This document shows, piece after piece, positions 1-64,000 of a DNA stretch of 64,000 nucleotides (position 1 is its first letter; the number at the start of each line of letters is the position of its first letter). The notes below the pieces were generated by a model, which saw only the letters and a program-made list of their open reading frames with translations, was not told the origin of the DNA and made no database searches. The stretch is from Candidatus Micrarchaeota archaeon (GTDB lineage Archaea; Micrarchaeota; Micrarchaeia; Anstonellales; Bilamarchaeaceae), in contig JBFLVJ010000004.1 in assembly GCA_040758595.1 (NCBI GenBank), positions 3,896 to 67,895 of the forward strand. Direction: 5' to 3'. The position numbers were made by a program, and so were the translations under genes.

Positions 1-399
1 ACCTTGAGCATGAGGAAATACCTGAAGAAGGGTGCGAAGATAACCACCTTCGACGTCAGCCCCAAAGACAAGGTGGGCCAGTTCTTCAGGGATTCTGATT
101 TCGACGGAAGGCTGGAGCAGCACATAGACGACCTCACAGATTACGATACCGCATCGAAGCACGCAGCGCTGCTCAAATCCGCCGATATCATCTTCATGGA
201 CGCGCTCAAGGACGGCAAGATGGAATACCTTTTCATGGAGAACTTCGAGCGCATCAGCTTGAAGAAGGGCACACTCATCGTCTTCGACGACATCAAGGTC
301 TGGAACATGCTCAGGTTCTGGAGGGAGCTGAAGTATCCCAAGATAGACCTCACCTCCTTCGGCCACTGGAGCGGCACCGGCATGATAGAGTGGTTATGA
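1..399 (+). CDS. Class I SAM-dependent methyltransferase-like protein (TylF/CmcI-like), C-terminal fragment truncated by the window edge
   Basis: ORF is open to the window start. The translation (…ADIIFMDALKDGKMEYLFMENFERISLKKGTLIVFDDIKVW…) resembles the C-terminal half of sugar O-methyltransferase-like class I MTases. No start codon is present inside the window. Confidence 0.4.
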   Translation, partial: TLSMRKYLKKGAKITTFDVSPKDKVGQFFRDSDFDGRLEQHIDDLTDYDTASKHAALLKSADIIFMDALKDGKMEYLFMENFERISLKKGTLIVFDDIKVWNMLRFWRELKYPKIDLTSFGHWSGTGMIEWL

Positions 400-538
400 C
401 ACAGGCAGCCGCTGCCTTCCGGATATGGTTTCCAGTCATATGTTTCGGGTATCGTGTCCCGGCTATGCGAAACCCAAAACCTCAAACGGGAAACCAGTAT
501 TTTTAATGACTCAGGCCGATTAGTCTATCGGTGGGAAT

Positions 539-1306
539 CTGAAAGTCGCGATCCTATGCGGGGGAAGAGGCACCCGCCTGAACGAGGAGACCAGCACGGC
601 TCCAAAGCCGCTGGTCAATATCGGAGGCATGCCGGTCCTCTGGCACATCATGAAGGGCTATGCGCACTATGGCTACAGGGACTTCGTCCTGCTCCTGGGC
701 TATAAGGGCGACCAGATAAGGAGATACTTCACAGAATATGGATACATGGCCCGGGATTTCACCCTGAAGACAGGCAACGGGGAGCGGGAATATTTCGGGG
801 ACCTCGAGGACTGGACGATAACCTTCGCCGACACCTGGGAAGATAGCCTCACCGAGAGGCGGCTTGCCCTGGCAAGGAAGCACCTTGAAGGCGGGGATTT
901 CATGCTCACCTACGGGGATGGGGTGGGCGATGTGGATCTGAAGGCGCTCAAGAGGGCGCATTCCGGCAACGGGAAGAGAGGCACAATCACCGTATACAAT
1001 CCCGAATCCAAGTACGGCATCGTGAATGTGGATGGAGCGGGCAACGTGCTATCGTTCCGTGAGAAGCCGCTGATGACCGAGTTCGTGAACATCGGTTTCA
1101 TGGCGTTCAGACCTGATGTCTTCGACAGCATCAGCAAGGGGAACGTCATGATGGAGGATTCGCTCCTACCGGCGCTCGCCAAAGAAGGCGATTTGGGTTA
1201 TCATCACCACAAAGGTTTCTGGAAGCCCATGGACACATACAAGGATTTCACCGAGCTAAACGGCATGTGGGCGAAGGGCGATCGGAGATGGAAGGTATGG
1301 GAGTGA
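539..1306 (+). CDS. rfbF: Glucose-1-phosphate cytidylyltransferase
   Basis: Translation LKVAILCGGRGTRLNEETSTAPKPLVNIGGMPVLWHIMK…YKGDQIRRYF…FMLTYGDGV…EKPL… carries the G-rich nucleotidyltransferase signature typical of RfbF. The frame opens at 524 after a TAG stop. No ATG/GTG/TTG lies upstream of the GGRGTRL motif, so the start codon is uncertain. Confidence 0.75.
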   Translation: MKVAILCGGRGTRLNEETSTAPKPLVNIGGMPVLWHIMKGYAHYGYRDFVLLLGYKGDQIRRYFTEYGYMARDFTLKTGNGEREYFGDLEDWTITFADTWEDSLTERRLALARKHLEGGDFMLTYGDGVGDVDLKALKRAHSGNGKRGTITVYNPESKYGIVNVDGAGNVLSFREKPLMTEFVNIGFMAFRPDVFDSISKGNVMMEDSLLPALAKEGDLGYHHHKGFWKPMDTYKDFTELNGMWAKGDRRWKVWE

Positions 1307-2256
1307 GCGGAAAGAACGTCCTGGTGACAGGGGCCACCGGCTTCCTCGGCGCCCATGTGTGCGAGCTGTTCGCCGCGGAAGGCGCCAGCGTGGTCGCGCT
1401 CGCGCGCGACGAGGTGCCGGATTCGAGGTTCTATTTCGACGGCGTCAGTGGAAAGGTCGTCATAGCCAAGGAGCGCCTGGAGGACATCGAAGGGGTAACC
1501 CGCGTCCTAAACGAATACGAGATAGACCTCGTGATACACCTCGGGGCCCAGACCATCGTGCCGACAGCGAACCGTGACCCCTTATCCACATTCCGCTCGA
1601 ACATCGAAGGGACCTGGAACGTTCTGGAGGCAGCGAGGAGAGCCAGGGCCAATGCATCCATAATCGTCGCCTCCAGCGACAAGGCTTACGGGGACCAGGA
1701 GAAGCTCCCCTACACCGAAGAGATGGTCCCGGACCCGAAATACCCTTACGATGTCTCCAAGAGATGCTGCGAGCTGCTCTCGAACTCATATTCCTCGACC
1801 TATGGCCTGGGTGTCACGGTCACCCGCCTTGGAAACATCTACGGTCCGGGCGACCTGAATTTCAGCAGGATAGTGCCTGGCACCATACGCTCCATCATGA
1901 GGGACGAATCCATCCAGATACGCAGCGACGGCAAGTTTACCCGCGAATACCTCTATGTCAAGGACGCCGCTTCGGCATACCTCAGACTAGCAGAGGAGCC
2001 GAAGAAGGCGAAAGGCCAGGTCTTCAATGTGGGGAGCGACGAGCGGCTCACCGTCCTGCAGGTGGTCGAGGTCATCTCGAAAAAGATGGGTCATATCAAG
2101 AAGCCAGAGATACTCAACAGCGCGAAAGGCGAGATAAAAGACCAGTATCTGTCCTCGGCCAAGATGAAGGCGGCGATGGGCTGGAAGAGCCTCTACTCAT
2201 TCGACAAGGGGCTCGATGAGACCATCGCCTGGTACAGGGACTACCTCTCCAGGTGA
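1297..2256 (+). CDS. rfbG: CDP-glucose 4,6-dehydratase (NAD-dependent epimerase/dehydratase family)
   Basis: Rossmann motif VLVTGATGFLG. YxxxK is present (…PYDVSKRCCELL…). Overall it resembles RfbG. Start chosen at ATG 1297 (MGVSGKNVLV), overlapping the upstream gene by 10 nt. Confidence 0.75.
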   Translation: MGVSGKNVLVTGATGFLGAHVCELFAAEGASVVALARDEVPDSRFYFDGVSGKVVIAKERLEDIEGVTRVLNEYEIDLVIHLGAQTIVPTANRDPLSTFRSNIEGTWNVLEAARRARANASIIVASSDKAYGDQEKLPYTEEMVPDPKYPYDVSKRCCELLSNSYSSTYGLGVTVTRLGNIYGPGDLNFSRIVPGTIRSIMRDESIQIRSDGKFTREYLYVKDAASAYLRLAEEPKKAKGQVFNVGSDERLTVLQVVEVISKKMGHIKKPEILNSAKGEIKDQYLSSAKMKAAMGWKSLYSFDKGLDETIAWYRDYLSR

Positions 2257-2260
2257 GCCG

Positions 2261-3241
2261 ATGGTCTTCTCCTGCAGGATATGCGGAAACAAGGAAGGCA
2301 ACCTCACGATCCAGGCAAAGGAGATGATGTACGGGCTCAAGGAGAGCTTTGATTATGTGGAATGCGCATCCTGCGGATGTCTCCAATTGGCGCAGCTCCC
2401 GGAAGACATGGGGAGATATTACCCGAAAGATTACTACTCTATCAAGAGCGCTTCAGGCCCCCTGGCCTCTGCGAAGCGAGCGCTGATATCAAGCCGGGAC
2501 CGATACTCGCTCCTCGGCCAAGGGCTTCTCGGGAAGGTGCTGGACACGGTCTCCCCCAACGGCCTCTTCCATCTCATCCGGAGCAAGGCGCGCCTAACAG
2601 GATCCTCCGCCATCCTAGACGTGGGATGCGGCGCAGGCAGCATGCTCCGCTCGCTCAAGGCCATGGGCTTCGCGGATTTGACCGGGGCAGACCCCTATGC
2701 AGAGCCTGTGGAAGAGTCCGGCCTCAGGATACTGAAGAAAGGCATCACCGAGATGGACGGAGGGAAACGCTTCGACCTGATATTCTTCAACCACTCCCTA
2801 GAGCACATCCAGGACCAGGAGGGAAACCTCTCCAAGGCGGCAAGGCTGCTCAAGGAAAACGGCACATGCATCGTGCGCATCCCGCTCAAGAGCGAATACA
2901 TATGGAAGCGCTACGGCACGAACTGGGTGCAGCTGGACGCACCGAGGCATATCTTCCTGCACACCACCAGAAGCTTCGCCCTCCTCGCGGAGCGCTCCGG
3001 CTTCGAACTCACGGAGACCATATTCGATTCCAGCGAGTTCGTGTTCATCGGCAGCGACGCATATGAGAAAGGCATCCCGCTGGAGAGAATCGCGGGCAAC
3101 ATGCTAAGTCCGAAAGGCAAGCTCCTCCATTGGGGCGGGATAAACAGGCTACGGGCGAAGGCCGCCGAGCTCAATGCGAAGAGCCAAGGGGACCAGGCGG
3201 CGTTCATACTGAAGCTGCCCAAGGAAGGTGGTAGGGATTAG
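2261..3241 (+). CDS. SAM-dependent methyltransferase with N-terminal C4 zinc ribbon (putative NDP-sugar C-/O-methyltransferase)
   Basis: CxxC…CxxC pattern (CRICGN…CASCGC) is followed by the class I MTase motif ILDVGCGAGSM and FDLIFFNHSLEH. This architecture is typical of NDP-hexose 3-C-methyltransferase-like enzymes. Start taken at 2261, immediately after the stop of rfbG. Confidence 0.6.
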   Translation: MVFSCRICGNKEGNLTIQAKEMMYGLKESFDYVECASCGCLQLAQLPEDMGRYYPKDYYSIKSASGPLASAKRALISSRDRYSLLGQGLLGKVLDTVSPNGLFHLIRSKARLTGSSAILDVGCGAGSMLRSLKAMGFADLTGADPYAEPVEESGLRILKKGITEMDGGKRFDLIFFNHSLEHIQDQEGNLSKAARLLKENGTCIVRIPLKSEYIWKRYGTNWVQLDAPRHIFLHTTRSFALLAERSGFELTETIFDSSEFVFIGSDAYEKGIPLERIAGNMLSPKGKLLHWGGINRLRAKAAELNAKSQGDQAAFILKLPKEGGRD

Positions 3242-4118
3242 GATACTCATACTTGGAGCTACCGGGGTGGTGGGGTACCACATGGCGCTCCATCTCAAGC
3301 AGAACCACGAGGTGACGACAGCCAGCAGGTCGTCCTCTTCGACAGACTATCGTGTCGATGCGACCGACGAAGGGCAGCTGGAGCGGCTGTTCGATGAGAC
3401 GAAGCCAGAGGTGGTGATAAACGCCATCAAGCCGGCGCTCTCGACCGATGCCATGGAGAAAGAGCGGGAGCTGACGACGCTCGTCAATGCCAGGATACCG
3501 GAAACGCTCGCAGGGATGTCCAGTGACCGCGGATTCCTCCTGGTGCAGATAAGCACCGACTGGGTATATGCAGGAGAGGAAGGAAAGTGGTATGATGAGC
3601 GCTCACCCGTCTCGCCCAAGAACCATTACACAGAAACAAAGGCGCTGGCAGAGGAGAAGGTACGGACAATAATCCCGCAGAATCATCTCATCCTTCGCAC
3701 CGAAGGCGTCTTCGGCTTCGACGAGAAAGGCTCGAACATATTCCTGAGGCTCAAGCGCTCGGCGGACGGGGGCAAGCCGGTCAGGCTCCCTTCCGACCAG
3801 TATTCACAGCCAATCTGCGGCATCGAGCTCGCCAGGATGGCCGGCGCGCTGATAGGAAAGGGCTGCCGGGGGACCTACAACACCGTCGGCCCGGAATACC
3901 TATCAAGATACGAATTCGGCTTCCGGGTATGCGAGCGCTTCGGATTCGGCTGCGCGCTGGAGCAATTCTCGATAAAGGACCGCGACATCCCGGTGCCTGC
4001 CTTTCTCAGGATAGACACCTCAAAGCTAGCCGGGGAGATAGGGCAGATTAAAAGCCTTGAGGGGCAATTCTCGGATTTAGAGGAGTTTCTGAATGATCGT
4101 GCGCAAGATAGAGGTTGA
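3228..4118 (+). CDS. dTDP-4-dehydrorhamnose reductase family protein (RmlD-like NDP-6-deoxyhexose 4-reductase)
   Basis: N-terminal ILILGATGVVG Rossmann motif. RmlD-like core (…LVQISTDWVY…YTETKALAEEKV…SDQYSQPI…). Confidence 0.6.
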   Translation: MVGIRILILGATGVVGYHMALHLKQNHEVTTASRSSSSTDYRVDATDEGQLERLFDETKPEVVINAIKPALSTDAMEKERELTTLVNARIPETLAGMSSDRGFLLVQISTDWVYAGEEGKWYDERSPVSPKNHYTETKALAEEKVRTIIPQNHLILRTEGVFGFDEKGSNIFLRLKRSADGGKPVRLPSDQYSQPICGIELARMAGALIGKGCRGTYNTVGPEYLSRYEFGFRVCERFGFGCALEQFSIKDRDIPVPAFLRIDTSKLAGEIGQIKSLEGQFSDLEEFLNDRAQDRG

Positions 4119-4650
4119 AGAGCTTCCGCTTTCGGGCGCCTTCCTGATAAGGCCGCTCGAGTTCAAGGACGAGCGGGGCTCGTTCTACAAATTCTATACC
4201 GATGAGACCCTGAAGGCCATCGGCACGAATTCGATGTTCCCGGAGGAATACCTCTCGGTATCCAAGAAGAACGTCATCCGCGGCCTGCATTACCAGCTCG
4301 GAGAGAAGACGCAGGCCAAGCTGGTCAGGTGCACGGCAGGGCGCATATTCGACGTGCTGGTGGACCTGCGCAAATCCTCATCCACGTTCTCCAAATGGTA
4401 CGGTGTCGAGCTTTCCGCAGACAAACCGTTATGCCTGTACATACCGCGCGGATTCGCCCACGGCTACGCCGCACTTACGGACGACGCAGCGATACTATAC
4501 AAGGCTGACAACCACTACTGCCCTGATTCCGAGGGCGGACTTAGATGGGATGACCCCGAGCTTGCCATATCCTGGCCGGTGAAGAAGCCGTTGCTCTCGA
4601 AGAAGGACGCCAAATGGCCGGCAATCAAGGAGGCCCAGCTTTTCGATTAG
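4093..4650 (+). CDS. NDP-4-dehydro-6-deoxyhexose 3,5-epimerase (RmlC-like cupin)
   Basis: RGLHYQ motif, catalytic-His region and …YIPRGFAHGY… are typical of the RmlC/RfbC family. Confidence 0.75.
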   Translation: MIVRKIEVEELPLSGAFLIRPLEFKDERGSFYKFYTDETLKAIGTNSMFPEEYLSVSKKNVIRGLHYQLGEKTQAKLVRCTAGRIFDVLVDLRKSSSTFSKWYGVELSADKPLCLYIPRGFAHGYAALTDDAAILYKADNHYCPDSEGGLRWDDPELAISWPVKKPLLSKKDAKWPAIKEAQLFD

Positions 4651-4658
4651 GTGGCCGC

Positions 4659-5918
4659 ATGGAGGACAATCTCTATCGGTTCGCGAGGCCGCCCATAACG
4701 CTCGGCGCCTACCCAAAGAAAAAACTCATGATACTCATCCCCTGCTACAACGAGCTCGATTACCTGGTGGAGCATCTCAGGGCCCTCTCCGGACAGAGCT
4801 TCCTGGAGTTCGATGCGCTCGTAGTGCTCTCCAACATACTGGACAATCGCGAAGTTGCGAAGAAACTGCCGCAGCCCCTTCCATTCAACGTCATCCTGCT
4901 GAACCGGGCGTCGGACACCGGCTCCTCGGGCGGCTTCTATGCCGGAGAGAAATACGCGCTGGAGAACGGCTACGAGTGCGTGATATTCGCGGATGTGGAT
5001 GCCATCCCTTCGGCCGACAAGGACCTCGTGGAGATGCTCTGGAAGAGCTACGCCGGCGGCGCCCAGCTGGCCCAGTCATACATAAAGTACCGCCTCGGGG
5101 ACAAGATGGTCTTCGAAGCCAAGCCAGGCAGCAACCATTGCTACGGCATGATATCTACGGCCCTGATAAGGAAGGCGGGCCTCCACTACTATCCGCTCTA
5201 TATAGGCGCGGACGACACCGAGTATCTTCTGAGGACAAGTTCCCTCGCGCCCGTGGCGTTCGTGGACCGTGCGGTCTACCATCCTCTTCTGGCATCGGCC
5301 TACAAGAATTTCGACCGTGACGTGGGCTATATCATAAACCACATGCTCATCGGCATCCCGCGCTACTGGCTCGGGCACGTCTACACCCTCTCTACCATGT
5401 CGCTTATCTTCCTGCTCTTCGGAGAGCCGCACATGAGGGAATCCGCGCTGCACATCCTCAAGTCGGCCCTCACGTATCGGTTCGGGCGGGAGAACACCGG
5501 GTTCTCATCAGGATTCAGGGAAAAGGTGCAAGCGGTCGACAGGGCATCGTTCGACACAGTGGTCTCACCCATAGAGATTCCAGGGGTGAAAGAGCTCATC
5601 CTGCACAATTATGGCGGCGGCGAGGGCAAGCGGTTCGGGGATGCCCTCTCCACCGCGCTGAAGGTGCTGAGGAAGAGGACTCTTTTCTCCCAGGCCAACA
5701 TGACCGCCATCGTGGCAGGCATGCCGTTCGCGAAGGAATGCTGGGTGGTCCAGGGGGATGGCAAGGCGCTGCTGGTCTCTGACAACCGCTCATTGTCCAT
5801 ACATGTACTCAAGGGTGCGCTCTTCTGTTTCCTGTTTCCCTCGTTCCTCACGTTCTCCTTCATCAGCCTGGCAGTCAATCTACTCCGGAAGCCGGACACC
5901 ATGCGCTTCGGCCTATGA
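4659..5918 (+). CDS. Putative glycosyltransferase (GT2-like N-terminal domain, C-terminal membrane anchor)
   Basis: LMILIPCYNELDYL motif resembles the GT-A/GT2 N-terminus and a DVD/DxD-like motif follows. C-terminal hydrophobic segments are present. Start taken after the rmlC-like stop (MEDNLYRF). Confidence 0.45.
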   Translation: MEDNLYRFARPPITLGAYPKKKLMILIPCYNELDYLVEHLRALSGQSFLEFDALVVLSNILDNREVAKKLPQPLPFNVILLNRASDTGSSGGFYAGEKYALENGYECVIFADVDAIPSADKDLVEMLWKSYAGGAQLAQSYIKYRLGDKMVFEAKPGSNHCYGMISTALIRKAGLHYYPLYIGADDTEYLLRTSSLAPVAFVDRAVYHPLLASAYKNFDRDVGYIINHMLIGIPRYWLGHVYTLSTMSLIFLLFGEPHMRESALHILKSALTYRFGRENTGFSSGFREKVQAVDRASFDTVVSPIEIPGVKELILHNYGGGEGKRFGDALSTALKVLRKRTLFSQANMTAIVAGMPFAKECWVVQGDGKALLVSDNRSLSIHVLKGALFCFLFPSFLTFSFISLAVNLLRKPDTMRFGL

Positions 5919-7115
5919 TTTTCTGGCGAGGGCGGCTTTCAGCGCACCATCGATGCCTGCGCAAATATTTCTCCAGTCATATCCTTCCCGGACATGCTCA
6001 GCCATCGCAGATGATTTCTCCGCCAGGGCTTTCCTGTCAGCGATGGCTTCGGCGAGCCTCTTGGAGAGGCAGTCTGCATCATCGACCGGGCAGAGGTAGC
6101 CCAGCCTGCCGCCATCGGTTATCTCCCTGAACGATTGTATGTCCGAGCCGACCAGCACGGCGCCGAAAAGGCCCGCCTCCACTACCACCAGCCCGAAGCT
6201 CTCGTATCTTGATGGCATGGCCAGTATCTTTGCCTTGCGGTAATACTCATGCAGCGTCTCTTTTTCCACGAAACCCAGGTGGTTTATCCGCTTGGCAGCA
6301 TCAGGATGTGCCTTTAGGAACGCATCGAAGCTGGGCTTGAAGGATCCTTCCATCCCTCCGATGAGTGCGAGCCTCCAACATTCCGCCTCTTCGCATCCCG
6401 CGAAAGCGTCCAGCAGAATCTCGGTCGCCTTCTGATGGGTGCCTGTCCGCCCCACATGCAGGATGATACTTTCCTTGTCCTCGAAATCTACGTTCTTGGG
6501 CAGTATGGATGTTTCCACCCCGTTGGGGACGTAGATGAGTTTTTTCGCGACTTTTTTCAGCAGCGGATGCCTGGAGAAGAATGCGCACACCTCCTTGGAC
6601 TCGGCGCTTATGATGTCTATGGGCGAGAACCTGAGCAGAAGGTAGTAGCTGAGGATGCGCAGATCGGTCCTATCCGAGTTCTTTTCATAGTCATCGAGGA
6701 AAGCCGGGTCCTTGTCCCATTTGCAGTAGACGAGCCCTTTCCTGTTGAAAAGCTTGTAAACAAGGCCTACGATGTAGGTGTACCTGATGCTATAGGAATT
6801 CAGGATGTCTATCTCACTGGCCCGCCTGAACATGAAGGGGACGAGATCGAGCCCGATGAAAAAAGGATCCAGCTTCCCGAAGAGCCTGAAGAGCAGGCGG
6901 TTCTTCATGAGCGGGTTCTGTCCTATCTGCGACAGCTCAAGTTCCGGCGCGGCCTTTCGCGCCTCTTCCAGCAGTGCCGGATTCTCGTAGGATACGAATA
7001 TCGAGCGGTATCCGCGGTCTCGGGCGAGGATGCGGGGTATCATGCCCACGTCCTTGTGGAGGTGTATCGGGACGGAATACGGGAAGAAGGTCGCGAGCAC
7101 CGCCAATCCGGCCAC
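5913..7115 (-). CDS. Glycosyltransferase family 4 (GT-B, retaining)
   Basis: C-terminal GT4 signature …ILAMPSRYESFGLVVVEAGLFGAVLVGSD… (EX7E motif). Confidence 0.7.
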   Translation of the reverse strand: MAGLAVLATFFPYSVPIHLHKDVGMIPRILARDRGYRSIFVSYENPALLEEARKAAPELELSQIGQNPLMKNRLLFRLFGKLDPFFIGLDLVPFMFRRASEIDILNSYSIRYTYIVGLVYKLFNRKGLVYCKWDKDPAFLDDYEKNSDRTDLRILSYYLLLRFSPIDIISAESKEVCAFFSRHPLLKKVAKKLIYVPNGVETSILPKNVDFEDKESIILHVGRTGTHQKATEILLDAFAGCEEAECWRLALIGGMEGSFKPSFDAFLKAHPDAAKRINHLGFVEKETLHEYYRKAKILAMPSRYESFGLVVVEAGLFGAVLVGSDIQSFREITDGGRLGYLCPVDDADCLSKRLAEAIADRKALAEKSSAMAEHVREGYDWRNICAGIDGALKAALARKS

Positions 7116-7646
7116 CTACTTCTTCTTTGCGACCAGCTTCAGGTTCACGCCGCTAAGGTGCTTGGGGAGCAGGGGCAGCAGCACTGATTTCACTATCCTC
7201 AGGAACGCGCTTGGCGAGTCCTTCTGCATGAGGTAATCTATGCTCTCCACCTCGAAGCCGAACTTGTCGGCCCAGTTCCTCATGTGGAACGCAGTGTATA
7301 TCTCGAAGTGCCGATCCTCCTTTCCGTAGCCGCTGTAGTTGTGCAGGAAGAGCGTCTTGCCAAACCCGATGCCGAGATAGGCGGCATTGTCGGTGATGAG
7401 CGTGAGCCTGCCCCCTTTCTTGAGGACCCTGTTGGCCTCCTTCATCAGGTTGGCCGGATTCGTCAGATGCTCGAAGAGGTTCTTGGTATAGACCTCGTCG
7501 AAGGTGCCGTCATCGTAGGGCAGCCTGTCCTTGTCTATGTCGCACTGCTTGACATCGTCCTTCTGCGGATAGAGGTCTACGAAATCGGTCCCGATGGTGA
7601 AATCCTCTCCGCACCCTATGTTCAATACACGAGCCATAAGAATCAA
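7116..7646 (-). CDS. Class I SAM-dependent methyltransferase (Methyltransf_11-like)
   Basis: VLNIGCGED motif, …FDEVYTKNLFEHL… and LKKGGRL. Contiguous with the flanking GT4 genes on the same strand. Confidence 0.65.
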   Translation of the reverse strand: MILMARVLNIGCGEDFTIGTDFVDLYPQKDDVKQCDIDKDRLPYDDGTFDEVYTKNLFEHLTNPANLMKEANRVLKKGGRLTLITDNAAYLGIGFGKTLFLHNYSGYGKEDRHFEIYTAFHMRNWADKFGFEVESIDYLMQKDSPSAFLRIVKSVLLPLLPKHLSGVNLKLVAKKK

Positions 7647-7681
7647 ACCTCAACGCCGATGGGATAGTGCCGATGTAACAA

Positions 7682-8899
7682 TTAAAACCCGTCGCTTGCG
7701 CCTTCCTTGGCCTTTGCGACTTCTTGGAACGCGGCGCGCATCTTCTTGAAGAACATCTCCCAGGTGAAATTCTTGAGCACATGCTTCCGGCCTTCCCTGC
7801 CCATCTTCTCGTTCAAGTCAGGGTCAGCGGCCAGCTCCAGCATCCTCTGCGCCATCTTTTCCGTGGAATCCACCAGGAACCCTGTCTTGCCCTCCAGTAT
7901 GGTGTACTTCGGCCCGCCCTCGTCCACCGAGATGCAGGGTTTCTCGCTTGACATGGCCTCAAGAGGCACCAGGCCCCAGTCCTCCTTTATCGGACAGAAG
8001 AGGACGGCGTAGCACCTGGCATAGAGCGATTTGAGCTCTTCCTCTGGCAGGTCGGTCCTGAACTCGACATCCAGGCCCTTGGCCATCTCCATGAGGCCCT
8101 CGAAATATTTATGTTCCCGCTCCCGGTTGGGCACATGGCCAGCCAGAATCAGTTTCCAGTTTCCGGTTTCGGGTCTCGAGTTCCGCGAGCTGGGGTTCGC
8201 GTTCTTCATCTTGGCAGAGAACTTCCTGAACGCTTCGATGGCATACTCGAACCTCTTCTCGGGCACCACCCGTGAGGGGTAGAAGAAATACTTGTCATAG
8301 CCCTCGTTCCTGAACTCGTCTGCATGGACCCCTGGAGGGATGGGCTCCACCGGCTTCCCCACGTATTCGTCCAGGAACGCCTTGTCCCTGACATTGACAT
8401 ACGGGGAGACCGAGACCGTCTTCTCTATCTTCGGGTCTATCCTCCTCTCCCAGAACATGTACCAGCTGTGCATGGAGCGGGTGAGCATGCGCTTGTGGAA
8501 GGGGAGGGAGGCGACCTTCTGCGAATAGAGGTCGAAGGCGCTGCGCACCGGGCTGTAGAAATACCAGCACACCCGCTCGTTGCGGTTGCGTATCCAGTTG
8601 CCCGGTTTGGCATGGGCGTTTATCACGTCATAATCATCCTTCACCTTGTGGGTGAGGAATTCCATCCCGGCGACAGCCGAGGTATAAGCGTTGATGTCCT
8701 TGCGCAGGAAGAAGAATGGCTTCTCGAAAAGCGGCCGCTTGAGCACCCGCACGTCGAGCTCGGAGAACTCGGAGAATGCGCTGGTCTTGTCATAGAACGC
8801 GGTATATATGGGCGCGTCGAACTCCCTGGCCAGCTCCAATATGAGGCGGTCACCGCCCCCTTTCTGGAATATGGCCGGGTAGAATACCAGGACATCCAT
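7682..8899 (-). CDS. Glycosyltransferase family 4
   Basis: GT4 C-terminal domain (…FFYPSRVVPEKRFEYAIEAF…VLFCPIKEDWGLVPLEAMSSEKPCISVDEGGPKYTI…). Paralogous to the CDS at 18591-19742. Confidence 0.7.
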   Translation of the reverse strand: MDVLVFYPAIFQKGGGDRLILELAREFDAPIYTAFYDKTSAFSEFSELDVRVLKRPLFEKPFFFLRKDINAYTSAVAGMEFLTHKVKDDYDVINAHAKPGNWIRNRNERVCWYFYSPVRSAFDLYSQKVASLPFHKRMLTRSMHSWYMFWERRIDPKIEKTVSVSPYVNVRDKAFLDEYVGKPVEPIPPGVHADEFRNEGYDKYFFYPSRVVPEKRFEYAIEAFRKFSAKMKNANPSSRNSRPETGNWKLILAGHVPNREREHKYFEGLMEMAKGLDVEFRTDLPEEELKSLYARCYAVLFCPIKEDWGLVPLEAMSSEKPCISVDEGGPKYTILEGKTGFLVDSTEKMAQRMLELAADPDLNEKMGREGRKHVLKNFTWEMFFKKMRAAFQEVAKAKEGASDGF

Positions 8900-8965
8900 G
8901 CCATCTTCTCCAATAATTAGCTTTTAATGGAGTCCGGAACATCTTATATAGAGGAGGCGAAGCTT

Positions 8966-10081
8966 ATGGTCAAGCCATCGATCACTATCGGAAAGGACAC
9001 GATTTCTGAGGATTCAGCATGCTATGTGATAGCTGAGATAGGGCACAACCACCAGGGCAGCATGGACCTGGCCAAGAAGATGGTTGACGCGGCCGCGCAG
9101 GCCGGGGCCAACGCGGTCAAGCTGCAGAAGCGCTCCAACAAGGATCTCTTCACGGCCGAGATGTATGCAAAGCCCTACGAGAACGAGAACAGCTTCGGGA
9201 AGACATATGGCGAGCACCGCGAGGCCCTGGAGTTCGGCGAGGAGCAATACAAGGAGCTCAAGGCATATGCGGACTCAAAGGGCGTGACGTTCTTCGCGAC
9301 GCCGTTCGACATCCCGAGTGCGGACTTCCTGGAGAACGTAGGCGTGCCTGCCTACAAGATAGCCTCGGCGATGGTCACCGACATCCCGCTGATAGAGCAC
9401 GTCGCCAAGAAGGGGAAGCCAATCCTCCTCTCCACTGGGACATGCACCCTGGAGGACGTGGATCGCGCCTACGAATGCATGAAAAGCCATGGCGTGCCCA
9501 TGTGCATCCTGCACTGCGTGGCGGCCTACCCTATGATGGATTACTCCGAAGCTAACCTCAGCGTCATCAGCGCACTCAAGGAGCGATACCCCGACGCGGT
9601 CATCGGCTTCTCGAGCCACGAGAGCGGCATCATGCTGCCCGTGGCTGCCTATATGCTGGGAGCCAGGGTGGTGGAGAAGCACTTCACATTGAACCGCGCC
9701 ATGAAGGGCACCGACCAGACGTTTTCGCTAGAGCCCCAGGGGCTCTCGAAGATGGTGCGAGACCTCAAGCGCATCCACCAAGCCCTGGGAGACGGCAACA
9801 AGATAGTCCAGCGCTCGGAGATGAGCGCGAAACAGAAACTGGGCAAGAGCATATTCGCCAGGACGCGCATCCCGAAAGGCACGATAGTGGCGCCCGAGAT
9901 GGTGATTTTCAAGAGCCCGGCCACAGGCCTTCCGCCCTACAAGGTGGACGACGTCCTCGGCCGGGAGGCGAAATCCGACATCCCGCCCGACACTCCGATA
10001 GACTACAGCCTTTTGGGCGATGAGAAGAAGCAGTCCTTCGGCAAGGTAGACTGGGGCGCGCTGCTGGGCGGGAAGTCCTAG
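8966..10081 (+). CDS. neuB: N-acylneuraminate-9-phosphate/nonulosonic acid synthase family (NeuB/PseI/LegI-like, C-terminal SAF domain)
   Basis: IAEIGHNHQGSMDLAKKMVDAAAQAGANAVKLQ is the NeuB TIM-barrel signature. C-terminal SAF-like region is present. GGAGG lies 8 nt upstream of ATG 8966. A longer ORF opens at 8927. Confidence 0.8.
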   Translation: MVKPSITIGKDTISEDSACYVIAEIGHNHQGSMDLAKKMVDAAAQAGANAVKLQKRSNKDLFTAEMYAKPYENENSFGKTYGEHREALEFGEEQYKELKAYADSKGVTFFATPFDIPSADFLENVGVPAYKIASAMVTDIPLIEHVAKKGKPILLSTGTCTLEDVDRAYECMKSHGVPMCILHCVAAYPMMDYSEANLSVISALKERYPDAVIGFSSHESGIMLPVAAYMLGARVVEKHFTLNRAMKGTDQTFSLEPQGLSKMVRDLKRIHQALGDGNKIVQRSEMSAKQKLGKSIFARTRIPKGTIVAPEMVIFKSPATGLPPYKVDDVLGREAKSDIPPDTPIDYSLLGDEKKQSFGKVDWGALLGGKS

Positions 10082-10119
10082 CAGCCTGGCTTCTTGCCGG
10101 CATCGGTTTTGGTGATTCT

Positions 10120-10908
10120 ATGAATGAGCTTTTCAACCTCAAGGACAAGGTCGCGCTCGTCACCGGAGGCTCAGGCATACTGGGCAGGGAGTTCGTGAAG
10201 ATTCTGCGCAGCGCCGGGGCGAAGGTGGCCGTGTTCGAACTGCAGGACGGGGAATCGGATGACGATTCAGTCAGATACTTCAAGGTGGACATCACCGACA
10301 AGAAGGCGATAACCGCCGCGCTCGAAGACATCAAGAAGGGGTGGGGCGTGCCCCATATCCTCGTCAATTCCGCAGCCATAGACGCCCCGCCCGACTACTC
10401 GAATCCGATAAAGAGCGGACTGCTCGAGAGCGACGAGGCCGAGAGGAGGTTCGACAAGGTGATGGAAGTGAACGTCAAGGGTACCCTGCTATGCTCCCAG
10501 ATAATCGGCAACGAGATGGCCAGGAGCGGGAGAGGCTCCATCATCAACATATCATCCATCTACGGAGAGGGCTCGCCAGACCAGCGCATCTACATCAAGA
10601 ATGACCCGTCGAAATCTTTCATCAAGCCCATCTCATACTGCGTCAGCAAGGGCGCGATACCGAACATGTCGAGATACCTAGCGGCTTACTGGGCCGGGAA
10701 GGGCGTGCGCGTCAACACCCTCACGTTCGGAGGGGTGTTCAACAACCAGGATTCCGAATTCGTGGAGAAATACTGCGCGAAGGTGCCGCTGGGCCGCATG
10801 GCGAGGAAGGACGAATACAACGGAGCCCTGCTGTTCCTGGCATCGGACGCCTCGTCCTACATGACCGGCTCGAACATGGTGATAGATGGAGGATATACTG
10901 CCTGGTGA
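10120..10908 (+). CDS. Short-chain dehydrogenase/reductase (SDR)
   Basis: ALVTGGSGILG cofactor motif. YxxxK is present (YCVSKGAI). NSAAI motif. Confidence 0.75.
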   Translation: MNELFNLKDKVALVTGGSGILGREFVKILRSAGAKVAVFELQDGESDDDSVRYFKVDITDKKAITAALEDIKKGWGVPHILVNSAAIDAPPDYSNPIKSGLLESDEAERRFDKVMEVNVKGTLLCSQIIGNEMARSGRGSIINISSIYGEGSPDQRIYIKNDPSKSFIKPISYCVSKGAIPNMSRYLAAYWAGKGVRVNTLTFGGVFNNQDSEFVEKYCAKVPLGRMARKDEYNGALLFLASDASSYMTGSNMVIDGGYTAW

Positions 10909-10923
10909 ATCGTCGGTGATATC

Positions 10924-12405
10924 ATGAAGAACTTCAGCAATCTCATAAACGGGGAATGGAAGTCCGCCGCTTCAGGCAAGACGTTCGAGAACAGGAACCC
11001 GTCCGATACGGGCGAGGTGCTGGGAGCATTCCCGCGCTCTGGAAAGGAGGACATCGACGCAGCGGTCAAGGCAGCGAAGGAAGCATTCCCAGGATGGTCG
11101 AAGACGACACCTCCTGCCCGGGGCAGGATGCTCCTCGAGATAGCCCGCAAGATGGAAGAGCGCAAGGAGGAGCTGGCGAAGATAATTATGAAGGAAGTGG
11201 GCAAGACCATGAAGGAATGCCTGGGCGAGGTGTGCGCGGGCATCGACATGTGCAATTTCATGGCTGGCGAGGGCCGGGGCGATTTCGGCCAGGTGACCTA
11301 TTCAGAGCTGCCCGACCGCATAGCCATGACCAAGCGCTACCCCATCGGGGTGTGCGGCATCATACTCCCCTGGAACTTCCCCATCTCGCTGGTGAGCTGG
11401 AAGGTGTTCCCGGCCATATTGTGCGGCAACAGCGTCGTGGTAAAGCCAGCCGAGGACGCGCCCGAGAGCGTGAGCAAGTTCGGCGAGATACTGCTCGAGG
11501 CAGGCCTGCCCAAGGGAGTGGTGAATATCGTGAATGGCTTCGGCCACGAGGCCGGAGAGGCGCTGGTGAACCACCCCGGCGTCTCCATGATATCGTTCAC
11601 CGGCTCGAGTGAAGTGGGCCGAAAGATAGCGGCCACCTGCGGGCAGAGGCTCGCCAAGGTATCGCTGGAGCTGGGTGGCAAGAACGCGGCTATCGTGATG
11701 GATGACTCTGACCTGGACCTTGCGGTGGACTGCGTGCGCAGGGGCGCGTTCAGCGTCGCCGGCGAGAGATGCACCGCGACAAGCCGCGCGATTGTCCACA
11801 AGGACGTCCATGACGAGTTCGTGAAAAGGCTGCTCGAGGGCGCGAAGAAGATGAAGGTCGGCCCGGGCCACAACGAGGACACCGAAATCTGTCCCATCAT
11901 AAACCAGAAGCAGCTCGATAACGTCCTCTCCTATGTGGAGATCGGAAAGAAAGAAGGCGCCACCCTGCTGCTCGGGGGAGGACGCCTTGCGGGCGGGGAC
12001 CATGACAAGGGATTCTACACGGGTCCGACCATATTCACCGATGTCAAGCCCGAGATGAGGATAGCCCGGGAGGAGATATTCGGCCCGGTGCTGGTCGTCC
12101 TGAAGGCCGATTCGTTCGATGACGCCATCAGGATACACAACGATTCGGATTACGGCCTGTCGGCTGCAGTGTTCACGAAGGACATGGCCCGCTCGCTCAG
12201 CGCGGTCGACCGGATGGAGGCCGGCGTGTGCTATGCGAACGGACCGACGTTCGGTTCCGAGGTGCACCTGCCCTTCGGCGGCGTGAAGAAATCAGGCAAC
12301 GGCCACCGGGAAGTCGGCAAGGCCGCGCTCGAGATATTCTCGGAATACAAGACCATCTATCTCGACTACAGCGGAGGGGTGCAGAATGCACAATACAAGA
12401 AATGA
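10924..12405 (+). CDS. Aldehyde dehydrogenase family protein
   Basis: ALDH hallmarks: …WNFP…, ELGGKNAAIV (catalytic Glu region), …GERCTA… (catalytic Cys), and the EEIFGPV motif. Confidence 0.8.
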   Translation: MKNFSNLINGEWKSAASGKTFENRNPSDTGEVLGAFPRSGKEDIDAAVKAAKEAFPGWSKTTPPARGRMLLEIARKMEERKEELAKIIMKEVGKTMKECLGEVCAGIDMCNFMAGEGRGDFGQVTYSELPDRIAMTKRYPIGVCGIILPWNFPISLVSWKVFPAILCGNSVVVKPAEDAPESVSKFGEILLEAGLPKGVVNIVNGFGHEAGEALVNHPGVSMISFTGSSEVGRKIAATCGQRLAKVSLELGGKNAAIVMDDSDLDLAVDCVRRGAFSVAGERCTATSRAIVHKDVHDEFVKRLLEGAKKMKVGPGHNEDTEICPIINQKQLDNVLSYVEIGKKEGATLLLGGGRLAGGDHDKGFYTGPTIFTDVKPEMRIAREEIFGPVLVVLKADSFDDAIRIHNDSDYGLSAAVFTKDMARSLSAVDRMEAGVCYANGPTFGSEVHLPFGGVKKSGNGHREVGKAALEIFSEYKTIYLDYSGGVQNAQYKK

Positions 12406-14308
12406 GCTGTTCTTCAGCAAGGCTGATTTCGATGCGGTGAAAGGCTCATCGCTCGAGCTGGCCGAGCGCCTCTCGATTGTCGCTGACATGATAAGGTTCA
12501 ACACTCTGGCCACTATAGCATATGCCGGCTCGGGCCACATCGGAACCTCGCTTAGCGCCGCAGACCTGTTCACCCTCCTCTATCATCACCTCATGCGTTA
12601 TGATCCTCAGCACCCCCACAAGCACGGGAGGGACATCTTCATCTTATCGAAAGGACACGCATCGCCAGGCCTCTATGCGACCTTGGCTTCCGCTGGTTTC
12701 ATGGAAGCCGAAAAGCTCAAGGGATTCAGGAAGCTGGACGGCCTCCAGGGCCATGTGGATGTCTCGGTGCCGGGCATCGACGCGAACACAGGCTCGTTGG
12801 GGATGGGTATCTCCAAGGGGAAAGGCCATGCATGGGCCTACAAATCAGAGAAGAACGGCGGCAGGGCCTATGTCATGGTCGGCGACGGAGAGCTCCAGGA
12901 AGGGCAGAACTGGGAGGCGTTGCAGTCCGCCGGGCACATGAAGCTCGACAATCTTTACCTCATAATAGACAGGAACATGGTCCAGACCGACCGGAAGGTC
13001 AGCGAGATATCAGACATCGAGCCGTTGGACCGCAAGCTCGAGGATTTCGGCTGGGACGTGGTGCGGACCGACGGCAACGACATCGGAAAGCTTCTCGAAG
13101 CGTTCACGAAACTCGAAACCCAGAACCCGAAACCAGGACAAGAGCCGGGACCCAAGGCGCTGATAGCCGACACCAAGAAAGGCCGGGGCGTCTTCTTCAT
13201 GTGCTGCGATTCGCCCGACGCCTTCCGCGACGGCCTCTACAGATGGCATGGCGGCTTTTCGAATGATGAGGATCGGAAGAGGGCGTTCGACGAACTCGGC
13301 TCCCGCCTAGAGCCAAAGCTAGCCCCGCTCGGCATCTCCATCCCGACATATATCGCTCCCGCTCCAACTCCATCCACATTCAAAGGCTCCTCGCTCAAGC
13401 CCGCTTTCTCGAATTCCCTCCTTAAGCTGGCGGAGAAGCACAAGGAGATGGTGGTCATGGACGCCGACCTCGGAGAGGATTGCGGCCTGCTCCCTTTCGA
13501 GAGGCAGCATCCCGACCGCTTCATCCAGGTCGGCATCGCAGAGCAGGACATGGTCTCCATGGCCGGCGGCCTGGCGAAGGCAGGCAGGCTCCCGATAGTG
13601 AACACCTACACCGCGTTCCTCAGCTCACGCTCCAACGAGCAGATATTCAACAACTGCTCGGAGAAGGACAAAGTCATCTATGTCGGCCACTTGGCAGGGC
13701 TCCTACCCGCCAAGCCGGGCAAATCCCACCAGGGCATCCGGGACATCTCGCTGCTCCGCTCGATCCCGAATCTCACGCTCTGCCAACCTTGCACCGGTGC
13801 AGAGCTCGAAGCCATCATGGAGCTGCTCGCGGATTCCCACGGGAGCGCATACATGCGCCTGGAGCACGTACCGCCAAGAGAGGACGTCCAGCTCCCTGAA
13901 GATTACGAGGTCGCCACCGGCAAGGGAGCGGTCCTCTGCGAAGGGAAAGACGCGGCCATCATCAGCCACGGGGCGGTGATGGTCTCAGAATCCGTCCTCG
14001 CCAGCGAGGTGCTTGAGAAGGAAGGGATATCCGTCATGGTCATAGACCTCCCCTGGCTCAATCACATCGACAAGGAATGGCTCCAGAAAGCGCTCGAAGG
14101 CATCAAGCACGTCTTCTGCGTGGAGAACCATTCAGCCATCGGAGGCCAGGCCGAAGAGGTGGCAAGGCGCATCTCTGATGATTGCAGCCTGAACGTCATC
14201 GGTGTGGAGGGCTGGCCCCAGTCCGGAGACAATGGTGATGTGCTGGGGCGCTATGCGCTCGACCACGCATCCATCGCGAAAAAAATCAAAGAGGTGCTAG
14301 GGAGATGA
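12386..14308 (+). CDS. Transketolase-family protein (fused N-terminal TPP-binding and C-terminal pyrimidine/transketolase-C domains)
   Basis: GHIGTSLSAADL…LSKGHASPGLYA…GSLGMGISKGKG…VMVGDGELQEG are TPP-binding motifs. The C-terminal half resembles transketolase central and C domains. It overlaps the ALDH 3' end by 20 nt. Confidence 0.7.
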   Translation: MHNTRNELFFSKADFDAVKGSSLELAERLSIVADMIRFNTLATIAYAGSGHIGTSLSAADLFTLLYHHLMRYDPQHPHKHGRDIFILSKGHASPGLYATLASAGFMEAEKLKGFRKLDGLQGHVDVSVPGIDANTGSLGMGISKGKGHAWAYKSEKNGGRAYVMVGDGELQEGQNWEALQSAGHMKLDNLYLIIDRNMVQTDRKVSEISDIEPLDRKLEDFGWDVVRTDGNDIGKLLEAFTKLETQNPKPGQEPGPKALIADTKKGRGVFFMCCDSPDAFRDGLYRWHGGFSNDEDRKRAFDELGSRLEPKLAPLGISIPTYIAPAPTPSTFKGSSLKPAFSNSLLKLAEKHKEMVVMDADLGEDCGLLPFERQHPDRFIQVGIAEQDMVSMAGGLAKAGRLPIVNTYTAFLSSRSNEQIFNNCSEKDKVIYVGHLAGLLPAKPGKSHQGIRDISLLRSIPNLTLCQPCTGAELEAIMELLADSHGSAYMRLEHVPPREDVQLPEDYEVATGKGAVLCEGKDAAIISHGAVMVSESVLASEVLEKEGISVMVIDLPWLNHIDKEWLQKALEGIKHVFCVENHSAIGGQAEEVARRISDDCSLNVIGVEGWPQSGDNGDVLGRYALDHASIAKKIKEVLGR

Positions 14309-15012
14309 AGGTGCTCGCGCTCATCCTCGCCCGCGGCGGCTCGGAAAGAATCCCGAAAAAGAACATCGCCATGCTGGGCGGCCACCCGCTCATCCACTAC
14401 ACCATCGAAGCCGCGAAAAAATCCAAACACATAAACCGCATCATCGTCTCCACGGACAGCCAGGAGATAGCTGACGTGGCGAAGAGGCTCGGCGCAGAGG
14501 TCCCGTTCCTCCGGCCCGCGGAGATCTCCAAGTCGGATTCCACCGAGCTCCAGGCGTTCGAGCACGCTCTGGGCTATCTGAAGGACGAGGAAGGATACGA
14601 GCCGGACATAATCGTCAAGCCGTTCCCCACCTCCCCGTTCCGCACTACCAAGACCATAGACAGAGCGATCGAGATGCTCATCGCCCACCCGGAGGCGGAT
14701 TCGGTCCGCTCGGTGCGGCTCTGCAAGGAGCATCCCTACAAGATGTGGAGGATAGAAGGGGGCGAGCTGAAGCATCTGATTCCAGAAGACCAGAAGCCGG
14801 ACCAGGCGCACACGCTTTCATACCAGGTGCTGCCCGAGGTCTATGTCAACAACGCCAGCATCGACGTCACTAAACCCTCAACTGTCTTCGGCAAGAAATC
14901 GATCACCGGGTCAAAGATACTCGCCCTGGTCATGGACGAGCTGGAATCGCACGACATCAACACGCCGCTGGACCTGCTCTTGGCAGAGCGTCTCCTGAAG
15001 GGGCGCCGCTGA
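14305..15012 (+). CDS. neuA: Acylneuraminate (nonulosonic/ulosonic acid) cytidylyltransferase, CMP-NeuAc/CMP-Kdo synthetase family
   Basis: N-terminal ALILARGGSERIPKKN motif is diagnostic of the NeuA/KdsB/PseF family. Overlaps the transketolase stop by 4 nt. Confidence 0.75.
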   Translation: MKVLALILARGGSERIPKKNIAMLGGHPLIHYTIEAAKKSKHINRIIVSTDSQEIADVAKRLGAEVPFLRPAEISKSDSTELQAFEHALGYLKDEEGYEPDIIVKPFPTSPFRTTKTIDRAIEMLIAHPEADSVRSVRLCKEHPYKMWRIEGGELKHLIPEDQKPDQAHTLSYQVLPEVYVNNASIDVTKPSTVFGKKSITGSKILALVMDELESHDINTPLDLLLAERLLKGRR

Positions 15013-15025
15013 CAATCCGCTCTGA

Positions 15026-15868
15026 TCACTTCTTTTTCCAGGCGTAGGTCGTCAGGTGCGCGGGGTAGGCGGTCTCGAATCCGTAGCCCATCTTAGGGAA
15101 CAACTCCTCGAGAGCAAATTTCGTGTATCTCCCGTCCACGATGTGGTTGGATGCTATCGCCAGGTGCACGTCGTTCTCCGCCAGCACCTTCACAGCGCCC
15201 TTCACGGTCTCTATCTCTGCGCCTTCGATGTCCATCTTGATGAAGTCCACATGTCCGAGCCCGAGCTCTTCCGCTTCCTCGTCTATGGTCACGATGGGGA
15301 CCTCTATGACGTCCTTGGCCTCCTTCGCATCCGGTATTATCGGGCTGTCCTTCTTGTCCACGAAAAGCGTCGAGGTGCCAAGGCCCTTGTTATCGAACTT
15401 CATGCTGCCCCTTGAGCTCCAGGTGGCCTTGTTGAGGAGTGCCACATTCTTGAGGCCGTTCATCTCAACATTGCGCTTGAGGCGTTCATAGTTGAGCGGG
15501 TCCGGCTCGTACGCTATCACCTTGCCCCTCTCTCCTACCAGCTTTGCTGCATACAGCGTGAACACGCCGATGTACGCTCCACAGTCTATCACCACGTCGC
15601 CTTCCCTGAGCTCGTACCTGCCCAGATCGCCATCGGTCATGTGCGGTATCCTGCTCCAGAACTCCTCGAGCATCCAGGAATCCTTGGCTATCCTCATGGA
15701 CAGACCGCCATTGAACCTGTACTCGAAATAATCCTTGCCTTCCACGATATCGAAACCGATGCCCTTGCTCTTGTTGTAGTGCCTGTACACCTTCACCTTC
15801 AGCGGCGCCGGCAGATAGCTAGATAGCCTGAAATACAGGGCAGATTCCATCTTCTTCTTGATGTCCAT
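15026..15868 (-). CDS. FkbM-family methyltransferase
   Basis: …DVVIDCGAYIGVFTLYAAKLVGERGKVIAYEPDPLNYERLKRNVEMNGL… and HVDFIKMDIEGAE are characteristic of FkbM MTases. Confidence 0.65.
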   Translation of the reverse strand: MDIKKKMESALYFRLSSYLPAPLKVKVYRHYNKSKGIGFDIVEGKDYFEYRFNGGLSMRIAKDSWMLEEFWSRIPHMTDGDLGRYELREGDVVIDCGAYIGVFTLYAAKLVGERGKVIAYEPDPLNYERLKRNVEMNGLKNVALLNKATWSSRGSMKFDNKGLGTSTLFVDKKDSPIIPDAKEAKDVIEVPIVTIDEEAEELGLGHVDFIKMDIEGAEIETVKGAVKVLAENDVHLAIASNHIVDGRYTKFALEELFPKMGYGFETAYPAHLTTYAWKKK

Positions 15869-15879
15869 ATAAGCACCTC

Positions 15880-17238
15880 CTAATCTTTCCGGCCGCTAGC
15901 GCTCCATCTAAGGACGTCCTTTATCTCGCCGGCCAGCCTCCCTTCGTCATCCAACGGGATTATGTTCTTCGCATATTCCTTCAGGAAATCCGCGTAAGCC
16001 TCTCCATCTACTTTATACTCGCCATCCTTAATGGCCATCAGTACCCTAGGCAGCCTGTTGAGGTCCTTGACGTCTATCCCGACGTCCTTGTATGCCTCGT
16101 GGCCGAGCACCACCAGCGGCTTCTCCATCAATAGGGCCTCGTAGCCCACCGTGGAGTTTATCGCTATCACCCCAATGGAGTCCCGGATTAGCTCGCTCGT
16201 GTTCTCCTCCGGGTGTATCAGCCGCACCCGCTTCTCCCTCTTCAAATCAAGCACCGTGCCGAGCCCCTGATCGGCGTTTCTCCAGTGCGGGTGCACCTTC
16301 ACATAAATATATGTGCCTTGGGGCAGGCACTTGGCCATCTGCTTCGCGGTCCCCAGCTGGTCCAGGAAATACTCGCGGTAGGCTATCTGGGCCTCCCACT
16401 CGTAGTGGATGGAGAAAAGGAAATACCTCTCGCCCTTCCTTGGTCGGTCGAAGAAGATGGAATGCAATCTTGGATAGATGAGGTGCTTCGCGCTCCTATC
16501 CAGGAGCCGCCAGTACTTCTGGGGCAGGTCAGGGACGTCAGCGTCCATCTTGGCCCCGCCCTTGAGGACCACCGATATCTTGTGCGGTATGAACGGCACC
16601 TTCTTCATCATGTTGCCGAGCTTGTTGCCTGACTTGCTGTCGAGCTTGACTATCTCCTTCTTCTCGGTGGTCCTTGACCTGAACTCCTCCAGCACCCCAT
16701 CGTCGCTCTCCCTGTAGTATATTGGCATGTTGTCCTTGTCCCAGAAGATGAGGCTCTCCTTGAGCAGCCTGCCGTTTATGGGTTTCACGTTCTTCACGCC
16801 CATGCGCTCGGCAACGAGCTCTGCGGTGTTGATGAATAGCAAGCAGTCCATGAAATTGAACAGCACGTCCGCGCCCTGGAATATCTCCTTCCAGGCGAGC
16901 ACGTACCTGGCCAGTTTCTCCCTGAGGTCCTTCTTGCACAGCCAACCCCACCTTCTTTTGGTGGATGCTGCCAGGTAGTCGAAAGGGACTCCGAGGAACG
17001 CCTCGGCCTCTTCTATATCGTTCTCGGATAACTCTCTTGAGAACGCACGGGAGGAGAAGAAATCGCGGTACCTGAGGTCCAGGCCGGTCATATCCCTGAA
17101 CGTATTCTCAGGGATGCGGCCGATGACTTCAACGTCGAAATCATCTTTGAGGCGCGTGAGGGCCGACATCACCTTCTGGTGCCTCGGGTGTATGGAATCC
17201 ACTGTGACGTCCTGCGGATACAGGACCTTCACCGACAA
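15880..17238 (-). CDS. Capsule-polysaccharide-biosynthesis (KpsS/KpsC/LpsZ-like) family protein, putative ulosonic-acid transferase
   Basis: Overall resemblance to the Capsule_synth family (…KVHPHWRN…NSTVGYEALLMEKPLVVLG…). The family assignment is from memory and not verified. Confidence 0.45.
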   Translation of the reverse strand: MSVKVLYPQDVTVDSIHPRHQKVMSALTRLKDDFDVEVIGRIPENTFRDMTGLDLRYRDFFSSRAFSRELSENDIEEAEAFLGVPFDYLAASTKRRWGWLCKKDLREKLARYVLAWKEIFQGADVLFNFMDCLLFINTAELVAERMGVKNVKPINGRLLKESLIFWDKDNMPIYYRESDDGVLEEFRSRTTEKKEIVKLDSKSGNKLGNMMKKVPFIPHKISVVLKGGAKMDADVPDLPQKYWRLLDRSAKHLIYPRLHSIFFDRPRKGERYFLFSIHYEWEAQIAYREYFLDQLGTAKQMAKCLPQGTYIYVKVHPHWRNADQGLGTVLDLKREKRVRLIHPEENTSELIRDSIGVIAINSTVGYEALLMEKPLVVLGHEAYKDVGIDVKDLNRLPRVLMAIKDGEYKVDGEAYADFLKEYAKNIIPLDDEGRLAGEIKDVLRWSASGRKD

Positions 17239-17396
17239 CCTCCCCTCTGCTATCCAAATCCCTCCTCTGCCTCCAAAGAGCGCTATATGCTTAATCCCGA
17301 ACCTTCCTTTTAAACCTTTTTCAGAGGGCGGACACCGCTCTCCACACCGTCGCTTTTTAGTATTATCGCGCGAAATCAGGAATAGAGCTGATTGTT

Positions 17397-18554
17397 ATGG
17401 ATCCGATTCCTGTCGAGCAGGTAGTGCAGAAGGACAAGCTTGGGCCGTTGAAATCCGCGGGCCATCTCATCGATATAGAAGCCATGGACGAATACGAGAA
17501 ATCCATCAGGGAGAGCAAGAGCGCAGTGCCCGGCCCTTCGTTCTGGAAGGGGAGGCGCGTCCTCATCACCGGTTCGGCCGGCATGGTAGGCAGCACCATG
17601 ATAGATCTGCTCATCTCCATGGACGCCAAGGTGGCGGGCACCGTCAAGCGCCACGCGCTTCCGGACTACCCGAACGTCATGCACAACGTGGACAGCGGCA
17701 AGTTGCACCTCTACGAAGTGGATCTGACCGACTACAACCGGGTTGCCTCCCTCATCAAGGAGTTCGAGCCCGAATTCATATTCCACCAGGCTGCCGAATC
17801 GTTCGTGCCGACCTCGCTCCAGCAGCCGAGCCATGTGGTCGAGAACAACTGCGTGAGCACCACCAACCTGCTGGAAGCGGCCACCAAGGAGGACAAGAGC
17901 CTCAAAGGGATACAGCTGGCATGCTCTTCCGAGCAGTACGGTTTCGTCAAGGACGCATCAGAGCTTCCGGTGCGCGAGGAGAACGAGCTGCGACCCACTT
18001 CGACCTACGCATCCACCAAGGTGTTCACCGAGTTCATCGGCAAGTCGTATTTCTACACATACAAGACCCCGACTGTCATCACCCGCTCCTTCAACCAGGA
18101 GGGCCCTAGGAGAGGCCCTCAGTTCTTCACCGCCAGGATAGGCCATCAGATGAAGGACATCCTCTCGGGCAAGTCAAACCGCATAGTGATGGGCAACCCG
18201 AACGCGGTGCGCGATTTCACCCACATCCACGATTCGGTCAAGGCCCAGCTGCTCGCGCTGGAGAAGTGCGAGCGCGGCCAGGCCTACAACATCTGCTCGG
18301 GCAAGGGCATCACCACCGGCGACTATGCGACGCTTGCCACCAGGGTCTGGGACGTCAAGGCGCCCATCTTCGTGGACAAGAGGCTCCTGCGGCCGTACGA
18401 GCGCGGGGAGGCCCTCTTCGACGGCTTCATCGGCGACAACCGGAAGTTCAGCGAGAAAACCGGCTGGAAGCCCACGCTTACCGTGACCGACATAATCCGG
18501 GACAGCGTGAAGTTCTATCAGGATCCCAAGGCATTCCCTGTGCTCAAGGCCTGA
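17397..18554 (+). CDS. NAD-dependent sugar-nucleotide 4,6-dehydratase (GDP-mannose 4,6-dehydratase-like)
   Basis: RVLITGSAGMVGS Rossmann motif, YASTK (YxxxK), and GMD-like …NPNAVRDFTHIHD… segment. N-terminal ~45-aa extension. Confidence 0.65.
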   Translation: MDPIPVEQVVQKDKLGPLKSAGHLIDIEAMDEYEKSIRESKSAVPGPSFWKGRRVLITGSAGMVGSTMIDLLISMDAKVAGTVKRHALPDYPNVMHNVDSGKLHLYEVDLTDYNRVASLIKEFEPEFIFHQAAESFVPTSLQQPSHVVENNCVSTTNLLEAATKEDKSLKGIQLACSSEQYGFVKDASELPVREENELRPTSTYASTKVFTEFIGKSYFYTYKTPTVITRSFNQEGPRRGPQFFTARIGHQMKDILSGKSNRIVMGNPNAVRDFTHIHDSVKAQLLALEKCERGQAYNICSGKGITTGDYATLATRVWDVKAPIFVDKRLLRPYERGEALFDGFIGDNRKFSEKTGWKPTLTVTDIIRDSVKFYQDPKAFPVLKA

Positions 18555-18590
18555 GCGTCAGTTTATATCCGTTGGCTGGGGATTGTTACC

Positions 18591-19742
18591 ATGCGCCTCG
18601 TGATAACCACCCCGTTCCTGGAGACGCGGGGCGGGATGGAGCGTGTCATCCTGCAGATCGCCCAGCGATTCGATGCGCGCATCCACTGCCTCAGCTACGA
18701 TGCGGACGACACGTTCCCCGAGTTCTCGAAGCTGGATGTGGAGGTCGCCAGGCCGACGTTCCTGCGCAGCCTGCCCTTCGGGAAGCGCGTCTCGACCGCC
18801 ATCGAGGCCGGCTATCATTTCTACAACACCGAGCTGGAGGACTACGATGTCATCAACGCCCACCAGACCCCGAGCGAGTGGATACGCAACCGCAACTCTC
18901 CGGTGATATGGTATTCGCATACGCCGAACCGAGAGGCCTTCGACCTCTATGAATGGCGGATGAAGCGCAGGAGCCTCCCGTCGAAAGCGGTCTTCTGGTC
19001 TTCTATCCAAGCATTCAAATTCTTCGAATACCGTACCGTCCCGAAGCTGGAGCACATATTCACGAACAGCCTGAACAGCCAGGCGCGCATCAAGAAGTAC
19101 CTCCATCGCGAATCAGAGGTCCTGCATCCGGGCGTCGATTCCGACAGGTTCTCATGCAAGGCCTACGAGGACTTCTTCTTCTATCCATCGCGCATCGCGC
19201 CCGAGAAGGAGATAGAGTACGCCATCGAGGCTTTCAAGATATTCAGGAACCGGGTGGACAACGTGAAACACGGAACCGGGAACTGGAAGCTCGTCATCGC
19301 AGGCGCGCTCTCGAAGCGCCCGGAGCATATCGCCTACTTCGACAGGCTGAAATCCATGTGCGACGATTCCATAGCCATCGAGACCAATGTGGGTGACTGG
19401 CAGCTGCGGGACCTCTACGCCCGCTGCCACGCGGTCCTCTACACCCCCGTGAACGAGGACTACGGCCTGGTCCCACTGGAGGCCATGGCATCATCCAAGC
19501 CGTGCATCGCCAGGAACGAGGGCGGTCCGAAGGAGACCATAATAGACGGGAGCGACGGCTTCCTCATCAACAGCATCTGGGAGATGGCCGGCAGGATGGA
19601 GAAGCTGGCCAAGGACCAGGAGCTCTGCGCATCCATGGGCAAGATTGGCAGGCGGAAAGTCAAGCGCGACTTCACTTGGGAGGCTTTCTTGAAGCGGTTT
19701 TCCGAGAAGGCTGAAGAGCTGATGTGTGCTTCTCCGCGCTAG
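18591..19742 (+). CDS. Glycosyltransferase family 4
   Basis: Clear paralog of 7682-8899 (…FFYPSRIAPEKEIEYAIEAF…VLYTPVNEDYGLVPLEAMASSKPCIARNEGGPKETI…). Confidence 0.7.
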   Translation: MRLVITTPFLETRGGMERVILQIAQRFDARIHCLSYDADDTFPEFSKLDVEVARPTFLRSLPFGKRVSTAIEAGYHFYNTELEDYDVINAHQTPSEWIRNRNSPVIWYSHTPNREAFDLYEWRMKRRSLPSKAVFWSSIQAFKFFEYRTVPKLEHIFTNSLNSQARIKKYLHRESEVLHPGVDSDRFSCKAYEDFFFYPSRIAPEKEIEYAIEAFKIFRNRVDNVKHGTGNWKLVIAGALSKRPEHIAYFDRLKSMCDDSIAIETNVGDWQLRDLYARCHAVLYTPVNEDYGLVPLEAMASSKPCIARNEGGPKETIIDGSDGFLINSIWEMAGRMEKLAKDQELCASMGKIGRRKVKRDFTWEAFLKRFSEKAEELMCASPR

Positions 19743-20406
19743 CCCTCTCCTTATCTTCTATCCTTATCTTGGCCTTCTCGATGGCCTCCTCTCTTTCCTC
19801 CTTCTCCGCTTCCTCCTCGATTTCGCTGGGTCCCTGGTCAGCCAGTCCGATGATGCTTATGAGGAATTTGAGCAGCGTCCCTACGATCAGTATCAGCACA
19901 AGAAAGGCAACGCCGGCCAGCGCGGTCAGGTGATCGGGCGGGACGTCCGCGTACACAAGGGTCATGATGACATAGACAGTGACGTTGATGGGCGGAGCGG
20001 AGAAGATGAAGAACGCGAAACCCTTGGGAAGCAGGTGGAAGTACGTCATGTACATCAGCAGGAAGCTGGCGCCGGCGAGGCCGAGGGACAGCGTGAAATA
20101 GAGCTCGTTCGACATCACGCTCTCCCAGGAGCCGCCGTAGTTGTACATGGTCCTGATTATGTTTATGGCGACGAACAGGAACACCATGGTGTTGCCGAAG
20201 GCGGTGTTCCAGCCCAGCTCCTCCTTCCGGTTCCTGCCGAAATAGAGCGTCATGAACAGGGTCGCGATAAGGAGAGGTATCGCGGTCCAGAGCATATCCT
20301 GGTTGTTCAACGGGGCGAGCAGGAGCTCTATCAGGCGTCCCTGCACCGCATACGCCAATCCCATGGCTTCGGTCTCAAGGCTCATGCTCCATAAACAGCC
20401 GAGCAT
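19672..20406 (-). CDS. Hypothetical polytopic membrane protein with charged C-terminal tail
   Basis: At least five hydrophobic helices followed by a Glu/Lys-rich tail. Converges on and overlaps the GT4 3' end by 71 nt. No recognisable family. Confidence 0.45.
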   Translation of the reverse strand: MLGCLWSMSLETEAMGLAYAVQGRLIELLLAPLNNQDMLWTAIPLLIATLFMTLYFGRNRKEELGWNTAFGNTMVFLFVAINIIRTMYNYGGSWESVMSNELYFTLSLGLAGASFLLMYMTYFHLLPKGFAFFIFSAPPINVTVYVIMTLVYADVPPDHLTALAGVAFLVLILIVGTLLKFLISIIGLADQGPSEIEEEAEKEEREEAIEKAKIRIEDKERASAEKHTSALQPSRKTASRKPPK

Positions 20407-20437
20407 GATTTAAAACCTCTCCCGGATAGTCCAAGCC

Positions 20438-21343
20438 ATGAAGATCCTCGTCACAGGAGCCCTAGGATTCATAGGCTCCAACCTCACCGAAAGGCTGGTC
20501 AAGGAAGGCCATGAAGTCACAGCGCTCGACAACCTGCACACAGGAAGCGAGAGCAACCTGGAATCCGTGAAAGAGAAGGTGCGCATCGTGAAGAAGAACG
20601 CCGGCGAGGTCGGCTCGCTCGGCGAGGGGTTCGACGCCATCTTCCACCAGGGCATCTACTCCTCTTCGCCTATGTACAAGGAGAACCCCCGCTTAACAGC
20701 CACGGTGCTGGACGAATGGCTCTCCATCCTCGAATACGCCCGCAAGCACGGAGGCGCTCTCGTCTATGCCTCATCAAGTTCGCTCTACAACCGGAACCTC
20801 CCTCCCCACAGGGAGGACATGGAGATATTCGCCACGGACTTCTACACCGAAGGGCGCTTCTCCATGGAGCGGCTCGCGAAGATATACTCCGAGCTCTATG
20901 GCGTGAAAAGCGTCGGCCTCCGCTATTTCAGCGTCTACGGCCCCCATGAGCGCTCCAAGGGCAAGTACGCCAATCTCGTCACCCAGTTCCTATGGTCCAT
21001 GCAGAAGGGGGAGAGCCCGCTCATATTCGGCGACGGCAAGCAGACCCGCGATTTCATCTCCGTGGAAGACGTGGTGGAGGCCAACATCCGTGCCATGTCC
21101 TACAGGCAGACCGACGTGTTCAATGTCGGCACGGGCAGGAGCGCGAGCCTCAACGAGGTCGTGGACCTCCTGAACAGCGAGCTCGGCACATCGATAAAGG
21201 CGTCCTACAAGCAGAACCCGATAAAGAACTACGTCCAGCATACCCAGGCCGACACCAGCAAGGCAGAGGACCTACTCGGCTTCTCTGCGCGCACGGCCCT
21301 CGAGGATGGCGTGAAGAGGCTCATCAAGCATTACGCCGGATGA
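20438..21343 (+). CDS. NAD-dependent nucleotide-sugar epimerase (UDP-Glc/GlcNAc 4-epimerase-like)
   Basis: ILVTGALGFIGSNL, YxxxK (YSELYG region) and extended SDR fold. Confidence 0.7.
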   Translation: MKILVTGALGFIGSNLTERLVKEGHEVTALDNLHTGSESNLESVKEKVRIVKKNAGEVGSLGEGFDAIFHQGIYSSSPMYKENPRLTATVLDEWLSILEYARKHGGALVYASSSSLYNRNLPPHREDMEIFATDFYTEGRFSMERLAKIYSELYGVKSVGLRYFSVYGPHERSKGKYANLVTQFLWSMQKGESPLIFGDGKQTRDFISVEDVVEANIRAMSYRQTDVFNVGTGRSASLNEVVDLLNSELGTSIKASYKQNPIKNYVQHTQADTSKAEDLLGFSARTALEDGVKRLIKHYAG

Positions 21344-21347
21344 TGGC

Positions 21348-22985
21348 ATGGAGAGCGAAGAGGCCCCGGACTACTCCAAAGAGGTCGCGAAGGGCAGCTT
21401 CTGGGGGCTAGCAGGCTCCATATTCTTCAAGCTGGTGTCCTTCTTCTATGTAATCCTCATAGCCAGGATGGCATCCCCTGATGATGTAGGCATATTCTAT
21501 CTCTCCATAGGCATCCTCGGCATCATCAGCATCGTCAGCGACCTCGGACTGCCTAACTCGCTCCAGCGCTACGTCCCGTTCTTCGAAGGTAAAGGCGAGA
21601 AGCGGAAGATAGGCGGCATATTCGTGAGCAGCTATATCCTCTCAGGCCTGGGCGCGCTGGTTTTCACGGTGTTGGTGTGGGCGGGCGCCGATATTTTCGC
21701 ATCGCTCTACCAGAGCGCCCCTCTCGCCGACGCCATGCGTGTACTATCGGTCTACGTGCTATTCTACTGCTTCCTCAAGATAAACACAGTCTACCTGCAG
21801 GGCCGCGGCGACATCAAATCAATGCAGATGATTTCCAATCTCCAGAACATCCTCAAGCTCGTCCTGACCATCGCCGCTTTCTATCTGTTCGGCGCTTCCG
21901 TGGTGACCCTGACCGGGGCTTTCACGCTTTCGGTCGCGCTGACCTGGGCGCTTTCGTTCATACCGGTATCGGGGCGGCTCGCCGACATCCCCATCAAACT
22001 CGAGCTCCCCGAGACCCCTCTCCTGAAGGAGCTCGTCTATTTCGGTTTCATGCTAACAATAGTACAGTCATTCTGGTTCATAATAGCCGCCACCGACAAG
22101 CTCCTTATCGGTTATCTTCTTCCTGACTCCGCAGAGCTGATCGCAATCTACTCCCTGGCCGCGAACCTGGCCTTCGTCCTCACGACGCTCCCCGGGGCGA
22201 TAGAGGTGGCGTTCTTCCCGACGATATCACGGGCCGTGGGCAGGGGCCAGCCGGCCGAGATACGCTCGATAGTCTCGACCGTCCAGCGCTGGATGTTCCT
22301 CATAACGATTCCGCTGGCGATCGTCATGATGCTCTTCGCGGGGGATTTCCTGGACTTCCTCTATGGCGATCTCTACCGCTCAGGCGCGGCCGTCATGGCT
22401 ATCCTGACATTTTCATTCCTGCTGAAGAGCGTATCCTCCCCGCTCCTGATAACCCTCGCCGCCAAGCGGCTCGTGCTGCTGGAGCTGGGGGTAATGGCAG
22501 CGGTCGCATCCTTGAACCTCGCCCTGAACGTCCTTCTTATACCACGGTACGGCATAGGAGGCGCGGCCTGGGCTACCCTCGGCGGTTTCATATCCATGGC
22601 GATACTCCTTGTATTCTATTCACGCAGGACCTTCGGGTTCACCATATCCCCAGACCTCTTGAAGATAACGCTGGCCGGGGTTCTCGCCTTCGCCGCGATT
22701 CTTCTGCTAGAAGGCTTGCTCTCCTCGGTAGTCGGCCTCCTGCCGGCCCTCCATCTGGGCGGGGAATTAGACACCTATGTCCCCAAGCTCATCTATCTCG
22801 CATATGCATCCTTCCTGATGGCGATATCGCTGCTCGTATTCATGGCGATGTCGATGCTGCTCAAATGCCTCCATCCTGACGATTTGGAGCTGATGAGGAA
22901 GATAATGCTCCGGGCAGGCATCCCCCGGGCAGCGGTAGATAAGGCGATGGGGATAGCATCCCTCGGCGTGTCCGGCGGGGGCTGA
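21348..22985 (+). CDS. Polysaccharide/oligosaccharide flippase (Wzx-like, MOP superfamily)
   Basis: ~14 predicted TM helices. N-terminal polysaccharide-biosynthesis-protein pattern (…GSFWGLAGSIFFKLVSFFYVILIAR…). Confidence 0.7.
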   Translation: MESEEAPDYSKEVAKGSFWGLAGSIFFKLVSFFYVILIARMASPDDVGIFYLSIGILGIISIVSDLGLPNSLQRYVPFFEGKGEKRKIGGIFVSSYILSGLGALVFTVLVWAGADIFASLYQSAPLADAMRVLSVYVLFYCFLKINTVYLQGRGDIKSMQMISNLQNILKLVLTIAAFYLFGASVVTLTGAFTLSVALTWALSFIPVSGRLADIPIKLELPETPLLKELVYFGFMLTIVQSFWFIIAATDKLLIGYLLPDSAELIAIYSLAANLAFVLTTLPGAIEVAFFPTISRAVGRGQPAEIRSIVSTVQRWMFLITIPLAIVMMLFAGDFLDFLYGDLYRSGAAVMAILTFSFLLKSVSSPLLITLAAKRLVLLELGVMAAVASLNLALNVLLIPRYGIGGAAWATLGGFISMAILLVFYSRRTFGFTISPDLLKITLAGVLAFAAILLLEGLLSSVVGLLPALHLGGELDTYVPKLIYLAYASFLMAISLLVFMAMSMLLKCLHPDDLELMRKIMLRAGIPRAAVDKAMGIASLGVSGGG

Positions 22986-23058
22986 AGGCCTCCTTTTCCG
23001 GAGTGCACTCCCTTTTAAAGGCTTCGAGCCATTATAGTGTTTCATTTGGGGTATTGAT

Positions 23059-23907
23059 ATGTTAGAAGATGTCCTTTTCGGCCAGTTGGCCATGCCCGGC
23101 GAACTCATCCGCGTGCTCTTGGCGTTCATCGGGACCGCAGCCGCCGCTTATTACGATGTGTTCAACAAGAAGAACATCCCGGACAACCTGCTCTATGCGT
23201 TCCTCGGGATAGCCTTTCTCGTCAACCTGATCCTTTTCCAGGAGACCTTGTTCTGGTTCTCCATAGCAGCGGCACTCTTCCTCTCAGCGATAGGATACCT
23301 GTTCTACAGGGTGGGCCAGCTGGGCGGAGCCGATGTCCTGGTGCTCGCTTCCATAATGCTGCTGCTGCCCATACACCCGACGTTCGTGGGCCTGCCTTTC
23401 AACCTGCCCTTCATATTCTCGGTGTTCATATTCTCAGGGATAGTGTTCGCGCTCTACGTGCTGATATATTTCGGCTGGAAGCTGACAGAGATAGACGTCA
23501 AGGCGAACTGGGTATATGCGCTGGTGCTCCTGCCCTACGCTGTGTTCGTGTACTTCTTCATCAACTCGTTCCTGTTCTCCCCGGTGTTCCTGCTTTTCGT
23601 CACGATAGCCATCCTATCATCGGTGTTCTTCCTGATATTCAGGGATTCGCTGAACCGGCTGCTGGCCGAGGAGCTTCCGGTGACGCAGCTCCAGCCCGAG
23701 GACGTCCTCGCGCTCGAAGTGATGAACAAGGACATGATAGAGAGGTACAAGATACAGCGGCTTGTCACCAAGGGGGAGATAGATCGCCTGAAGAAGACCA
23801 AGGTGGCTGAGGTCTGGGTATACACCAAGCTGCCTCCGTTCCTGCCGTTCATACTGGTGGGCATGGTGCTCTCGCTGATATTCGCGAAAACGCTCCTGCT
23901 GCTCTGA
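23059..23907 (+). CDS. A24-family prepilin/preflagellin peptidase-like membrane protein
   Basis: Polytopic membrane protein with two conserved Asp contexts (…AAAYYDVFNKKNIPD… and …GQLGGADVLVLASIM…) that resemble the FlaK/PibD catalytic motifs. Confidence 0.45.
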   Translation: MLEDVLFGQLAMPGELIRVLLAFIGTAAAAYYDVFNKKNIPDNLLYAFLGIAFLVNLILFQETLFWFSIAAALFLSAIGYLFYRVGQLGGADVLVLASIMLLLPIHPTFVGLPFNLPFIFSVFIFSGIVFALYVLIYFGWKLTEIDVKANWVYALVLLPYAVFVYFFINSFLFSPVFLLFVTIAILSSVFFLIFRDSLNRLLAEELPVTQLQPEDVLALEVMNKDMIERYKIQRLVTKGEIDRLKKTKVAEVWVYTKLPPFLPFILVGMVLSLIFAKTLLLL

Positions 23908-23963
23908 GCGGCAGCCCGCAACCATTAATATGGTTTGCCGGAGCTATCATCCCGGGTACACAC

Positions 23964-25148
23964 ATGGATGCGGCAACATTCATCAACTACGCGATAGCGT
24001 TCTTCTCGCTCTTCTCCCTCAACGTATTCATACTGCTCTATCTCAAGCACCGCAAAGACTACCATGCGCCACTCAGGCAGAGCGGCTGGACGCCTTTCGT
24101 CTCGGTCGTGATGCCGGCGCACAACGAGGAGCAGTACATAGTGCCTTCCATAAGGAGCATCCTGGGCACAGACTACCCGAAGGACAAACTGGAGATCATC
24201 ATCATAGACGACGGCTCGACCGACAACACCTACAAGGTCGCAAAAGCGTTCGAAGGCCCGAACCTCCACGTATTCACGAAGGAGAACGGCGGCAAGGGCG
24301 CGGCCCTGAATTTCGGCATCACCAAGGCCAAGGGAGAGCTGGTCGCCACCATGGATGCGGACTCCTATCTTACCCCTAGCACCATACGCAATCTCATCCC
24401 CTATTTCGAGGACGATGAAGTGATGGCGGTCACCCCGGCAGTCAAGGTCAAGGCCAGCTCCTCCTGGCTCAAGGAATTCCAGCGCGTGGAATACCTCATG
24501 ATACTCTTCTCCAGGAAGCTCCTGAGCTTCATCGACTCGGTCCCGGTCACCCCGGGCCCGTTCAGCATGTTCAGGAAAACCGTCTTCGAGAAGGTCGGCG
24601 GTTTCGACGAGCACAACCTTGTCGAGGACCAGGAGATCGCATTGCGCATCCAGGCGCACCACTACAAGATAAAGAGCTCGATGACCGCCGACGTCTACAC
24701 CGAGCCCCCGGACAACATCGGCGACCTGGTCAAGCAGAGGGTGCGCTGGCAGAGGGGCGGCATCCGCAACTATTGGAAGTACCGCAACCTGATAAAGCCA
24801 GAATATGGCGATTTCGGAATGTATTTCGTCCCGCTCAATTTCGCCGCGCTATCCGCGTTCTTCCTGATAATGGGGATCCTCATCTATTCGCTGATAACGA
24901 TGCCATACTACTACCAGTATGTCTGGTTCGAGACGCTCGGGATGCAGGTGAACATGGTGACGTTCGTCGGAGCGTTCGTGGTAATCGTCTCGACCATCTT
25001 CCTGTACCTTGCGGTCAAGAGCTTCAGGAACGAGCATGTGAAACTGCGCTACTTGCTCTCCTTCCTTCTCTTCTACTGGTACCTGATGGTGGGATACAAC
25101 ACCCTGTTCCTCTTCAAGGAGCTCAAGCGCGAGAAATACTCATGGTGA
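23964..25148 (+). CDS. Processive family-2 glycosyltransferase (membrane-embedded synthase type)
   Basis: N-terminal TM helix, …VVMPAHNEE…, DDGSTD, DAD, and the QRVRWQRG (QxxRW) motif followed by four C-terminal TM helices. Confidence 0.7.
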   Translation: MDAATFINYAIAFFSLFSLNVFILLYLKHRKDYHAPLRQSGWTPFVSVVMPAHNEEQYIVPSIRSILGTDYPKDKLEIIIIDDGSTDNTYKVAKAFEGPNLHVFTKENGGKGAALNFGITKAKGELVATMDADSYLTPSTIRNLIPYFEDDEVMAVTPAVKVKASSSWLKEFQRVEYLMILFSRKLLSFIDSVPVTPGPFSMFRKTVFEKVGGFDEHNLVEDQEIALRIQAHHYKIKSSMTADVYTEPPDNIGDLVKQRVRWQRGGIRNYWKYRNLIKPEYGDFGMYFVPLNFAALSAFFLIMGILIYSLITMPYYYQYVWFETLGMQVNMVTFVGAFVVIVSTIFLYLAVKSFRNEHVKLRYLLSFLLFYWYLMVGYNTLFLFKELKREKYSW

Positions 25149-25152
25149 ACCA

Positions 25153-25803
25153 ATGGAGCGGCAGATAAGCGTATCCATCTATGCGGGCGCGTTCGTGATA
25201 TCGCTCGCCATATTCATGGTCGGCATCTACATCGGCATGCTCATCGATTCATCCAACCTAGCCCAGCTCTCGGATGACGTCTCATCAATATCCGGGCGCA
25301 TGGCATCATTGCAGGTGCTTCTCTTGGGAGGGGACAACGAATCATTCTGTCCCATATACACATCCGAGCTCGGCGAGATGGACAAGGAGATCGAAGACAT
25401 CGGATACAAGCTCACCTTCCTGGAGGACGAGCGCAACGTCTATGACGCCGAATTGAAGAAGGAATACTTCCTGCTGGAGGCGCAGTCATACCTGCTCTCC
25501 GAGAAGGCGCAGGAGCTGTGCGGGGATGAGAGCGTGCTGCTCATCAATTTCTATTCCAACAAGAACTGTCCGCGCTGCCGCGAGCAGGGGACTGAAGTAT
25601 TGAAAGCGCGCGATGAGCTGGCTTCAGAAGGCGTGCCGGTCAAGCTCTTCTCGTTCGACGGCGAGCTTGATAGCCCGGTGGCCGAGGCGTTCGAGGTCCA
25701 GTTCGGAGTGAGCGGGTATCCGACAATCGTGATAGATGGGAAGAGCTACTCTGGCTTCAGGAGCAGCGACGAGCTGCAAACGCTCATAAGGGATGCGCAG
25801 TGA
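25153..25803 (+). CDS. Membrane-anchored thioredoxin-fold protein (CxxC)
   Basis: N-terminal TM helix. CPRC motif preceded by …LINFYSNKN…, consistent with a thioredoxin-like fold. Confidence 0.4.
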   Translation: MERQISVSIYAGAFVISLAIFMVGIYIGMLIDSSNLAQLSDDVSSISGRMASLQVLLLGGDNESFCPIYTSELGEMDKEIEDIGYKLTFLEDERNVYDAELKKEYFLLEAQSYLLSEKAQELCGDESVLLINFYSNKNCPRCREQGTEVLKARDELASEGVPVKLFSFDGELDSPVAEAFEVQFGVSGYPTIVIDGKSYSGFRSSDELQTLIRDAQ

Positions 25804-26057
25804 TAGTCGAAGTCACCGTGGCGCCTAATTCGAAACGCTTCTCGTTATCCGTGAAAGACGGCAGGCTCAAGGCGGCTCTGAAGAGCCCGCCCGAGAACAA
25901 CCGCGCCAACATCGAGCTTATCAAGGGGCTTTCCAAGGCGCTCGGCGCTCCGGTTCGCATCATCAGCGGCCAGACTTCCAAGCGGAAGAAGCTCGACATC
26001 GCGATTGACGAAGATGGCTGGGGTGCTTTCCTGCGTGGCCTCAGGGAGCAGGATTAA
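25800..26057 (+). CDS. DUF167 (YggU-like) family protein
   Basis: 85-aa protein whose pattern (…[30 protein letters not shown]…) matches DUF167. Confidence 0.55.
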
Positions 26058-26083
26058 AAACCTGGAGCGAGCGTTATCTGAAG

Positions 26084-26677
26084 GTGAATACTAATATGGC
26101 TGATGTAGCGCTTCTCGGATTAGGACTGTTGCCGGTGGCTTTGTGCGTAGGGCTTATTTTCCTCGGCCTGCTGGCATACGTGGTGATGGCCTACAACAGG
26201 CTGGTGACCCTGCGCAACCGCGTGGAGAACGCCTGGGCGCAGATAGACGTGCAGCTCAAGAGGAGGTACGACCTCATCCCTAACCTCATGGAGACCGTCA
26301 AGGGCTACATGAAGCACGAGAGGGAGACCTTCGAGAGCATCACCAAGTACCGCGCACAGCTGGTGACCGGCAGCGTGGAGGAGAAGGCGAAAGCCAACAA
26401 CATGCTTTCCCAGGCGCTAAAGTCGCTCTTCGCGGTGGCCGAGAACTACCCGAAGCTGGAGGCGAGCAAGAACTTCCAGATGCTCCAGGAGGAGCTGGCA
26501 GGCACCGAGAACAAGATATCATACATAAGGACAGCCTACAACGACGCGGTGCTCCAGTACGACAACGGCATCGAGACCTTCCCGGGCAACGTGTTCGCGG
26601 GCCTATTCGGTTTCAAGCCTAAGCAGTACTTCGAGGCTCCTGAAGCAGAGAAGGCGGCTCCGAAGGTAAAATTCTGA
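26084..26677 (+). CDS. lemA: LemA family protein
   Basis: N-terminal TM helix, then …[32 protein letters not shown]…[20 protein letters not shown]…, which is typical of LemA. Confidence 0.7.
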
Positions 26678-26823
26678 TGTTTTTCTTTTCTTAGGCTTTT
26701 TTGACAATAGGGCACAGGACCCCGGCGCCCCTTGGGCGCCATCCCGTGCCGGTGGTAAGGCGCTGACGCAGGACCCGACATCCTTCGGATGCCCCGCGTC
26801 GGTATTCGTTTCAGGTCTGGCTT

Positions 26824-27708
26824 ATGCAGGAGAAAATCAGCTTCTTCGACGCGATAGACGCCAACAAGCGCAACACCTACATCCTGATAGGAGCGATGTT
26901 CGCGATTTTCCTGGGCCTCATCTGGTCGGTCTCATACATATTCGATCTGGGCTACTGCGGCCCTGCGATGGGTTTCCTGTTCCTGCTCGTCTACACGATC
27001 ATTGTCTATTTCCAGGGCGACTCGGTCATCCTGGCCCTCAGCGGCGCAAGGGAAGCCAAGAAGCAGGAGTATCCGTTCTACTACAACGTGGCAGAGGGCC
27101 TCGCGATTGCATCTCAGATACCCATGCCAAAACTCTACGTCATCGAGGATCCGAGCCCGAACGCCTTCGCCACAGGCAGGGATCCGCAGCATGCATCCGT
27201 GGCGGTGACCACCGGCCTCCTCAGCATGATGAAGAAGGAGGAGCTGGAAGGCGTCATCGCCCATGAGATATCCCACATAGCCAACTACGACATCCGCTTC
27301 TCCATGATGGCGGTCGTCTTCGCAGGAGCGATTGCCCTCCTGGGCGAATTCGCCTGGAGGGCCATGTTCTACGGCGGAAGCAACCGCAGGGAAAAAGGCG
27401 GCGGTGCCATGATGCTCATCGCCCTCGTCTTCGTGATACTCGCTCCGATATTCTCGCAGATAGTGCGCTTCGCGATATCCAGGCAGAGGGAATACCTGGC
27501 GGACGCCAACGGAGCCAGGCTCACAAGGTACCCTGAAGGGCTGGCGAGCGCGCTGGAGAAGATAAAGAACGCGTCGATCCCGACGAAAGCGGCCAACGAC
27601 ACCACTGCATCGCTCTATTTCTCGAACCCGTTCCCGCAGAAGATAGGGTTCCTGGGTTCCACCCATCCGCCGATAGAGGACCGGATAAAGCGCCTCCGGA
27701 CGATGTGA
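26824..27708 (+). CDS. htpX: Zinc metalloprotease HtpX (M48)
   Basis: HEISH (HExxH) motif. Four TM segments. Overall HtpX architecture. Confidence 0.8.
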   Translation: MQEKISFFDAIDANKRNTYILIGAMFAIFLGLIWSVSYIFDLGYCGPAMGFLFLLVYTIIVYFQGDSVILALSGAREAKKQEYPFYYNVAEGLAIASQIPMPKLYVIEDPSPNAFATGRDPQHASVAVTTGLLSMMKKEELEGVIAHEISHIANYDIRFSMMAVVFAGAIALLGEFAWRAMFYGGSNRREKGGGAMMLIALVFVILAPIFSQIVRFAISRQREYLADANGARLTRYPEGLASALEKIKNASIPTKAANDTTASLYFSNPFPQKIGFLGSTHPPIEDRIKRLRTM

Positions 27709-29607
27709 TCAGAAAAATTCTGCCTGTTGGTTCAGGAAATCCATTATAGCCTCATCGCCGACCAGCACTTCCTTGCTGAGCTCCTTGTTCATCTTGATGA
27801 GGCCGTAATAGATGCTTTTGTAGGCGAACCTCCTCAAGTCGACCTTCGCCGGTTTCTTGGGAAGCAGCTCCACGAAAAGGATGAACGCCTCGGCCTTCAG
27901 GTCGTGCAGGTCCAGCGTCTTCATGCCTCTTGATTTTGCCCCATAAAAGACCTTCTTGGCTATCCCATCAAGGTAATCCCTGTTGTGCTCGTATAGGGCC
28001 TTCACTGTCCTGGGGTCGTCATCCAGCATCTTCTGCGTTATCCTCCCTGACCTGGAATAGACGAGCCCTGCCGCTTCTGCTGCTTTCTCGACCCCGCCGA
28101 AGTATTTGAGTACGGCCCACTCCAGGTTCTTGTCCCCGCCCACTCCGGTCGCGATGCCGGCAGGGAACATCTCTTTGAGGCGCTCCAAGACGACGTTGCC
28201 ATCCTTCCAGCTGATGTGCTTCACGTACCTGGAGCTGTCTATGCCGATATCGGCTAGGAAACCGCCCCAGCTATCATACCTCCGTATCGCTGCGCGATAG
28301 TACTTGGCGTTATCCGGGTCATTCTGCATGTCTGAGGCGTTCAGGCTGACGCCTTCAGCTTCTAATCGTTTCACTGCGGATGCCAGTTCCTCGAGCGTAT
28401 ACGTATCTCTCTTCAATACTATGTCAGAATAATCCAGTCCAGCCGCCCCGACCGCTTCTTCCCAACCGCCTTTGAATCTCGTCTGAGCCTGATAGTAAAG
28501 GCGTCTCACCTTGGGGTCCGAATCTCCGATTATGGCCGTGCAGTTGAGCTCCCTGCCCTCGGCATACATGCGGGCTATCCCCGAGGCTATCTCTTCGGCA
28601 CTGAGCGAAACGCCCGTCTGCTGTATCTCGCCATAATCGAGGCCGCAGCCCTCTATGGCGGCTCTCCACGAACCGCAATGGTTTATGGCCGCCTTGTAGA
28701 GAGCACGCTTCTCTCCTTCGGAAGCGCGATAGCTGGCAGAATCGAGCGGCTCTCCTCTGGAATGCAGCTCCAATATATGCCCTCTCACTCTATCGGCGCT
28801 CCAATAATCCCTCCTTCTCTTCACGAAAGGGCTGTAATCGATGCCGGCGGCTTCGACAGCCTCTTTCCAGGAGCCGAATTTCCTTCTCGCAGACCAGATG
28901 ACCTTTCTCATCCTGCTTTTCCTTTTATCACCCAGTATCTCGGTCTCGTTGAGGCTCTTTCCGCTGAGGTGATATGCGATTATGGCCGTGATTATCTGGC
29001 CTTTTGTCTGGGGAGTGGCTTTCCTGACCGTGGAAGTTTTCAGCCCAGCCGCTTCTATCGCCGCATCCCAGGAGCCGAAATGGTTTAGTGCCGCCTTGTA
29101 GAGTTTCTGGTCCTCTTCATAGACCGCCTTCACGTTCAGCGGTTTTCCAGCCTCTTTGCGCGCCAGAATCTCTTTCTTGACATGGGCTTTGCTCCATCTC
29201 CTTTGCTTGACTATGGAGGCAGAATCCAGGCCGGCGTCGGCTAGCGCGTCCTCCCAAAAAGTCCTGCCCTCGAATAATCGCTGGGCTGCCCAATAGAGTC
29301 TCGAGTTCTCATTGTCCGCCTTTATGCTCCCGCTATCGAGCTTTACCCCAGCTTCGTGCGCCTTCCTTATATCCTGGAGAAGAGCCACGCGCTCATCTGC
29401 CCTATGCTTCTCGATAAGCTGCTCATACTGGATGCCAGCTTGCTCGAGCGCGTTTTTCCAGTTCCCGAACCTGCTGCAGGCTGCCCTATAGAACCTCCGG
29501 CTTTGTCCGTCCTTCTGCACTTTCGAGGTCCGCAGGTCCTTCCCGCTCGCATGGGCCTCCCTAATGGCGTCTAGCAGCCTGCCTTCGCTCCATCGTTTTC
29601 CTGGCAT
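27709..29607 (-). CDS. Tandem-repeat protein (~9 copies of a ~55-aa helical repeat ending in FGSW…A…AGL; homing-endonuclease-associated-repeat-like) with a C-terminal helical tail
   Basis: Repeats read from the translation: …RFGNWKNALEQAGI, …FGSWDAAIEAAGL, …FGSWKEAVEAAGI, …CGSWRAAIEGCGL, …FKGGWEEAVGAAGL, …YDSWGGFLADIGI, …FGGVEKAAEAAGL. Each is preceded by W…I…H/A…G..L. No nuclease domain was recognised. Confidence 0.6.
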   Translation of the reverse strand: MPGKRWSEGRLLDAIREAHASGKDLRTSKVQKDGQSRRFYRAACSRFGNWKNALEQAGIQYEQLIEKHRADERVALLQDIRKAHEAGVKLDSGSIKADNENSRLYWAAQRLFEGRTFWEDALADAGLDSASIVKQRRWSKAHVKKEILARKEAGKPLNVKAVYEEDQKLYKAALNHFGSWDAAIEAAGLKTSTVRKATPQTKGQIITAIIAYHLSGKSLNETEILGDKRKSRMRKVIWSARRKFGSWKEAVEAAGIDYSPFVKRRRDYWSADRVRGHILELHSRGEPLDSASYRASEGEKRALYKAAINHCGSWRAAIEGCGLDYGEIQQTGVSLSAEEIASGIARMYAEGRELNCTAIIGDSDPKVRRLYYQAQTRFKGGWEEAVGAAGLDYSDIVLKRDTYTLEELASAVKRLEAEGVSLNASDMQNDPDNAKYYRAAIRRYDSWGGFLADIGIDSSRYVKHISWKDGNVVLERLKEMFPAGIATGVGGDKNLEWAVLKYFGGVEKAAEAAGLVYSRSGRITQKMLDDDPRTVKALYEHNRDYLDGIAKKVFYGAKSRGMKTLDLHDLKAEAFILFVELLPKKPAKVDLRRFAYKSIYYGLIKMNKELSKEVLVGDEAIMDFLNQQAEFF

Positions 29608-29691
29608 CCATCTGGATATTGCAGATAAATGAATATAAACTATAACAATCTAGCGTCTTGGCTAAATACTTTCCCCGCCATAATACTTGTC

Positions 29692-30399
29692 ATGCGGTGC
29701 CACCGCTGCGGCCGCGAGGCCGAGCTGAGGGCAGGCGGGGATGGGGGCCTTTACTGCAACGATTGCCTCAGCAAGCAGAGGGCCGACTGCGAAGCCTGCC
29801 GGACATGCGCGCAAAGCTCAGGCGGCAGCCTTGCATGTCCATTCTGCGCAAACTGCCCGCCCGGTGCTGCCGATGCGTTCATCTCAGAAACCGGACGTCC
29901 TGCCGCCCAGCCATTGGCCATGGATGAGAGGTGCGAGCGCTGCGGAGCACCTATGGACAGGGTATTCATCCTCCACGGGAAGGCGCTCTGCAGGAACTGC
30001 CTCTACCATGAGCAGGACAAATGGGAGATCGTCCCGGCGAAGCCGGGCAAGAGCGGGACGAGTGTCAGCATAGTCATCGACAGGTCCAAATCCGGGGAGT
30101 GGAGCATAAAGCCCGGCACCCGAGACCAGGGACCCGAAACCCGGAACACAGAACCCGGAACGCAAAGCCCGGAACCAGGCGATAACGTCGCCAGCCTGAA
30201 CGAGGACCCGCTCGGCCGCAAGCTCCTCCATTCGATAGGCATCGACCCCGACAATCCGCCCAAGGATCGTTTCCAGAAAAGCGGGCCGCTCTCAGAGAAG
30301 AAGATGGCCGATGACGCGTGCGTCAATTGCGAGGCCTACCAGATAGGGAAGATGGGAAAGCGCTACCTCGGGAAACCTTCGGATTCCAAGCAGAAATAG
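29692..30399 (+). CDS. Cysteine-rich zinc-ribbon protein with low-complexity Gly/Pro/Glu/Thr tail
   Basis: Several CxxC pairs (CHRCG…CNDC…CEAC…CPFC…CERCG…CRNC…CVNCE). The tail …GPETRNTEPGTQSPEPGD… is encoded by GGAAC/CCGG-rich repetitive DNA. Start is uncertain: the ORF opens at 29629 in AT-rich DNA. Confidence 0.45.
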   Translation: MRCHRCGREAELRAGGDGGLYCNDCLSKQRADCEACRTCAQSSGGSLACPFCANCPPGAADAFISETGRPAAQPLAMDERCERCGAPMDRVFILHGKALCRNCLYHEQDKWEIVPAKPGKSGTSVSIVIDRSKSGEWSIKPGTRDQGPETRNTEPGTQSPEPGDNVASLNEDPLGRKLLHSIGIDPDNPPKDRFQKSGPLSEKKMADDACVNCEAYQIGKMGKRYLGKPSDSKQK

Positions 30400-30453
30400 A
30401 TATATAAATGCCCCTCACGATATCCTAACAATCCTATTCTCAGAGGTGCATAT

Positions 30454-31173
30454 ATGTACGGTGTCTCTCCCCAGGCTTATGACAGGGCAATCACGGTATT
30501 CAGTCCGGACGGAAGGCTTTTCCAGGTGGAATACGCCAAGGAAGCGGTGAAAAGAGGTGCGACCGCCATCGGCATAACCTCGAAAGAGGGTGTGGCGCTG
30601 GTAGCGTTCAAGTCCATCCACTCAGAGCTGGTGGTCCCTGAATCACTGAAGAAAATATTCGAGATAGACTCACATGTCTGCGTGACCGCTAGCGGTCTCA
30701 TCGCCGACGCCAGAAGGCTTGTCGATATCGCCAGGGTGGATGCCCAGAGACACAGGATAACCTACAATGAGGGCCCGAGGGTGGATACCATCGCCAGGAG
30801 CGTGTGCGACCTGATGCAGGTCTACACCCAGTACGGCGGCATCAGGCCGTTCGGAGTGTCCCTCCTCATAGCCGGCGTGGATGACCAGGGGGCGAAGCTC
30901 TTCGAGGCTGAACCCAGCGGCGCCATGACCGCATACAAAGCCGATTCGATCGGGGCCAACAAGAAAGAGGTCGACGAGTATCTCGAATCCAAGTACAGCG
31001 ACAAGCTGACTTTGGACGACTCCATCAGGCTCTGCGTCGAGGCTCTGCGCAAGACCCAGGAGGAGAAGCTGGGCCAGGAGAACGTCGAGATATCATATGT
31101 CACCAGGAAGACGCTGAAGTGCGTCTCCCTGCCGGACAAGGAAGTCGGCAAGTACCTCAAATCAGAGAAATGA
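30454..31173 (+). CDS. psmA: Proteasome subunit alpha
   Basis: YDRAITVFSPDGRLFQVEYA is the archaeal alpha-subunit N-terminal signature. Confidence 0.9.
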   Translation: MYGVSPQAYDRAITVFSPDGRLFQVEYAKEAVKRGATAIGITSKEGVALVAFKSIHSELVVPESLKKIFEIDSHVCVTASGLIADARRLVDIARVDAQRHRITYNEGPRVDTIARSVCDLMQVYTQYGGIRPFGVSLLIAGVDDQGAKLFEAEPSGAMTAYKADSIGANKKEVDEYLESKYSDKLTLDDSIRLCVEALRKTQEEKLGQENVEISYVTRKTLKCVSLPDKEVGKYLKSEK

Positions 31174-31237
31174 ATCTTTCTTTTCTCGTTTTCCCTTAGC
31201 TTCAGCCAGACATCTCGCTTTCAACGGGCCGCTGCTT

Positions 31238-31924
31238 TCACTTGACTATCGTTCCGCCGTGCTTCTTGCCCTCGATCGCATTGCCTATGTCCGCCATGCT
31301 CTTGCAGCTGACGAAGTGGGCCTCTATCTTCGAGCGGGCGATGAGCTTGCAGGCCAATAAATCGAACACGAAATGCGTCCCTGCTTTCCGCTTGTCGCTC
31401 TCCACAGCGAGCCTTATGAGTTCGTCGTAGGTCATGCTGGCGAACCTCTTGGCGTTCTTGTTCTGTCTGGGGTCGCTGTCGTAGATGGCATCAACGTTCG
31501 AGATGTTGACAAGCCTCCCGGCGCCTATGGCCTCGGCCAGGAGGACAGCATCGGTGTCGGTCGTGATGCCTGGAATGGTCCCGCCCATGACGACGACCTT
31601 CTTTTCGGACGCCGGCTCTTTCGCCTCGTCGAAATCGGTCATCGCTGTTTTGTGCACGTCGACGCCTGCGCCCGCGAGCGCGGCTATCAGCAGCTGCGCG
31701 TTCTGCCTGGTGGATGTTATCGCTATCGAGTCAGCTTCGTATTCGCTCGCCCCCAGCTCCCTCGCGGCATTCGCATAGAGCCTCGCCACGAACCCTCCTC
31801 CTGTCAGGATGCCGAAGCTGTTCTTGCTCTTCTTTATCATCTGGGCGATGGACTTGAGGAACGTCATGTCCGGCTTCCCGTCACCTATGATGGAGCTGCC
31901 ACCGATTGATAGTACGACGTGCAT
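31238..31924 (-). CDS. pyrH: UMP kinase (archaeal type)
   Basis: VVLSIGGS…ILTGGGFVAR… amino-acid-kinase-family motifs. Start taken at MHVVLSIGG. A longer ORF extends to 31963. Confidence 0.8.
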   Translation of the reverse strand: MHVVLSIGGSSIIGDGKPDMTFLKSIAQMIKKSKNSFGILTGGGFVARLYANAARELGASEYEADSIAITSTRQNAQLLIAALAGAGVDVHKTAMTDFDEAKEPASEKKVVVMGGTIPGITTDTDAVLLAEAIGAGRLVNISNVDAIYDSDPRQNKNAKRFASMTYDELIRLAVESDKRKAGTHFVFDLLACKLIARSKIEAHFVSCKSMADIGNAIEGKKHGGTIVK

Positions 31925-31975
31925 GGAAGGCTTTCTGAGATTAGGTTTATATGGATGCTTCATCCTGATTATAGC

Positions 31976-32527
31976 ATGGCTCTTGACTTAGGCATCGCCA
32001 AGATAATGAAGGACCTTTCAGAGAAGGAGCAGGCGCTCGACATCGTCCTCGCGGAGAACCGCAAGACCGTGCGCTCCTGCTCGAACGCGATAAAATGCAT
32101 GCACGCCTACGATTTGAAGAAGGCCAAGGAGCATCTCGCCGAGGCGGATGAGACCCTGAAGGGACTGAAGAAGTACGAAGAACAGTTCCCGGGCCAGCTG
32201 GCACACATCTACCAGGAGTATGCCGAGGCGCAGATAGTGCTTTCTGCCATCGAGCTCAAGAAAATCCCCAGCTATACGAAACTCAAGGTGCCAGAAGTGC
32301 CCTATCTCAACGGCCTGCTGGACGCCATCGGAGAGCTGAAGCGCGAGATGTACGAATCCCTCAGGCGCGGCAACAAGCACGAGGCGGAATTCTACTTCAA
32401 GATGATGGAGGAGATCTTCGACGAGCTCCTCCCGCTCCGTTTCTCCAATTCCGTGCTCCCGGAGTTCCGCAAGAAGCAGGACAACGCCAGAAGGCAGATA
32501 GAGCAGGCCAGGGGAGAGCTTCTCTGA
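31976..32527 (+). CDS. Translin-like protein
   Basis: All-helical ~185-aa protein. …YLNGLLDAIGELKREM… resembles the translin/TRAX signature. Start taken at MALDLG and is uncertain. Confidence 0.5.
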   Translation: MALDLGIAKIMKDLSEKEQALDIVLAENRKTVRSCSNAIKCMHAYDLKKAKEHLAEADETLKGLKKYEEQFPGQLAHIYQEYAEAQIVLSAIELKKIPSYTKLKVPEVPYLNGLLDAIGELKREMYESLRRGNKHEAEFYFKMMEEIFDELLPLRFSNSVLPEFRKKQDNARRQIEQARGELL

Positions 32528-32554
32528 GCGCGAGGCCATTCGGAGTGTGAGGCG

Positions 32555-32941
32555 ATGAAGCTGGAGCCCAAAGCCGCCGAAGGCGAATACTATTTCGCCA
32601 TGGTTGCCGAAGACGACCTCATGGCGCTCACCGGCATACTTGAGAGCGTCGTCTGCATCTTCAGGGAGAGCGAAGGATTGACGATCGTCTTCTCGGAGGA
32701 TGCGAAAGAAGAGGTCGCGGAGCTCACCGGCAAGGAGATCATGGGCCCGTTCGCTTTGATAACCATGACGGCGCAGACCGAGCTGAATGCCATCGGCATC
32801 CTGGCGAAGATCACGGATGCGCTCGCGAAGGAGAAAATAGCGGTGAATGCCTTCTCGGCATACTATCACGACCACATCCTCGTCCCGTATGGGAAAAAAG
32901 AACGGGCGACCGCTATTCTAGAATCGCTGTCGGTTCAGTGA
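32555..32941 (+). CDS. ACT-domain protein (ACT_7-like)
   Basis: Two short beta-alpha-beta-beta-alpha-beta-like segments (…MALTGILESVVCIF…NAIGILAKITDALAKEKIAVNAFSAYYHDHILV…). Confidence 0.55.
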   Translation: MKLEPKAAEGEYYFAMVAEDDLMALTGILESVVCIFRESEGLTIVFSEDAKEEVAELTGKEIMGPFALITMTAQTELNAIGILAKITDALAKEKIAVNAFSAYYHDHILVPYGKKERATAILESLSVQ

Positions 32942-32943
32942 AT

Positions 32944-33050
32944 TTACTTTAAATCACTTTAAGTCTGGCTTTTTTACTTTAAGTTAAAGTTGCTTATAAT
33001 TCTCGGTCATATCTCGGGCAAGCAGCTTCCCGGAAACCTTTATACCCTTT
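32944..33050 (+). promoter_or_regulatory. polB upstream region: triple ACTTTAA repeat (two direct, one inverted) and TATA-like boxes (TTATAA at ~32995, TTTATAC at ~33039)
   Basis: AT-rich stretch tttACTTTAAatcACTTTAAgtctggcttttttACTTTAAgTTAAAGTtgcTTATAAttc immediately upstream of polB. Confidence 0.35.
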
Positions 33051-33067
33051 CCAGCCATCATACTCTT

Positions 33068-35461
33068 ATGCTAAAGCGGTGCCGGGCCTACGTCATAGAC
33101 TGCAGCTACACCGTCAGGAAAGGCAAGACCTACGTCGCTCTCCTCCTGAAAGGCAAGAAGACGGTCAAGCGCTACTACCAGTACGATCCTTATTTCTACG
33201 CAGACGTCCCCGACTCGCACCGCGAGCAGCTGGAGATGATGGAGGCCGCCAAGAAGACCGGGGGGCTGGTCTCGCCGCTCCGCGTCGAGCAGGTGGAGAG
33301 GCAGATAAGCTCCGAGAAGCGCAAGATACTCAAAATCTACTGCAAGGAGCCGTCCGACGTCCCCGCGCTCAAGAACGCCATCCCGTTCGAATGCTACGAA
33401 TACAACATCCCGTTCTCCCGCCGTTTCCTGTTCGACATGGGCATCACCCCGCTCCATATAATCACCTACGAGCGCGAAGGTCCTCTTATCAAGAAGATAC
33501 TCTCTGTCAAGCCGGGCGAACCCAAGCTGGATGCCATGGCATTCGACATAGAGACCTACAACCCCGCCGGCATCCCGAGGGAGAGCAAGGACCCCATCAT
33601 CATGGTGAGCTACTGCGGCAAGAAGAAAGGCGTCCTCACATCGAAGCCGTGCCCGCACGATTACGTTGAGGAGCTCGGAGACGAGAAGGCGATGCTCGAG
33701 CGTTTCAACGAGGTCATCAGGCAGGAGGACCCGGATGTCCTTGTCGGCTACAACTCGGCCAACTTCGACATCCCATACCTCCAGGCGAGGACCAAGGCCG
33801 CCGGCGTCCGCCTCGGCATGGGCCGGTTCGGGGGCCCGCCTAAACCACTGAAGAAAGGCCTGATAACCGGCATGCGCATCCCCGGCCGGGCCCATATGGA
33901 TCTCTATCCCATCGTCAAGTTCTTCGGATTCATAGGCATAATCAAGACCCAGAGATTCACCTTGGACGCGGTCGCCCAGGACGTCCTGGGCAGCAAGAAA
34001 GTGGCCATGAAGAAGGACGAGATATGGCAGCTCTGGGACAAGGGTGACATCGAAAAGCTGTGCGAGTACTCGATGGTGGATGCAGAGCTCACAAAAGCGC
34101 TATCAGACCGCTTCCTCCCCCTGGAGATGGAGCTATCGAGCGTTGCGAAGATGCCTCTCTTCGAGACCACGGTCTCAACGAGCGGCCAGCTGGTCGAGAA
34201 CCTGCTTATGTTCCATGCGGCCGAGCGCAACGAGATGGTTCCATCAAGACCTGGCGGGGATGCCATCATGGAGCGGACCAACGCCCCCATCCAGGGAGCG
34301 TTCGTGAAACTCCCCGAGCCTGGCATCTACGACAACCTGGCGGTCCTGGACTTCCGCGGTCTGTATCCTTCCATCATAGTATCCTACAACATCGATCCCG
34401 CTACTCTGATGAAAGAGGGTTCCGAAACGGAAGACGCAGGACCCGAAACCGCTTTCGTCTCCCCTTCCGGAGCCAGATTCTCCAAGAAGGACGTCGGCCT
34501 CATCCCGTTCGTGCTCGATTACCTGGTGGACCGGAGGATGGAGCTGAAGAAAGGGCTCAAGGGCCTGGACAAGGACAGCGAGGAATACGTGAGACTGAGC
34601 GCCCGCTCCCAGGCACTTAAGATCCTCGCAAATAGCTTCTACGGCTACATGGGATACGCCCGCTCCAGATGGTACTCCCGCCCCTGCGCCGAGAGCGTGA
34701 CCGCCTGGGGAAGAAAGCATATCATGGAGACCATAATGGCCGCTGAAAAGTCAGGATTTATGGTAATCTACGGAGATACTGATAGTGTGTTTATACACTA
34801 CAAAAACAAGCAGGACGTCCTGGATTTTGTGAAAAAAATCAACGACTCCCTGCCTGAGAAGATGGAGCTTGAGCTGGAAGGCTTCTACACCCGCGGGGTG
34901 TTCGTGAGCAAGAAAGGGGGCGAGGAGCGCGGGGCGAAGAAGAAATACGCCCTCATGGGCGAGGACGGACGCATCAAGATACGCGGCTTCGAGCTGGTGA
35001 GGCGGGACTGGTCAGCGGTCGCCAAGGAGACCCAGCTCAAGGTGCTCCAGGCGATACTCAAGGACGGCAGCAAGGAGAAGGCTGTGAAGATAATCCGAGA
35101 TACGGTGTCCGACCTGCAGAGCGGCAAGGTGCCCCTCCAGAAGCTGGCCATCAGCACCCAGCTGAAGAAAGATCCGCGCAGGTATGAGGTGGTCAGCCCT
35201 GAGCTGACGGCTGCCAAGAAGCTTTTGAAGGCAGGCACCCCAATAGATCAGGGGACCATAATCCAGTATGTGGTGGGCAAGTCTGGCAAGTCGATATCAG
35301 AGAAGGCCGAGCCGCTGGAGCTTGCCAAGGACTACGATCCGGATTATTACATCAACAACCAGGTGCTCCCTGCCGTGATGAAGATAATGAAGGAGCTGGG
35401 CTACGACGAATACAGCATGAAGTTCGGCGGCAAGCAGAAGAGCCTCGACCACTTTTTCTAA
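33068..35461 (+). CDS. polB: DNA polymerase B (family B, with 3'-5' exonuclease domain)
   Basis: Exo I FDIETY, Exo II YNSANFDIPYL, motif A DFRGLYPSIIVSYNI, motif C YGDTDSVFI. Start taken at MLKRCRAYVIDCSY, which aligns with a typical PolB N-terminus (…YFYAL/DV). The ORF opens earlier at 32990. Confidence 0.9.
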   Translation: MLKRCRAYVIDCSYTVRKGKTYVALLLKGKKTVKRYYQYDPYFYADVPDSHREQLEMMEAAKKTGGLVSPLRVEQVERQISSEKRKILKIYCKEPSDVPALKNAIPFECYEYNIPFSRRFLFDMGITPLHIITYEREGPLIKKILSVKPGEPKLDAMAFDIETYNPAGIPRESKDPIIMVSYCGKKKGVLTSKPCPHDYVEELGDEKAMLERFNEVIRQEDPDVLVGYNSANFDIPYLQARTKAAGVRLGMGRFGGPPKPLKKGLITGMRIPGRAHMDLYPIVKFFGFIGIIKTQRFTLDAVAQDVLGSKKVAMKKDEIWQLWDKGDIEKLCEYSMVDAELTKALSDRFLPLEMELSSVAKMPLFETTVSTSGQLVENLLMFHAAERNEMVPSRPGGDAIMERTNAPIQGAFVKLPEPGIYDNLAVLDFRGLYPSIIVSYNIDPATLMKEGSETEDAGPETAFVSPSGARFSKKDVGLIPFVLDYLVDRRMELKKGLKGLDKDSEEYVRLSARSQALKILANSFYGYMGYARSRWYSRPCAESVTAWGRKHIMETIMAAEKSGFMVIYGDTDSVFIHYKNKQDVLDFVKKINDSLPEKMELELEGFYTRGVFVSKKGGEERGAKKKYALMGEDGRIKIRGFELVRRDWSAVAKETQLKVLQAILKDGSKEKAVKIIRDTVSDLQSGKVPLQKLAISTQLKKDPRRYEVVSPELTAAKKLLKAGTPIDQGTIIQYVVGKSGKSISEKAEPLELAKDYDPDYYINNQVLPAVMKIMKELGYDEYSMKFGGKQKSLDHFF

Positions 35462-35608
35462 AGCGGAATAAGGAGACACAATGCCGCTCGGCCGGCCGAG
35501 CCCTCTGCCAACCTTACGGATGATCAGATTCCTCGACAACGCGACGCTCCGCATCGCATGGGCAGTTCCCGACGGAAGCCATAAAAACAGTTCCCGAGAT
35601 TAAAATCC

Positions 35609-35956
35609 ATGGTCCAGGCGGAAAAGGAGAAGAAAAGAGGGGGTGTCGCCGATGCCATCAACGAGCTTCTCGAAGCCCTCGACAAATCGAGGAAAGCGAG
35701 TTTCACTCCGGAATATGTCGCCAGCTTCTCTCAGAAGGAGATAAGCGATTATGAGCGTGCCGGTATGAAGGCGCGCGAGATGCGGGAGCCTGAACTGAAG
35801 GCGACCCCGAAACTCGTCAAGCCGAAGGAGGAGCGGATGGTCCTCGATCGGCAGATGAACGAGAAGGCTTTCGGGGACGCGATGGACCTGGCCACGATAT
35901 TGGAGAAGGCCGCCGCCGGCAACAAACTCAAGCTCACAGAATGGGTCAAGGGATGA
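35609..35956 (+). CDS. Hypothetical protein
   Basis: 115-aa ORF in a coding-dense region with Lys/Glu-rich composition. No recognisable domain. Confidence 0.4.
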   Translation: MVQAEKEKKRGGVADAINELLEALDKSRKASFTPEYVASFSQKEISDYERAGMKAREMREPELKATPKLVKPKEERMVLDRQMNEKAFGDAMDLATILEKAAAGNKLKLTEWVKG

Positions 35957-35959
35957 ACC

Positions 35960-36301
35960 ATGGTCCTAGACATCTTGGATGACGGAAGCAAGGAGCGCAT
36001 CATCCACATCTGGAAGGCCATGTCGGACATCGACAAGGGCCACTTCATCAACCAGGTGGCGCTCGCCCTCAGCGTCTGGGGCAGCGACGAGAGGGGCAAG
36101 AGGCTTGTCGTAGATGTCTTGAGCCTCATGACCCTGAACGGCACCAGTACGCTCGCCGATTTCGGCCTCTACGTGGAGAAGGCGGCCAAGCTCAAGAGCG
36201 CCTCTTCCATGTCTGAGAAGGTCAAGCGCGCGGCCGTGGTACTGGAGGGCTACCGGGTGAAGAACGCCCTGCCTTCCGAGCCGCACAAGGAACTGTTCTG
36301 A
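35960..36301 (+). CDS. Hypothetical protein
   Basis: 113-aa ORF, 3 nt after the upstream stop. No recognisable domain. Confidence 0.4.
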   Translation: MVLDILDDGSKERIIHIWKAMSDIDKGHFINQVALALSVWGSDERGKRLVVDVLSLMTLNGTSTLADFGLYVEKAAKLKSASSMSEKVKRAAVVLEGYRVKNALPSEPHKELF

Positions 36302-36315
36302 TTCCGGGTTTTTCT

Positions 36316-37428
36316 ATGCAGCTATGCAGCATATGCAATTCGGCCAATGGCAACCGTTTCCATGAAGGCCAGTGCCACATATGCGGCGGGGCGGCATTGA
36401 AGACCGACTCCATGCTTGAGGAAGCGAAGGCCCTTCTGGCCAAAGAGCAAGCCAAGAGCTTCTCGATCTCCACCCTCATCCCGAAAGACTGGCTATCGCG
36501 CGAGGAGAAGGCATGGGACGTGGCACTCGCAGATGCCGAGAGCGTGAAGAACCTGCTCAACAAGAGATTATCCTCCGCGCTGGTGAAATCGGTCAAGGCC
36601 GAGTACGTCCCGCAAGGCGATTGCCGCGTGATATTCGACTACAAGAAAGGGACGGTATCTATAGAGCGCAGCCCGCTCTTCATCTTCGGCAGATATCTCA
36701 AGCATGCCGCCGGCCTCTCCCAGAGCAGGTGGATATGCATCGCCTGCAAGGGCAAAGGCTGCAAGAAATGCGATAACAAAGGCAGGTTCTACGAGTCGGT
36801 GGAGGAGCGCATCGGAGAGCCGGTCAAGAAGGCGACCGGCGCCGAAGACTATGTGATGCACGCCTCGGGCCGCGAGGATGTGGATGCGACCAATAGCGCA
36901 GGCAGGCCTTTCGTACTGGAACTCAAAGCGCCGAAGGACCGCGAGCCGGACCTATCGGCCGTGGCTGAGGCCATCGCTTCCACGAACGAGGTCTCGGTGC
37001 GCGACCTGCGCATAGTCCCGCCCTCCTTCAGCGAGCTGGTGACCGAATCCCATTTCGACAAGAGCTACAAGGCCGAGAGCGAATTCGAGAATGAGCTCGA
37101 TGAGGAGGCAGTCGTCAAAATCCTCTCGCTCAACGGGAAGACGCTCCTCCAGAAGACGCCAACCCGCGTGGCCCACAGGAGGGCGGACCTGGTGAGGCAT
37201 CGGAAATTAAAGTCAATCGAAGTAGCATTCCCCGAGACCGGGAACCGGAGACTGGCGACCATTTTCATCAAGGCCGAAGCCGGCACATATATCAAAGAGC
37301 TGATTTCCGGAGACAACGGCAGGACCAACCCCAGCATAACCGGCCTCCTGGGCTTCAAGGCGGTGTGCAAGAAGCTCGACGTATCCGAGATAGATGACCG
37401 GTACCTGGATTTCATCATCGGTTCATGA
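36316..37428 (+). CDS. pus10: tRNA pseudouridine synthase Pus10
   Basis: N-terminal zinc ribbon (CSICN…CHICGG), internal CIACKGKGCKKC, and the Pus10-type catalytic domain (…RPFVLELKAP…, …AEAGTYIKELISGDNGRTNPS…). Confidence 0.75.
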   Translation: MQLCSICNSANGNRFHEGQCHICGGAALKTDSMLEEAKALLAKEQAKSFSISTLIPKDWLSREEKAWDVALADAESVKNLLNKRLSSALVKSVKAEYVPQGDCRVIFDYKKGTVSIERSPLFIFGRYLKHAAGLSQSRWICIACKGKGCKKCDNKGRFYESVEERIGEPVKKATGAEDYVMHASGREDVDATNSAGRPFVLELKAPKDREPDLSAVAEAIASTNEVSVRDLRIVPPSFSELVTESHFDKSYKAESEFENELDEEAVVKILSLNGKTLLQKTPTRVAHRRADLVRHRKLKSIEVAFPETGNRRLATIFIKAEAGTYIKELISGDNGRTNPSITGLLGFKAVCKKLDVSEIDDRYLDFIIGS

Positions 37429-37432
37429 TCAG

Positions 37433-38107
37433 TTAAGGCGCCCCGTACTTCTTCATGTATTCCAGGTACTTCTGGTATGTATTCTCCTTGACATAGACCT
37501 TGCCGTCATCCAGCTTCCTCTCCTTGAGGTGGTTGAAGGCCATGTTTATGTCGATTATCGAATGCACCGGCACTCCTGTCTCTTCCGTGAATTCCTGGAT
37601 GGCGCTATCCTTCTTGCCCCGCTCTTTCCTGTCCACGGCGATGACGATGCCGACGACCTCTGCCTTCAAGGTCTTCTGGAGCTTCTCTATGGCCTCCACC
37701 TTGGTGCCGCCGGTCGTGAGCACGTCATCGACCAGGACTATCTTCTTGCCGAAGTCCAGCCCCTGGCTGCCCACGAACACGCTGTTGGCGTCCGCCCCGT
37801 GGAGCTTCATCTCCTTGCGGTCGAAGAGCCATCTCTTGTCGATGCCATGGAGGTACTTGAGCTCGATGGCCGCGCTGATGGCGAGCGGGATGCCCTTGTA
37901 GGCCGGGCCGAATATGACGTCGAACTTGTCGCCGAAGCACTCATGTATCCTGGAGGCGTAGAACCTGCCCAGGTCCGCTATCGCCGAGCCGCCGGAGATG
38001 ACACCCAAATCCACGAAATAGGGCGAGATCCTCCCGCTCTTCAAGGTGAACTCCCCGAAACGCATAGCTTCGTTCTTCGCCAGGAATTCGATGAATGAGA
38101 TGTTCAA
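37433..38107 (-). CDS. pyrE: Orotate phosphoribosyltransferase
   Basis: PRPP-binding motif VLVDDVLTTGGT. Confidence 0.9.
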   Translation of the reverse strand: MNISFIEFLAKNEAMRFGEFTLKSGRISPYFVDLGVISGGSAIADLGRFYASRIHECFGDKFDVIFGPAYKGIPLAISAAIELKYLHGIDKRWLFDRKEMKLHGADANSVFVGSQGLDFGKKIVLVDDVLTTGGTKVEAIEKLQKTLKAEVVGIVIAVDRKERGKKDSAIQEFTEETGVPVHSIIDINMAFNHLKERKLDDGKVYVKENTYQKYLEYMKKYGAP

Positions 38108-38231
38108 AAGACCACCGGAGCGATTGCGAGGGCAAGCTATATATGTATTCGTGTCAGTCGTCTAATCTATTGTTTAATCATATACTTTCTATAATTTACA
38201 ATTTAACGATTTTTATCGACGAAGAAATATT

Positions 38232-39599
38232 CTACCAGATGTTCTTTACAGTATATGTACTTTTCCTAGCGAATCCAGTGTGTTCTAATAGGCCAGCGTC
38301 TACCAGGTTATTTAGCATTTTTAATGCTGTCACTCTGGACACATTCAGGAGCGTCATTACCTGCGTGGTCGTTATTGTTTTTCTCTTAGACAGTATGCTC
38401 AGAAGCCTATTATATCGTGCTTCTCTTGCCCGAGCGGCCGAAAGATAGATCCTTGCATAAAAGACTGATGGGGTATCCCCAATCAACTTGAACTCAGGAG
38501 CCGTCTTTCCAAGCAATCGCATCTCCTCCTTTATCTTCCATATCCCCTCCCCTCTGCCTTCATATAGCTGAGCTGGTGCTAGAAAATTGTATAGTCCTTC
38601 ATTGGGATGATAATGCCCATGCATGGATTGTATGTCCGTCCACATCCTCTGCGTAAGCACTGCCGGGTTTGATACGTCGAAACAATCGTCATATATGCGA
38701 ACGCGGATATGCTCGGTGCTCTGGTAGTTGCGATGGGCGACCGCATTCGTTATCGCCTCACGTATTACCTCGATGGGGATGGGGCTCTTTTCAATCATTC
38801 TGGCTCCTTGGTACTGCCTTACGACAGGTAGATTCTGTGAAACAAGATTAACGGCTTCTTCGATTAGCTTATGTGCTGGAAGGGATATGGCAATCGGCTT
38901 ACCCACAGCTAAAGGCGGCGCGCCAATCGGGTTGGCATACTTTTGTATCTCTATAAACGCACCTTCGATAAAGTCATCCGGCTTTTTAGCTAATACAATG
39001 ACCCCCCGGATGTTTATGGAACCATTTGCGTCTTTGATCGAATCTATGATGGTCTGTCTCTGTTTGCCCTTTGCTTTGGTGTAAAATTCTAGTTCATCGG
39101 TATCCAGATCATTGACTGTAGCAGTCGTCGGCGTCCCCTCGGCATTAACGGTTCCATACCGGAGATGGTATGCTCGTACTTCCTCCGGAGACAGCTGCCT
39201 TTTCTGGTCCCCGTCACGGTCGTAATAGATATTCTTATAGGAACAGGGACGGAGCTTATCCAAGTCTCTGACTAAGATGAGTGCAACGTGATTGTTACCC
39301 ATTTCGAAAACCTTGCTTTCAGACCACGGTTGGGGTCGTATGTCTTTTTTAGCATTTGCAAACTCTTTCTGGAATTCTTCCGGATCTATCCCGGTTATCT
39401 CAAAACCATGTCTGGAATCGCTCTGCCCAACGAGTATGATGCCTCCATTCTTCGTCGCTAGGCATGCAATTTTCTCTCCAATGCTATCCTGAGTCCCTCT
39501 GGTGCGATCGAAGTTTTCATCCTCTGCTCTCTTCAGCAACTCCCGTAGATCTTCTTGGGTAATCTCTGAGAGTCTCTTCCAGCGTTGGAGGACGTTCAT
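38232..39599 (-). CDS. AlbA_2 (Schlafen-like divergent AAA) + HATPase_c_4 + C-terminal wHTH protein (putative ATP-binding transcriptional regulator)
   Basis: N-terminal …ESIGEKIACLATKNGGIILVG… AlbA_2-like region and central …IREAITNAVAHRNY… HATPase_c_4-like motif. C-terminal HTH (…TTTQVMTLLNVSRVTALKMLNNLVDAGLL…). The gene and its flanks are markedly AT-rich relative to the window. Start taken at MNVLQRW. The ORF opens at 39674. Confidence 0.6.
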   Translation of the reverse strand: MNVLQRWKRLSEITQEDLRELLKRAEDENFDRTRGTQDSIGEKIACLATKNGGIILVGQSDSRHGFEITGIDPEEFQKEFANAKKDIRPQPWSESKVFEMGNNHVALILVRDLDKLRPCSYKNIYYDRDGDQKRQLSPEEVRAYHLRYGTVNAEGTPTTATVNDLDTDELEFYTKAKGKQRQTIIDSIKDANGSINIRGVIVLAKKPDDFIEGAFIEIQKYANPIGAPPLAVGKPIAISLPAHKLIEEAVNLVSQNLPVVRQYQGARMIEKSPIPIEVIREAITNAVAHRNYQSTEHIRVRIYDDCFDVSNPAVLTQRMWTDIQSMHGHYHPNEGLYNFLAPAQLYEGRGEGIWKIKEEMRLLGKTAPEFKLIGDTPSVFYARIYLSAARAREARYNRLLSILSKRKTITTTQVMTLLNVSRVTALKMLNNLVDAGLLEHTGFARKSTYTVKNIW

Positions 39600-39651
39600 G
39601 CATAATTGTTTAATTGTAAAGTTTATATAGTTTACTATTAAACGATTGTTC

Positions 39652-40416
39652 CTACCTGCCCTTGGCGCCTTCACGGACAGCCTTGACCATGTCCTTTATC
39701 TTGGAGACCGAGCTCTCCTTCTCGAAAGCGGTCCCGACCTGGATTATGTCTGCCCCTGCCTTGATGACGTCCTTAGCCTGCGCCGGGGTCCGTATCCCGC
39801 CAGCCGCGATATAGGGTATCGATATTGACGAGCGCACCGCCTTGACCATGTCGAGCGGGATGTGCCCGCTCTCGGGGTTGCTTCCCGCATCGGTGATGAA
39901 GAACCTGAAGCCCATGCATTCAGCCGCCATGCCGAACGCGGCCGCTATCTTCGGCTTGTTCCTGGGGATCCTCTTGGCATCCCCGACCCAGCCGACGGTC
40001 CCTCCTGGCTCCACCACCACGTATGCCACGGGCAGCGGCTCGATGCCGGAGTATTTGACCACCGGGGCCGCGAGCATCTGCGCCTCGCTTATCCAGTAGG
40101 TATTCCTGGAGTTGAGCATGGACATGAAATAGACCGCATCTGCGTATTTGGTTATGGTCCCGATGTTCCCGGGGAAGAGCACCACGGGCCTGGAGACGTT
40201 CTCCTTTATCTCCTTGGCGACCACGTCCAGGGTCTCTCCCTGCACTCCGGTGCTGCCGCCTATCAATATGATGTCTGCCCCGCCCTCGTCAGCGTTCTTG
40301 GCGGTCTTGACCGCGTCCTTGGGGGACTTGTAATCCATCGGGTCTATAAGCGCGAAGAGGAGACCTTTCTTGGAGGCCAGCTCCTCATGGATGTACCTTT
40401 CTATCTTCCCTTCCAT
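39652..40416 (-). CDS. Geranylgeranylglyceryl phosphate synthase
   Basis: PcrB/GGGPS TIM-barrel motifs (…GGADIILIGGSTG…, …PYIAAGGIRTPAQA…). Confidence 0.85.
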   Translation of the reverse strand: MEGKIERYIHEELASKKGLLFALIDPMDYKSPKDAVKTAKNADEGGADIILIGGSTGVQGETLDVVAKEIKENVSRPVVLFPGNIGTITKYADAVYFMSMLNSRNTYWISEAQMLAAPVVKYSGIEPLPVAYVVVEPGGTVGWVGDAKRIPRNKPKIAAAFGMAAECMGFRFFITDAGSNPESGHIPLDMVKAVRSSISIPYIAAGGIRTPAQAKDVIKAGADIIQVGTAFEKESSVSKIKDMVKAVREGAKGR

Positions 40417-40427
40417 AAATGCACCTC

Positions 40428-41495
40428 CTAACCGATGACGTTCCTGAAAATGTGCGCGAGGAGCTGCGGACGCAGCATCCTGGTCGGCCTGTCCATGTGG
40501 CCATGGCCCGACAGATAAGCATCGATATTCAGCTTCTTAAACGTTCTCCCGAGCGACGAGAGGGACCGGTCTGTGGCGCCGGAGAAGAATCTGCGTATGG
40601 CAGCGTGCATGGCGAGATCCGGGCCGAACCGCGCCTTCCATTCCATCTCATATCTGAGCGGATCCGTGGCGAACCTGCCAGCCAGAGCGGCGCAGTTCCC
40701 CCCGAAGATGACCCCTCCGCCGGTGGTCGCCTTGACCTGCCCTGCGGCATCCCCGGCTAAGAGCACGTTATACCCATCCTTCCTCATGGCGCTGATCCCG
40801 CGCATGCGCAGCGGTATGATCGCTCCCCGCGGCTTCACGTCTGTCGGCATGCCCTTCTGCCGGAGGAGCGCCCTCCACGCCCCACCCACATGCCCGGGCA
40901 TCTCGACCCCCACTCCGAACTCCGCGTTCCTATCATCGTGCGGGATTATCCAGCCGAAGAAGCCTGGGAAGAGGGAATTGGAGAGGAACACCTCCACCAT
41001 GTCGGGCTCTTCGCTCTTGTAGGGGACATTGGCCTGAAGGGTGGACGCGAACCTGCGTATGGCCGGGAACTTGAACCTGAGCGCGACCGAAGAGAGCGGT
41101 CCGTCCGCCCCGATTATGTTTTTCGAGCGGAAATCCCCGTCAACCCGTTCGCCGTACCTGTATTCCGCGCCTTCGTTTTGTGCCCTGGCGGCCAGCTCCT
41201 GATCCATCGCTGCACGGTCGCATAAATATCCGACCGGCTCTTTCCGCCTGACCGTGAAGCTCTGGCCGGGCATATGGATATGCGCTCCCCTGATGGGCGC
41301 TATCGCCAGCTTCTGCCAGCTCATATATGATGACAAGGATTCGAGCCCGTCGACCGAAAAGAGGCCGGAGCAGTTCTCCGGTATGCCTGAGACCGGGTGC
41401 TCCTCGGAGACCACCACATCGTGGCCGCTGCGCAGGGCGCTGATGGCGGCTATCGAGCCTGCCGGCCCGCCTCCTACGACGTGGAGCTTTGCCAT
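40428..41495 (-). CDS. Geranylgeranyl reductase family protein (FAD-dependent, digeranylgeranylglycerophospholipid reductase-like)
   Basis: N-terminal FAD motif VVGGGPAGSIAA and the GGR-family C-terminus (…LLAGDAAGQVKATTGGGV…). Adjacent to GGGPS. Confidence 0.8.
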   Translation of the reverse strand: MAKLHVVGGGPAGSIAAISALRSGHDVVVSEEHPVSGIPENCSGLFSVDGLESLSSYMSWQKLAIAPIRGAHIHMPGQSFTVRRKEPVGYLCDRAAMDQELAARAQNEGAEYRYGERVDGDFRSKNIIGADGPLSSVALRFKFPAIRRFASTLQANVPYKSEEPDMVEVFLSNSLFPGFFGWIIPHDDRNAEFGVGVEMPGHVGGAWRALLRQKGMPTDVKPRGAIIPLRMRGISAMRKDGYNVLLAGDAAGQVKATTGGGVIFGGNCAALAGRFATDPLRYEMEWKARFGPDLAMHAAIRRFFSGATDRSLSSLGRTFKKLNIDAYLSGHGHMDRPTRMLRPQLLAHIFRNVIG

Positions 41496-41546
41496 GGAGA
41501 GCGTTTGCAGGAAAGCTTTTTTAAATGGCGGAAGGGAAGGGAGCCC

Positions 41547-41900
41547 ATGAAGGGAAAGGGGAGGCGCCCTATGGAATATCTGTTCGTGCTCATGCTTGTG
41601 GTAGGTGCATTGGGAGTCCAGCTGGCTAACGGATGGCTATCCAAGAACGAGTTCGATCTCGCGAATTTCGCCATGATGGTGCCCCTGATACTCTTCGCCC
41701 AGTATTTCATAGCCTGGGGCTACCATGACGGCACATCCCAGAGCGGTTTCATCACGACGCATATCATATGGACAGGAGTGCTGATCGCCGCAACCCTGGC
41801 CATCAACTACATCATCTTCCAGTCGATGCCGAACCCGACGAACCTCTTCGCCCTGCTCTTGGCGGGCGCCGCGGCCGTGATAGCGGTCATGGGGAAGTGA
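41547..41900 (+). CDS. Small hypothetical membrane protein
   Basis: Four hydrophobic helices in ~115 aa. Start is ambiguous: ORF opens at 41397 and a plausible ATG lies at 41547. Confidence 0.4.
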   Translation: MKGKGRRPMEYLFVLMLVVGALGVQLANGWLSKNEFDLANFAMMVPLILFAQYFIAWGYHDGTSQSGFITTHIIWTGVLIAATLAINYIIFQSMPNPTNLFALLLAGAAAVIAVMGK

Positions 41901-41904
41901 TGAT

Positions 41905-43200
41905 ATGTACGAGGTCTTCGGAAAGCTGGCGGCACTCCCAGGCGGGGTGAAAAAAGGCGTCTCGCTAGCCGTAGATGGCGACCGGATAGCAGACATCGGC
42001 CCCACCAGGGAGATGCGGAAGAAGCACAAGTTCGACGACAGCCTGGGCTCGGAATCCTCGCTCATCTGCCCTGGGTTCGTCGACACCCACATGCACAGCT
42101 TCCAGATAGCGACCCGCGGCCTCACGTCGGACAAGAGCCTCCTGGATTGGCTGAAGAGATACATCTGGAGATGGGAGGGGATGATGGATCGCGAGCAGGC
42201 CAGAGCATGCGCAGAGCTCGCTTACATGGAGCTGCTCAAATCCGGCGTCACCACATTCGTGGACTACACCTCGGTCCGCCACACCGAAGAAGCGTTCAAG
42301 GCCGCAAAGCGGTTCGGCATGCGCGGCAATATCGGAAAGACGCTAATGGACAGGGCATCCCCAAAAAGCCTCCAGGAGAGCACCGACAAGTCCCTGAAGG
42401 ACACGGAATCACTCATCAGGAAGTGGCATGGCAAAGAGGGCGGCCGCCTCAGGTACAACATCACCCCCAGGTTCGGCATCACATGCACCGACGAGCTGCT
42501 CGAAGGATGCCGGGAGCTGATGGACAGGTACGATGTCCTTTTAACAACCCATGCCAGCGAAAGCAGGTCCGAAGTCCACGCAGACAGGAAGAACTACGGC
42601 ACCTCGTCAATCAGGCATCTCAACAAGCTCGGCCTCCTGGGCAGGCGAACCATCCTGGCCCACTGCGTCTGGCTGAGCGAACCTGAACTGAAGCTCCTCG
42701 CCAGGACCGGCACAAGCGTCTCCCACTGCCCGGGCTCGAACATGATGCTGGCCAGCGGCGCAGCGAGGGTCGGCGACATGCTCAAGGCAGGCATCCCCGT
42801 GGGGCTGGGCAGCGACATGGGTGCCTACTACAACATGAGCATCTTCGACCAGATGCGCCTCTCTGTGATGCTCCAGAAGGTCTCCCGCATGGACCCTGTC
42901 GCGCTGGACCATCGGAGCGCCTTCCATATGGCCACAGCTGGCGGTGCCAAGGCGCTATCGCTCGAATGCGGCTCCTTGAAGAAGGGCATGAAAGCCGATA
43001 TCACATTACTCGATGGCAGAGCAATGGCATTCGTCCCGGACAACGATGCCATCTCCCAGGTGGTCTATTGCGCAGGGCCCTCTTCGGTCGAAAGCGTCAT
43101 CTGTGACGGGCGCCCGTTGATGGAGGGCAGGCGGATGCTTGTCGCGGACGAGGAGAAGATAATCGCCCGGGCGCGAGAGTCGCTCTCTTTCCGCTCCTGA
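41905..43200 (+). CDS. Amidohydrolase-family nucleoside/nucleobase deaminase (MtaD/SAH-deaminase/guanine-deaminase-like)
   Basis: Metal-binding motifs GFVDTHMHSFQ, …HASES…, …HCVWLS…, …GLGSDMGA…. Confidence 0.7.
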   Translation: MYEVFGKLAALPGGVKKGVSLAVDGDRIADIGPTREMRKKHKFDDSLGSESSLICPGFVDTHMHSFQIATRGLTSDKSLLDWLKRYIWRWEGMMDREQARACAELAYMELLKSGVTTFVDYTSVRHTEEAFKAAKRFGMRGNIGKTLMDRASPKSLQESTDKSLKDTESLIRKWHGKEGGRLRYNITPRFGITCTDELLEGCRELMDRYDVLLTTHASESRSEVHADRKNYGTSSIRHLNKLGLLGRRTILAHCVWLSEPELKLLARTGTSVSHCPGSNMMLASGAARVGDMLKAGIPVGLGSDMGAYYNMSIFDQMRLSVMLQKVSRMDPVALDHRSAFHMATAGGAKALSLECGSLKKGMKADITLLDGRAMAFVPDNDAISQVVYCAGPSSVESVICDGRPLMEGRRMLVADEEKIIARARESLSFRS

Positions 43201-43348
43201 TAGATGAGGGCAAAATGAGCGGACATCTGAAAAGCCTAGAGCGCCGGCGGAGCTTTCGACTGGCCGAGGACGACGCCATCCCAGTCGGTATGGGGAAAGG
43301 CAGCTGATGGCTTCAGGAAGTTCGGGGGCGTATGCCCGCCACTATGGG

Positions 43349-44557
43349 TCATCTCCTGCTGGTCAGGACGATTAGCGCGATTATCGCAGCCATCACGATC
43401 GGTATGGAGCAATATCCGTCGGGCAGGGGGTCGGCAGGCGTCTCTGCCCTCCGGTCGATGCTGAACATCCTGCCTTCGTCCACATCGTTGAATGAAGCCG
43501 ACACCTGGATGTCGTAGGTGAAATCCTCGCGGAAAAGCGAGTTGTTTAGCCCGTGGTATCTCCTGAGCCTCTCATAAGGCTTCAAGAGGATAACGCTCGA
43601 GCTCTCTTTTAGGTATCCTCTGGGCGCGCTGAAGGTGTAGACACCGAACTTGTATTCGGGCTCGCTGTTGGCGACCTCCACTTCCAGCGCCAGAGTGTCT
43701 ACGTCCATGTCTATAGTGATGGCGACTCCCCCCGGCTCCTCGGATATCGAGCGCTCCAGCACGGTGTCGGTCACCGAGAGGGCCGCGCCTTTGGACTCCG
43801 AAACAAGGAGGTCATATGCCTGGCTGTGGTCCTTCGCGTTCTGTATGGCCAGGTGTGTGTTGTCCAGCGTGCCTGCCTGGCCTAATGTCGGATCCATAGC
43901 CAGCCATCCATGGCCGGGCAGGTACGCTTCGGCCCATGCGTGGGGCTGCCAGCTATCATCCAGCACATACCCGTTGACATATCTGGTCTCAAGCCCCAAG
44001 GAACGCAGCATGGATATCAGCAGGTGGCTGTACTCCACGCAGACCCCTCTCCTGTCCCTGAAGACTTCCGTGGCCGGGCTCACCCTGCCCGAATAATCAA
44101 GGTCATAGGTGATGTCCTCATGCACCCAGTTAACGATGTGCAGGATGGTATAGAGGGCCGATTCGTCATCTGAAAGAGTTTTCGCTTTGGCCGCGACCCC
44201 CTTATCGGCCGCGATCAATCCTTCTGATGGGAGCGGGCCTCCTGGGAGCGGCAGGTCTTCTGTTATATCCGTATCATAATCCACAATGACGACCGCTTTT
44301 GCCCGGAGCAGTCCGCTACCGCTTCCGCTGCGGGATACATAGATGTTCTCCCCATCAGAGAATATGCGGGTCTCCGGCTCTGTGCTTATCGAGACCACGC
44401 GCTGGTAGCTGTCATTGACCACCAGCGCTCCGGTGAAGTTGTATGGCCCGTCGCTCGTTATCTCCCAGACCCTCTCTATCTCCAGCACAGAGCGGCCGAA
44501 GCTCACCGCCCATGCCGAGGACAATAAAAGGAGGATGATTATGATGCCTCTCATGAT
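43349..44557 (-). CDS. Secreted/membrane-anchored transglutaminase-like cysteine protease domain protein
   Basis: Signal/TM helix MRGIIIILLLLSSAWA. Transglutaminase core (…RRGVCVEYSHLLISMLRSLGL…, …HAWAEAY…). C-terminal TM anchor. Start taken at MRGIII, right after the purD stop. Confidence 0.65.
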   Translation of the reverse strand: MMRGIIIILLLLSSAWAVSFGRSVLEIERVWEITSDGPYNFTGALVVNDSYQRVVSISTEPETRIFSDGENIYVSRSGSGSGLLRAKAVVIVDYDTDITEDLPLPGGPLPSEGLIAADKGVAAKAKTLSDDESALYTILHIVNWVHEDITYDLDYSGRVSPATEVFRDRRGVCVEYSHLLISMLRSLGLETRYVNGYVLDDSWQPHAWAEAYLPGHGWLAMDPTLGQAGTLDNTHLAIQNAKDHSQAYDLLVSESKGAALSVTDTVLERSISEEPGGVAITIDMDVDTLALEVEVANSEPEYKFGVYTFSAPRGYLKESSSVILLKPYERLRRYHGLNNSLFREDFTYDIQVSASFNDVDEGRMFSIDRRAETPADPLPDGYCSIPIVMAAIIALIVLTSRR

Positions 44558-45849
44558 TCCCCGCGCAGAGCCGCCATCCTGGCAGATTTGCTTCCGACAA
44601 GCTTGGAGGTGCCGATGTCGCTCCGGTGCCACACCGGTCCCTTGATGTGCCTGCATCCCTCTTCAGCGGCCTTCTCGGCCTCATCGAGAGTTTCCGCGAT
44701 GCCGAGCAATCCGAAAGCGCGCGAACCTGTGGTGAGTATCTTTCCTTCCTGCTCATAGACCGAGGCGTAATATATCTTCGCCCCGCACCCTTCGAGCCCG
44801 TGAGCGTCTATCTCCACCGGTTTGTCCCTGACCGGCTTCTCCGGATATCCTTCGGGCACCAGGTACTTGACCACGGTGCACTGGTCGGAGAACTTCGGCG
44901 GCCGCAGCTGTCCCTCGGCCATAGACAGGAAGACGTTTGATAGCGGATCTTCGAGCAGTGCCAGCACGTTCATGGCTTCAGGATCGCCGAACCTGGCGTT
45001 GAATTCTATGACCCTGATGCCCTTTGCCGTGAGTATGAACTGGCCGTAGAGGACGCCGCGGAAGGGCACGCCGTCCTTCTTCATGGCATGGACGACCTCC
45101 TGCAGTATCTTCTTCCCCTGCCCGATGTCCTCCTCTTGCATGAAGGGCAGCCTCTTGCCGGTGGAATAGCTTCCCATCCCTCCGGTATTCGGCCCCTTGT
45201 CCCCTTCATACGCCCTCTTGTGGTCCTGCACAGGAGGCATGGCCGCGATCCGCGAGCCGTCCGAGAATCCCTGCAGCGTGAACTCCTCGCCCACAAGCTT
45301 CTCCTCTATGAGGGCCTTGCCGTCTTTTCCTATGAGCGAGCGCGCATATGCCATCATCTCTTCAGTGCCTCCGTGCTCGCCGCTTATCCGCACGCCTTTC
45401 CCGCCGCTGAGCCCGAGAGGCTTGACCGCCACCTCCCCGAGATCCTTTATCACCCGAAGCGCGTCCTCGGTGCTGTCCACCACCTCATGGGCCGGGGAGC
45501 CGTGAATCTTGTGCTTCTCTAGGAGCTCCCTCATGAAGGACTTGTCCCATTCGATGCGGGCAGCGTCCCTGGTAGGGGATGCCACCAGCATCCCTGCCTT
45601 CTCCAGCGCATCGCTCACCCCTGCGGCGAGCGTCGCGTCCGGGCTGGAGAATCCGAGGTCGAACTCCCTGCCTTTGATGGCAGCGCTGACCGCCCTGGTA
45701 TCCTCGATATCACATATCCAGTGCCCCTTGGAGAGCTGGGCTATCGCAGGATTCTTCTTGGACATCACAGCATACAGTTCGCAATCCTGTGCCAGTCTCT
45801 CGGCTATGGCGTGTTCCCTGGCCCCGTTGCCTATCAGAAGAGCTTTCAT
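44551..45849 (-). CDS. purD: Phosphoribosylamine--glycine ligase
   Basis: MKALLIGNGAREHA N-terminus, ATP-grasp core and PurD C-domain. Confidence 0.9.
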   Translation of the reverse strand: MKALLIGNGAREHAIAERLAQDCELYAVMSKKNPAIAQLSKGHWICDIEDTRAVSAAIKGREFDLGFSSPDATLAAGVSDALEKAGMLVASPTRDAARIEWDKSFMRELLEKHKIHGSPAHEVVDSTEDALRVIKDLGEVAVKPLGLSGGKGVRISGEHGGTEEMMAYARSLIGKDGKALIEEKLVGEEFTLQGFSDGSRIAAMPPVQDHKRAYEGDKGPNTGGMGSYSTGKRLPFMQEEDIGQGKKILQEVVHAMKKDGVPFRGVLYGQFILTAKGIRVIEFNARFGDPEAMNVLALLEDPLSNVFLSMAEGQLRPPKFSDQCTVVKYLVPEGYPEKPVRDKPVEIDAHGLEGCGAKIYYASVYEQEGKILTTGSRAFGLLGIAETLDEAEKAAEEGCRHIKGPVWHRSDIGTSKLVGSKSARMAALRGES

Positions 45850-45866
45850 CCGATTCTCACCTGCTG

Positions 45867-46081
45867 CTAGACCCTATATGCTCCTTTCTTGCTGCCGCCT
45901 AACAGCTCGGAGAACGTGTCTCCGATGGAGCGCTTCAAGGGCGCTTTGACTATGAATGAACGCACATGGGGATACTGCTTGATCAGCTCGAAGCTGAAAT
46001 AGTACTCTGTGAGCTCTCCCCTGGCTTCCTTTCGGGGTTCCTCTATCTTTGCGGACGCCTTGGCCTTCCTGCCGGTCATTC
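45867..46081 (-). CDS. Small hypothetical protein (71 aa), translationally coupled to the upstream gene
   Basis: The ATG abuts the upstream stop (TGAATG). Lys/Arg-rich N-terminus. No recognisable family. Confidence 0.3.
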
Positions 46082-46780
46082 GAAGCGCCTCCTTATGTAG
46101 CCCTCGCGTATCAGCATGTTGAGCCCTTCTTCGGCCCTGGTGACCGCTACAGAGTTCGCCTTCGAGAACTCCCTGATGTCTATCGTGCCGTTGTGGAGCT
46201 TTATCCAGTTGTAGAGGCCCTCCTTCAGCAGGTCGTCTCCCATGCCCGATAGCTGGGTGAGCTTCTTCTGCAGCTCGTCCCTCTTCCTCTCGCACTCCAG
46301 AAGGAGCCGGGTATTGGCCTCCCCCGAGCGCACCAGGTCATCGTATTTTGCGCTCATATCGGTGTACTTGGACTGGAGCTCGCTCAACTGGGTTGAGAAC
46401 TCCAGCGCATCCCTTCCGACTATCTTGGACGTCTCGGAAAGCAGGGTGTTGATGTGGGTGAAGATGCCCGTCGGCTTCACATCATAGTACTCCTCGGCGA
46501 CCTGCAAAATGTTCAGGAACGTGGGCATCAGATCCAGAAGCCTCGCCACCTTGCTCCTCTTGGCCGAGAAGCTGTAGAGGAAGTCGATGGCCTCCGGGCC
46601 GAACTCCACCCTGTACTCCAGGTATGGTTGGCCCCTCAGATCCGCGCCCTTTATCTTCTCCACGGTGAGCACATTCTTCGCATATGTTATCCTTGTGAAT
46701 CCCAGCCCTGACAGAAGCGAGGCGAGGCTCTTGAGCGGCTTCTTCTGCTGCGCCGCGATGGTTATCTTCTCTTCGCTCAT
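46076..46780 (-). CDS. Hypothetical protein with C-terminal winged-HTH-like segment
   Basis: …IDIREFSKANSVAVTRAEEGLNMLIREGYIRR… looks like a wHTH. Lies 12 nt downstream of the ATPase gene on the same strand. Confidence 0.5.
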   Translation of the reverse strand: MSEEKITIAAQQKKPLKSLASLLSGLGFTRITYAKNVLTVEKIKGADLRGQPYLEYRVEFGPEAIDFLYSFSAKRSKVARLLDLMPTFLNILQVAEEYYDVKPTGIFTHINTLLSETSKIVGRDALEFSTQLSELQSKYTDMSAKYDDLVRSGEANTRLLLECERKRDELQKKLTQLSGMGDDLLKEGLYNWIKLHNGTIDIREFSKANSVAVTRAEEGLNMLIREGYIRRRFE

Positions 46781-46792
46781 ATCTCATGCCTC

Positions 46793-48382
46793 CTATTCGC
46801 TCTCGCGGCCGTCTTCCAAAACCACGTTCACGACCCCCTTGGTCGCCTTCCTCATCCTCACCAGCGAGAACACCTTGATGAGGTTCTTCTCGTCTATCCC
46901 GAGCTGCCTCAGGAAGGATATGATGGATGGCTTGGAATAGCCGAACTTCTCCAGCACCGCCACCAGCTGCTCGCCGTCCAGCAGGCCGTCGCCCTTCTCG
47001 AACTCGGTCTTGATGAGGCCCAGCTGGCTCTCGTTGAGGCCTATCTCGTAGAGCATCCTTACGAACTGCTCCCTCTCAATCTCGACAATCATCTCTCCAC
47101 CCCGTATCTTGTATATGAGAAGCGGCTCTTCGCCGTCTATCTTCTCCATGAGGAATGTCATGACCCTGGACTGCCTCTCGGCGAATATCATGTTCACCGC
47201 GGCGTCTCCGACACCGAACTTGGATATCTCCCCGTCGATGAAATTGGAATAGCCGATGGAGTTCTTCACATAGTCCCTGAACTCCTTGAGTATCAGCCTG
47301 AGCACGAACACGCTGCCGATGTTGCTGAATATCGTCTTGTGCATGTCGGTCGGGTTCTGCGTGGCGATTATCAGCGAGAAGTTGTACTTGCGCCCTTCCC
47401 TGACTATCGTTATGACGTCGCTCCTCTCGTCCTGGGCTATCTTCCACGCCTCATCCAGCACCACGAACAGGCGTACGTTCTTGTTGTCCTTCTGCATGCC
47501 TTCTAGGCGCATGAGCTCTTTTATGTACTGCAGTATAGTCAGGCCCGCGAGGCTGCGCATCTCCTCGCTCGGCAGCTCATGGAGGTCGATGCAGACCAGG
47601 CCGCTGGTCGTCAGCTTCTTGATGTCCAGCGTGGATGTCCCGGCGAAGAAATCAGAGCCCTCAGCCGTGAACCTCTTGAGGAGCCTGGCGGCCTTCTTCT
47701 TGCCGGTCCTCTCGAGCATCCAGACGACATGGGTGAGCGTAGGTCTCTCGCAATCCTCTCTCTTGCAGATCTCGACCAGCGCCTCTTCCAGCTCCTCTTT
47801 CCCGAGCCTGGGCTTTCTGCGCCTCGTCTGCTCCTCCTTCATGGCGCTCGCCTGCTCCTTCATGCTGGGCTTCTGCTTTCCGCCCCGATAGTAGACGTAT
47901 TCGAGCGCTTCCTCTATGTCATCCCTCTCGTTCGGGTGGTCCTTGAGGCTGAGCAGGATGTCGAGGGCGGATATTATCTGCTTTATCCTGCTCCTTGTGG
48001 GGAGGCCGACCAGATCCAGTATGTTGAGGCGCTCCTTGGCGAGGTTTATCACCCTTCCGCCCGCCTGCTTGACCCATTCGTCGTATTCGCCCACCCAATC
48101 CAGGATGACCGCGTTGGTGTTCCAGATTAGGGACGCTCTTGTCAGGAATGTCTTGACGGTGTACGATTTGCCCGAACCGGTTATGCCGATGATGGCGATG
48201 TGCGGATTGATGAGCTTGGCCGGATTCCAGAACACCGGCGTGCGGAGGAACCTGGTCTTGCCTATGTATACGCCCTGCGTCGGAAGGGAGAGGAGAAGGT
48301 CCTTCCTCGGCTCTGGAGGGTGCACAAGGATCATCTTGCGCGCCACTTCCTTGGAGAGCATATAAGATGGTTTAAGGGTCAT
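46793..48382 (-). CDS. HerA/FtsK/VirB4-superfamily ATPase (DUF87-like)
   Basis: Walker A HIAIIGITGSGKS and Walker B …LFVVLDEAWK…, with arrangement typical of HerA-like/VirB4-like ATPases. 529 aa. Confidence 0.7.
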   Translation of the reverse strand: MTLKPSYMLSKEVARKMILVHPPEPRKDLLLSLPTQGVYIGKTRFLRTPVFWNPAKLINPHIAIIGITGSGKSYTVKTFLTRASLIWNTNAVILDWVGEYDEWVKQAGGRVINLAKERLNILDLVGLPTRSRIKQIISALDILLSLKDHPNERDDIEEALEYVYYRGGKQKPSMKEQASAMKEEQTRRRKPRLGKEELEEALVEICKREDCERPTLTHVVWMLERTGKKKAARLLKRFTAEGSDFFAGTSTLDIKKLTTSGLVCIDLHELPSEEMRSLAGLTILQYIKELMRLEGMQKDNKNVRLFVVLDEAWKIAQDERSDVITIVREGRKYNFSLIIATQNPTDMHKTIFSNIGSVFVLRLILKEFRDYVKNSIGYSNFIDGEISKFGVGDAAVNMIFAERQSRVMTFLMEKIDGEEPLLIYKIRGGEMIVEIEREQFVRMLYEIGLNESQLGLIKTEFEKGDGLLDGEQLVAVLEKFGYSKPSIISFLRQLGIDEKNLIKVFSLVRMRKATKGVVNVVLEDGRESE

Positions 48383-48430
48383 TTCCCTACCTCGACGGTT
48401 CTCTTATCTCTTAGGCGATATATAAATCTT

Positions 48431-49225
48431 TCAGAAGAGCGCATCCTTGATCTCTTCCTGCGTCGTGGGGAAGAAGTACTCCCACTCGAAGCATTTGAGC
48501 ATCTCAAGATCAGAGAGCTCGCGCACATCGCAGCCCAGGGAGCTCGAGAGTATGGTCTTGAGCTCCTTGGCCTGCCTCGTGACCCGGCTTAGCGCCTCAT
48601 CCCGGGTGAGGCCGAAGGCGGTCGTGGTCGCGAAGGCGACTATCTCCACCGGGCGCTCGCCCTGGGTTATGCGGTCCAACAGCCTATTCCAGTATGCCAG
48701 CTCGCGGTCCATGCGCATGCTCTCGTCCGCGGCCATCTTGGCTTCCTTGGCCTTCTTGGCTTCGACGGCGCCGCGCTTGCTCTTTATCTCCTCGATGTGT
48801 TTGGACAGGTCGAGCGTGCTTATCATGAGCGTTACCTTGACTATGTATTTGAGGGAGCTTATCGCTTTCTCGAAAGATTCGAACATGGTCTTCTTCTCGT
48901 CCGACCCTTTGTCCATGGAGCTCTCGTAGAATTTTATCTCCAGGAACTTGGAGGCGTAGTAGCCGCCCTCGCCCTTCTTCACTATGTGGTCCCTGCTGGA
49001 AGGGACCTCGTAGCCGCCGTCCCGCACCTCGATTATGTTCGCGGCCCTTGTGAAGAATGGGATGAGAAGGTAGCCGTATTTCCATAGCAGCAGCCCCAGC
49101 ATGAAGAAGAATCCTGCGATTATGGGGGTGAGCGGATTCCCTGAGACGAGCGATATAATGACTGCTACGAGGCCGCCCAGAAGAGAGACCACCGTCACCG
49201 CTCTATTGATGAACATATCACACAC
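48431..49225 (-). CDS. Membrane protein: two N-terminal TM helices plus ~200-aa cytoplasmic coiled-coil domain
   Basis: TM helices …VTVVSLLGGLVAVIISLV… and …IIAGFFFMLGLLLW…, then a Lys/Glu-rich coiled coil. No recognisable family. Confidence 0.5.
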   Translation of the reverse strand: MCDMFINRAVTVVSLLGGLVAVIISLVSGNPLTPIIAGFFFMLGLLLWKYGYLLIPFFTRAANIIEVRDGGYEVPSSRDHIVKKGEGGYYASKFLEIKFYESSMDKGSDEKKTMFESFEKAISSLKYIVKVTLMISTLDLSKHIEEIKSKRGAVEAKKAKEAKMAADESMRMDRELAYWNRLLDRITQGERPVEIVAFATTTAFGLTRDEALSRVTRQAKELKTILSSSLGCDVRELSDLEMLKCFEWEYFFPTTQEEIKDALF

Positions 49226-49252
49226 CTACCATTTCCGTTTTATAAATGCTTG

Positions 49253-50320
49253 TCATATCGAGGCGAACGTCTTGAGCCCTATCTCGCTCCCGAGTATGTT
49301 GCCAAGCTCCTTCACGAAGACCACGGTCACCAGGAGAGAGAAGAGGGGCGCTATCACCGAGTACAGGGCGGTCCGAGAGAGCGCATCGCTGTTACCTTGG
49401 AGTACCAGGGTGACATCGCCAGTGAAGTCGAGGCTCTGATTCTGCGTCACATTGGTGTAGAGCTCCTGTTCCTGGAGGAAGTCGTCGCACAGCGTATCGG
49501 TCGCGCTGACGTTCGTCACGTTGGTTATGAGTTCGTAATCGTCGGGATCGCACCTAGCGCTAAGGAGGTCCAGTTTGCCCGCGATCGCGTAGTTGCCGTT
49601 CAGGTCGATCACCGGGATGGTGGCATAGAACCGGTTCGAGGTCAAGTTGCCCATCCCGGATGTCGCATCCAGCACCTCCTCCTGCGGGCTCGGGAATATG
49701 AGGATGAATGTCGGGTAGAACAGGTAGAGCCCGAGCGAGAGCGCGATCAGGAAACCGCCGACCTTCCTTGTGGCGAACAACGTCCTCAGCACCAACCCCA
49801 CCGGGAATAACAAGCCCAAAGCGCTCTGCCCTATGAATGCCGCTATCTGCGTGTTGAGCTGGACGAGCGTCATCAGGAGGTTGGTCGAGAGGAGCTGCCA
49901 TCCAAGCGCATCCGATACGGCGGACAGGTTCTTGAAAGGCGAGATCGCGAATGAGCCGAAATCCAGGCTCAGCCCCTGGTAGTATCCCACAAGAGCCAGC
50001 GTGCCGACTATACCCTGGAGCATGAGGAACAAGGAATCGTTGAGGCCGCCTAGCATGCAGCTCAATTGGACCATCACATCTCCCTGGGCGCAGCTTTCGG
50101 TCACGACCGATGAGCTGACCATGGCGACCAGCTCGATGACCGCAGCGAAGGAGCCGATTATGGCCGCGTTTATCACCGACTGGATGAGCTCTTCAAGGCC
50201 GAAATGCTCCAGCCTCTTGATGCCAAAAGCCCTTCCCAGCCCGACCATGAGTCCCGCGAGAACGATGGATGCGGTCACGACCACTACCGCGATCTCTACC
50301 CCTATGAATCCGTCCGCCAT
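49253..50320 (-). CDS. Polytopic membrane protein (~7 TM) with ~100-aa extracellular loop bearing N-glycosylation sequons
   Basis: Hydrophobic helices throughout. The loop carries NLTS, NVTNVS and NVTQNQS sequons. First gene of the minus-strand operon. Confidence 0.55.
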   Translation of the reverse strand: MADGFIGVEIAVVVVTASIVLAGLMVGLGRAFGIKRLEHFGLEELIQSVINAAIIGSFAAVIELVAMVSSSVVTESCAQGDVMVQLSCMLGGLNDSLFLMLQGIVGTLALVGYYQGLSLDFGSFAISPFKNLSAVSDALGWQLLSTNLLMTLVQLNTQIAAFIGQSALGLLFPVGLVLRTLFATRKVGGFLIALSLGLYLFYPTFILIFPSPQEEVLDATSGMGNLTSNRFYATIPVIDLNGNYAIAGKLDLLSARCDPDDYELITNVTNVSATDTLCDDFLQEQELYTNVTQNQSLDFTGDVTLVLQGNSDALSRTALYSVIAPLFSLLVTVVFVKELGNILGSEIGLKTFASI

Positions 50321-50418
50321 CGGACATGGATGATTGCCCTAATATTAAATAGCTTTCCGTCCCTTGCTCAGGGGCGGAGGCAGAACAGCGCGTCTTAGTT
50401 GACATGGGCCCGGGAAAC

Positions 50419-50438
50419 CCAACGTCTTCAGACGTTGG
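50419..50438 (+). repeat. Perfect hairpin CCAACGTCT-TC-AGACGTTGG, candidate IS200/IS605 left-end subterminal hairpin
   Basis: 9-bp perfect inverted repeat ~75 nt upstream of the tnpB fragment start. IS200/IS605 elements carry subterminal hairpins at their ends. Confidence 0.35.
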
Positions 50439-50513
50439 ATGAAAGGGCCACCATTTCCGCGGAAATGTGCTGCGTCAGTTTTTCTTTATAGATAAACCAA
50501 GGAATTTCTATTC

Positions 50514-51101
50514 ATGGGGATGAATAGGGCATGGCGCTACAGATTATATCCTTCCAAAGCCCAGGAACAGGACTTGAACAGTTACCTATATGGATGCAAA
50601 AACCTCTGGAATTCTCTTCTTGAGTTTACAAAAGAGCACTATCAGAAGACCGGAAAATTCCCTAAAAGAAGCCAGTTGCATCTCCTCACAAAGAATGTGG
50701 GGCTTTATTCCCAAGTCGCCCAGAATGTTGCTGACAGGCTTGCTAAATCGCTGAAAGGAATCCCTGCAAGAAAAAGAGCAGGGAAGAAAGCAGGATTCCC
50801 TAGATTCAAATCCATAGAGAGGGTGAAATCATTCACTTATCCTCAGTTTGGCTTCAAACTAGAAGAGAAACTGGAACTCTCTGGCATAGGAGCTATCGCA
50901 ATCAAAAAGCACAGAGATATCCAGGGCACAATCAAGACCTTGACAATCAAGCGATCGCCTTCAGGAAAATGGCATGCAATTTTCACTACTGAAACAAAAG
51001 GGATGGTTCCTCACAAGAAAACCGGAAAGAAGATTGCAGCTTCCCATGCTCTAGTCCCCGAACGGATCATTTCCCGGCCGGCAGGCGAGGATCTCTTTTA
51101 G
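50514..51101 (+). pseudogene. tnpB: IS200/IS605-family TnpB (OrfB) N-terminal fragment, 3'-truncated
   Basis: MNRAWRYRLYPSKAQEQDLNSYLYGCKNLWN… is the conserved TnpB N-terminus. The ORF ends after 195 aa, so RuvC-II/III and the zinc finger are absent. GC is lower than the surroundings. The 3' end overlaps the convergent CDS 51051-52928. Confidence 0.65.
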
Positions 51102-52928
51102 CGATAGCATGACTGAAGAGTGGTCCCTCCTCCGCGGATCCTTCAGTCCGACCCTGATGTTCTCCTCTATCGGCACTCCCTCCTGGCAAGCGTAGAACAG
51201 GGCATCGTTGGCGTTCTCCTTGACTTGTGGCTCAGTATCACGAAGAGCGCTGATAAGGGCCTGGACGGCTTCTTGGGGAATGCTATCCCCCCGGTAGGCT
51301 ACCTCGAGGAAGAGCTTGCTTGTCCGTATCCGGACCTCTGCATCCGCATCCGAGAGTTTCTCCACGAAATACTGCACGTCTCTTGTTATGCCATTTGCGA
51401 TGACGCTGCGGCAGAGCTCATCGAACATGGTCATGTCGGTATCCGTCTTTGCATCAGCGGGCGGTGCCATGGGATGCATCGGCCCTCCCATCACGTCCTC
51501 TAATCCATGCGGTTCGGGCGCTGCTTCGGGCTCAGGCACGCTCCCGAAAGCCTTCTCGAAGGCTTTATCGAATTCGTTGCTCCCGTTCTGGGGCCGGGCA
51601 GACGCTGTAAGCGAACTCGGCTTCGGAAGGTTTACCTCTCCCTTGGCTACCCTGCTCTTTATTATGAAAAGACCCGCAGCGTTGAGCCGCATCTCCACAT
51701 GGGTACCGGCCACCACGAAGCTCTTGCTGCATCTCCCTTTGAGTATGAATCTCCTCTGGTATGGCATCTCCTTGGAATAGGCATCCGGATTGAAATCGTC
51801 CGCACGATAGAGCTCTAGGCTGACGCTGTCGCCGCCCTTGCCGAAACCTGAACCTACCGGTCCCAGGCGGAACCCGTGGCCTACATCCATCGTAAGTATG
51901 TCCACCTTCCGATTCAGATAAACGTTTTCCAGTTCGGGGCCTGCCTTGCGCCTGCCACTGAAATCCGGCAATATCGTGTTCGGCCTCAGATGCCTTATCT
52001 CGGCCAATATGCGTTCCCTGCCGCCATTGATGGTGATCCGGTACCCATTATCGGTGACCAGCACCGCCTCTTTCGTCCCGGCGGAATCGACCATGATTCT
52101 CTCATAAGTACCTGATACGCCGTGGGTCACCTTCAGGTGGATCCGACCCTCTTCCCGGGCCAGCAATTCAACCGAACAGTCCGGTGTCACATCCGAGCTT
52201 CCCCCAGCGTCCGCTTTGCCGAAAAGCGCCACTACCGTCCCGTCCCGGGGCAAAAGGGGATCGGTTATCTCAGGCATCTCCCAGCCAGCATCCTCGATGT
52301 ACTCCTCCGGGTCTACGGCATCAAATATGCTAGGTCCGTCATCGCCTTTGCCTGCAGATGCGGTTCTCTCTAACTCCGCGGCCATCGCATCTATTATCCT
52401 CCTGTCCTTGGCCGCCTTTAGCGCTTCTGCTTCCGCTTCGGCCTTCTCAGCCTTCCTTTCCTCGGCGATTCTCTTCAAATCAGCAAGCGATGTTAGCACT
52501 GATGGGGCTGGCCCGTCCCTTTCAGGCTCTTCTTCCGCCTGGGCTTGTGCTGCGGCTTCGGGCCTGGCGTCTTCCCTAATCCCCACCAGGTTGCCGACAT
52601 CAAGCTCCTGGGTGATCTCTTTCGGACCATGCGCTGCAGGGGCCATCTGCGCTCCTGCTAGCGAATCGAGCACCAGATCGTCACCCCCGAGGGCCATCGG
52701 AGCGGCAGCGGCCGGCGCGGTAGCGTTCACTCTCGAAGCGGCCCCGTCCCTGACCTCGATAAGGTCCCTTATATCGAGCTCCTGGGTCGGGCTCCCGGTA
52801 TCTATCTCCCCTCGGATTATCCTTGTCATATGGGGCTCATCGCTCGGCTTGGACCATCGGAGCCTGCCGATATCTGTGGCGAGAATCCCGAACCTGGTCG
52901 CTAAGGAACGATTCATCCTCTTCTCCAT
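51051..52928 (-). CDS. Hypothetical protein with duplicated N-terminal motif and C-terminal HEAT-like repeats
   Basis: Duplicated segment (TQELDIRDLIEVRDGAA / TQELDVGNLVGIREDARPEAAA). Ala/Glu-rich coiled coil. C-terminal …AEVRIRTSKLFLEV…PQVKENANDALFYA… HEAT/PBS-lyase-like repeats. Confidence 0.5.
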   Translation of the reverse strand: MEKRMNRSLATRFGILATDIGRLRWSKPSDEPHMTRIIRGEIDTGSPTQELDIRDLIEVRDGAASRVNATAPAAAAPMALGGDDLVLDSLAGAQMAPAAHGPKEITQELDVGNLVGIREDARPEAAAQAQAEEEPERDGPAPSVLTSLADLKRIAEERKAEKAEAEAEALKAAKDRRIIDAMAAELERTASAGKGDDGPSIFDAVDPEEYIEDAGWEMPEITDPLLPRDGTVVALFGKADAGGSSDVTPDCSVELLAREEGRIHLKVTHGVSGTYERIMVDSAGTKEAVLVTDNGYRITINGGRERILAEIRHLRPNTILPDFSGRRKAGPELENVYLNRKVDILTMDVGHGFRLGPVGSGFGKGGDSVSLELYRADDFNPDAYSKEMPYQRRFILKGRCSKSFVVAGTHVEMRLNAAGLFIIKSRVAKGEVNLPKPSSLTASARPQNGSNEFDKAFEKAFGSVPEPEAAPEPHGLEDVMGGPMHPMAPPADAKTDTDMTMFDELCRSVIANGITRDVQYFVEKLSDADAEVRIRTSKLFLEVAYRGDSIPQEAVQALISALRDTEPQVKENANDALFYACQEGVPIEENIRVGLKDPRRRDHSSVMLSLKEILACRPGNDPFGD

Positions 52929-53128
52929 GCTTTTCTAATATCAAAAACACTTTATAAATGTTTTTATTTGTGGTTTTTTGTAAGCAAAGAACCCTTTCAC
53001 TATCATTTAAATTAGTTTTCCAACCAAGCTTTTCCTGCTTAGTATGGCAGACCGCAGGGGTTGGGCAAAGTCTCCTGGGGTCTCCAGACTTCAGTTTCCG
53101 GTTCCGTCCGAAACACGAGACAGGACCG

Positions 53129-53232
53129 GGCGAAACGACAAACGTTTCGCTGGTGTCGCGGACCATGGGTCCGCGAGCATGCTCGTGGTCGGATTGCCGA
53201 CCACGACATCCAGAGAACGCGACAGCGTTCTC
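53129..53232 (+). other. Array of five consecutive perfect hairpins (7-9 bp stems, 3-5 nt loops) immediately 5' of tRNA-Gly
   Basis: GCGAAACG-acaaa-CGTTTCGC; TCGCGGACC-atg-GGTCCGCGA; CGAGCATGCTCG (palindrome); GTGGTCGG-attg-CCGACCAC; GAGAACGC-gaca-GCGTTCTC. All read directly from the sequence. Confidence 0.5.
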
Positions 53233-53256
53233 TCGGAAACCGAAAACTCCACTTCG

Positions 53257-53381
53257 CGACCGTAGTCTATCGGTATGATTCGAGATTGCCATTCCGCCTT
53301 TTAGGAAAAGGCGGCCCAAAACGGGCTGGAAAGGCGGCAGCAATGATCTCGCGGACCGGGTTCAATTCCCGGCGGTCGCAT
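53257..53381 (+). tRNA. tRNA-Gly(GCC), intron-containing (~52-nt intron in anticodon loop)
   Basis: Manual fold: acceptor GCGACCG/CGGTCGC (G1-C72, C2-G71, G3-C70), discriminator A73, U8, A14, G18G19, anticodon stem CGAGA/TCTCG, loop TTGCCA (U33, GCC, A37), T-arm CCGGG-TTCAATT-CCCGG. The intron carries a strong internal hairpin CCGCCTTTT/AAAAGGCGG. No encoded CCA. Confidence 0.7.
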
Positions 53382-53551
53382 CTATCACTGCCCTTCTAAT
53401 GCTATTACTGTCTCCTAAGATGGTTTCCCGTTCCCGGTCTCCGGTTTTGGACAAAACACGAAACCCTAAACCCTGAACCGGAAACGCGGTTTCGTCAATC
53501 GCCCTATGACGGTTCAGATAGCTTTTAAACGTATCTGACCACAGAGGTTTC

Positions 53552-54346
53552 ATGTCTTATCTGGCAGACGAATTGATAAGCAGCCTCGACATAGTGGAAG
53601 TCAAGAATCTCCTCTCCCACGAGCAGGTCATCTCCACAAACCTCAAAAGGCTGAAAGAGGCGATGCTGAACCTGGGCCAGCTGGTCGATCCGCTCATAGT
53701 GGACAAGAAGACCGGCCTGGTCCTCGACGGCAACCACCGCCTCAAGGTTTTGGAGATTATAGAGTGCCCCCTCGCCACCTGCCAGATGGTCGATTACGAC
53801 AAGGAGGAGATAAAGGTCGGCACCTGGTATCCTGCCGTGAAGCTGACCCCGGACCAGATATTCAAGCTCGACAGTCTCAAATACGAGAAGGTGGATTTCG
53901 AGACCGGCAAGAAGGCCGTGGACGACCTCAAGGCCCCGTTCATGCTCAACTCGGACGGAGATTCCTACCTCATCAACCCCGGCAGCTACAAGCTGATGGA
54001 GATGGTGGAGGAGCAGAACTACGTCTTCTCCCTTTTGGAGAAAGGCTCTGTAGATTATGTGCCTGAGGAGGAGATGAAGAAGCTCCTCGCATCCGGCAAT
54101 TCCATATTCTACAGGCGCGCCTATGCCAAGGAGGAGATCGTGAAGGCGGCCCAGAGCCACAGCCCGTTCCCGCCCAAATCCACAAGGCACAGCATACCCG
54201 GCCGGATAATCCGACTGAACATGAGGCTCGGATGGCTGCACCGGACCAAGGATGAGGCGAGCACCGAACTGAAGCGCATGCTCAAATCCCGCGCCTACGG
54301 CGGCAATGTGCGCAAATACTACGAACCCGTGATAGTCATTTACTAA
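53552..54346 (+). CDS. ParB-like nuclease domain (ParB/Srx fold) protein
   Basis: …LGQLVDPLIVDKKTGLVLDGNHRLKVL… matches the ParB-N/sulfiredoxin-fold motif. Confidence 0.55.
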   Translation: MSYLADELISSLDIVEVKNLLSHEQVISTNLKRLKEAMLNLGQLVDPLIVDKKTGLVLDGNHRLKVLEIIECPLATCQMVDYDKEEIKVGTWYPAVKLTPDQIFKLDSLKYEKVDFETGKKAVDDLKAPFMLNSDGDSYLINPGSYKLMEMVEEQNYVFSLLEKGSVDYVPEEEMKKLLASGNSIFYRRAYAKEEIVKAAQSHSPFPPKSTRHSIPGRIIRLNMRLGWLHRTKDEASTELKRMLKSRAYGGNVRKYYEPVIVIY

Positions 54347-54398
54347 ACACGCATGCTGCGCATGCATGGGCAACCTGGAGTTTCCCCGGCAGGTTTCG

Positions 54399-54794
54399 CT
54401 ACTGCGAAAAAGGATCGAAGAGCAGGTTGTTCATGTAGGCCTCCCTGCCCACCGGCTTCTGCCTCGTGAGCGCGTCGTCTATGACCGGTTTGTTGAATCC
54501 CACTATTATCCTGCCGTTTATCTCAAGCACCGGGACGCCCATCTGCTGGCTCTTCCGCACCATCTCGCGGGCCTTCTCCTGGTCCTTCGATACGTCTATC
54601 TCCTTGAACGCGACGCCCTTTGATTGCAGGTATGCTTTGGCCATATTGCAATAGGTGCATGTGGGCGTGGTGTAGATGGTAACATCCGGGGCCGGAGGTG
54701 CGCTGCCGGTCTTCAGCCGCTCCCTCTTCTTCGCCCTTATCTGCTCGAGCTCTTTGTCATCTTCCATGGGTGACACCCTGCCGATATCTTGCAC
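54399..54794 (-). CDS. Glutaredoxin-like protein (NrdH/thioredoxin-fold, CxxC)
   Basis: …VTIYTTPTCTYCNMAKAYL… CxxC active site and GVPVLEING motif. A possible alternative start lies at 54767. Confidence 0.65.
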   Translation of the reverse strand: MQDIGRVSPMEDDKELEQIRAKKRERLKTGSAPPAPDVTIYTTPTCTYCNMAKAYLQSKGVAFKEIDVSKDQEKAREMVRKSQQMGVPVLEINGRIIVGFNKPVIDDALTRQKPVGREAYMNNLLFDPFSQ

Positions 54795-55238
54795 AGTCGT
54801 TTTTTAAAACGCGAAAGGATGATGGTCCGGGGCGAGGCCGGCTCCTGATGATTCACAATTCGATGATTACTACGCCGCGCTGGGGCTCTTCGGCAGGCGC
54901 CGGAGGAAGCGGCTCTTTCGGGTCGATCTCAGGCATCTCCAAGATGTCTATCCTTTGCCTCTCGATGTCATTGCGTTCCCTGTCTGTCTTCTCTTTGCGT
55001 TCCTTGTCATCCCTGATGATTTCCATGATAGGGACCTCCAGGATAGGGATCTCCAAGACCGGACTGAGCGACCGTTTGCGCTCTGCCCTCCTGCTATCAT
55101 GTGCATCGCGCGGTCTGTCCTGCCTGAAACGCAACATCATTATTATACCTTGTTTCACACTATTTATAAACCGTTGTATCAAGAAGCGGAAATAGTAGAA
55201 CGGGTTTTTATTAGCGTCCCTGCCATATCCAGGAAGAC

Positions 55239-56150
55239 GTGATTCAGATGGACCAGCAAGAGCTCGAGAACTTCAGGGAGGCCGGGAAGATCGCCTCCAG
55301 GATCCGCGAGGACAGCAAGCGCCTCATCATGGTGGGCGAACCTCTGCTAGACATCGCTGAGACCATAGAGCAGATGATTGCCGAGGAAGGGGCGAAGCCC
55401 GCCTTCCCGGTCAACATATCCATCAACGAGATAGCTGCCCATTACACGCCCGAGTTCGGCTCGGAAACCGTCCTCAAGGACGACGATCTGGTCAAGGTCG
55501 ATCTGGGGATGCAGGTCGATGGCGCGTTGTCTGATACCGCCTACACCATAGACCTGGGCGGCAAGAACGAGAAGCTGGTCCAGGCAGCTGAAGAGGCTCT
55601 GGAGAAGGCCATCGCGACGATAAAACCCGGGGTGGGCGTTGGCCAGGTGGGCGCCATCATCGAATCGACCATCAAAGGATACGGGTTCAAGCCCATCGCG
55701 AACCTCTCGGGCCACATGATAAAATCCAACGAGCTCCATGCGGGGGTCGAGATCCCGAATGTCAAGACCGAGGATTCCTATCATTTCGAGGAGGGCGATA
55801 TCTTCGCTGTCGAGCCCTTCGCGACGACCGGCCAGGGCTTTGTGGAGGATTTGGAGCAGGTCGAGATATTCTCCATCTACGCTCCTTCCAACGTGAGGAT
55901 GAGGCAGTCCAGGAAGATAGTGGAGCACGTGGTGCAGAACTACGGCATGCTCCCTTTCGCCGAGAGGTGGGTGAGGAAGAGCTTCCAGTCCAAGCTGCTC
56001 GTGAGCGCTGCATTGCGCGAGCTGCTCCAGAACCATTTCATAAAAGGCTATCCGGTCCTGCGCGAAGTCGCGCGAGGGCTGGTGTCGCAGGCCGAGCACA
56101 CGGTGCTGGTCACCAAAGACGGCTGCGAAGTGCTCACTAAACAGATATAA
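55239..56150 (+). CDS. map: Methionine aminopeptidase (type II, archaeal)
   Basis: Pita-bread-fold metal ligands in MetAP-II arrangement (…DLVKVDLGMQVDG…, …SGHMIKSNELHAG…, …FAVEPFATTGQG…). Confidence 0.85.
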   Translation: MIQMDQQELENFREAGKIASRIREDSKRLIMVGEPLLDIAETIEQMIAEEGAKPAFPVNISINEIAAHYTPEFGSETVLKDDDLVKVDLGMQVDGALSDTAYTIDLGGKNEKLVQAAEEALEKAIATIKPGVGVGQVGAIIESTIKGYGFKPIANLSGHMIKSNELHAGVEIPNVKTEDSYHFEEGDIFAVEPFATTGQGFVEDLEQVEIFSIYAPSNVRMRQSRKIVEHVVQNYGMLPFAERWVRKSFQSKLLVSAALRELLQNHFIKGYPVLREVARGLVSQAEHTVLVTKDGCEVLTKQI

Positions 56151-56177
56151 ATCCGGATTGCGCAAGATTATCCTCTT

Positions 56178-56285
56178 GGGCCCGTGTGGCAACCTGGATA
56201 ACCGGCGGGGCTTCGGAAGCTCTGGACCTATCGCGGTCCATGCTGGTGCTACCCCGAGATAAGGGTTCAAATCCCTTCGGGCCCG
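56178..56285 (+). tRNA. tRNA-Arg(TCG), intron-containing (~34-nt intron)
   Basis: Manual fold: acceptor GGGCCCG/CGGGCCC, discriminator G, U8, D-loop AACCTGGATA (G18G19), anticodon stem CGGGG/CCCCG, loop CTTCGG|A (U33, TCG, G37), intron with GGACC…GGTCC hairpin, T-arm AAGGG-TTCAAAT-CCCTT. Confidence 0.6.
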
Positions 56286-56493
56286 AAATCCTTTCTGCCT
56301 CCTGTTCCGGGTCTTGTGTTCAGTCTCAGGGGTTTCGGGAACAAAGTGACCGCAGGTCACAACGGGCCCGAAATCCTTTCTGCCTCCTGTTCCGGGTCTT
56401 GTGTTCAGTCTCAGGGGTTTCGGGAACAAAGTGACCGCAGGTCACAACGGGCCCGAAATCCTTTCTGCCTCCTGTTCCGGGTCTTGTGTTCAG
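56278..56493 (+). repeat. Tandem direct repeat, 85-bp unit x 2.5 copies, the first copy starting inside the 3' acceptor strand of tRNA-Arg
   Basis: Unit CGGGCCCGAAATCCTTTCTGCCTCCTGTTCCGGGTCTTGTGTTCAGTCTCAGGGGTTTCGGGAACAAAGTGACCGCAGGTCACAA repeats with exact period 85 at 56278, 56363 and 56448. Each unit carries internal inverted repeats (CCCGAAA…TTTCGGG; GACCGCAGGTC). Confidence 0.8.
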
Positions 56494-56496
56494 GGC

Positions 56497-57801
56497 CTAA
56501 TCCTTCCCCGAGGTTATCATTCTCGCGAAGAGCGCCTGCACGTGCTGGACATACCTCTCTGCGGTGGTCGCCGCATATGTCGGATATATGGCCATGCCCA
56601 TGGCGGTCACACTTCTCGGCTGCGCTTCGAAATCAGGCTCGTTCATGGCAGGATCGAGCGCGGGCAGCGTCTCCACGAGCTCCTTCTGGAGTATGGCAGT
56701 GGTGCGCGGTATCAGCCGGTTTCCATCCCATCTCCTGGCAGATTGGAAGAGCGACATCGCTATCCCTTCCAGGTGCTCCCCCTCGCGGTCGTCCGGTATC
56801 TTTCCCTTGCTTTCGTTCCAGGTGGTTATCATGTCCATGATGAACCGTTTCACCCTGGTTTCGGCCTGCATAGCATGGAGCGCTCCCATCACCGCTGTGT
56901 CGCTCATCAGCTCGATCGCGCCTGCAGGCGGATGCATCGGATAGAGGTCGAACGTGGTGAGTGGTACTTCTTTGGACATATCCACTATGGCCATCAGCAA
57001 GCTTCCGGTCTCGCCCAGTTCCGGGTGCGGCACTATCGCCCTTGCCGGGAACGCGTTGTATCCGTTGCGCCTCAGCACAGCAGCCGCGAGCACATACATC
57101 TCCAGCGGATGGCAGAACGTGAACTGTACTCCTCCGGTTACCTCGTCGAGGGCTATCCTCGGCTGCTCCAGCATCGCGGCCGCGGTCGGCAATTCGTCCG
57201 GAGCCATGTGATCCTCATTGTATCTGCTGGCGAAACCTTCGGTGATATCAGGATGAATCCTGATGAGCCTGTCTATGATGCCGTCAAGGTCTCCGTCTTC
57301 AAGCCCTTCGAGCAGCATCTCCGAGAACCTGCCCACGGCTTCGCTGTTTTCGGAATAGGGTCCCTCCTCGGGGGCCAGCGCGTGCTGCTCCAGCTTGGCA
57401 TTGGCTTCCAGCAGCTGCTCATCCAGCCAATCGTCGGCGCTCTCTTCCTGCGACGCAGGGTGCGGATCGCCATCCCGCACGACCCTGAGCTTGGGCCTCT
57501 TCCTCCTTCCCAGGCCCCATACGTGGGCGTGGGCTCCATGTTCCTCGGATTTCACGAGCGACTCACCGGTGATCACGCTTCCCAGCCTGATCCTGGGGAC
57601 GCTATCCTTGAGCAGTACGCATCCTATCTCTCCGCTCTGGACGCTTCTCTCTGAGGCATCTTCCCTATCGGCTCTGGGGGTCTCGATGAGCGGAGTGGCT
57701 TTCGGAGGCTGGGGTGCGGCCTTCGGTGCTTCAGAACCTTTCGGCATCGCCTGCTTCATGTCCCCGTATCTCTTCCTGTTCCTCTCTCTGAATGTCATGC
57801 G
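56497..57801 (-). CDS. Hypothetical protein (acidic, ~435 aa)
   Basis: Long ORF with coding-like composition. No recognisable domain. Start taken at MTFRERN. The longer ORF would overlap korA. Confidence 0.45.
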   Translation of the reverse strand, partial: RMTFRERNRKRYGDMKQAMPKGSEAPKAAPQPPKATPLIETPRADREDASERSVQSGEIGCVLLKDSVPRIRLGSVITGESLVKSEEHGAHAHVWGLGRRKRPKLRVVRDGDPHPASQEESADDWLDEQLLEANAKLEQHALAPEEGPYSENSEAVGRFSEMLLEGLEDGDLDGIIDRLIRIHPDITEGFASRYNEDHMAPDELPTAAAMLEQPRIALDEVTGGVQFTFCHPLEMYVLAAAVLRRNGYNAFPARAIVPHPELGETGSLLMAIVDMSKEVPLTTFDLYPMHPPAGAIELMSDTAVMGALHAMQAETRVKRFIMDMITTWNESKGKIPDDREGEHLEGIAMSLFQSARRWDGNRLIPRTTAILQKELVETLPALDPAMNEPDFEAQPRSVTAMGMAIYPTYAATTAERYVQHVQALFARMITSGKD

Positions 57802-57959
57802 GCATCCTCTGTTTGTAGTCGGTATAAGTGTTACAAACGGTATTAAAATGTATCCAATCCGCCGGCAACAGCAGCACGACAACTGCCGATAGGCCGCTCG
57901 ATAATTTTTTAAGGGAAACCCCGGGAATGCTATCCCAACCAGTTACAGGAAGTGACACT

Positions 57960-59768
57960 ATGGATTTCGTATGCAAGATTGGCGGCCAGGCCGGAGCAGG
58001 TGTGATGGTCGCGAGCAGGCTCATGGTCAAATGTTTCACCCGGGGCGGCTACCACGCGATAGCCTATCCGGAGTATCCTTCGCTCATCAGAGGCGGCCAC
58101 AACTCCGTCCAGATAAGGGTGGCGGACGGGAAGATACACGCCCCGCTCCAGGAGATAGACCTCCTGGTCGCGCTCAACAAGGACGCGCTCTTCTATCACA
58201 TGAGCAGCATGGCGGAAGGGGGCGTGATAATATACGACAAGCTCATAGACGCCAGCAAGTTCAAGGTCAAGAAGGGCGTGAAGATGCATGCACTGCCGCT
58301 TCTGGACCTGACAAAGGAAGTGGGCGGGACCGAGCAGATGAAGAACACCACCGCGCTCGGAGCAGCGCTGGCAGCCGTCGAGTATCCCTTGGATGTCCTG
58401 GCAGGCATCATGCAGGACGAATTCGGCAGGAAAGGGGAGGCGGTCGTCAAGAAGAACATGGACGCCGCCAAGGCAGGGTATGATTTCGTCAAGAGCAACA
58501 GCATGCACTGCAAGAAGGCGCTCAAGCCGCTCTCAGACGAACGGAAGGTCATAATCACCGGGAACGAAGCCATCTCGCTCGGCGCGGTCGCCGGCGGCAT
58601 GAAATTCTATTCCGCATATCCTATGACTCCGGCATCGAGCATCCTGCACTATTTGATAGCCAACGAGCGCAGCCTGGATATCGTCACCAAGCAGACCGAG
58701 GACGAGATAGCCGCCATCAACTATGCGATAGGCGCATCGTTCGCAGGCGCGCGGGCCATGGTGGGCACTTCGGGCGGAGGTTTCGCTTTGATGGTGGAAG
58801 CCCTTGGGATGGCGGCCCTTGCAGAAGTCCCGATCGTGGTCTCGCTGGTCCAGAGAGTGGGGCCGAGCACCGGCATGCCCACCTGGACAGAGCAGGCGGA
58901 TCTCAGGTTCGCGCTGCACGCGTCGCAGGGCGATTTCCCGAGGATCATCCTCGCCCCGGGCGATATCGATGAGTGCTTCTACATGTCGGCCGAAGCCTTC
59001 AACCTCGCCGAGAGATACCAGGTGCCGGTGATCATCATATCCGACAAGTATCTCTCAGAAAGCGTTTTCACAACCGAGCGCTTCGACATGAAGAGGGTCA
59101 AGATCGATCGGGGGAAGATCGCATCCGGACTGCCTGAACTCGCACCGATGGCTAGGTGGAAGAGGTACGAACTCACAAAGGACGGCGTCTCGCCGAGGGT
59201 TTTCCCCGGGACCCCGAACGGCCTGCATGTGGGCACTTCCTACGAGCACGACGAGACCGGATTCTCGACAGAGAGCTTCATAATGAGGACCAAACAGGTC
59301 CAGAAGCGGGCGAAGAAGGCGGCATCCATCCTTAAGGAGATGGAAGGCCCGCAGCTCCACGGTCCCAAGAGCGCGGATGTGACCCTGGTGGGGTGGGGTT
59401 CTACCAAGCTCTCCGCCCTGGACGCGCTGCCCCTGCTACAAAGGGCCGGGATAAAAGCCAACTACCTGCATTTCAGCCACCTCTTCCCGTTGGACGAGAA
59501 GGAGGTGCAGAAGGCGTTCGCAGGCAAGAGGAATCTCATCATGCTAGAGGGCAACTCCACCGCCCAGTTCGCGGGCATGCTGAAACAGTATGCAGGGCTG
59601 GAGATGGACTTCCACCTGCTCAAATACGACGGGAGGCCCTTCTTCCCAGAGCAGATAGCCGAGGAGGTCGCGAAACTGAAGAAAGCCGGCTTAAAGGGGC
59701 CGAAGGAGAGGACAGTGGTCGAGAAGGAGGACCTCGAGTACTATAATCCCCAGAGGCACGGGCTATAG
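57960..59768 (+). CDS. korA: 2-oxoacid:ferredoxin oxidoreductase subunit alpha (fused gamma-alpha type)
   Basis: N-terminal PorG-like region (…KIGGQAGAGVMVASRL…) fused to a KorA/PorA alpha domain (…ITGNEAISLGAVAGG…YPMTPAS…). Start taken at MDFVCKIGGQ. Confidence 0.8.
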   Translation: MDFVCKIGGQAGAGVMVASRLMVKCFTRGGYHAIAYPEYPSLIRGGHNSVQIRVADGKIHAPLQEIDLLVALNKDALFYHMSSMAEGGVIIYDKLIDASKFKVKKGVKMHALPLLDLTKEVGGTEQMKNTTALGAALAAVEYPLDVLAGIMQDEFGRKGEAVVKKNMDAAKAGYDFVKSNSMHCKKALKPLSDERKVIITGNEAISLGAVAGGMKFYSAYPMTPASSILHYLIANERSLDIVTKQTEDEIAAINYAIGASFAGARAMVGTSGGGFALMVEALGMAALAEVPIVVSLVQRVGPSTGMPTWTEQADLRFALHASQGDFPRIILAPGDIDECFYMSAEAFNLAERYQVPVIIISDKYLSESVFTTERFDMKRVKIDRGKIASGLPELAPMARWKRYELTKDGVSPRVFPGTPNGLHVGTSYEHDETGFSTESFIMRTKQVQKRAKKAASILKEMEGPQLHGPKSADVTLVGWGSTKLSALDALPLLQRAGIKANYLHFSHLFPLDEKEVQKAFAGKRNLIMLEGNSTAQFAGMLKQYAGLEMDFHLLKYDGRPFFPEQIAEEVAKLKKAGLKGPKERTVVEKEDLEYYNPQRHGL

Positions 59769-60647
59769 GTGATGATTATGGCTACCGTCATTGATTTCAG
59801 CGTGAAGGAGAAGGCTCAGTGGTGCCCGGGATGCGGCGATTTCGCGATCCTAGGAGCGCTCAAGCAGGCGCTCTCCGAACTGGAGATCGCGCCTCACGAC
59901 ACCGTCGTGTGCTCTGGCATCGGATGCAGCAGCAAGCTGCCGCACTATGTCCGGAGCTACGGCTTCGAGTCCCTCCACGGAAGAGGGTTGCCGGTCGCGT
60001 CCGGGATCAAGCTGGCCAACCACAAGCTCCATGTGGTCTCGGTGGGCGGCGACGGAGACGGATACGGCATCGGCACCGCGCATTTCGTGCACATCATGAG
60101 GAGGAACTACGACCTCACCTACATAGTCCACGACAACCAGATATACGGCCTCACCACAGGGCAGGCATCGCCCACATCCCAGCTCGGGATGAAGACCAAG
60201 ACGACGCCTTACGGTGTGGTGGAGACCCCTTTCAACCCTCTGGCGAGCGCGATAATCGGCGGAGCGACGTTCGTCTCAAGGGTGTTCGCCGGAGACATGG
60301 TCCACATGAAGGACGTCATCAAGCAGGCTATCGCCCACAAAGGGTTCGCCCTTGTCGATGTGCTCCAGCCCTGTGTGACGTTCAACAAGCTCAACACCTA
60401 CGACTTCTTCAAGCAGAGGTGCTATAAGCTCGAGGACTCCGGACATGACCCTGCGGATTCGGGCAAGGCGCTTCAGAAGGCTCTCGAAGCCACCGCTGCC
60501 AACTACGAGAAGATCCCCATCGGCGTGTTCTTCAAGGAGGAGAGGGCGACATACGAGAGCACCCTCCCGCAGATAGCCGAGATGCCGCTGGTGAAGAAGG
60601 ATCTCTCCAAGATAGACATCTCGCACGCATACAAGGAGTTCGAGTGA
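59769..60647 (+). CDS. korB: 2-oxoacid:ferredoxin oxidoreductase subunit beta (TPP-binding)
   Basis: …WCPGCGDFAIL… and TPP motif GGDGDGYGIG. GTG start immediately after the korA stop. Confidence 0.85.
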   Translation: MMIMATVIDFSVKEKAQWCPGCGDFAILGALKQALSELEIAPHDTVVCSGIGCSSKLPHYVRSYGFESLHGRGLPVASGIKLANHKLHVVSVGGDGDGYGIGTAHFVHIMRRNYDLTYIVHDNQIYGLTTGQASPTSQLGMKTKTTPYGVVETPFNPLASAIIGGATFVSRVFAGDMVHMKDVIKQAIAHKGFALVDVLQPCVTFNKLNTYDFFKQRCYKLEDSGHDPADSGKALQKALEATAANYEKIPIGVFFKEERATYESTLPQIAEMPLVKKDLSKIDISHAYKEFE

Positions 60648-60675
60648 GCGGTGTCCGCCTGTCCAGCGCCGCTCA

Positions 60676-63321
60676 TCAGTCCAGCTTCCAGTATTTCTTG
60701 TTCTTTATGAAATTCTTCTGCGCTTCGATGAGGTCCAGGTAGAACGCCTCCTCGCTGCGCTGGAGCTTCTTGAGCACGCGGTCTGCTGTCGCCGGCCCGA
60801 TGCCGTAGCTGGAGAGCGCGATGAGCGCCCGCTTCCCATATGCCCGTATCAGCCCGGCGGAGAATTCCATCGCATGGGCATCGGTCGTCTCCCTGGGCAT
60901 ATAGGCTAGCGACTGCGTCCCGCACTTGTGGCATCCTATCCTCTCAGGAGCCCCGGCCAGATGCATGAACCTGGTCGTTCCGCAGTGGAGGCACTTGAGC
61001 TGCACGGTCCTGGAGAGCGCGTTCTCGCGGAACGCATCCACCATCTTCTCCCTGGGCTGGAAAGCGCCCACGGCTTCCGACCCAGAGACCCTCTCCAACC
61101 CCACATTCGCGAAGAAGCTCGGCTTCTTCCGTTCATCCACGACCAGCCTCAGCTTCCCCCGCTTGATGTCTGACAACGCCCCTTCCGCGCCCTCGACGTC
61201 GAAGTACCTGAAGAATATGGCGCGCAATGTCTCCTCATATACCAGCGAGTGCCTCATGGCGTGGACGAAGCGGGAACTGACGCTCGCGTCCTCAGATAGC
61301 AGTCCGAACATCCTCCCGACATGCAGGAACTTGAAGCGGACCAGCGGGGAGTTGTCGAGGGCATCCTCCAGCAGCCTGCGCACGCCGCGCAGCTCCTTGA
61401 AGCTCCTCTCTATCACCTCTGCCTTGAGCGGGAAGGGGAGCTTCATCATGATCCTGTAGGGATCGGCGACCGATATCACGCTCTCGCCTATCAGGTTGGA
61501 TAGCTTCTTGGAGAATATGCGGGAGATGCATTCATTTATCCTGGTGCCGAAGCATGCGTGGATGACGACTATCTCTCCTATGCACTCCAGTATCACCGTC
61601 TTGTCGTCCGGCATCGGCGAGACGTCCCGCTTGGCGGTGCGCATCCTCCCCACACCCTGCGCAACTTCATAGGAGACCGGGATGTCCTCTCCGGTCCATG
61701 AAGGGACCATGATGTCTGTTGCCGATGTGGGCTCTGCAAGCACGAGAGTGTCCGTTATGTCCACCACCCGCCATGGCATCCCGTGCGAGAGGAAGCTCGC
61801 CCCCTCTTCCAGGCCCACCACGAACTCCTCGTCCAGGCTGGCTATTATCTTGTTCGCGGTGATATCCTTCATCAGGAACCGTTTCGTCTTCGGTATCGTG
61901 CTCAGGAAAGAGCCGTAATAGGAGCGTGCCCTGCTCATAGCCTTTATAGAAATCCCTTTTGCATGCTCGTCATAGAAGAGGAGGCCTTCGCCATGCAGCT
62001 GGAGGGCTATCATCCGCAGCTTGTCATACGGGATTCCGTAAGCGTAGGAGCGCGAGAGTATCGCGTGCGCCCTCTCGAGCTCCATCCTGCCGAAATCCAG
62101 GCAGAGCCCTATCAACTGGTGGCCGATGACATCCAAGGCGCCCCGCTCCACGGCTTTATCCTCCATCCTCCCGCTCTTCGCGAGGGCGACGATGACCTCG
62201 CTCTCGAGCATGTCGTCGAAATCAGAGGGGAACATCACACCCTTTGGGATTTTCTGGAGGCTGTGGCCTGATCTTCCGACCCTCTGGATGAGCCTGAACA
62301 CCTGGTGGGGCGAGCCGTACTGCATCGCGAGCGACACGTCGCCCACATCGATGCCGAGCTCCAGCGACGAGGTGCAAACAATGGAGTTGAGCTTGCCTGA
62401 TTTGAACTCGTCCTCGGTCGCGAGCCGCACGTCCTTACCGAGCGAGCCGTGGTGCACTCCTATGGGCGCGCCCATCTTCATTAGCGAAGCCCCCAGCTCC
62501 TCGGCATAGCTCCTGGTATTGACGAAAATGAGCGAGCGGTTCTTCTCCGATAGCTCCTTTATCCTCTCGAGCCGCTTCTCCTTGCTCCCTATGTGTTCTA
62601 CCGACAGCTCCATCTCGCGGTGCTTCCCGCTCTCGCAGAGCGCAAACTCCCGCTTCCCGAAGACCAGTTTGGCCGCTTCGTTCTCGTTGGCCACGGTAGC
62701 GCTGATGGCGATGCGCTGGAACTCCGCTATCTCCCCGAGCCTCTCCAGACCCATGGAGAGCTGGGCCCCTCTCTTGTTGTCTAAAATGTCGTGGACCTCA
62801 TCCACTATCACGAACCTGACCGATGCGAGGTGCCTGCGCATTATCTTGCCCAGCAATAGCGCTTGCAGCGACTCCACGGTCGTCAGCAGTATCTTGGGCG
62901 GGTTCCTCCGATGCTTGGCCCTCTGGCTCTGCGTGGTGTCCCCGGTCCGAATATCATGAGTTATGGAGAGCCTCTCGCACCACCAGTCGAAGCGGTCCTT
63001 CAGATCGCGGGAGAGGGCGCGCAGAGGGGTGATGTAGAGCGCATGGATGCCTCCGGCATCCGGTCCCCCGCCACCGATTTCGTGTTCCCGGTCTCCAGTC
63101 TCGGGTCCTCCGTTTCCCGTCCCGGGTTTCCGGTCTCCTGTTCCCTGTTCCGCCTCCGTTATCTTCTCGAGCACGGGTAGCAATGCGCTCTCTGTCTTGC
63201 CGGAGCCGGTCGGGGCGAGGATTAGCACGTGCTCTCCGGATAGCACGCGGGGTATCGCGCTCTTCTGTATCTGGGTGAGCTCCCCGAAGCGCTCCCGGAC
63301 CAGTTCGACCACCGTGGACAT
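60676..63321 (-). CDS. lhr: Lhr-type ATP-dependent DEAD/DEAH-box helicase with C-terminal zinc ribbon
   Basis: Motif I APTGSGKTE, motif II VIVDEVH, helicase-C region, Lhr-like domain, and C-terminal CLHCG…CHKCG. Carries a ~35-aa Gly/Pro/Thr-rich insertion between motifs I and Ia, encoded by GC-rich repeat DNA at ~63071-63150. Confidence 0.8.
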   Translation of the reverse strand: MSTVVELVRERFGELTQIQKSAIPRVLSGEHVLILAPTGSGKTESALLPVLEKITEAEQGTGDRKPGTGNGGPETGDREHEIGGGGPDAGGIHALYITPLRALSRDLKDRFDWWCERLSITHDIRTGDTTQSQRAKHRRNPPKILLTTVESLQALLLGKIMRRHLASVRFVIVDEVHDILDNKRGAQLSMGLERLGEIAEFQRIAISATVANENEAAKLVFGKREFALCESGKHREMELSVEHIGSKEKRLERIKELSEKNRSLIFVNTRSYAEELGASLMKMGAPIGVHHGSLGKDVRLATEDEFKSGKLNSIVCTSSLELGIDVGDVSLAMQYGSPHQVFRLIQRVGRSGHSLQKIPKGVMFPSDFDDMLESEVIVALAKSGRMEDKAVERGALDVIGHQLIGLCLDFGRMELERAHAILSRSYAYGIPYDKLRMIALQLHGEGLLFYDEHAKGISIKAMSRARSYYGSFLSTIPKTKRFLMKDITANKIIASLDEEFVVGLEEGASFLSHGMPWRVVDITDTLVLAEPTSATDIMVPSWTGEDIPVSYEVAQGVGRMRTAKRDVSPMPDDKTVILECIGEIVVIHACFGTRINECISRIFSKKLSNLIGESVISVADPYRIMMKLPFPLKAEVIERSFKELRGVRRLLEDALDNSPLVRFKFLHVGRMFGLLSEDASVSSRFVHAMRHSLVYEETLRAIFFRYFDVEGAEGALSDIKRGKLRLVVDERKKPSFFANVGLERVSGSEAVGAFQPREKMVDAFRENALSRTVQLKCLHCGTTRFMHLAGAPERIGCHKCGTQSLAYMPRETTDAHAMEFSAGLIRAYGKRALIALSSYGIGPATADRVLKKLQRSEEAFYLDLIEAQKNFIKNKKYWKLD

Positions 63322-63357
63322 CGGTGGATATATATCGTGGGAAGGGATTAAGAGCGC

Positions 63358-63777
63358 CTAGCCCTCGAAGCCGAGCTTCTCGAAGACGCCTCGGGAGAGG
63401 ATTATGACGAGTGTGATGGCGCTCGATGCAGCCACCTCTGTCCACATGCCGAGTCCGACGAGCATCCCCACGCCGGCAGTGACCCAAATGGCTGCCGCAG
63501 TAGTGAGACCGGTTGGCTTGGCCCCCTGCTTCCATATGACTCCGAGGCCGAGGAAACCGATGCCGGTCACTATCTGGCCCAGTATGCGCGTCTGGTCGGT
63601 GACTGAGCCTGGACCGAATACATCGCTTATGGCGATTATGGTGAAGATTGTGCAGCCCAGGCAGAAAAGCGAGAAAGTACGGGCCCCTGCGACCTTCTTT
63701 TTCCTGGAGATGCCTATAAGCAGGCCTATCAGCGCAGCAGCGATCATCCTCAAGAACATGTCGCTTTCAGTGAGCAT
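63358..63777 (-). CDS. MgtC/SapB-family membrane protein
   Basis: …MIAAALIGLLIGISRKKKVAGARTF… and four TM helices typical of the MgtC N-domain. Start taken at MLTESDMF. The ORF opens at 63987. Confidence 0.55.
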   Translation of the reverse strand: MLTESDMFLRMIAAALIGLLIGISRKKKVAGARTFSLFCLGCTIFTIIAISDVFGPGSVTDQTRILGQIVTGIGFLGLGVIWKQGAKPTGLTTAAAIWVTAGVGMLVGLGMWTEVAASSAITLVIILSRGVFEKLGFEG

Positions 63778-63840
63778 GCGGCTATTTCTGTGACAGAGCT
63801 TTATAAGTCTTCCTCGCACCCAAAACCACAGGTGACCATA

Positions 63841-64000
63841 ATGAGATCGCTCATGCGACAAATGCCCTATCTCGGGCCCGAGGATGGGAAGCCGTTCCGC
63901 AGGGATGGTTTGAAGGAAGGATTGCGCAGGCTGCGCGAGGACGAGTTCTCCAAGGTGTTCTCCACCTTCTCCAGGCTGAGCTCGCAAGAACGGCTCGACC
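63841..64000 (+). CDS. Hypothetical protein, 3'-truncated at the window edge
   Basis: ORF MRSLMRQMPYLGPEDGKPFRRDGLKEGLRRLREDEFSKVF… runs to the end of the window. Confidence 0.2.
   Translation, partial: MRSLMRQMPYLGPEDGKPFRRDGLKEGLRRLREDEFSKVFSTFSRLSSQERLD

Follow-up and report, generated by a model that had tools for sequence, protein, structure and literature searches.

The 64,000-nucleotide stretch of archaeal DNA analysed here (the window) carries an operon to which we give an even chance of making a CMP-activated, tail-modified ulosonic acid for a cell-surface glycan. The operon is intact and self-contained, and was acquired horizontally. Its gene arrangement is far beyond chance, since the same gene set was found around the closest homologues of its transketolase (TK) in many unrelated genomes. 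If our reading of the sequence is true, this operon, common to an archaeon and to bacteria of many phyla, would produce an undescribed doubly acidic cell-surface sugar. A literature search revealed no paper describing the pathway.

Organization of the operon and accessory genes

Open reading frame calls and Pfam/NCBIfam scans confirmed the co-linear NeuB, SDR, ALDH, TK and CMP-transferase genes of a preliminary description of this DNA, all on the forward strand between positions 8966 and 15012. The PEP-condensing ulosonate synthase gene (8966..10081) encodes a NeuB domain (PF03102, 269 bits) followed by a SAF domain (39 bits); its longest reading frame starts at 8927, and the gene called in the database, of 371 aa, at 8966. 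A 38-nt gap (10082..10119) lies at the site where relatives carry a KdsC/YrbI-type phosphatase gene, absent here. It is followed by a classical SDR oxidoreductase of 262 aa (10120..10908; adh_short_C2, 135 bits), an NAD(P)-dependent ALDH of 493 aa (10924..12405; PF00171, 577 bits), a fused short-form TK-like ThDP enzyme of 640 aa (12386..14308; Transketolase_N, Transket_pyr and Transketolase_C) and a NeuA/PseF-like cytidylyltransferase, or CMP-ulosonate synthetase, of 235 aa (14305..15012; CTP_transf_3, 97.7 bits). Both stop/start overlaps described earlier are real: the ALDH and TK frames share 20 nt (12386-12405), and the TK and CMP-transferase frames share 4 nt, ATGA (14305-14308). The catalytic motifs are whole in the SDR (S...YCVSK), the ALDH (ELGGK and Cys283), the TK (His/Glu set) and the CMP-transferase (ARGGSERIPKKN). 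The host is a tiny symbiotic archaeon.

Downstream of this core, two genes are found on the reverse strand. The first encodes a 280-aa FkbM-family SAM methyltransferase (15026..15868; Methyltransf_21, 70.9 bits; TIGR01444, 113.6 bits), which shares 51-64% identity with genes next to the cassette in L007 and L124 and is probably an accessory enzyme for O-methylation of the sugar or glycan. The second encodes a 452-aa Capsule_synth protein (15880..17238; PF05159, 45.3 bits for a cut-off of 20) that shares 48-50% identity with its L007 and L124 counterparts. Its PDB relatives were KpsC beta-Kdo transferases alone (E = 1.7e-6), and the cassettes of L007 and L123-L127 also have flanking Capsule_synth genes. 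A KpsC/KpsS-like transferase thus accompanies the cassette, as proposed previously, and is a candidate transferase for the CMP-activated acid. Known KpsC/KpsS donors are CMP-activated 2-keto-3-deoxy acids. Finally, a 385-aa extended-SDR protein resembling NDP-sugar dehydratases/epimerases (17397..18554, forward strand; GDP_Man_Dehyd, 217 bits; below all NCBIfam equivalog cut-offs) shares 57-66% identity with genes adjacent to the cassette in L123 and L124, and probably serves an accessory role for a different sugar within the same glycan.

The cassette is conserved across two domains

The nearest TK homologues are surrounded by genes for NeuB, SDR and CMP-transferase, usually together with ALDH and a KdsC-type phosphatase. 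In archaea, the carriers include Micrarchaeia (L007) as well as Hadarchaeales (L009), and bacterial cassettes were found at 14 genome_contigs loci, which represent at least nine phyla; the cultured Thermosulfuriphilus ammonigenes carries the cassette too. TK relatives below about 38% identity lacked these neighbours, with the exceptions of L033 (35%) and L076 (34%). Seventeen of the 18 cassette-linked TKs, including the present one, fell into one clade (SH-aLRT 100), in which five members had no cassette within 10 kb (four Ignavibacteriota and L028). Likewise, 21 cassette NeuBs, the present one among them, lie on one side of a branch with support 100/98, and the NeuB and TK trees put the same loci together. 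SDR, ALDH and TK are therefore co-conserved with neuB and the CMP-transferase gene in both archaea and bacteria.

We also searched the whole 1.23-Mb assembly, which is 93.7% complete. No sugar aminotransferase was found in it, the sole DegT match (21 bits) being a class-V aminotransferase, and no 2-epimerase, the top Epimerase_2 match (17 bits) being below the cut-off. The assembly has no second NeuB either, as the other "NeuB" match is a DAHP synthase adjoining a DHQ synthase; NanE and type-II PMI were likewise searched for and neither was found. The absence of canonical aminotransferase and 2-epimerase genes first noticed in the island thus extends to the whole assembly, and a complete canonical pathway, looked for elsewhere in the genome, was not found. 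In contrast to the fused TK, a separate housekeeping TK of the split type is encoded on contig C12.

These results make it very improbable that we are dealing with a conventional locus for sialic, legionaminic or pseudaminic acid, next to which SDR, ALDH and TK genes of unrelated metabolism happen to lie. Although the NeuB and CMP-transferase families are common to those pathways, synteny already contradicts this idea because the neighbours are co-inherited across domains. The lack of an aminotransferase or 2-epimerase and the presence of a housekeeping TK elsewhere also speak against it, as do the NeuB scores. The present NeuB reached 309.5 bits against the NeuB_NnaB cut-off of 399.65 and 263.2 bits against the PseI cut-off of 340.25 (NCBIfam); cassette NeuBs fall below both equivalog cut-offs, whereas the NeuBs of other Micrarchaeota exceed one of the two. 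It shares 78% identity with the NeuB of the L124 cassette but at most 39% with NeuBs of other Micrarchaeota. The tree places it in a clade made up of cassette NeuBs, and it is neither a NeuB/LegI-type nor a PseI-type equivalog.

A phosphatase follows NeuB in most relatives

In L007, L123, L124 and L125, a Hydrolase_3 gene of 160-168 codons lies between NeuB and SDR. Its product passes the KdsC/YrbI model TIGR01670 (128 bits, cut-off 107) and reaches 109 bits with the model for KDN-9-P phosphatase. DNA alignment to L124 leaves out this gene in the present genome, and no KdsC-family match was found anywhere in its assembly. Furthermore, a 552-aa NeuB-phosphatase fusion exists (P0190). The position of the phosphatase directly after NeuB in most relatives, and the fusions, suggest that NeuB takes an ordinary sugar phosphate. 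With the phosphatase absent here, the pathway could be impaired, or the present NeuB could use a free aldose.

One could thus suppose that the cassette was transferred in, lost its phosphatase and decayed, so that the finished sugar is no longer made in this genome. The KdsC-type phosphatase is present in all four closest relatives, and the cassette occurs in the present genome alone among 301 sampled from its phylum. Nevertheless, we consider decay improbable: the genes are full-length, catalytic motifs are intact and overlaps conserved, about 6% of the sequence is missing from the assembly, and the same gene order without the phosphatase is seen in T. ammonigenes and several MAGs. Sugar phosphatases are, moreover, redundant in function, as argued for Kdn synthesis in Prymnesium (PMC6200933).

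The transketolase has a rebuilt substrate pocket

In length and in its three-domain architecture, the cassette TK matches known short-form TKs (human TKT, PDB 3OOY/3MOS/4KXU; Carboxydothermus split TK, 6YAK). It scored 423 bits against the NCBIfam transketolase cut-off of 488 (NF004559), and its alignment to human TKT (E = 2.5e-75) conserves all ThDP-binding and catalytic His/Glu residues (H51, H91, H123, D167, N197, H288, E386, H448). However, none of the four residues that bind the sugar phosphate is kept, nor is the stereo-determining Asp, human R318, S345, H416, D424 and R474 becoming K338, D365, L436, P444 and H494. Across cassette TKs, the Arg/Ser/His/Arg phosphate clamp of known short-form TKs becomes K/V, D, L/Y and H/I/S, and the Asp that reads the substrate hydroxyl becomes P. 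This replacement was seen in 15 of the 15 cassette TKs compared (14 at the S345 position), with invariant catalytic residues. In contrast, 60 other fused TKs mostly keep the pocket (55 to 58 at four positions; at the S345 position, 40 have Ser and 19 Ala). The rebuilt pattern is common to the best 120 database homologues, with Pro444 in 119. Unlike known short-form TKs, the cassette enzyme sits in a glycan operon.

The preliminary description proposed that a TK two-carbon transfer and an oxidation build an unusual aldose, which NeuB would condense with PEP into a novel 8- or 9-carbon acid. This order of steps is improbable in our view. It could account for five co-linear, translationally coupled genes in a genome without the known precursor genes, and would make the phosphatase missing from the window needless if the aldose were unphosphorylated. 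However, TK yields ketoses, which NeuB cannot use, and an isomerase is not part of the core cassette. The phosphatase of the closest relatives, whose NeuB is 78% identical, and the existence of NeuB-phosphatase fusions point to a common omega-phosphorylated aldose as NeuB substrate, the TK phosphate site is lost, and an ALDH or aminotransferase acting on the aldose would consume the aldehyde on which NeuB depends. Therefore, while the idea of a non-canonical ulosonic acid pathway including SDR, ALDH and TK stands, we do not favour the proposed step order, and the product is more likely shortened and doubly acidic, with seven carbons if the precursor has nine.

A predicted tailoring route after NeuB

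The substrates of the SDR, ALDH and CMP-transferase are inferred from gene context, as all their matches are below equivalog cut-offs. Among NCBIfam models, the SDR comes nearest to sugar-acid dehydrogenases (gluconate 5-dehydrogenase, 146 bits; PRK09186, 144 bits), and it is 41-68% identical to SDRs of other cassettes, with its Ser/YCVSK triad present. Gluconate 5-dehydrogenase oxidises the (omega-1) carbon, and sugar-acid-type classical SDRs mostly act on secondary alcohols. The ALDH, which retains Glu249 (in ELGGK) and Cys283, is about equally near generic ALDH1 and betaine-aldehyde enzymes. The CMP-transferase scored 140.6 bits against the PseF cut-off of 205.7; among solved structures it is closest to NeuA CMP-sialic acid synthetases, and it shares 36-73% identity with cassette homologues.

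TK is present in every cassette, whereas ALDH, although co-conserved in most, and aminotransferase vary. In the sister variant L019/L025, a semialdehyde-type class-III aminotransferase lies beside TK without ALDH. The same was observed at 18 metagenome loci with TKs 63-100% identical to that of L019, while four neighbouring loci have ALDH and no aminotransferase. Neither gene is present in some cassettes (Hadarchaeales L009, L033, L252). The alternation of ALDH with the aminotransferase agrees with an aldehyde that arises late, once the acid is complete.

These observations suggest a route in which tailoring follows NeuB, and whose chances we rate as evenly balanced. The enzyme, a NeuB homologue by family, would join PEP to a hexose 6-phosphate in the manner of the Kdn-9-P route, a substrate proposed because a KdsC-type phosphatase follows NeuB in nearly all close relatives. 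The omega-phosphate would then be taken off, here by an assumed unspecific phosphatase since the dedicated one is missing. The SDR may oxidise the penultimate hydroxyl to the (omega-1)-ketone, giving a ketose-like HOCH2-CO-CHOH tail end from which the TK-like enzyme, its ThDP chemistry kept, could cut the terminal two carbons. ALDH would turn the resulting aldehyde into a second carboxylate, yielding 3-deoxy-hept-2-ulosaric acid from a nine-carbon precursor. This heptulosaric-type acid would be CMP-activated by the NeuA-like enzyme and transferred by the KpsC/KpsS-like protein, and FkbM may methylate.

Alternatively, the SDR could generate the aldehyde by oxidising the terminal CH2OH, with no cleavage of the chain. 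SDR and ALDH would then take this group to the carboxylate of a nine-carbon ulosaric acid, or the aminotransferase variant would give an omega-amino acid as in Kdo8N, and TK would do something else (two-carbon extension, ketol exchange or decoration). The alternation of ALDH and aminotransferase shows an aldehyde and not its origin, and the Kdo8N pathway is a precedent for tail oxidation followed by transamination. Counting against C2 removal, the normal acceptor site of TK is gone and no acceptor can be named for the ThDP-bound C2 unit. We nonetheless regard oxidation without cleavage as rather unlikely: it leaves no role for TK, the odd enzyme of every cassette, it requires an SDR of a type that prefers secondary alcohols, and a TK using the same aldehyde as acceptor would compete with ALDH.

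Comparison with known systems

The predicted tailoring route resembles the Kdn-9-phosphate route to CMP-Kdn of Bacteroides thetaiotaomicron (BT1714 synthase, Kdn-9-P phosphatase and CMP-Kdn synthetase), also found in Prymnesium parvum and vertebrates (NANS/NANP/CMAS) (PMC6200933). Both have a NeuB-family synthase, a NeuA-like CMP-transferase and, in relatives' cassettes, a KdsC/YrbI-type phosphatase, and neither needs amino-sugar precursor genes. Unlike that route, the cassette, known here from sequence, inserts SDR, TK-like enzyme and ALDH or aminotransferase between synthase and CMP-transferase, and the window lacks the phosphatase.

In the Shewanella Kdo8N pathway, KdnB oxidises Kdo C8 to an aldehyde that KdnA transaminates. 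The proposed tailoring of a 2-keto-3-deoxy acid tail via an aldehyde after condensation is similar, and the aminotransferase variant (L019, L025) is analogous to it. However, the cassette uses an SDR in place of a metal-dependent alcohol dehydrogenase and has a ThDP enzyme in addition, and in the window the aldehyde would be oxidised instead of aminated.

Like NeuBCA, LegBCHGIF and PseBCHGIF, the locus combines a NeuB-family PEP-condensing synthase with CTP_transf_3 activation and lies in a surface-glycan island that also encodes a Wzx flippase and glycosyltransferases. Unlike these canonical pathways, its NeuB is outside the NeuB_NnaB and PseI equivalogs and the genome lacks the 4,6-dehydratase/aminotransferase/acetyltransferase/2-epimerase set. 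The Capsule_synth protein passes PF05159 and its solved relatives are KpsC domains, but its match to the KpsS equivalog is very weak (22 bits, cut-off 600), and the C-terminal third alone aligns.

The predicted product class is that of Dha (3-deoxy-D-lyxo-hept-2-ulosaric acid) of plant rhamnogalacturonan-II and prasinophyte thecae, whose biosynthesis and activated form are still given as unknown (PMC12168206; PMC3355719). Like Dha, the product would be a seven-carbon 2-keto-3-deoxy diacid; unlike Dha, if derived from Kdn it would, by nomenclature rules, be the L-arabino and not the D-lyxo isomer.

The operon lies within a surface-glycan island

The assembly comprises 1.23 Mb in 24 contigs (93.65% complete), and the window spans positions 3896-67895 of its contig C4. 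Profile scans identified the first 25 kb of the window as a surface-glycan island, which comprises a CDP/dTDP-6-deoxyhexose gene set (629-4650), GT2 and GT4 glycosyltransferase and methyltransferase genes (4614-8899), and the operon NeuB-SDR-ALDH-TK-CMP-transferase (8966-15012), TK being a fused transketolase. These are followed on the minus strand by genes for an FkbM methyltransferase and a Capsule_synth protein (15026-17238) and, downstream, by genes encoding an NDP-sugar dehydratase-like protein, a further GT4 enzyme, an epimerase, a Wzx-type flippase and a processive GT2 enzyme. The gene at 30454-31173 encodes a proteasome alpha subunit bearing the N-terminal signature, which identifies the DNA as archaeal.

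The first ATG ORF of the nucleotidyltransferase gene at 629-1306 spans only positions 89-238 of the NTP_transferase profile; a nucleotide-binding N-terminus would require a non-standard start, or else the gene is truncated. Between the GT4 and epimerase genes, two ORFs without a Pfam match overlap on opposite strands (19672-20406, minus; 19726-20394, plus), and the minus-strand ORF overlaps the 3' end of the GT4 gene by 71 nt.

ORF and Pfam/NCBIfam scans recovered, each in its place, every gene that the preliminary description had listed. The SDR, ALDH, TK and CMP-transferase genes follow neuB on the same strand, with gaps of 38 nt (NeuB/SDR) and 15 nt (SDR/ALDH); the ALDH and TK genes overlap by 20 nt, and those for TK and CMP-transferase by 4 nt. 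Each of the five enzymes has intact catalytic motifs. The 20-nt overlap (12386-12405) is also found in the Micrarchaeia MAG locus L007 and in the three closest contigs, L123, L124 and L125 (at 10001-10020), and is replaced by a 24-nt gap in the bacterium Thermosulfuriphilus ammonigenes. Its retention in all archaeal-type cassettes suggests that ALDH and TK are translationally coupled.

The cassette NeuB forms a separate group, and the canonical pathway genes are missing

The start of the window NeuB is most likely at 8966, yielding a protein of 371 aa as in the public database gene call. It belongs to the NeuB family (PF03102, 269 bits over the full profile, 1-241; SAF, 39 bits) but falls under the equivalog cut-offs for both NeuB_NnaB (TIGR03569, 309.5 vs 399.65 bits) and PseI (TIGR03586, 263.2 vs 340.25 bits). 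Other cassette NeuBs, with 301-350 bits on NeuB_NnaB, are likewise under the cut-off. NeuB homologues are encoded by 30 other genomes of our 301-genome sample of the phylum, all of them at most 39% identical to the window NeuB. Each of the six non-cassette Micrarchaeota NeuBs that we scanned passes one of the two cut-offs, L132-L134 that of NeuB_NnaB (444-471 bits) and L136, L138 and L140 that of PseI (341-483 bits). In this class placement, the NCBIfam cut-offs and the non-cassette Micrarchaeota proteins stood in for biochemically characterised NeuB, LegI, PseI and Kdn-9-P synthases. A phylogenetic tree separated the 21 cassette NeuBs from the other Micrarchaeota NeuBs by a 100/98 branch and paired the window protein with that of L124 (78% identity).

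Across the whole assembly (93.65% complete), we found neither a DegT-type sugar aminotransferase, the best PF01041 match (21 bits) being a class-V aminotransferase, nor a hydrolysing 2-epimerase (best PF02350 match 17 bits, below the cut-off). The NanE match was also below the cut-off, no type-II PMI was found, and two PGM/PMM genes are present. A second match to NeuB was rejected as an ulosonate synthase, as it is a DAHP synthase adjoining dehydroquinate synthase. A canonical nonulosonic pathway elsewhere in the genome was rejected on the strength of these reassignments of the apparent NeuB and DegT matches.

Putative activation and transfer functions accompany the cassette

The window CMP-transferase matches CTP_transf_3 (PF02348, 97.7 bits) and carries ARGGSERIPKKN at residues 9-20, in agreement with the N-terminal ARGGSxR/KxPxKN loop used as the test motif. 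Its best PDB matches are NeuA structures, and it scores under the PseF equivalog cut-off (140.6 vs 205.7). The Capsule_synth protein (452 aa) matches PF05159 with 45.3 bits (cut-off 20) over profile positions 147-271 only, and falls far short of the KpsS equivalog (22 vs 600); its only PDB relative is KpsC, a family of beta-Kdo transferases. The cassettes of L007 and L123-L127 are likewise accompanied by Capsule_synth genes, and FkbM-type methyltransferases recur beside cassettes. Despite this weak similarity, the Capsule_synth protein is the obvious candidate transferase.

The transketolase retains its catalytic residues and has a rebuilt substrate pocket

In the TK tree, 17 of the 18 cassette-linked TKs fell in one clade of 22 (SH-aLRT 100), set apart by a long branch from 61 other fused TKs, and the window enzyme grouped with Micrarchaeia and Hadarchaeales copies. 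PF00456, PF02779 and PF02780 all match the window TK, which scores 423.4 bits against the NCBIfam transketolase model NF004559, under its cut-off of 488. Mapping onto human transketolase (PDB 3OOY, E = 2.5e-75) revealed that the cofactor-binding and catalytic residues H51, H91, H123, D167, N197, H288, E386 and H448 are present and invariant in the clade. Conversely, the sugar-phosphate clamp, which in the light of published human, yeast and E. coli structures is formed by human Arg318, Ser345, His416 and Arg474, is replaced by K338, D365, L436 and H494, and the stereo-determining Asp424 (yeast Asp477) by P444.

These replacements are shared within the group. Among 15 cassette TKs compared, the human Arg, His and Asp were gone from all five positions, with Ser at the Ser345 position in a single protein. 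The best 120 database homologues of the window TK (43-61% identical) also lack the pocket Arg and His; Ser occupies the Ser345 position in 34 of them and Pro444 is found in 119. At four of the five pocket positions, 55-58 of 60 other fused TKs retain the canonical residue; the Ser345 position is occupied by Ser in 40 of the 60 and by Ala in 19. Because the clamp and the Asp are replaced while the catalytic set is invariant, and because the score is under the transketolase cut-off, the cassette TK is predicted to be a working ThDP ketol-transfer catalyst acting on a substrate other than an ordinary sugar phosphate. A split TK on contig C12 has a stronger Pfam TK score than the island TK and adjoins a transaldolase homologue. 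We therefore rejected a housekeeping role for the island TK, which is an extra, dedicated paralogue.

For five TKs of the clade (four from Ignavibacteriota, one from an actinomycete), no cassette lies within 10 kb. The Ignavibacteriota enzymes (L013, L016, L023 and L026) show the same pocket changes, and NeuB, SDR, ALDH and CMP-transferase genes are all missing within 10 kb of them; either their partners are encoded at other sites or enzymes of this type also serve a further function. About ten other Micrarchaeota genomes (G198:C7, G080:C8, G207:C63, G112:C1 and G109:C7, among others) contain uninterrupted fused TK-like frames of 645-730 aa, approximately 35% identical to the window TK, beside or replacing the usual split TK.

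A phosphatase in related cassettes suggests a link of their NeuB to the Kdn-9-P route

KdsC-type phosphatase genes are present in L007, L123-L125 and many bacterial cassettes. In most cassettes the gene follows neuB; its product scores 128 bits on the KdsC/YrbI model (cut-off 107) and 109 bits on the Kdn-9-P phosphatase model. Furthermore, in the database protein P0190 (552 aa) a cassette-type NeuB (55% identical) is naturally fused to a KdsC-like phosphatase domain (Hydrolase_3). A phosphatase placed after NeuB is the pattern of the Kdn-9-P route, in which PEP and Man-6-P yield Kdn-9-P, then Kdn and finally CMP-Kdn (PMC6200933). Judging from the phosphatase linkage, the P0190 fusion and this pattern in relatives, the cassette NeuB probably takes a common omega-phosphorylated aldose.

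In the window, neuB is followed by the 38-nt gap and the SDR gene, and the best TIGR01670 match in the assembly reached 18 bits, so that no KdsC-family gene was found there. The closest relative, L124 (GCA_964647575.1), has its phosphatase gene between neuB and the SDR gene, and the DNA alignment of the window to L124 resumes inside the SDR gene. The encoded proteins of the two loci are 50-78% identical (NeuB, 78%; SDR, 68%; ALDH, 64%; TK, 60%; CMP-transferase, 72%; FkbM, 64%; Capsule_synth, 50%; dehydratase-like, 66%). An unrelated phosphatase possibly substitutes for the missing enzyme, as was argued for Prymnesium (PMC6200933) and as is presumably also the case in T. ammonigenes, whose cassette likewise has no phosphatase gene. 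Alternatively, the gene may lie in the unassembled 6% of the genome. The absence could also reflect an impaired pathway, although the intact motifs and conserved gene overlaps speak against decay.

ALDH alternates with an aminotransferase

In the Bacteroidota locus L019 (9181-15523) and the Polyangiaceae locus L025 (4965-11881), ALDH is missing and a class-III aminotransferase gene adjoins the TK and SDR genes. A metagenome scan with the L019 TK revealed further cassettes of this variant (L223-L263), and 18 loci of at least 9 kb, including a few duplicates, share the order CMP-transferase, TK, aminotransferase, SDR, phosphatase, NeuB. Their TKs are 63-100% identical to that of L019, and none of the 18 contains an ALDH match. 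Conversely, four more distant metagenome loci carry ALDH without the aminotransferase, and some cassettes have neither gene. The best models for the aminotransferase are glutamate-1-semialdehyde aminomutase, GntE, LysJ and GABA transaminase, enzymes that interconvert aldehydes and primary amines.

Since alternative aldehyde-consuming enzymes occur in otherwise identical cassettes, an aldehyde is probably a pathway intermediate, and it must come from SDR and/or TK chemistry because NeuB, SDR, TK and the CMP-transferase make up the invariant set. The aminotransferase variant would then yield an omega-amino sugar instead of a diacid. The similarity of the window ALDH to alpha-ketoglutarate-semialdehyde dehydrogenase was dropped as a clue to its substrate, as the PDB structures nearest to it belong to generic ALDH1 and betaine-aldehyde enzymes with similar scores.

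The cassette is widespread and was probably acquired laterally

The nearest named homologues of the studied genes belong to 'Candidatus Micrarchaeia archaeon'. In the archaea, we found the cassette in L007 (NeuB, KdsC-like phosphatase, SDR, ALDH, TK and CMP-transferase with three Capsule_synth genes) and, without ALDH, in the Hadarchaeales MAGs L009 and L010 (NeuB, SDR, TK and CMP-transferase). The contigs L123-L125 carry NeuB, phosphatase, SDR, ALDH and TK genes. Bacterial examples include a 2.76-Mb contig, L011 (NeuB, phosphatase, SDR, ALDH, CMP-transferase and TK), and cultured T. ammonigenes (L126, CP048877.1), which has NeuB, SDR, ALDH, TK, CMP-transferase and Capsule_synth genes in the order of the window. 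A cross-phylum scan of species-representative genomes by TK alignment returned 80 loci, of which 14 encode homologues of the window NeuB, SDR, ALDH and CMP-transferase within a few kb. These belong to Thermodesulfobacteriota, a 'delta proteobacterium', Acidobacteriota, Melainabacteria, Gammaproteobacteria, Bacteroidota, Chloroflexota, Verrucomicrobiota, Actinomycetota and Myxococcota. The TK is at least ~39% identical to the window TK in 12 of the 14, the exceptions being L033 (35%) and L076 (34%); apart from these two, TKs of the 80-locus scan below ~38% identity (Bacillota, most Bacteroidota and others) have no cassette neighbours. The co-conservation of TK, ALDH and SDR with neuB/neuA, which the preliminary description had named as decisive, is thus borne out in archaeal and bacterial genomes alike.

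Groupings in the NeuB tree mirror those in the TK tree (L012 with L018, L024 with L027, L019 with L025, and the archaeal-type group), which argues that the cassette travels as a unit. Among the 301 sampled genomes of the phylum, a cassette-type TK or NeuB was found in that of the window alone, and we therefore rejected, for the genomes searched, a cassette ancestral to Micrarchaeota. Other Micrarchaeota TKs are split or distant (30-37% identity over the full length; up to 48% for the N-terminal subunit alone). The operon was probably acquired laterally in this lineage, since within the 301-genome sample its TK type is unique to this genome.

Two IMG/VR contigs filed as viral (L143:2225-6479 and L144:310-3653) carry partial cassettes with NeuB, SDR, CMP-transferase and TK genes, without ALDH; their TKs are 37-38% identical to the window TK. 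Directly beside the ALDH-less Hadarchaeales cassette, L009:10867-14452 encodes a GmhA-like isomerase, a GmhB-like phosphatase, a transaldolase/FSA, a nucleotidyltransferase and an epimerase. These enzymes either form a heptose pathway or supply an unusual aldose phosphate to the NeuB of this locus.

Discussion

We read the cassette as a Kdn-type route to an ulosonic acid to which a putative chain-editing module has been added. Full-text literature on transketolase with NeuB, Kdn, nonulosonic or ulosonic acids, or on ulosaric and heptulosaric acid biosynthesis, returned no description of such a pathway, and we consider it very likely that the genes encode a dedicated CMP-ulosonate pathway with tailoring after the condensation step, undescribed in the literature searched. 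The preliminary description had recognized a non-canonical module containing SDR, ALDH and TK, a view upheld by its co-conservation across phyla and by the missing canonical genes; it had also proposed that these enzymes build the aldose before NeuB acts. This order is probably reversed, given the phosphatase after NeuB in relatives, the replaced TK clamp and the alternation of ALDH with an aminotransferase.

With tailoring placed after NeuB, dephosphorylation would expose a free terminal diol. The SDR, which among named models comes closest to sugar-acid dehydrogenases, gluconate 5-dehydrogenase for example (scores under their cut-offs), would oxidize the penultimate hydroxyl of the dephosphorylated acid to give an HOCH2-CO-CHOH tail, the donor motif of transketolases. 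The TK-like enzyme would then cleave between the ketone carbon and the next carbon, removing a C2 unit and leaving an aldehyde, which ALDH would oxidize to a carboxylate, making the cleavage irreversible. Because the 2-keto-3-deoxy head would be untouched, the NeuA-like enzyme could still activate the tailored product with CTP. Drawn from gene content and residue patterns, this specific series of steps is a proposal for and against which the balance is about even. A nine-carbon precursor would yield a 3-deoxy-hept-2-ulosaric acid; by nomenclature rules, Kdn would give the L-arabino isomer, a stereoisomer of the plant sugar Dha (3-deoxy-D-lyxo-hept-2-ulosaric acid). Since cultured T. ammonigenes carries the cassette, direct testing is feasible; the papers that we found on this bacterium concern sulfur metabolism only.

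Ulosonic acids, among them Kdo, Kdn and the sialic, legionaminic and pseudaminic acids, are key determinants of cell surfaces. To our knowledge, all known routes to them differ only in the making of the aldose. The cassette, which occurs in numerous bacterial phyla and in two or more lineages of archaea, points to another logic, the carbon-chain editing of a finished acid by a repurposed enzyme of central metabolism. Furthermore, a host-dependent archaeon with a 1.23-Mb genome keeps a glycan island of approximately 25 kb with this acquired module, suggesting that the acidic sugar is important where symbiont and host meet. More tentatively, the cassette may represent the first genetic route to a CMP-activated, Dha-like ulosaric acid through C2 trimming by a transketolase descendant, with a parallel omega-amino branch, the laterally acquired, doubly charged sugar being displayed on the host-contacting surface of a DPANN archaeon. 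The biosynthesis and activated form of Dha are still listed as unknown in reviews (PMC12168206; PMC3355719). If the product is a heptulosaric acid, the cassette would provide the first enzymatic precedent for the class of sugars that includes the Dha of plant rhamnogalacturonan-II (PMC12168206).

Follow-up and report, generated by a model that had tools for sequence, protein, structure and literature searches.

The window that we analysed, a 64-kb stretch of Micrarchaeota DNA, contains between positions 45867 and 50320 five closely spaced minus-strand genes that make up one operon. A check of its open reading frames placed all five where an earlier sequence-only reading had expected them, and the features of the operon are collected in Table 1. 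We corrected several of their boundaries. The gaps of 48 and 12 nt were right as proposed; the first gap is likely 36 nt, not 27. The M2TM reading frame is called from a GTG (48431–49225, 264 aa), and its homologues are 260–261 aa long with the N-terminus MF.NRAV, so that the likely start is the ATG at 49216. The junction between P234 and P71, described before as TGAATG, reads GAATGACC, a 4-nt ATGA stop/start overlap. The small last gene exists as suggested, but it encodes 70 rather than 71 residues (as it is also called in locus L001) and falls outside the interval 46076–50320 originally given for the block. Upstream of M7TM, an AT-rich element that we read by eye from the letters is a candidate for, and probably is, the archaeal promoter of the operon; its closeness to the start codon points to a short or absent leader.

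Table 1. Genes and candidate promoter of the operon (positions are those of the 64-kb window)
Feature	Position	Strand	Description
TATA-box-like element CTATTTAATATTAGG	50336–50350	−	AT-rich; 16–30 nt upstream of M7TM start codon; candidate promoter
M7TM	49253–50320	−	355-aa polytopic membrane protein; candidate VirB6/CedA-type channel subunit
M2TM	48431–49216	−	261 aa; N-terminal TM hairpin, alpha/beta domain, inserted coiled-coil hairpin
ATPase	46793–48382	−	529 aa; HerA/VirB4-superfamily P-loop; putative motor half of split CedB-like protein
P234	46076–46780	−	234 aa, cytoplasmic; coiled coil ~109–180, winged helix ~187–230
P71	45867–46079	−	basic micro-protein, 70 aa; translation coupled to that of P234

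Conservation and genomic setting

Gene-neighbourhood conservation in relatives, proposed beforehand as a check, bore the grouping out. Among 80 species-level loci of Micrarchaeota, about 70 keep the gene order of the operon, with purD and a transglutaminase-like gene next in line. Because these loci are independent, the identical order is far beyond chance, and because it is shared so widely, we regard the operon as core and vertically inherited rather than accessory. The proteins are 55–92% identical among the homologues listed; homologues of the ATPase, 66–92% identical, occur in more than 120 Micrarchaeota clusters. In Micrarchaeota the operon is fixed in the chromosome and represents neither a mobile nor a defence island.

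The immediate surroundings had been described as typical accessory territory, a view that the synteny across the phylum contradicts: variation is confined to the upstream edge, where a TnpB fragment lies together with a 625-aa gene that is not conserved. The IS605 remnant on which that view drew is real, an N-terminal TnpB/IS605 fragment at 50514–51101 directly upstream of the operon. It is a local insertion, and its IS family occupies other positions in loci L016, L020 and L052. The GC content dips to 0.49 only within 50–51 kb. The nearby tRNA gene was not found by ARAGORN, but Rfam gave two intron-sized tRNAs, at 53256–53380 and 56178–56285.

A CedB-like protein encoded by two genes

The ATPase carries the Walker A and B motifs GITGSGKS and VVLDEAWK, as the sequence-only reading had noted, and ends in a helical extension behind the P-loop core. 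Its P-loop already begins at residue 66, and therefore there is no N-terminal domain of the size of a HAS-barrel. Pfam matches to DUF87 (65.5 bits, cut-off 23.2) and AAA_10 (58.4 bits, cut-off 27.5) are above threshold, while FtsK_SpoIIIE (21.5 against 24) is below. The best NCBIfam matches were to CedB (98 bits), a CD1110 VirB4-like family (78), CedD (70) and VirB4_plasma (67); HerA repair and defence models scored 39–53 bits, under the CedB- and VirB4-type scores. All are far from the respective cut-offs (700 bits for the CedB equivalog NF041017, 325 for CD1110, 643 for TIGR00929 and 800–970 for the HerA equivalogs). Expressed as a share of the cut-off, the ATPase attains 14% for the CedB equivalog and, at 45.9 bits against TIGR00929, 7% for VirB4; concatenating M2TM and the ATPase raised the CedB score to 99.5. 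For scale, the CedB protein of a genuine Ced locus, described below, itself reached only 221.7 of the 700 bits. As judged from these scores, the ATPase is nearest to CedB- and VirB4-type models and yet appears as a separate family, far under their membership cut-offs.

The TM hairpin of M2TM lies at residues ~2–56, ahead of the alpha/beta domain. A profile search with this protein against 1.84e9 proteins returned, at an E-value of 1.7e-5, a 603-aa fusion protein (P0499) that matches the CedB model from end to end (221.7 bits, positions 9–587 of 590). It is encoded in a CedA1(PF27251)-CedA(PF27251)-CedB locus beside a gene for Rpo13, an RNA polymerase subunit known only from Crenarchaeota/Thermoproteota. 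In hhalign comparisons, residues 76–236 of M2TM aligned with residues 70–227 of this CedB (probability 89.8%, E 1.8e-6), and residues 17–397 of the ATPase aligned with its C-terminal half, residues 252–582 (probability 98.6%, E 5.5e-16); a BLAST comparison with the CedB fusion protein gave 58.9 bits. Since M2TM matches the N-terminal half of CedB and the ATPase its C-terminal half, in the same order, we conclude that CedB is here split into two genes. On this alignment evidence M2TM is best described as the detached, membrane-anchoring, VirB4-NTD-like N-terminal half of a CedB-type ATPase. The two proteins together supply the arrangement expected of a Ced motor, in which an N-terminal membrane anchor and a VirB4-NTD-like domain precede the P-loop domain. 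No Pfam match to the VirB4 N-domain was obtained among 26 diverse M2TM-like proteins.

The ATPase of locus L076 carries an intein in its P-loop region, and the ATPase reading frames of L045 and L074 are likewise enlarged, to ~3 kb. The module as a whole is strongly conserved, at times duplicated and at times intein-bearing.

Membrane partner, accessory proteins and pilin genes

Hydropathy and an AF2 model give ~6–7 membrane helices in M7TM, described earlier as a ~7-TM protein with a glycosylated loop, and five of its seven N-x-S/T sequons fall within the loop at residues 225–294. An N-terminal TM hairpin leads into a central helical bundle, an extracellular loop (~210–315) and a C-terminal TM helix. 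The bundle contains an invariant motif, P173-G175-L176-R179-F182-R185-G188-G189-F190, and two of the four invariant cysteines lie in the loop. M7TM and CedA match in topology and gene position; comparison with one CedA by hhalign gave P values of 0.02–0.12, with no significant sequence match. A profile of related nine-gene clusters (L087, L089, L090) scored 27.7 against CedA, whereas none of 60 locally shuffled controls went beyond 25.2, and the weak local matches to CedA fall on colinear segments. We treat M7TM as a candidate VirB6/CedA-type channel subunit. A Foldseek search of the PDB with M7TM returned nothing significant, and profile searches of the PDB with M7TM, P234 and narrow as well as broad alignments of M2TM produced only coiled-coil or winged-helix noise. 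Pfam, NCBIfam and PADLOC gave no meaningful family for M7TM, M2TM, P234 or P71.

P234 stands directly behind the ATPase in 81 loci, paralogous clusters included. The sequence-only reading had called it a wHTH protein; an N-terminal domain that could not be assigned is followed by the coiled coil and a C-terminal winged helix, with marginal scores. The latter matches the winged helix of CdvB (2xvc) at an E-value of 0.0077, nine of 33 members match EAP30 (best E 7.8e-6), and the coiled coil is marginally ZapB-like. P234 is probably an adaptor or a DNA-binding partner. P71, kept in 39 loci, has a conserved core of ~40 aa (F.FEI.K.YP..RSFI.K.PLKKS) after a variable Lys/Arg-rich N-terminus.

Some clusters of other Micrarchaeota include pilin genes. 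Deeper-branching members (L066, L067, L069, L073, L084) carry an 81-aa, two-helix pilin-like gene immediately upstream of M7TM, and paralogous clusters have one to three such genes each, with signal-peptide-like N-termini. Those of L083 exceed the Pfam gathering thresholds for T4SS_pilin (27.2 against 26.6) and TrbC/VirB2 (28.7 against 27.9). The resulting order of sister clusters, pilin, polytopic protein and M2TM plus ATPase, is that of CedA1, CedA and CedB. Comparing the Micrarchaeota pilins with CedA1 by hhalign revealed no similarity, and they align with the N-terminus of M7TM over 22 columns only (E 0.006). Neither the 64-kb window, where the best hmmsearch E-value was 9, nor the flanks of M7TM in the window's clade yielded a pilin reading frame; a weakly pilin-like frame at 38095–38448, the source of that E-value, was rejected as antisense to a Schlafen/AlbA_2 gene. 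Some genomes hold two paralogous clusters (for example L077 and L086). Beta-helix/NosD proteins of 1200–1259 aa are inserted within the cluster in L017 and L019, and behind the paralogous and nine-gene clusters lie genes for TM-containing proteins of 750–870 aa.

Interpretation and comparison with known systems

The Ced/Ted-like character suggested by the sequence-only reading has held up, with an ATPase nearest to CedB and VirB4, an M2TM–ATPase pair colinear with CedB and VirB2/TrbC-type pilin genes in sister clusters. Judged by the sequences of its proteins, the operon is a new, split-CedB variant of a Ced/Ted-type translocon derived from type IV secretion systems (T4SS). We consider it reasonably probable that it is a chromosomal, vertically inherited, minimal T4SS derivative, akin to the crenarchaeal Ced and Ted DNA-exchange systems, that has become fixed in Micrarchaeota. 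M7TM, as a polytopic glycoprotein, would form the membrane conduit in the position of VirB6/CedA, and the TM hairpin and VirB4-NTD-like domain of M2TM would anchor the motor to the membrane in the position of VirB3/VirB4-N. The ATPase, corresponding to the C-terminal half of CedB, would be the presumably oligomeric motor that pushes substrate or pilin through the conduit, and P234 and P71 may be cytoplasmic accessory factors. Gene content, conservation, the homology to both halves of CedB and the presence of VirB2-type pilin genes in sister clusters are established by the data; a channel role for M7TM, the formation of oligomers, and what is transported in which direction are inferences. By analogy, the substrate would most likely be DNA taken up in contact with conspecifics or a host, and further macromolecules are possible.

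An apparatus with identical components and homology, differing in substrate alone, could instead serve host interaction, by building a short pilus or conduit or by exporting or importing proteins, lipids or metabolites at the site of contact. Micrarchaeota depend on hosts, and cell-cell nanotubes and a docking structure have been observed in ARM-1 (PMC11329633); both would suit such a role, as would the large surface-type and TM proteins in or behind some clusters and a parallel in bacterial CPR, whose epibiotic growth requires a chromosomal T4SS that lacks a relaxase (PMC12102498). However, Ced systems, the only experimentally characterised archaeal relatives, move DNA (PMC9905601, PMC11868833), cryo-ET assigns the nanotubes to the host rather than to the DPANN cell (PMC11329633), and the version in the window comes with no conserved effector or adhesin; we hold this reading to be somewhat unlikely. 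A housekeeping role as a membrane-anchored DNA pump, acting like FtsK in chromosome segregation or resolution at division, would fit the phylum-wide core conservation and fixed synteny, the ZapB-like coiled coil of P234 and the resemblance of its winged helix to CdvB/ESCRT-II. The intein of L076 can be counted on the same side, inteins in P-loop regions being typical of essential genes. This role is nevertheless improbable in our estimation, given that genes for VirB2/TrbC-type pilins, and thus for extracellular filaments, belong to the ancestral and paralogous clusters, that M7TM has a predicted glycosylated, disulfide-bearing extracellular loop, that some genomes carry two paralogous clusters, and that the FtsK_SpoIIIE score is below its cut-off and the P234 matches are marginal.

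The TnpB/IS605 fragment and GC dip directly upstream, plasmid tblastn matches to VirB4/TraC-type genes and PADLOC matches of the ATPase to HerA (89.7 bits) and mad8 (82.6 bits) are what one might expect of a conjugative element or ICE-borne T4SS, or of the HerA-based anti-phage defence module that had been entertained from the sequence. Neither the five proteins nor the genes around them include a relaxase, a VirD4-type coupling protein, an integrase or any part of a plasmid backbone, and the locus has no NurA, Sir2, DUF4297 or other nuclease or defence effector; NurA, GspE and type IV pilins are absent next to the ATPase, as had been stated at the outset. The PADLOC matches reflect a generic HerA P-loop, and the partners match no effector model. 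A scan of viral contigs gave no relatives of the operon, and tblastn against phage and plasmid collections found no more than remote VirB4/TraC/DUF87 matches (22–27% identity for the plasmid genes). With the same chromosomal neighbours across the phylum and the upstream TnpB a local insertion, a mobile or defensive origin is very improbable.

Beyond the preferred reading of a DNA-exchange translocon, a bolder and rather unlikely proposal is that the operon corresponds, in DPANN archaea, to the essential T4SS of Patescibacteria, as a core, pilus-optional, split-CedB port that imports host DNA, nucleotides or other macromolecules. Such a port could serve in the envelope as the 'docking' complex for intercellular nanotubes, and the second and third paralogous clusters, with their tandem pilins and large surface proteins, might then serve host recognition or exchange between symbionts. 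For the supply of DPANN archaea with host DNA, nucleotides and other building blocks, no dedicated transfer machinery has so far been identified, and a conjugation-derived module in the core genome of a whole DPANN phylum is a concrete, testable candidate. It would extend the Ced/Ted class of domesticated T4SS beyond Thermoproteota, would parallel the chromosomal T4SS essential for epibiotic growth in bacterial CPR, and shows that CedB can exist as two polypeptides, offering a natural domain boundary for structural work. Our literature search found no paper that describes the operon or connects CedB to Micrarchaeota, and a T4SS or Ced-type locus of Micrarchaeota goes unmentioned in the DPANN papers checked. 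One database record already names an ATPase homologue 'CedB', and the affinity of the ATPase to CedB is therefore not itself new.

Among known systems, HerA-NurA, Sir2-HerA and DUF4297-HerA share the ATPase superfamily; the PDB sequence matches 8wiv and 8xau (E 1e-15 to 1e-16) fall on the P-loop core, as do those of the PADLOC HerA models. They differ in that the partners of the window ATPase are membrane proteins; there is no room for a HAS-barrel, no nuclease or Sir2 and no adjacent NurA, Mre11 or Rad50, and the HerA equivalogs score 39–50 bits against cut-offs of 800–970. The VirB4/TraG-like domains of Nanohaloarchaea reside in giant SPEARE-type proteins, an architecture different from that of the Micrarchaeota operon. 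The VirB3-VirB4-VirB6 inner-membrane complex of R388 (TrwM/TrwK/TrwI; PDB 7o3v, 7o41, 7o42) is among the closest known systems. Patescibacteria/CPR carry a chromosomal, relaxase-less T4SS in their core genome, proposed to have been co-opted for an epibiotic lifestyle (PMC12102498); made up of VirB4, VirB3-like, VirB6-like and VirB2-like parts, it resembles the Micrarchaeota module as a minimal T4SS kept by an ultra-small, host-dependent lineage, but it is a bacterial MPF-FATA system whose VirB4 is full-length and has a TrsD partner, and Tn-seq established its essentiality (PMC12102498).

Ted of Thermoproteales (VirB6-like TedA, VirB4-like TedB, VirB2-like TedC; PMC9905601) is also a domesticated T4SS derivative, and the pilins of the paralogous clusters, with signal-peptide-like N-termini and TrbC/T4SS_pilin matches, correspond to TedC as described (PMC9905601). 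TedB, however, is a full-length VirB4, and Ted loci add ParA/VirC1-, Rad50- and HerA-like genes absent from the window operon. Ced of Sulfolobales/Desulfurococcales (CedA, CedA1, CedA2 and CedB, later joined by CedD and CedE) belongs to a different phylum from the DPANN module. It imports DNA between cells and is inducible by DNA damage, and its CedA is a polytopic VirB6 homologue with an N-terminus resembling CedA1. It has CedB as one polypeptide rather than two, whereas the window has no pilin gene and no CedA1/CedA2 counterpart, and P234 and P71 do not appear in published lists of Ced components (PMC11868833). Like the Micrarchaeota operon, Ced is chromosomal and without relaxase or coupling protein, combines a membrane-anchored HerA/VirB4-type ATPase, in which M2TM and the window ATPase have their homologues in the N- and C-terminal halves, with a polytopic partner whose large extracellular domain lies between an N-terminal TM hairpin and a C-terminal TM helix, and in L088 follows the same pilin-polytopic-ATPase order as the sister Micrarchaeota clusters.

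Layout and conservation of the operon

All five minus-strand ORFs claimed by the sequence-only reading are present in the window (see table). Homologues of M2TM (the 2-TM, coiled-coil protein) are 260–261 aa long and begin MF.NRAV, and we therefore place its start at the ATG at 49216, which leaves a gap of 36 nt to the polytopic M7TM. The last stop/start junction is not the TGAATG first described: P234 and P71 share a 4-nt ATGA overlap (GAATGACC), and P71 lies outside the block originally delimited as 46076–50320.

Features of the operon and its surroundings in the window
Feature	Position	Strand	Details
M7TM	49253–50320	-	355-aa ORF
M2TM	48431–49225 as listed; start corrected to ATG at 49216	-	ORF and homologue starts
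ATPase	46793–48382	-	529 aa; GITGSGKS, VVLDEAWK
P234	46076–46780	-	ORF
P71	45867–46079	-	70 aa
TATA-like CTATTTAATATTAGG	16–30 nt upstream of M7TM ATG		read from sequence
Palindrome	50419–50438		CCAACGTCT/AGACGTTGG
Palindrome	50452–50467		CATTTCCG/CGGAAATG
Palindrome	50508–50527		CTATTCAT/ATGAATAG
TnpB/IS605 fragment	50514–51101
Gene upstream of block	51051–52928		625 aa
tRNA	53256–53380	+	125 nt; Rfam
tRNA	56178–56285	+	108 nt; Rfam
Schlafen protein	38232–39674	-	480 aa; Schlafen/AlbA_2, HATPase_c_4, DeoR-HTH

One Candidatus Micrarchaeota MAG encodes a protein 100% identical to the ATPase, whose homologues at 66–92% identity fall into >120 clusters, nearly all labelled Micrarchaeota. Those of M7TM and M2TM (55–92% identity) are all annotated as hypothetical and have no Pfam domain. 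In a scan that covered each GTDB species by one genome, 155 relatives were obtained; of the best 80, almost all carry labels of Micrarchaeota or its subgroups and none that of another phylum. When seven window proteins were mapped onto these 80 loci, the order M7TM-M2TM-ATPase-P234-(P71)-purD-transglutaminase recurred in roughly 70, which marks the block as a core feature passed on by vertical inheritance. This comparison of gene neighbourhoods, which the sequence-only reading had proposed as a check, contradicts its placement of the block in accessory territory; only the upstream edge is variable. A scan of viral contigs found no relatives, and plasmid and phage matches were remote VirB4/TraC/DUF87 genes (22–27% identity).

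At that edge, the 625-aa gene has no counterpart in any compared locus, and the IS605 remnant noted earlier is indeed present as a TnpB fragment with full-length relatives elsewhere, at other positions. In one species such a relative (OrfB_IS605 plus Cas12f1-like TNB; locus L016:4706–5920) sits between M7TM and M2TM, so the operon evidently tolerates IS insertion there. Three perfect short palindromes are located in the 190-nt spacer that separates the M7TM promoter region from the TnpB fragment and across the start of the latter; they are possible end hairpins of IS200/IS605 or a possible terminator. As for the tRNA gene said to adjoin the block, ARAGORN reported none in the window; Rfam identified two that it missed, both presumably containing introns. 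The sole clearly low-GC stretch of the window (0.45 at 38–39 kb versus ~0.57) holds the Schlafen gene and resembles a small island of foreign DNA with no relation to the operon.

The ATPase and M2TM compared with CedB

The ATPase matches Pfam DUF87 and AAA_10. Its NCBIfam scores, all far under the model cut-offs (700 for CedB), are 98 bits for CedB, 78 for VirB4-like CD1110, 70 for CedD, 67 for VirB4_plasma and 39–53 for HerA repair and defence models. Because its Walker A begins at residue 66, it lacks a HAS barrel and also an N-domain of the VirB4 type. Among 1.84 billion representative proteins, the M2TM profile matched only 164 clusters, including P0499, a 603-aa chain in which the match (residues 17–230) is followed by a P-loop ATPase. 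The alignment of P0499 with the CedB model is full-length (221.7 bits), its gene lies directly after those for an 87-aa CedA1 (PF27251) and a 474-aa CedA (PF27251), and its contig also encodes Rpo13, an RNA polymerase subunit not known outside Crenarchaeota/Thermoproteota. We therefore conclude that P0499 is a CedB, and that the curated NCBIfam model, given its cut-off, misses divergent genuine Ced loci. On this Thermoproteota contig (L088:2188–9812, contiguous CedA1-CedA-CedB), a second DUF87 ATPase of 608 aa, possibly CedD, is encoded on the opposite strand, 2 kb upstream.

Profile-profile alignment (hhalign) matched M2TM 76–236 to CedB 70–227 (89.8%, E 1.8e-6) and ATPase 17–397 to CedB 252–582 (98.6%, E 5.5e-16). 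These alignments are colinear, and plain BLAST scored 58.9 bits, with 25% identity across 160 residues. We conclude that M2TM and the ATPase together make up a motor of the CedB type that is encoded by two separate genes.

Several insertions were seen. The window's ATPase, like its closest relatives (511–536 aa), has a ~45-residue Lys/Glu/Arg-rich segment (residues ~165–212) that is missing from most homologues (472–497 aa). One ATPase gene (L076:2439–5486) carries an intein (LAGLIDADG_3 and Intein_splicing) just past the P-loop region, and the ORF is likewise enlarged (~3 kb) in two other Micrarchaeota species (L045:4807–7887, L074:5186–8179). Several species have a 2.4–3.8-kb gene inserted between M2TM and ATPase: in L017:3340–6939 and L019:3181–6957 it encodes a 1200–1259-aa beta-helix/NosD-type protein, probably a surface protein, and in L009:4571–6931, L011:3874–6654 and L021:4007–6631 it matches no family. 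Ca. Bilamarchaeum has an alpha/beta-hydrolase gene there instead (L002:9016–9927).

M7TM, accessory proteins and pilins

M7TM has about 6–7 hydrophobic helices, seven N-x-S/T sequons (five within loop 225–294) and four invariant cysteines in pairs (C77/C88 and C257/C278), both in predicted loops. Its AF2 model is good (pLDDT 80, pTM 0.70); Foldseek found nothing significant in the PDB, and hhalign against one CedA sequence was not significant (P 0.02–0.12). The local matches of that non-significant comparison are colinear, pairing hairpin 32–70 with 28–66 and the family's invariant motif GLVLRT..FATRKVGGFLIAL with CedA GILLHNIPFRISRAAGSTLIAF. An independent profile, from a 9-gene cluster described below, selects the same CedA segment (score 27.7 versus a maximum of 25.2 in 60 locally shuffled controls), and both proteins consist of a TM hairpin, helical bundle, sequon-rich extracellular domain and C-terminal TM helix. 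We regard M7TM as a likely but unproven VirB6/CedA-type protein.

P234 directly follows the ATPase in 81 loci, paralogues included. It contains a coiled coil and, at its C-terminus, a winged helix; its matches to CdvB wH (E 0.0077) and EAP30 are marginal. In P71, a basic N-terminus that varies precedes a conserved core of ~40 aa.

No pilin gene was detectable in the window or in ±7-kb flanks within its own clade. In deeper-branching Micrarchaeota (L066, L067, L069, L073, L084; ATPases 53–59% identical to the window's), a gene for an 81-aa two-helix protein lies immediately upstream of M7TM. Paralogous Micrarchaeota clusters (ATPases 42–46% identical), one of which (L086) shares a MAG with a main cluster (L077), each contain between one and three pilin genes in tandem; those of L083 reach the gathering thresholds of the Pfam families T4SS_pilin and TrbC/VirB2. 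L083:4814–12483 (similarly L080, L082, L085, L086) encodes three tandem VirB2/TrbC-type pilins, an M2TM homologue, ATPase, 127–177-aa 2-TM protein, P234 homologue and 780–870-aa TM protein, with no detectable M7TM; a second paralogous kind (L079, L081) retains a 372–396-aa M7TM-like protein. A 9-gene cluster that is more distantly related and strictly conserved, found on archaeal chromosomal contigs (L087:6400–14160, flanked by toxin-antitoxin genes; L089:4585–11925; L090:2064–9938) encodes, in order, a pilin (122–149 aa), a polytopic protein (342–359) clearly homologous to M7TM (99.9%), an M2TM-like protein (244–252), an ATPase (389–444) and proteins of 206–220, 215–280, 61–67, 97–103 and 750–754 aa.

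Interpretation and relation to known systems

The interpretation with the best support is that the operon encodes a Ced/Ted-type translocon, a minimal T4SS derivative that has been domesticated and become fixed in Micrarchaeota and whose CedB is split. The Ced/Ted-like proposal of the sequence-only reading is supported for the motor, and is unproven for M7TM and unaccompanied by a pilin in the window. By analogy, the motor ring would dock on a VirB6-like conduit and the two would import DNA, a substrate likewise suggested by analogy. In the main rival reading the machine is unchanged and has a role in host interaction, secretion or a pilus; this reading draws on a CPR parallel (PMC12102498), the large surface proteins inserted within some clusters and nanotube-mediated contacts in a cultured Micrarchaeota relative (PMC11329633). 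A role as an FtsK-like pump in segregation is possible, but is hard to reconcile with pilins and with a glycosylated extracellular loop. The synteny, together with the lack of a relaxase, coupling protein or effector, contradicts a conjugative element or defence island, and with it the defence module originally offered as an alternative.

We found no paper on this locus, and the Ced/Ted paper (PMC9905601) does not mention DPANN. The ATPase's affinity is not new, because one database record already labels a homologue 'DNA import protein CedB'. What appears to be new is the division of the motor between two genes, the assignment of the 2-TM protein to the N-half of CedB, the core status across the phylum, the sister and paralogous clusters with pilins, and the conserved partners P234 and P71, which have no known counterpart among Ced/T4SS components. 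The CedA1-CedA-CedB order of Ced is the same as the pilin-polytopic-motor order of the pilin-bearing clusters.
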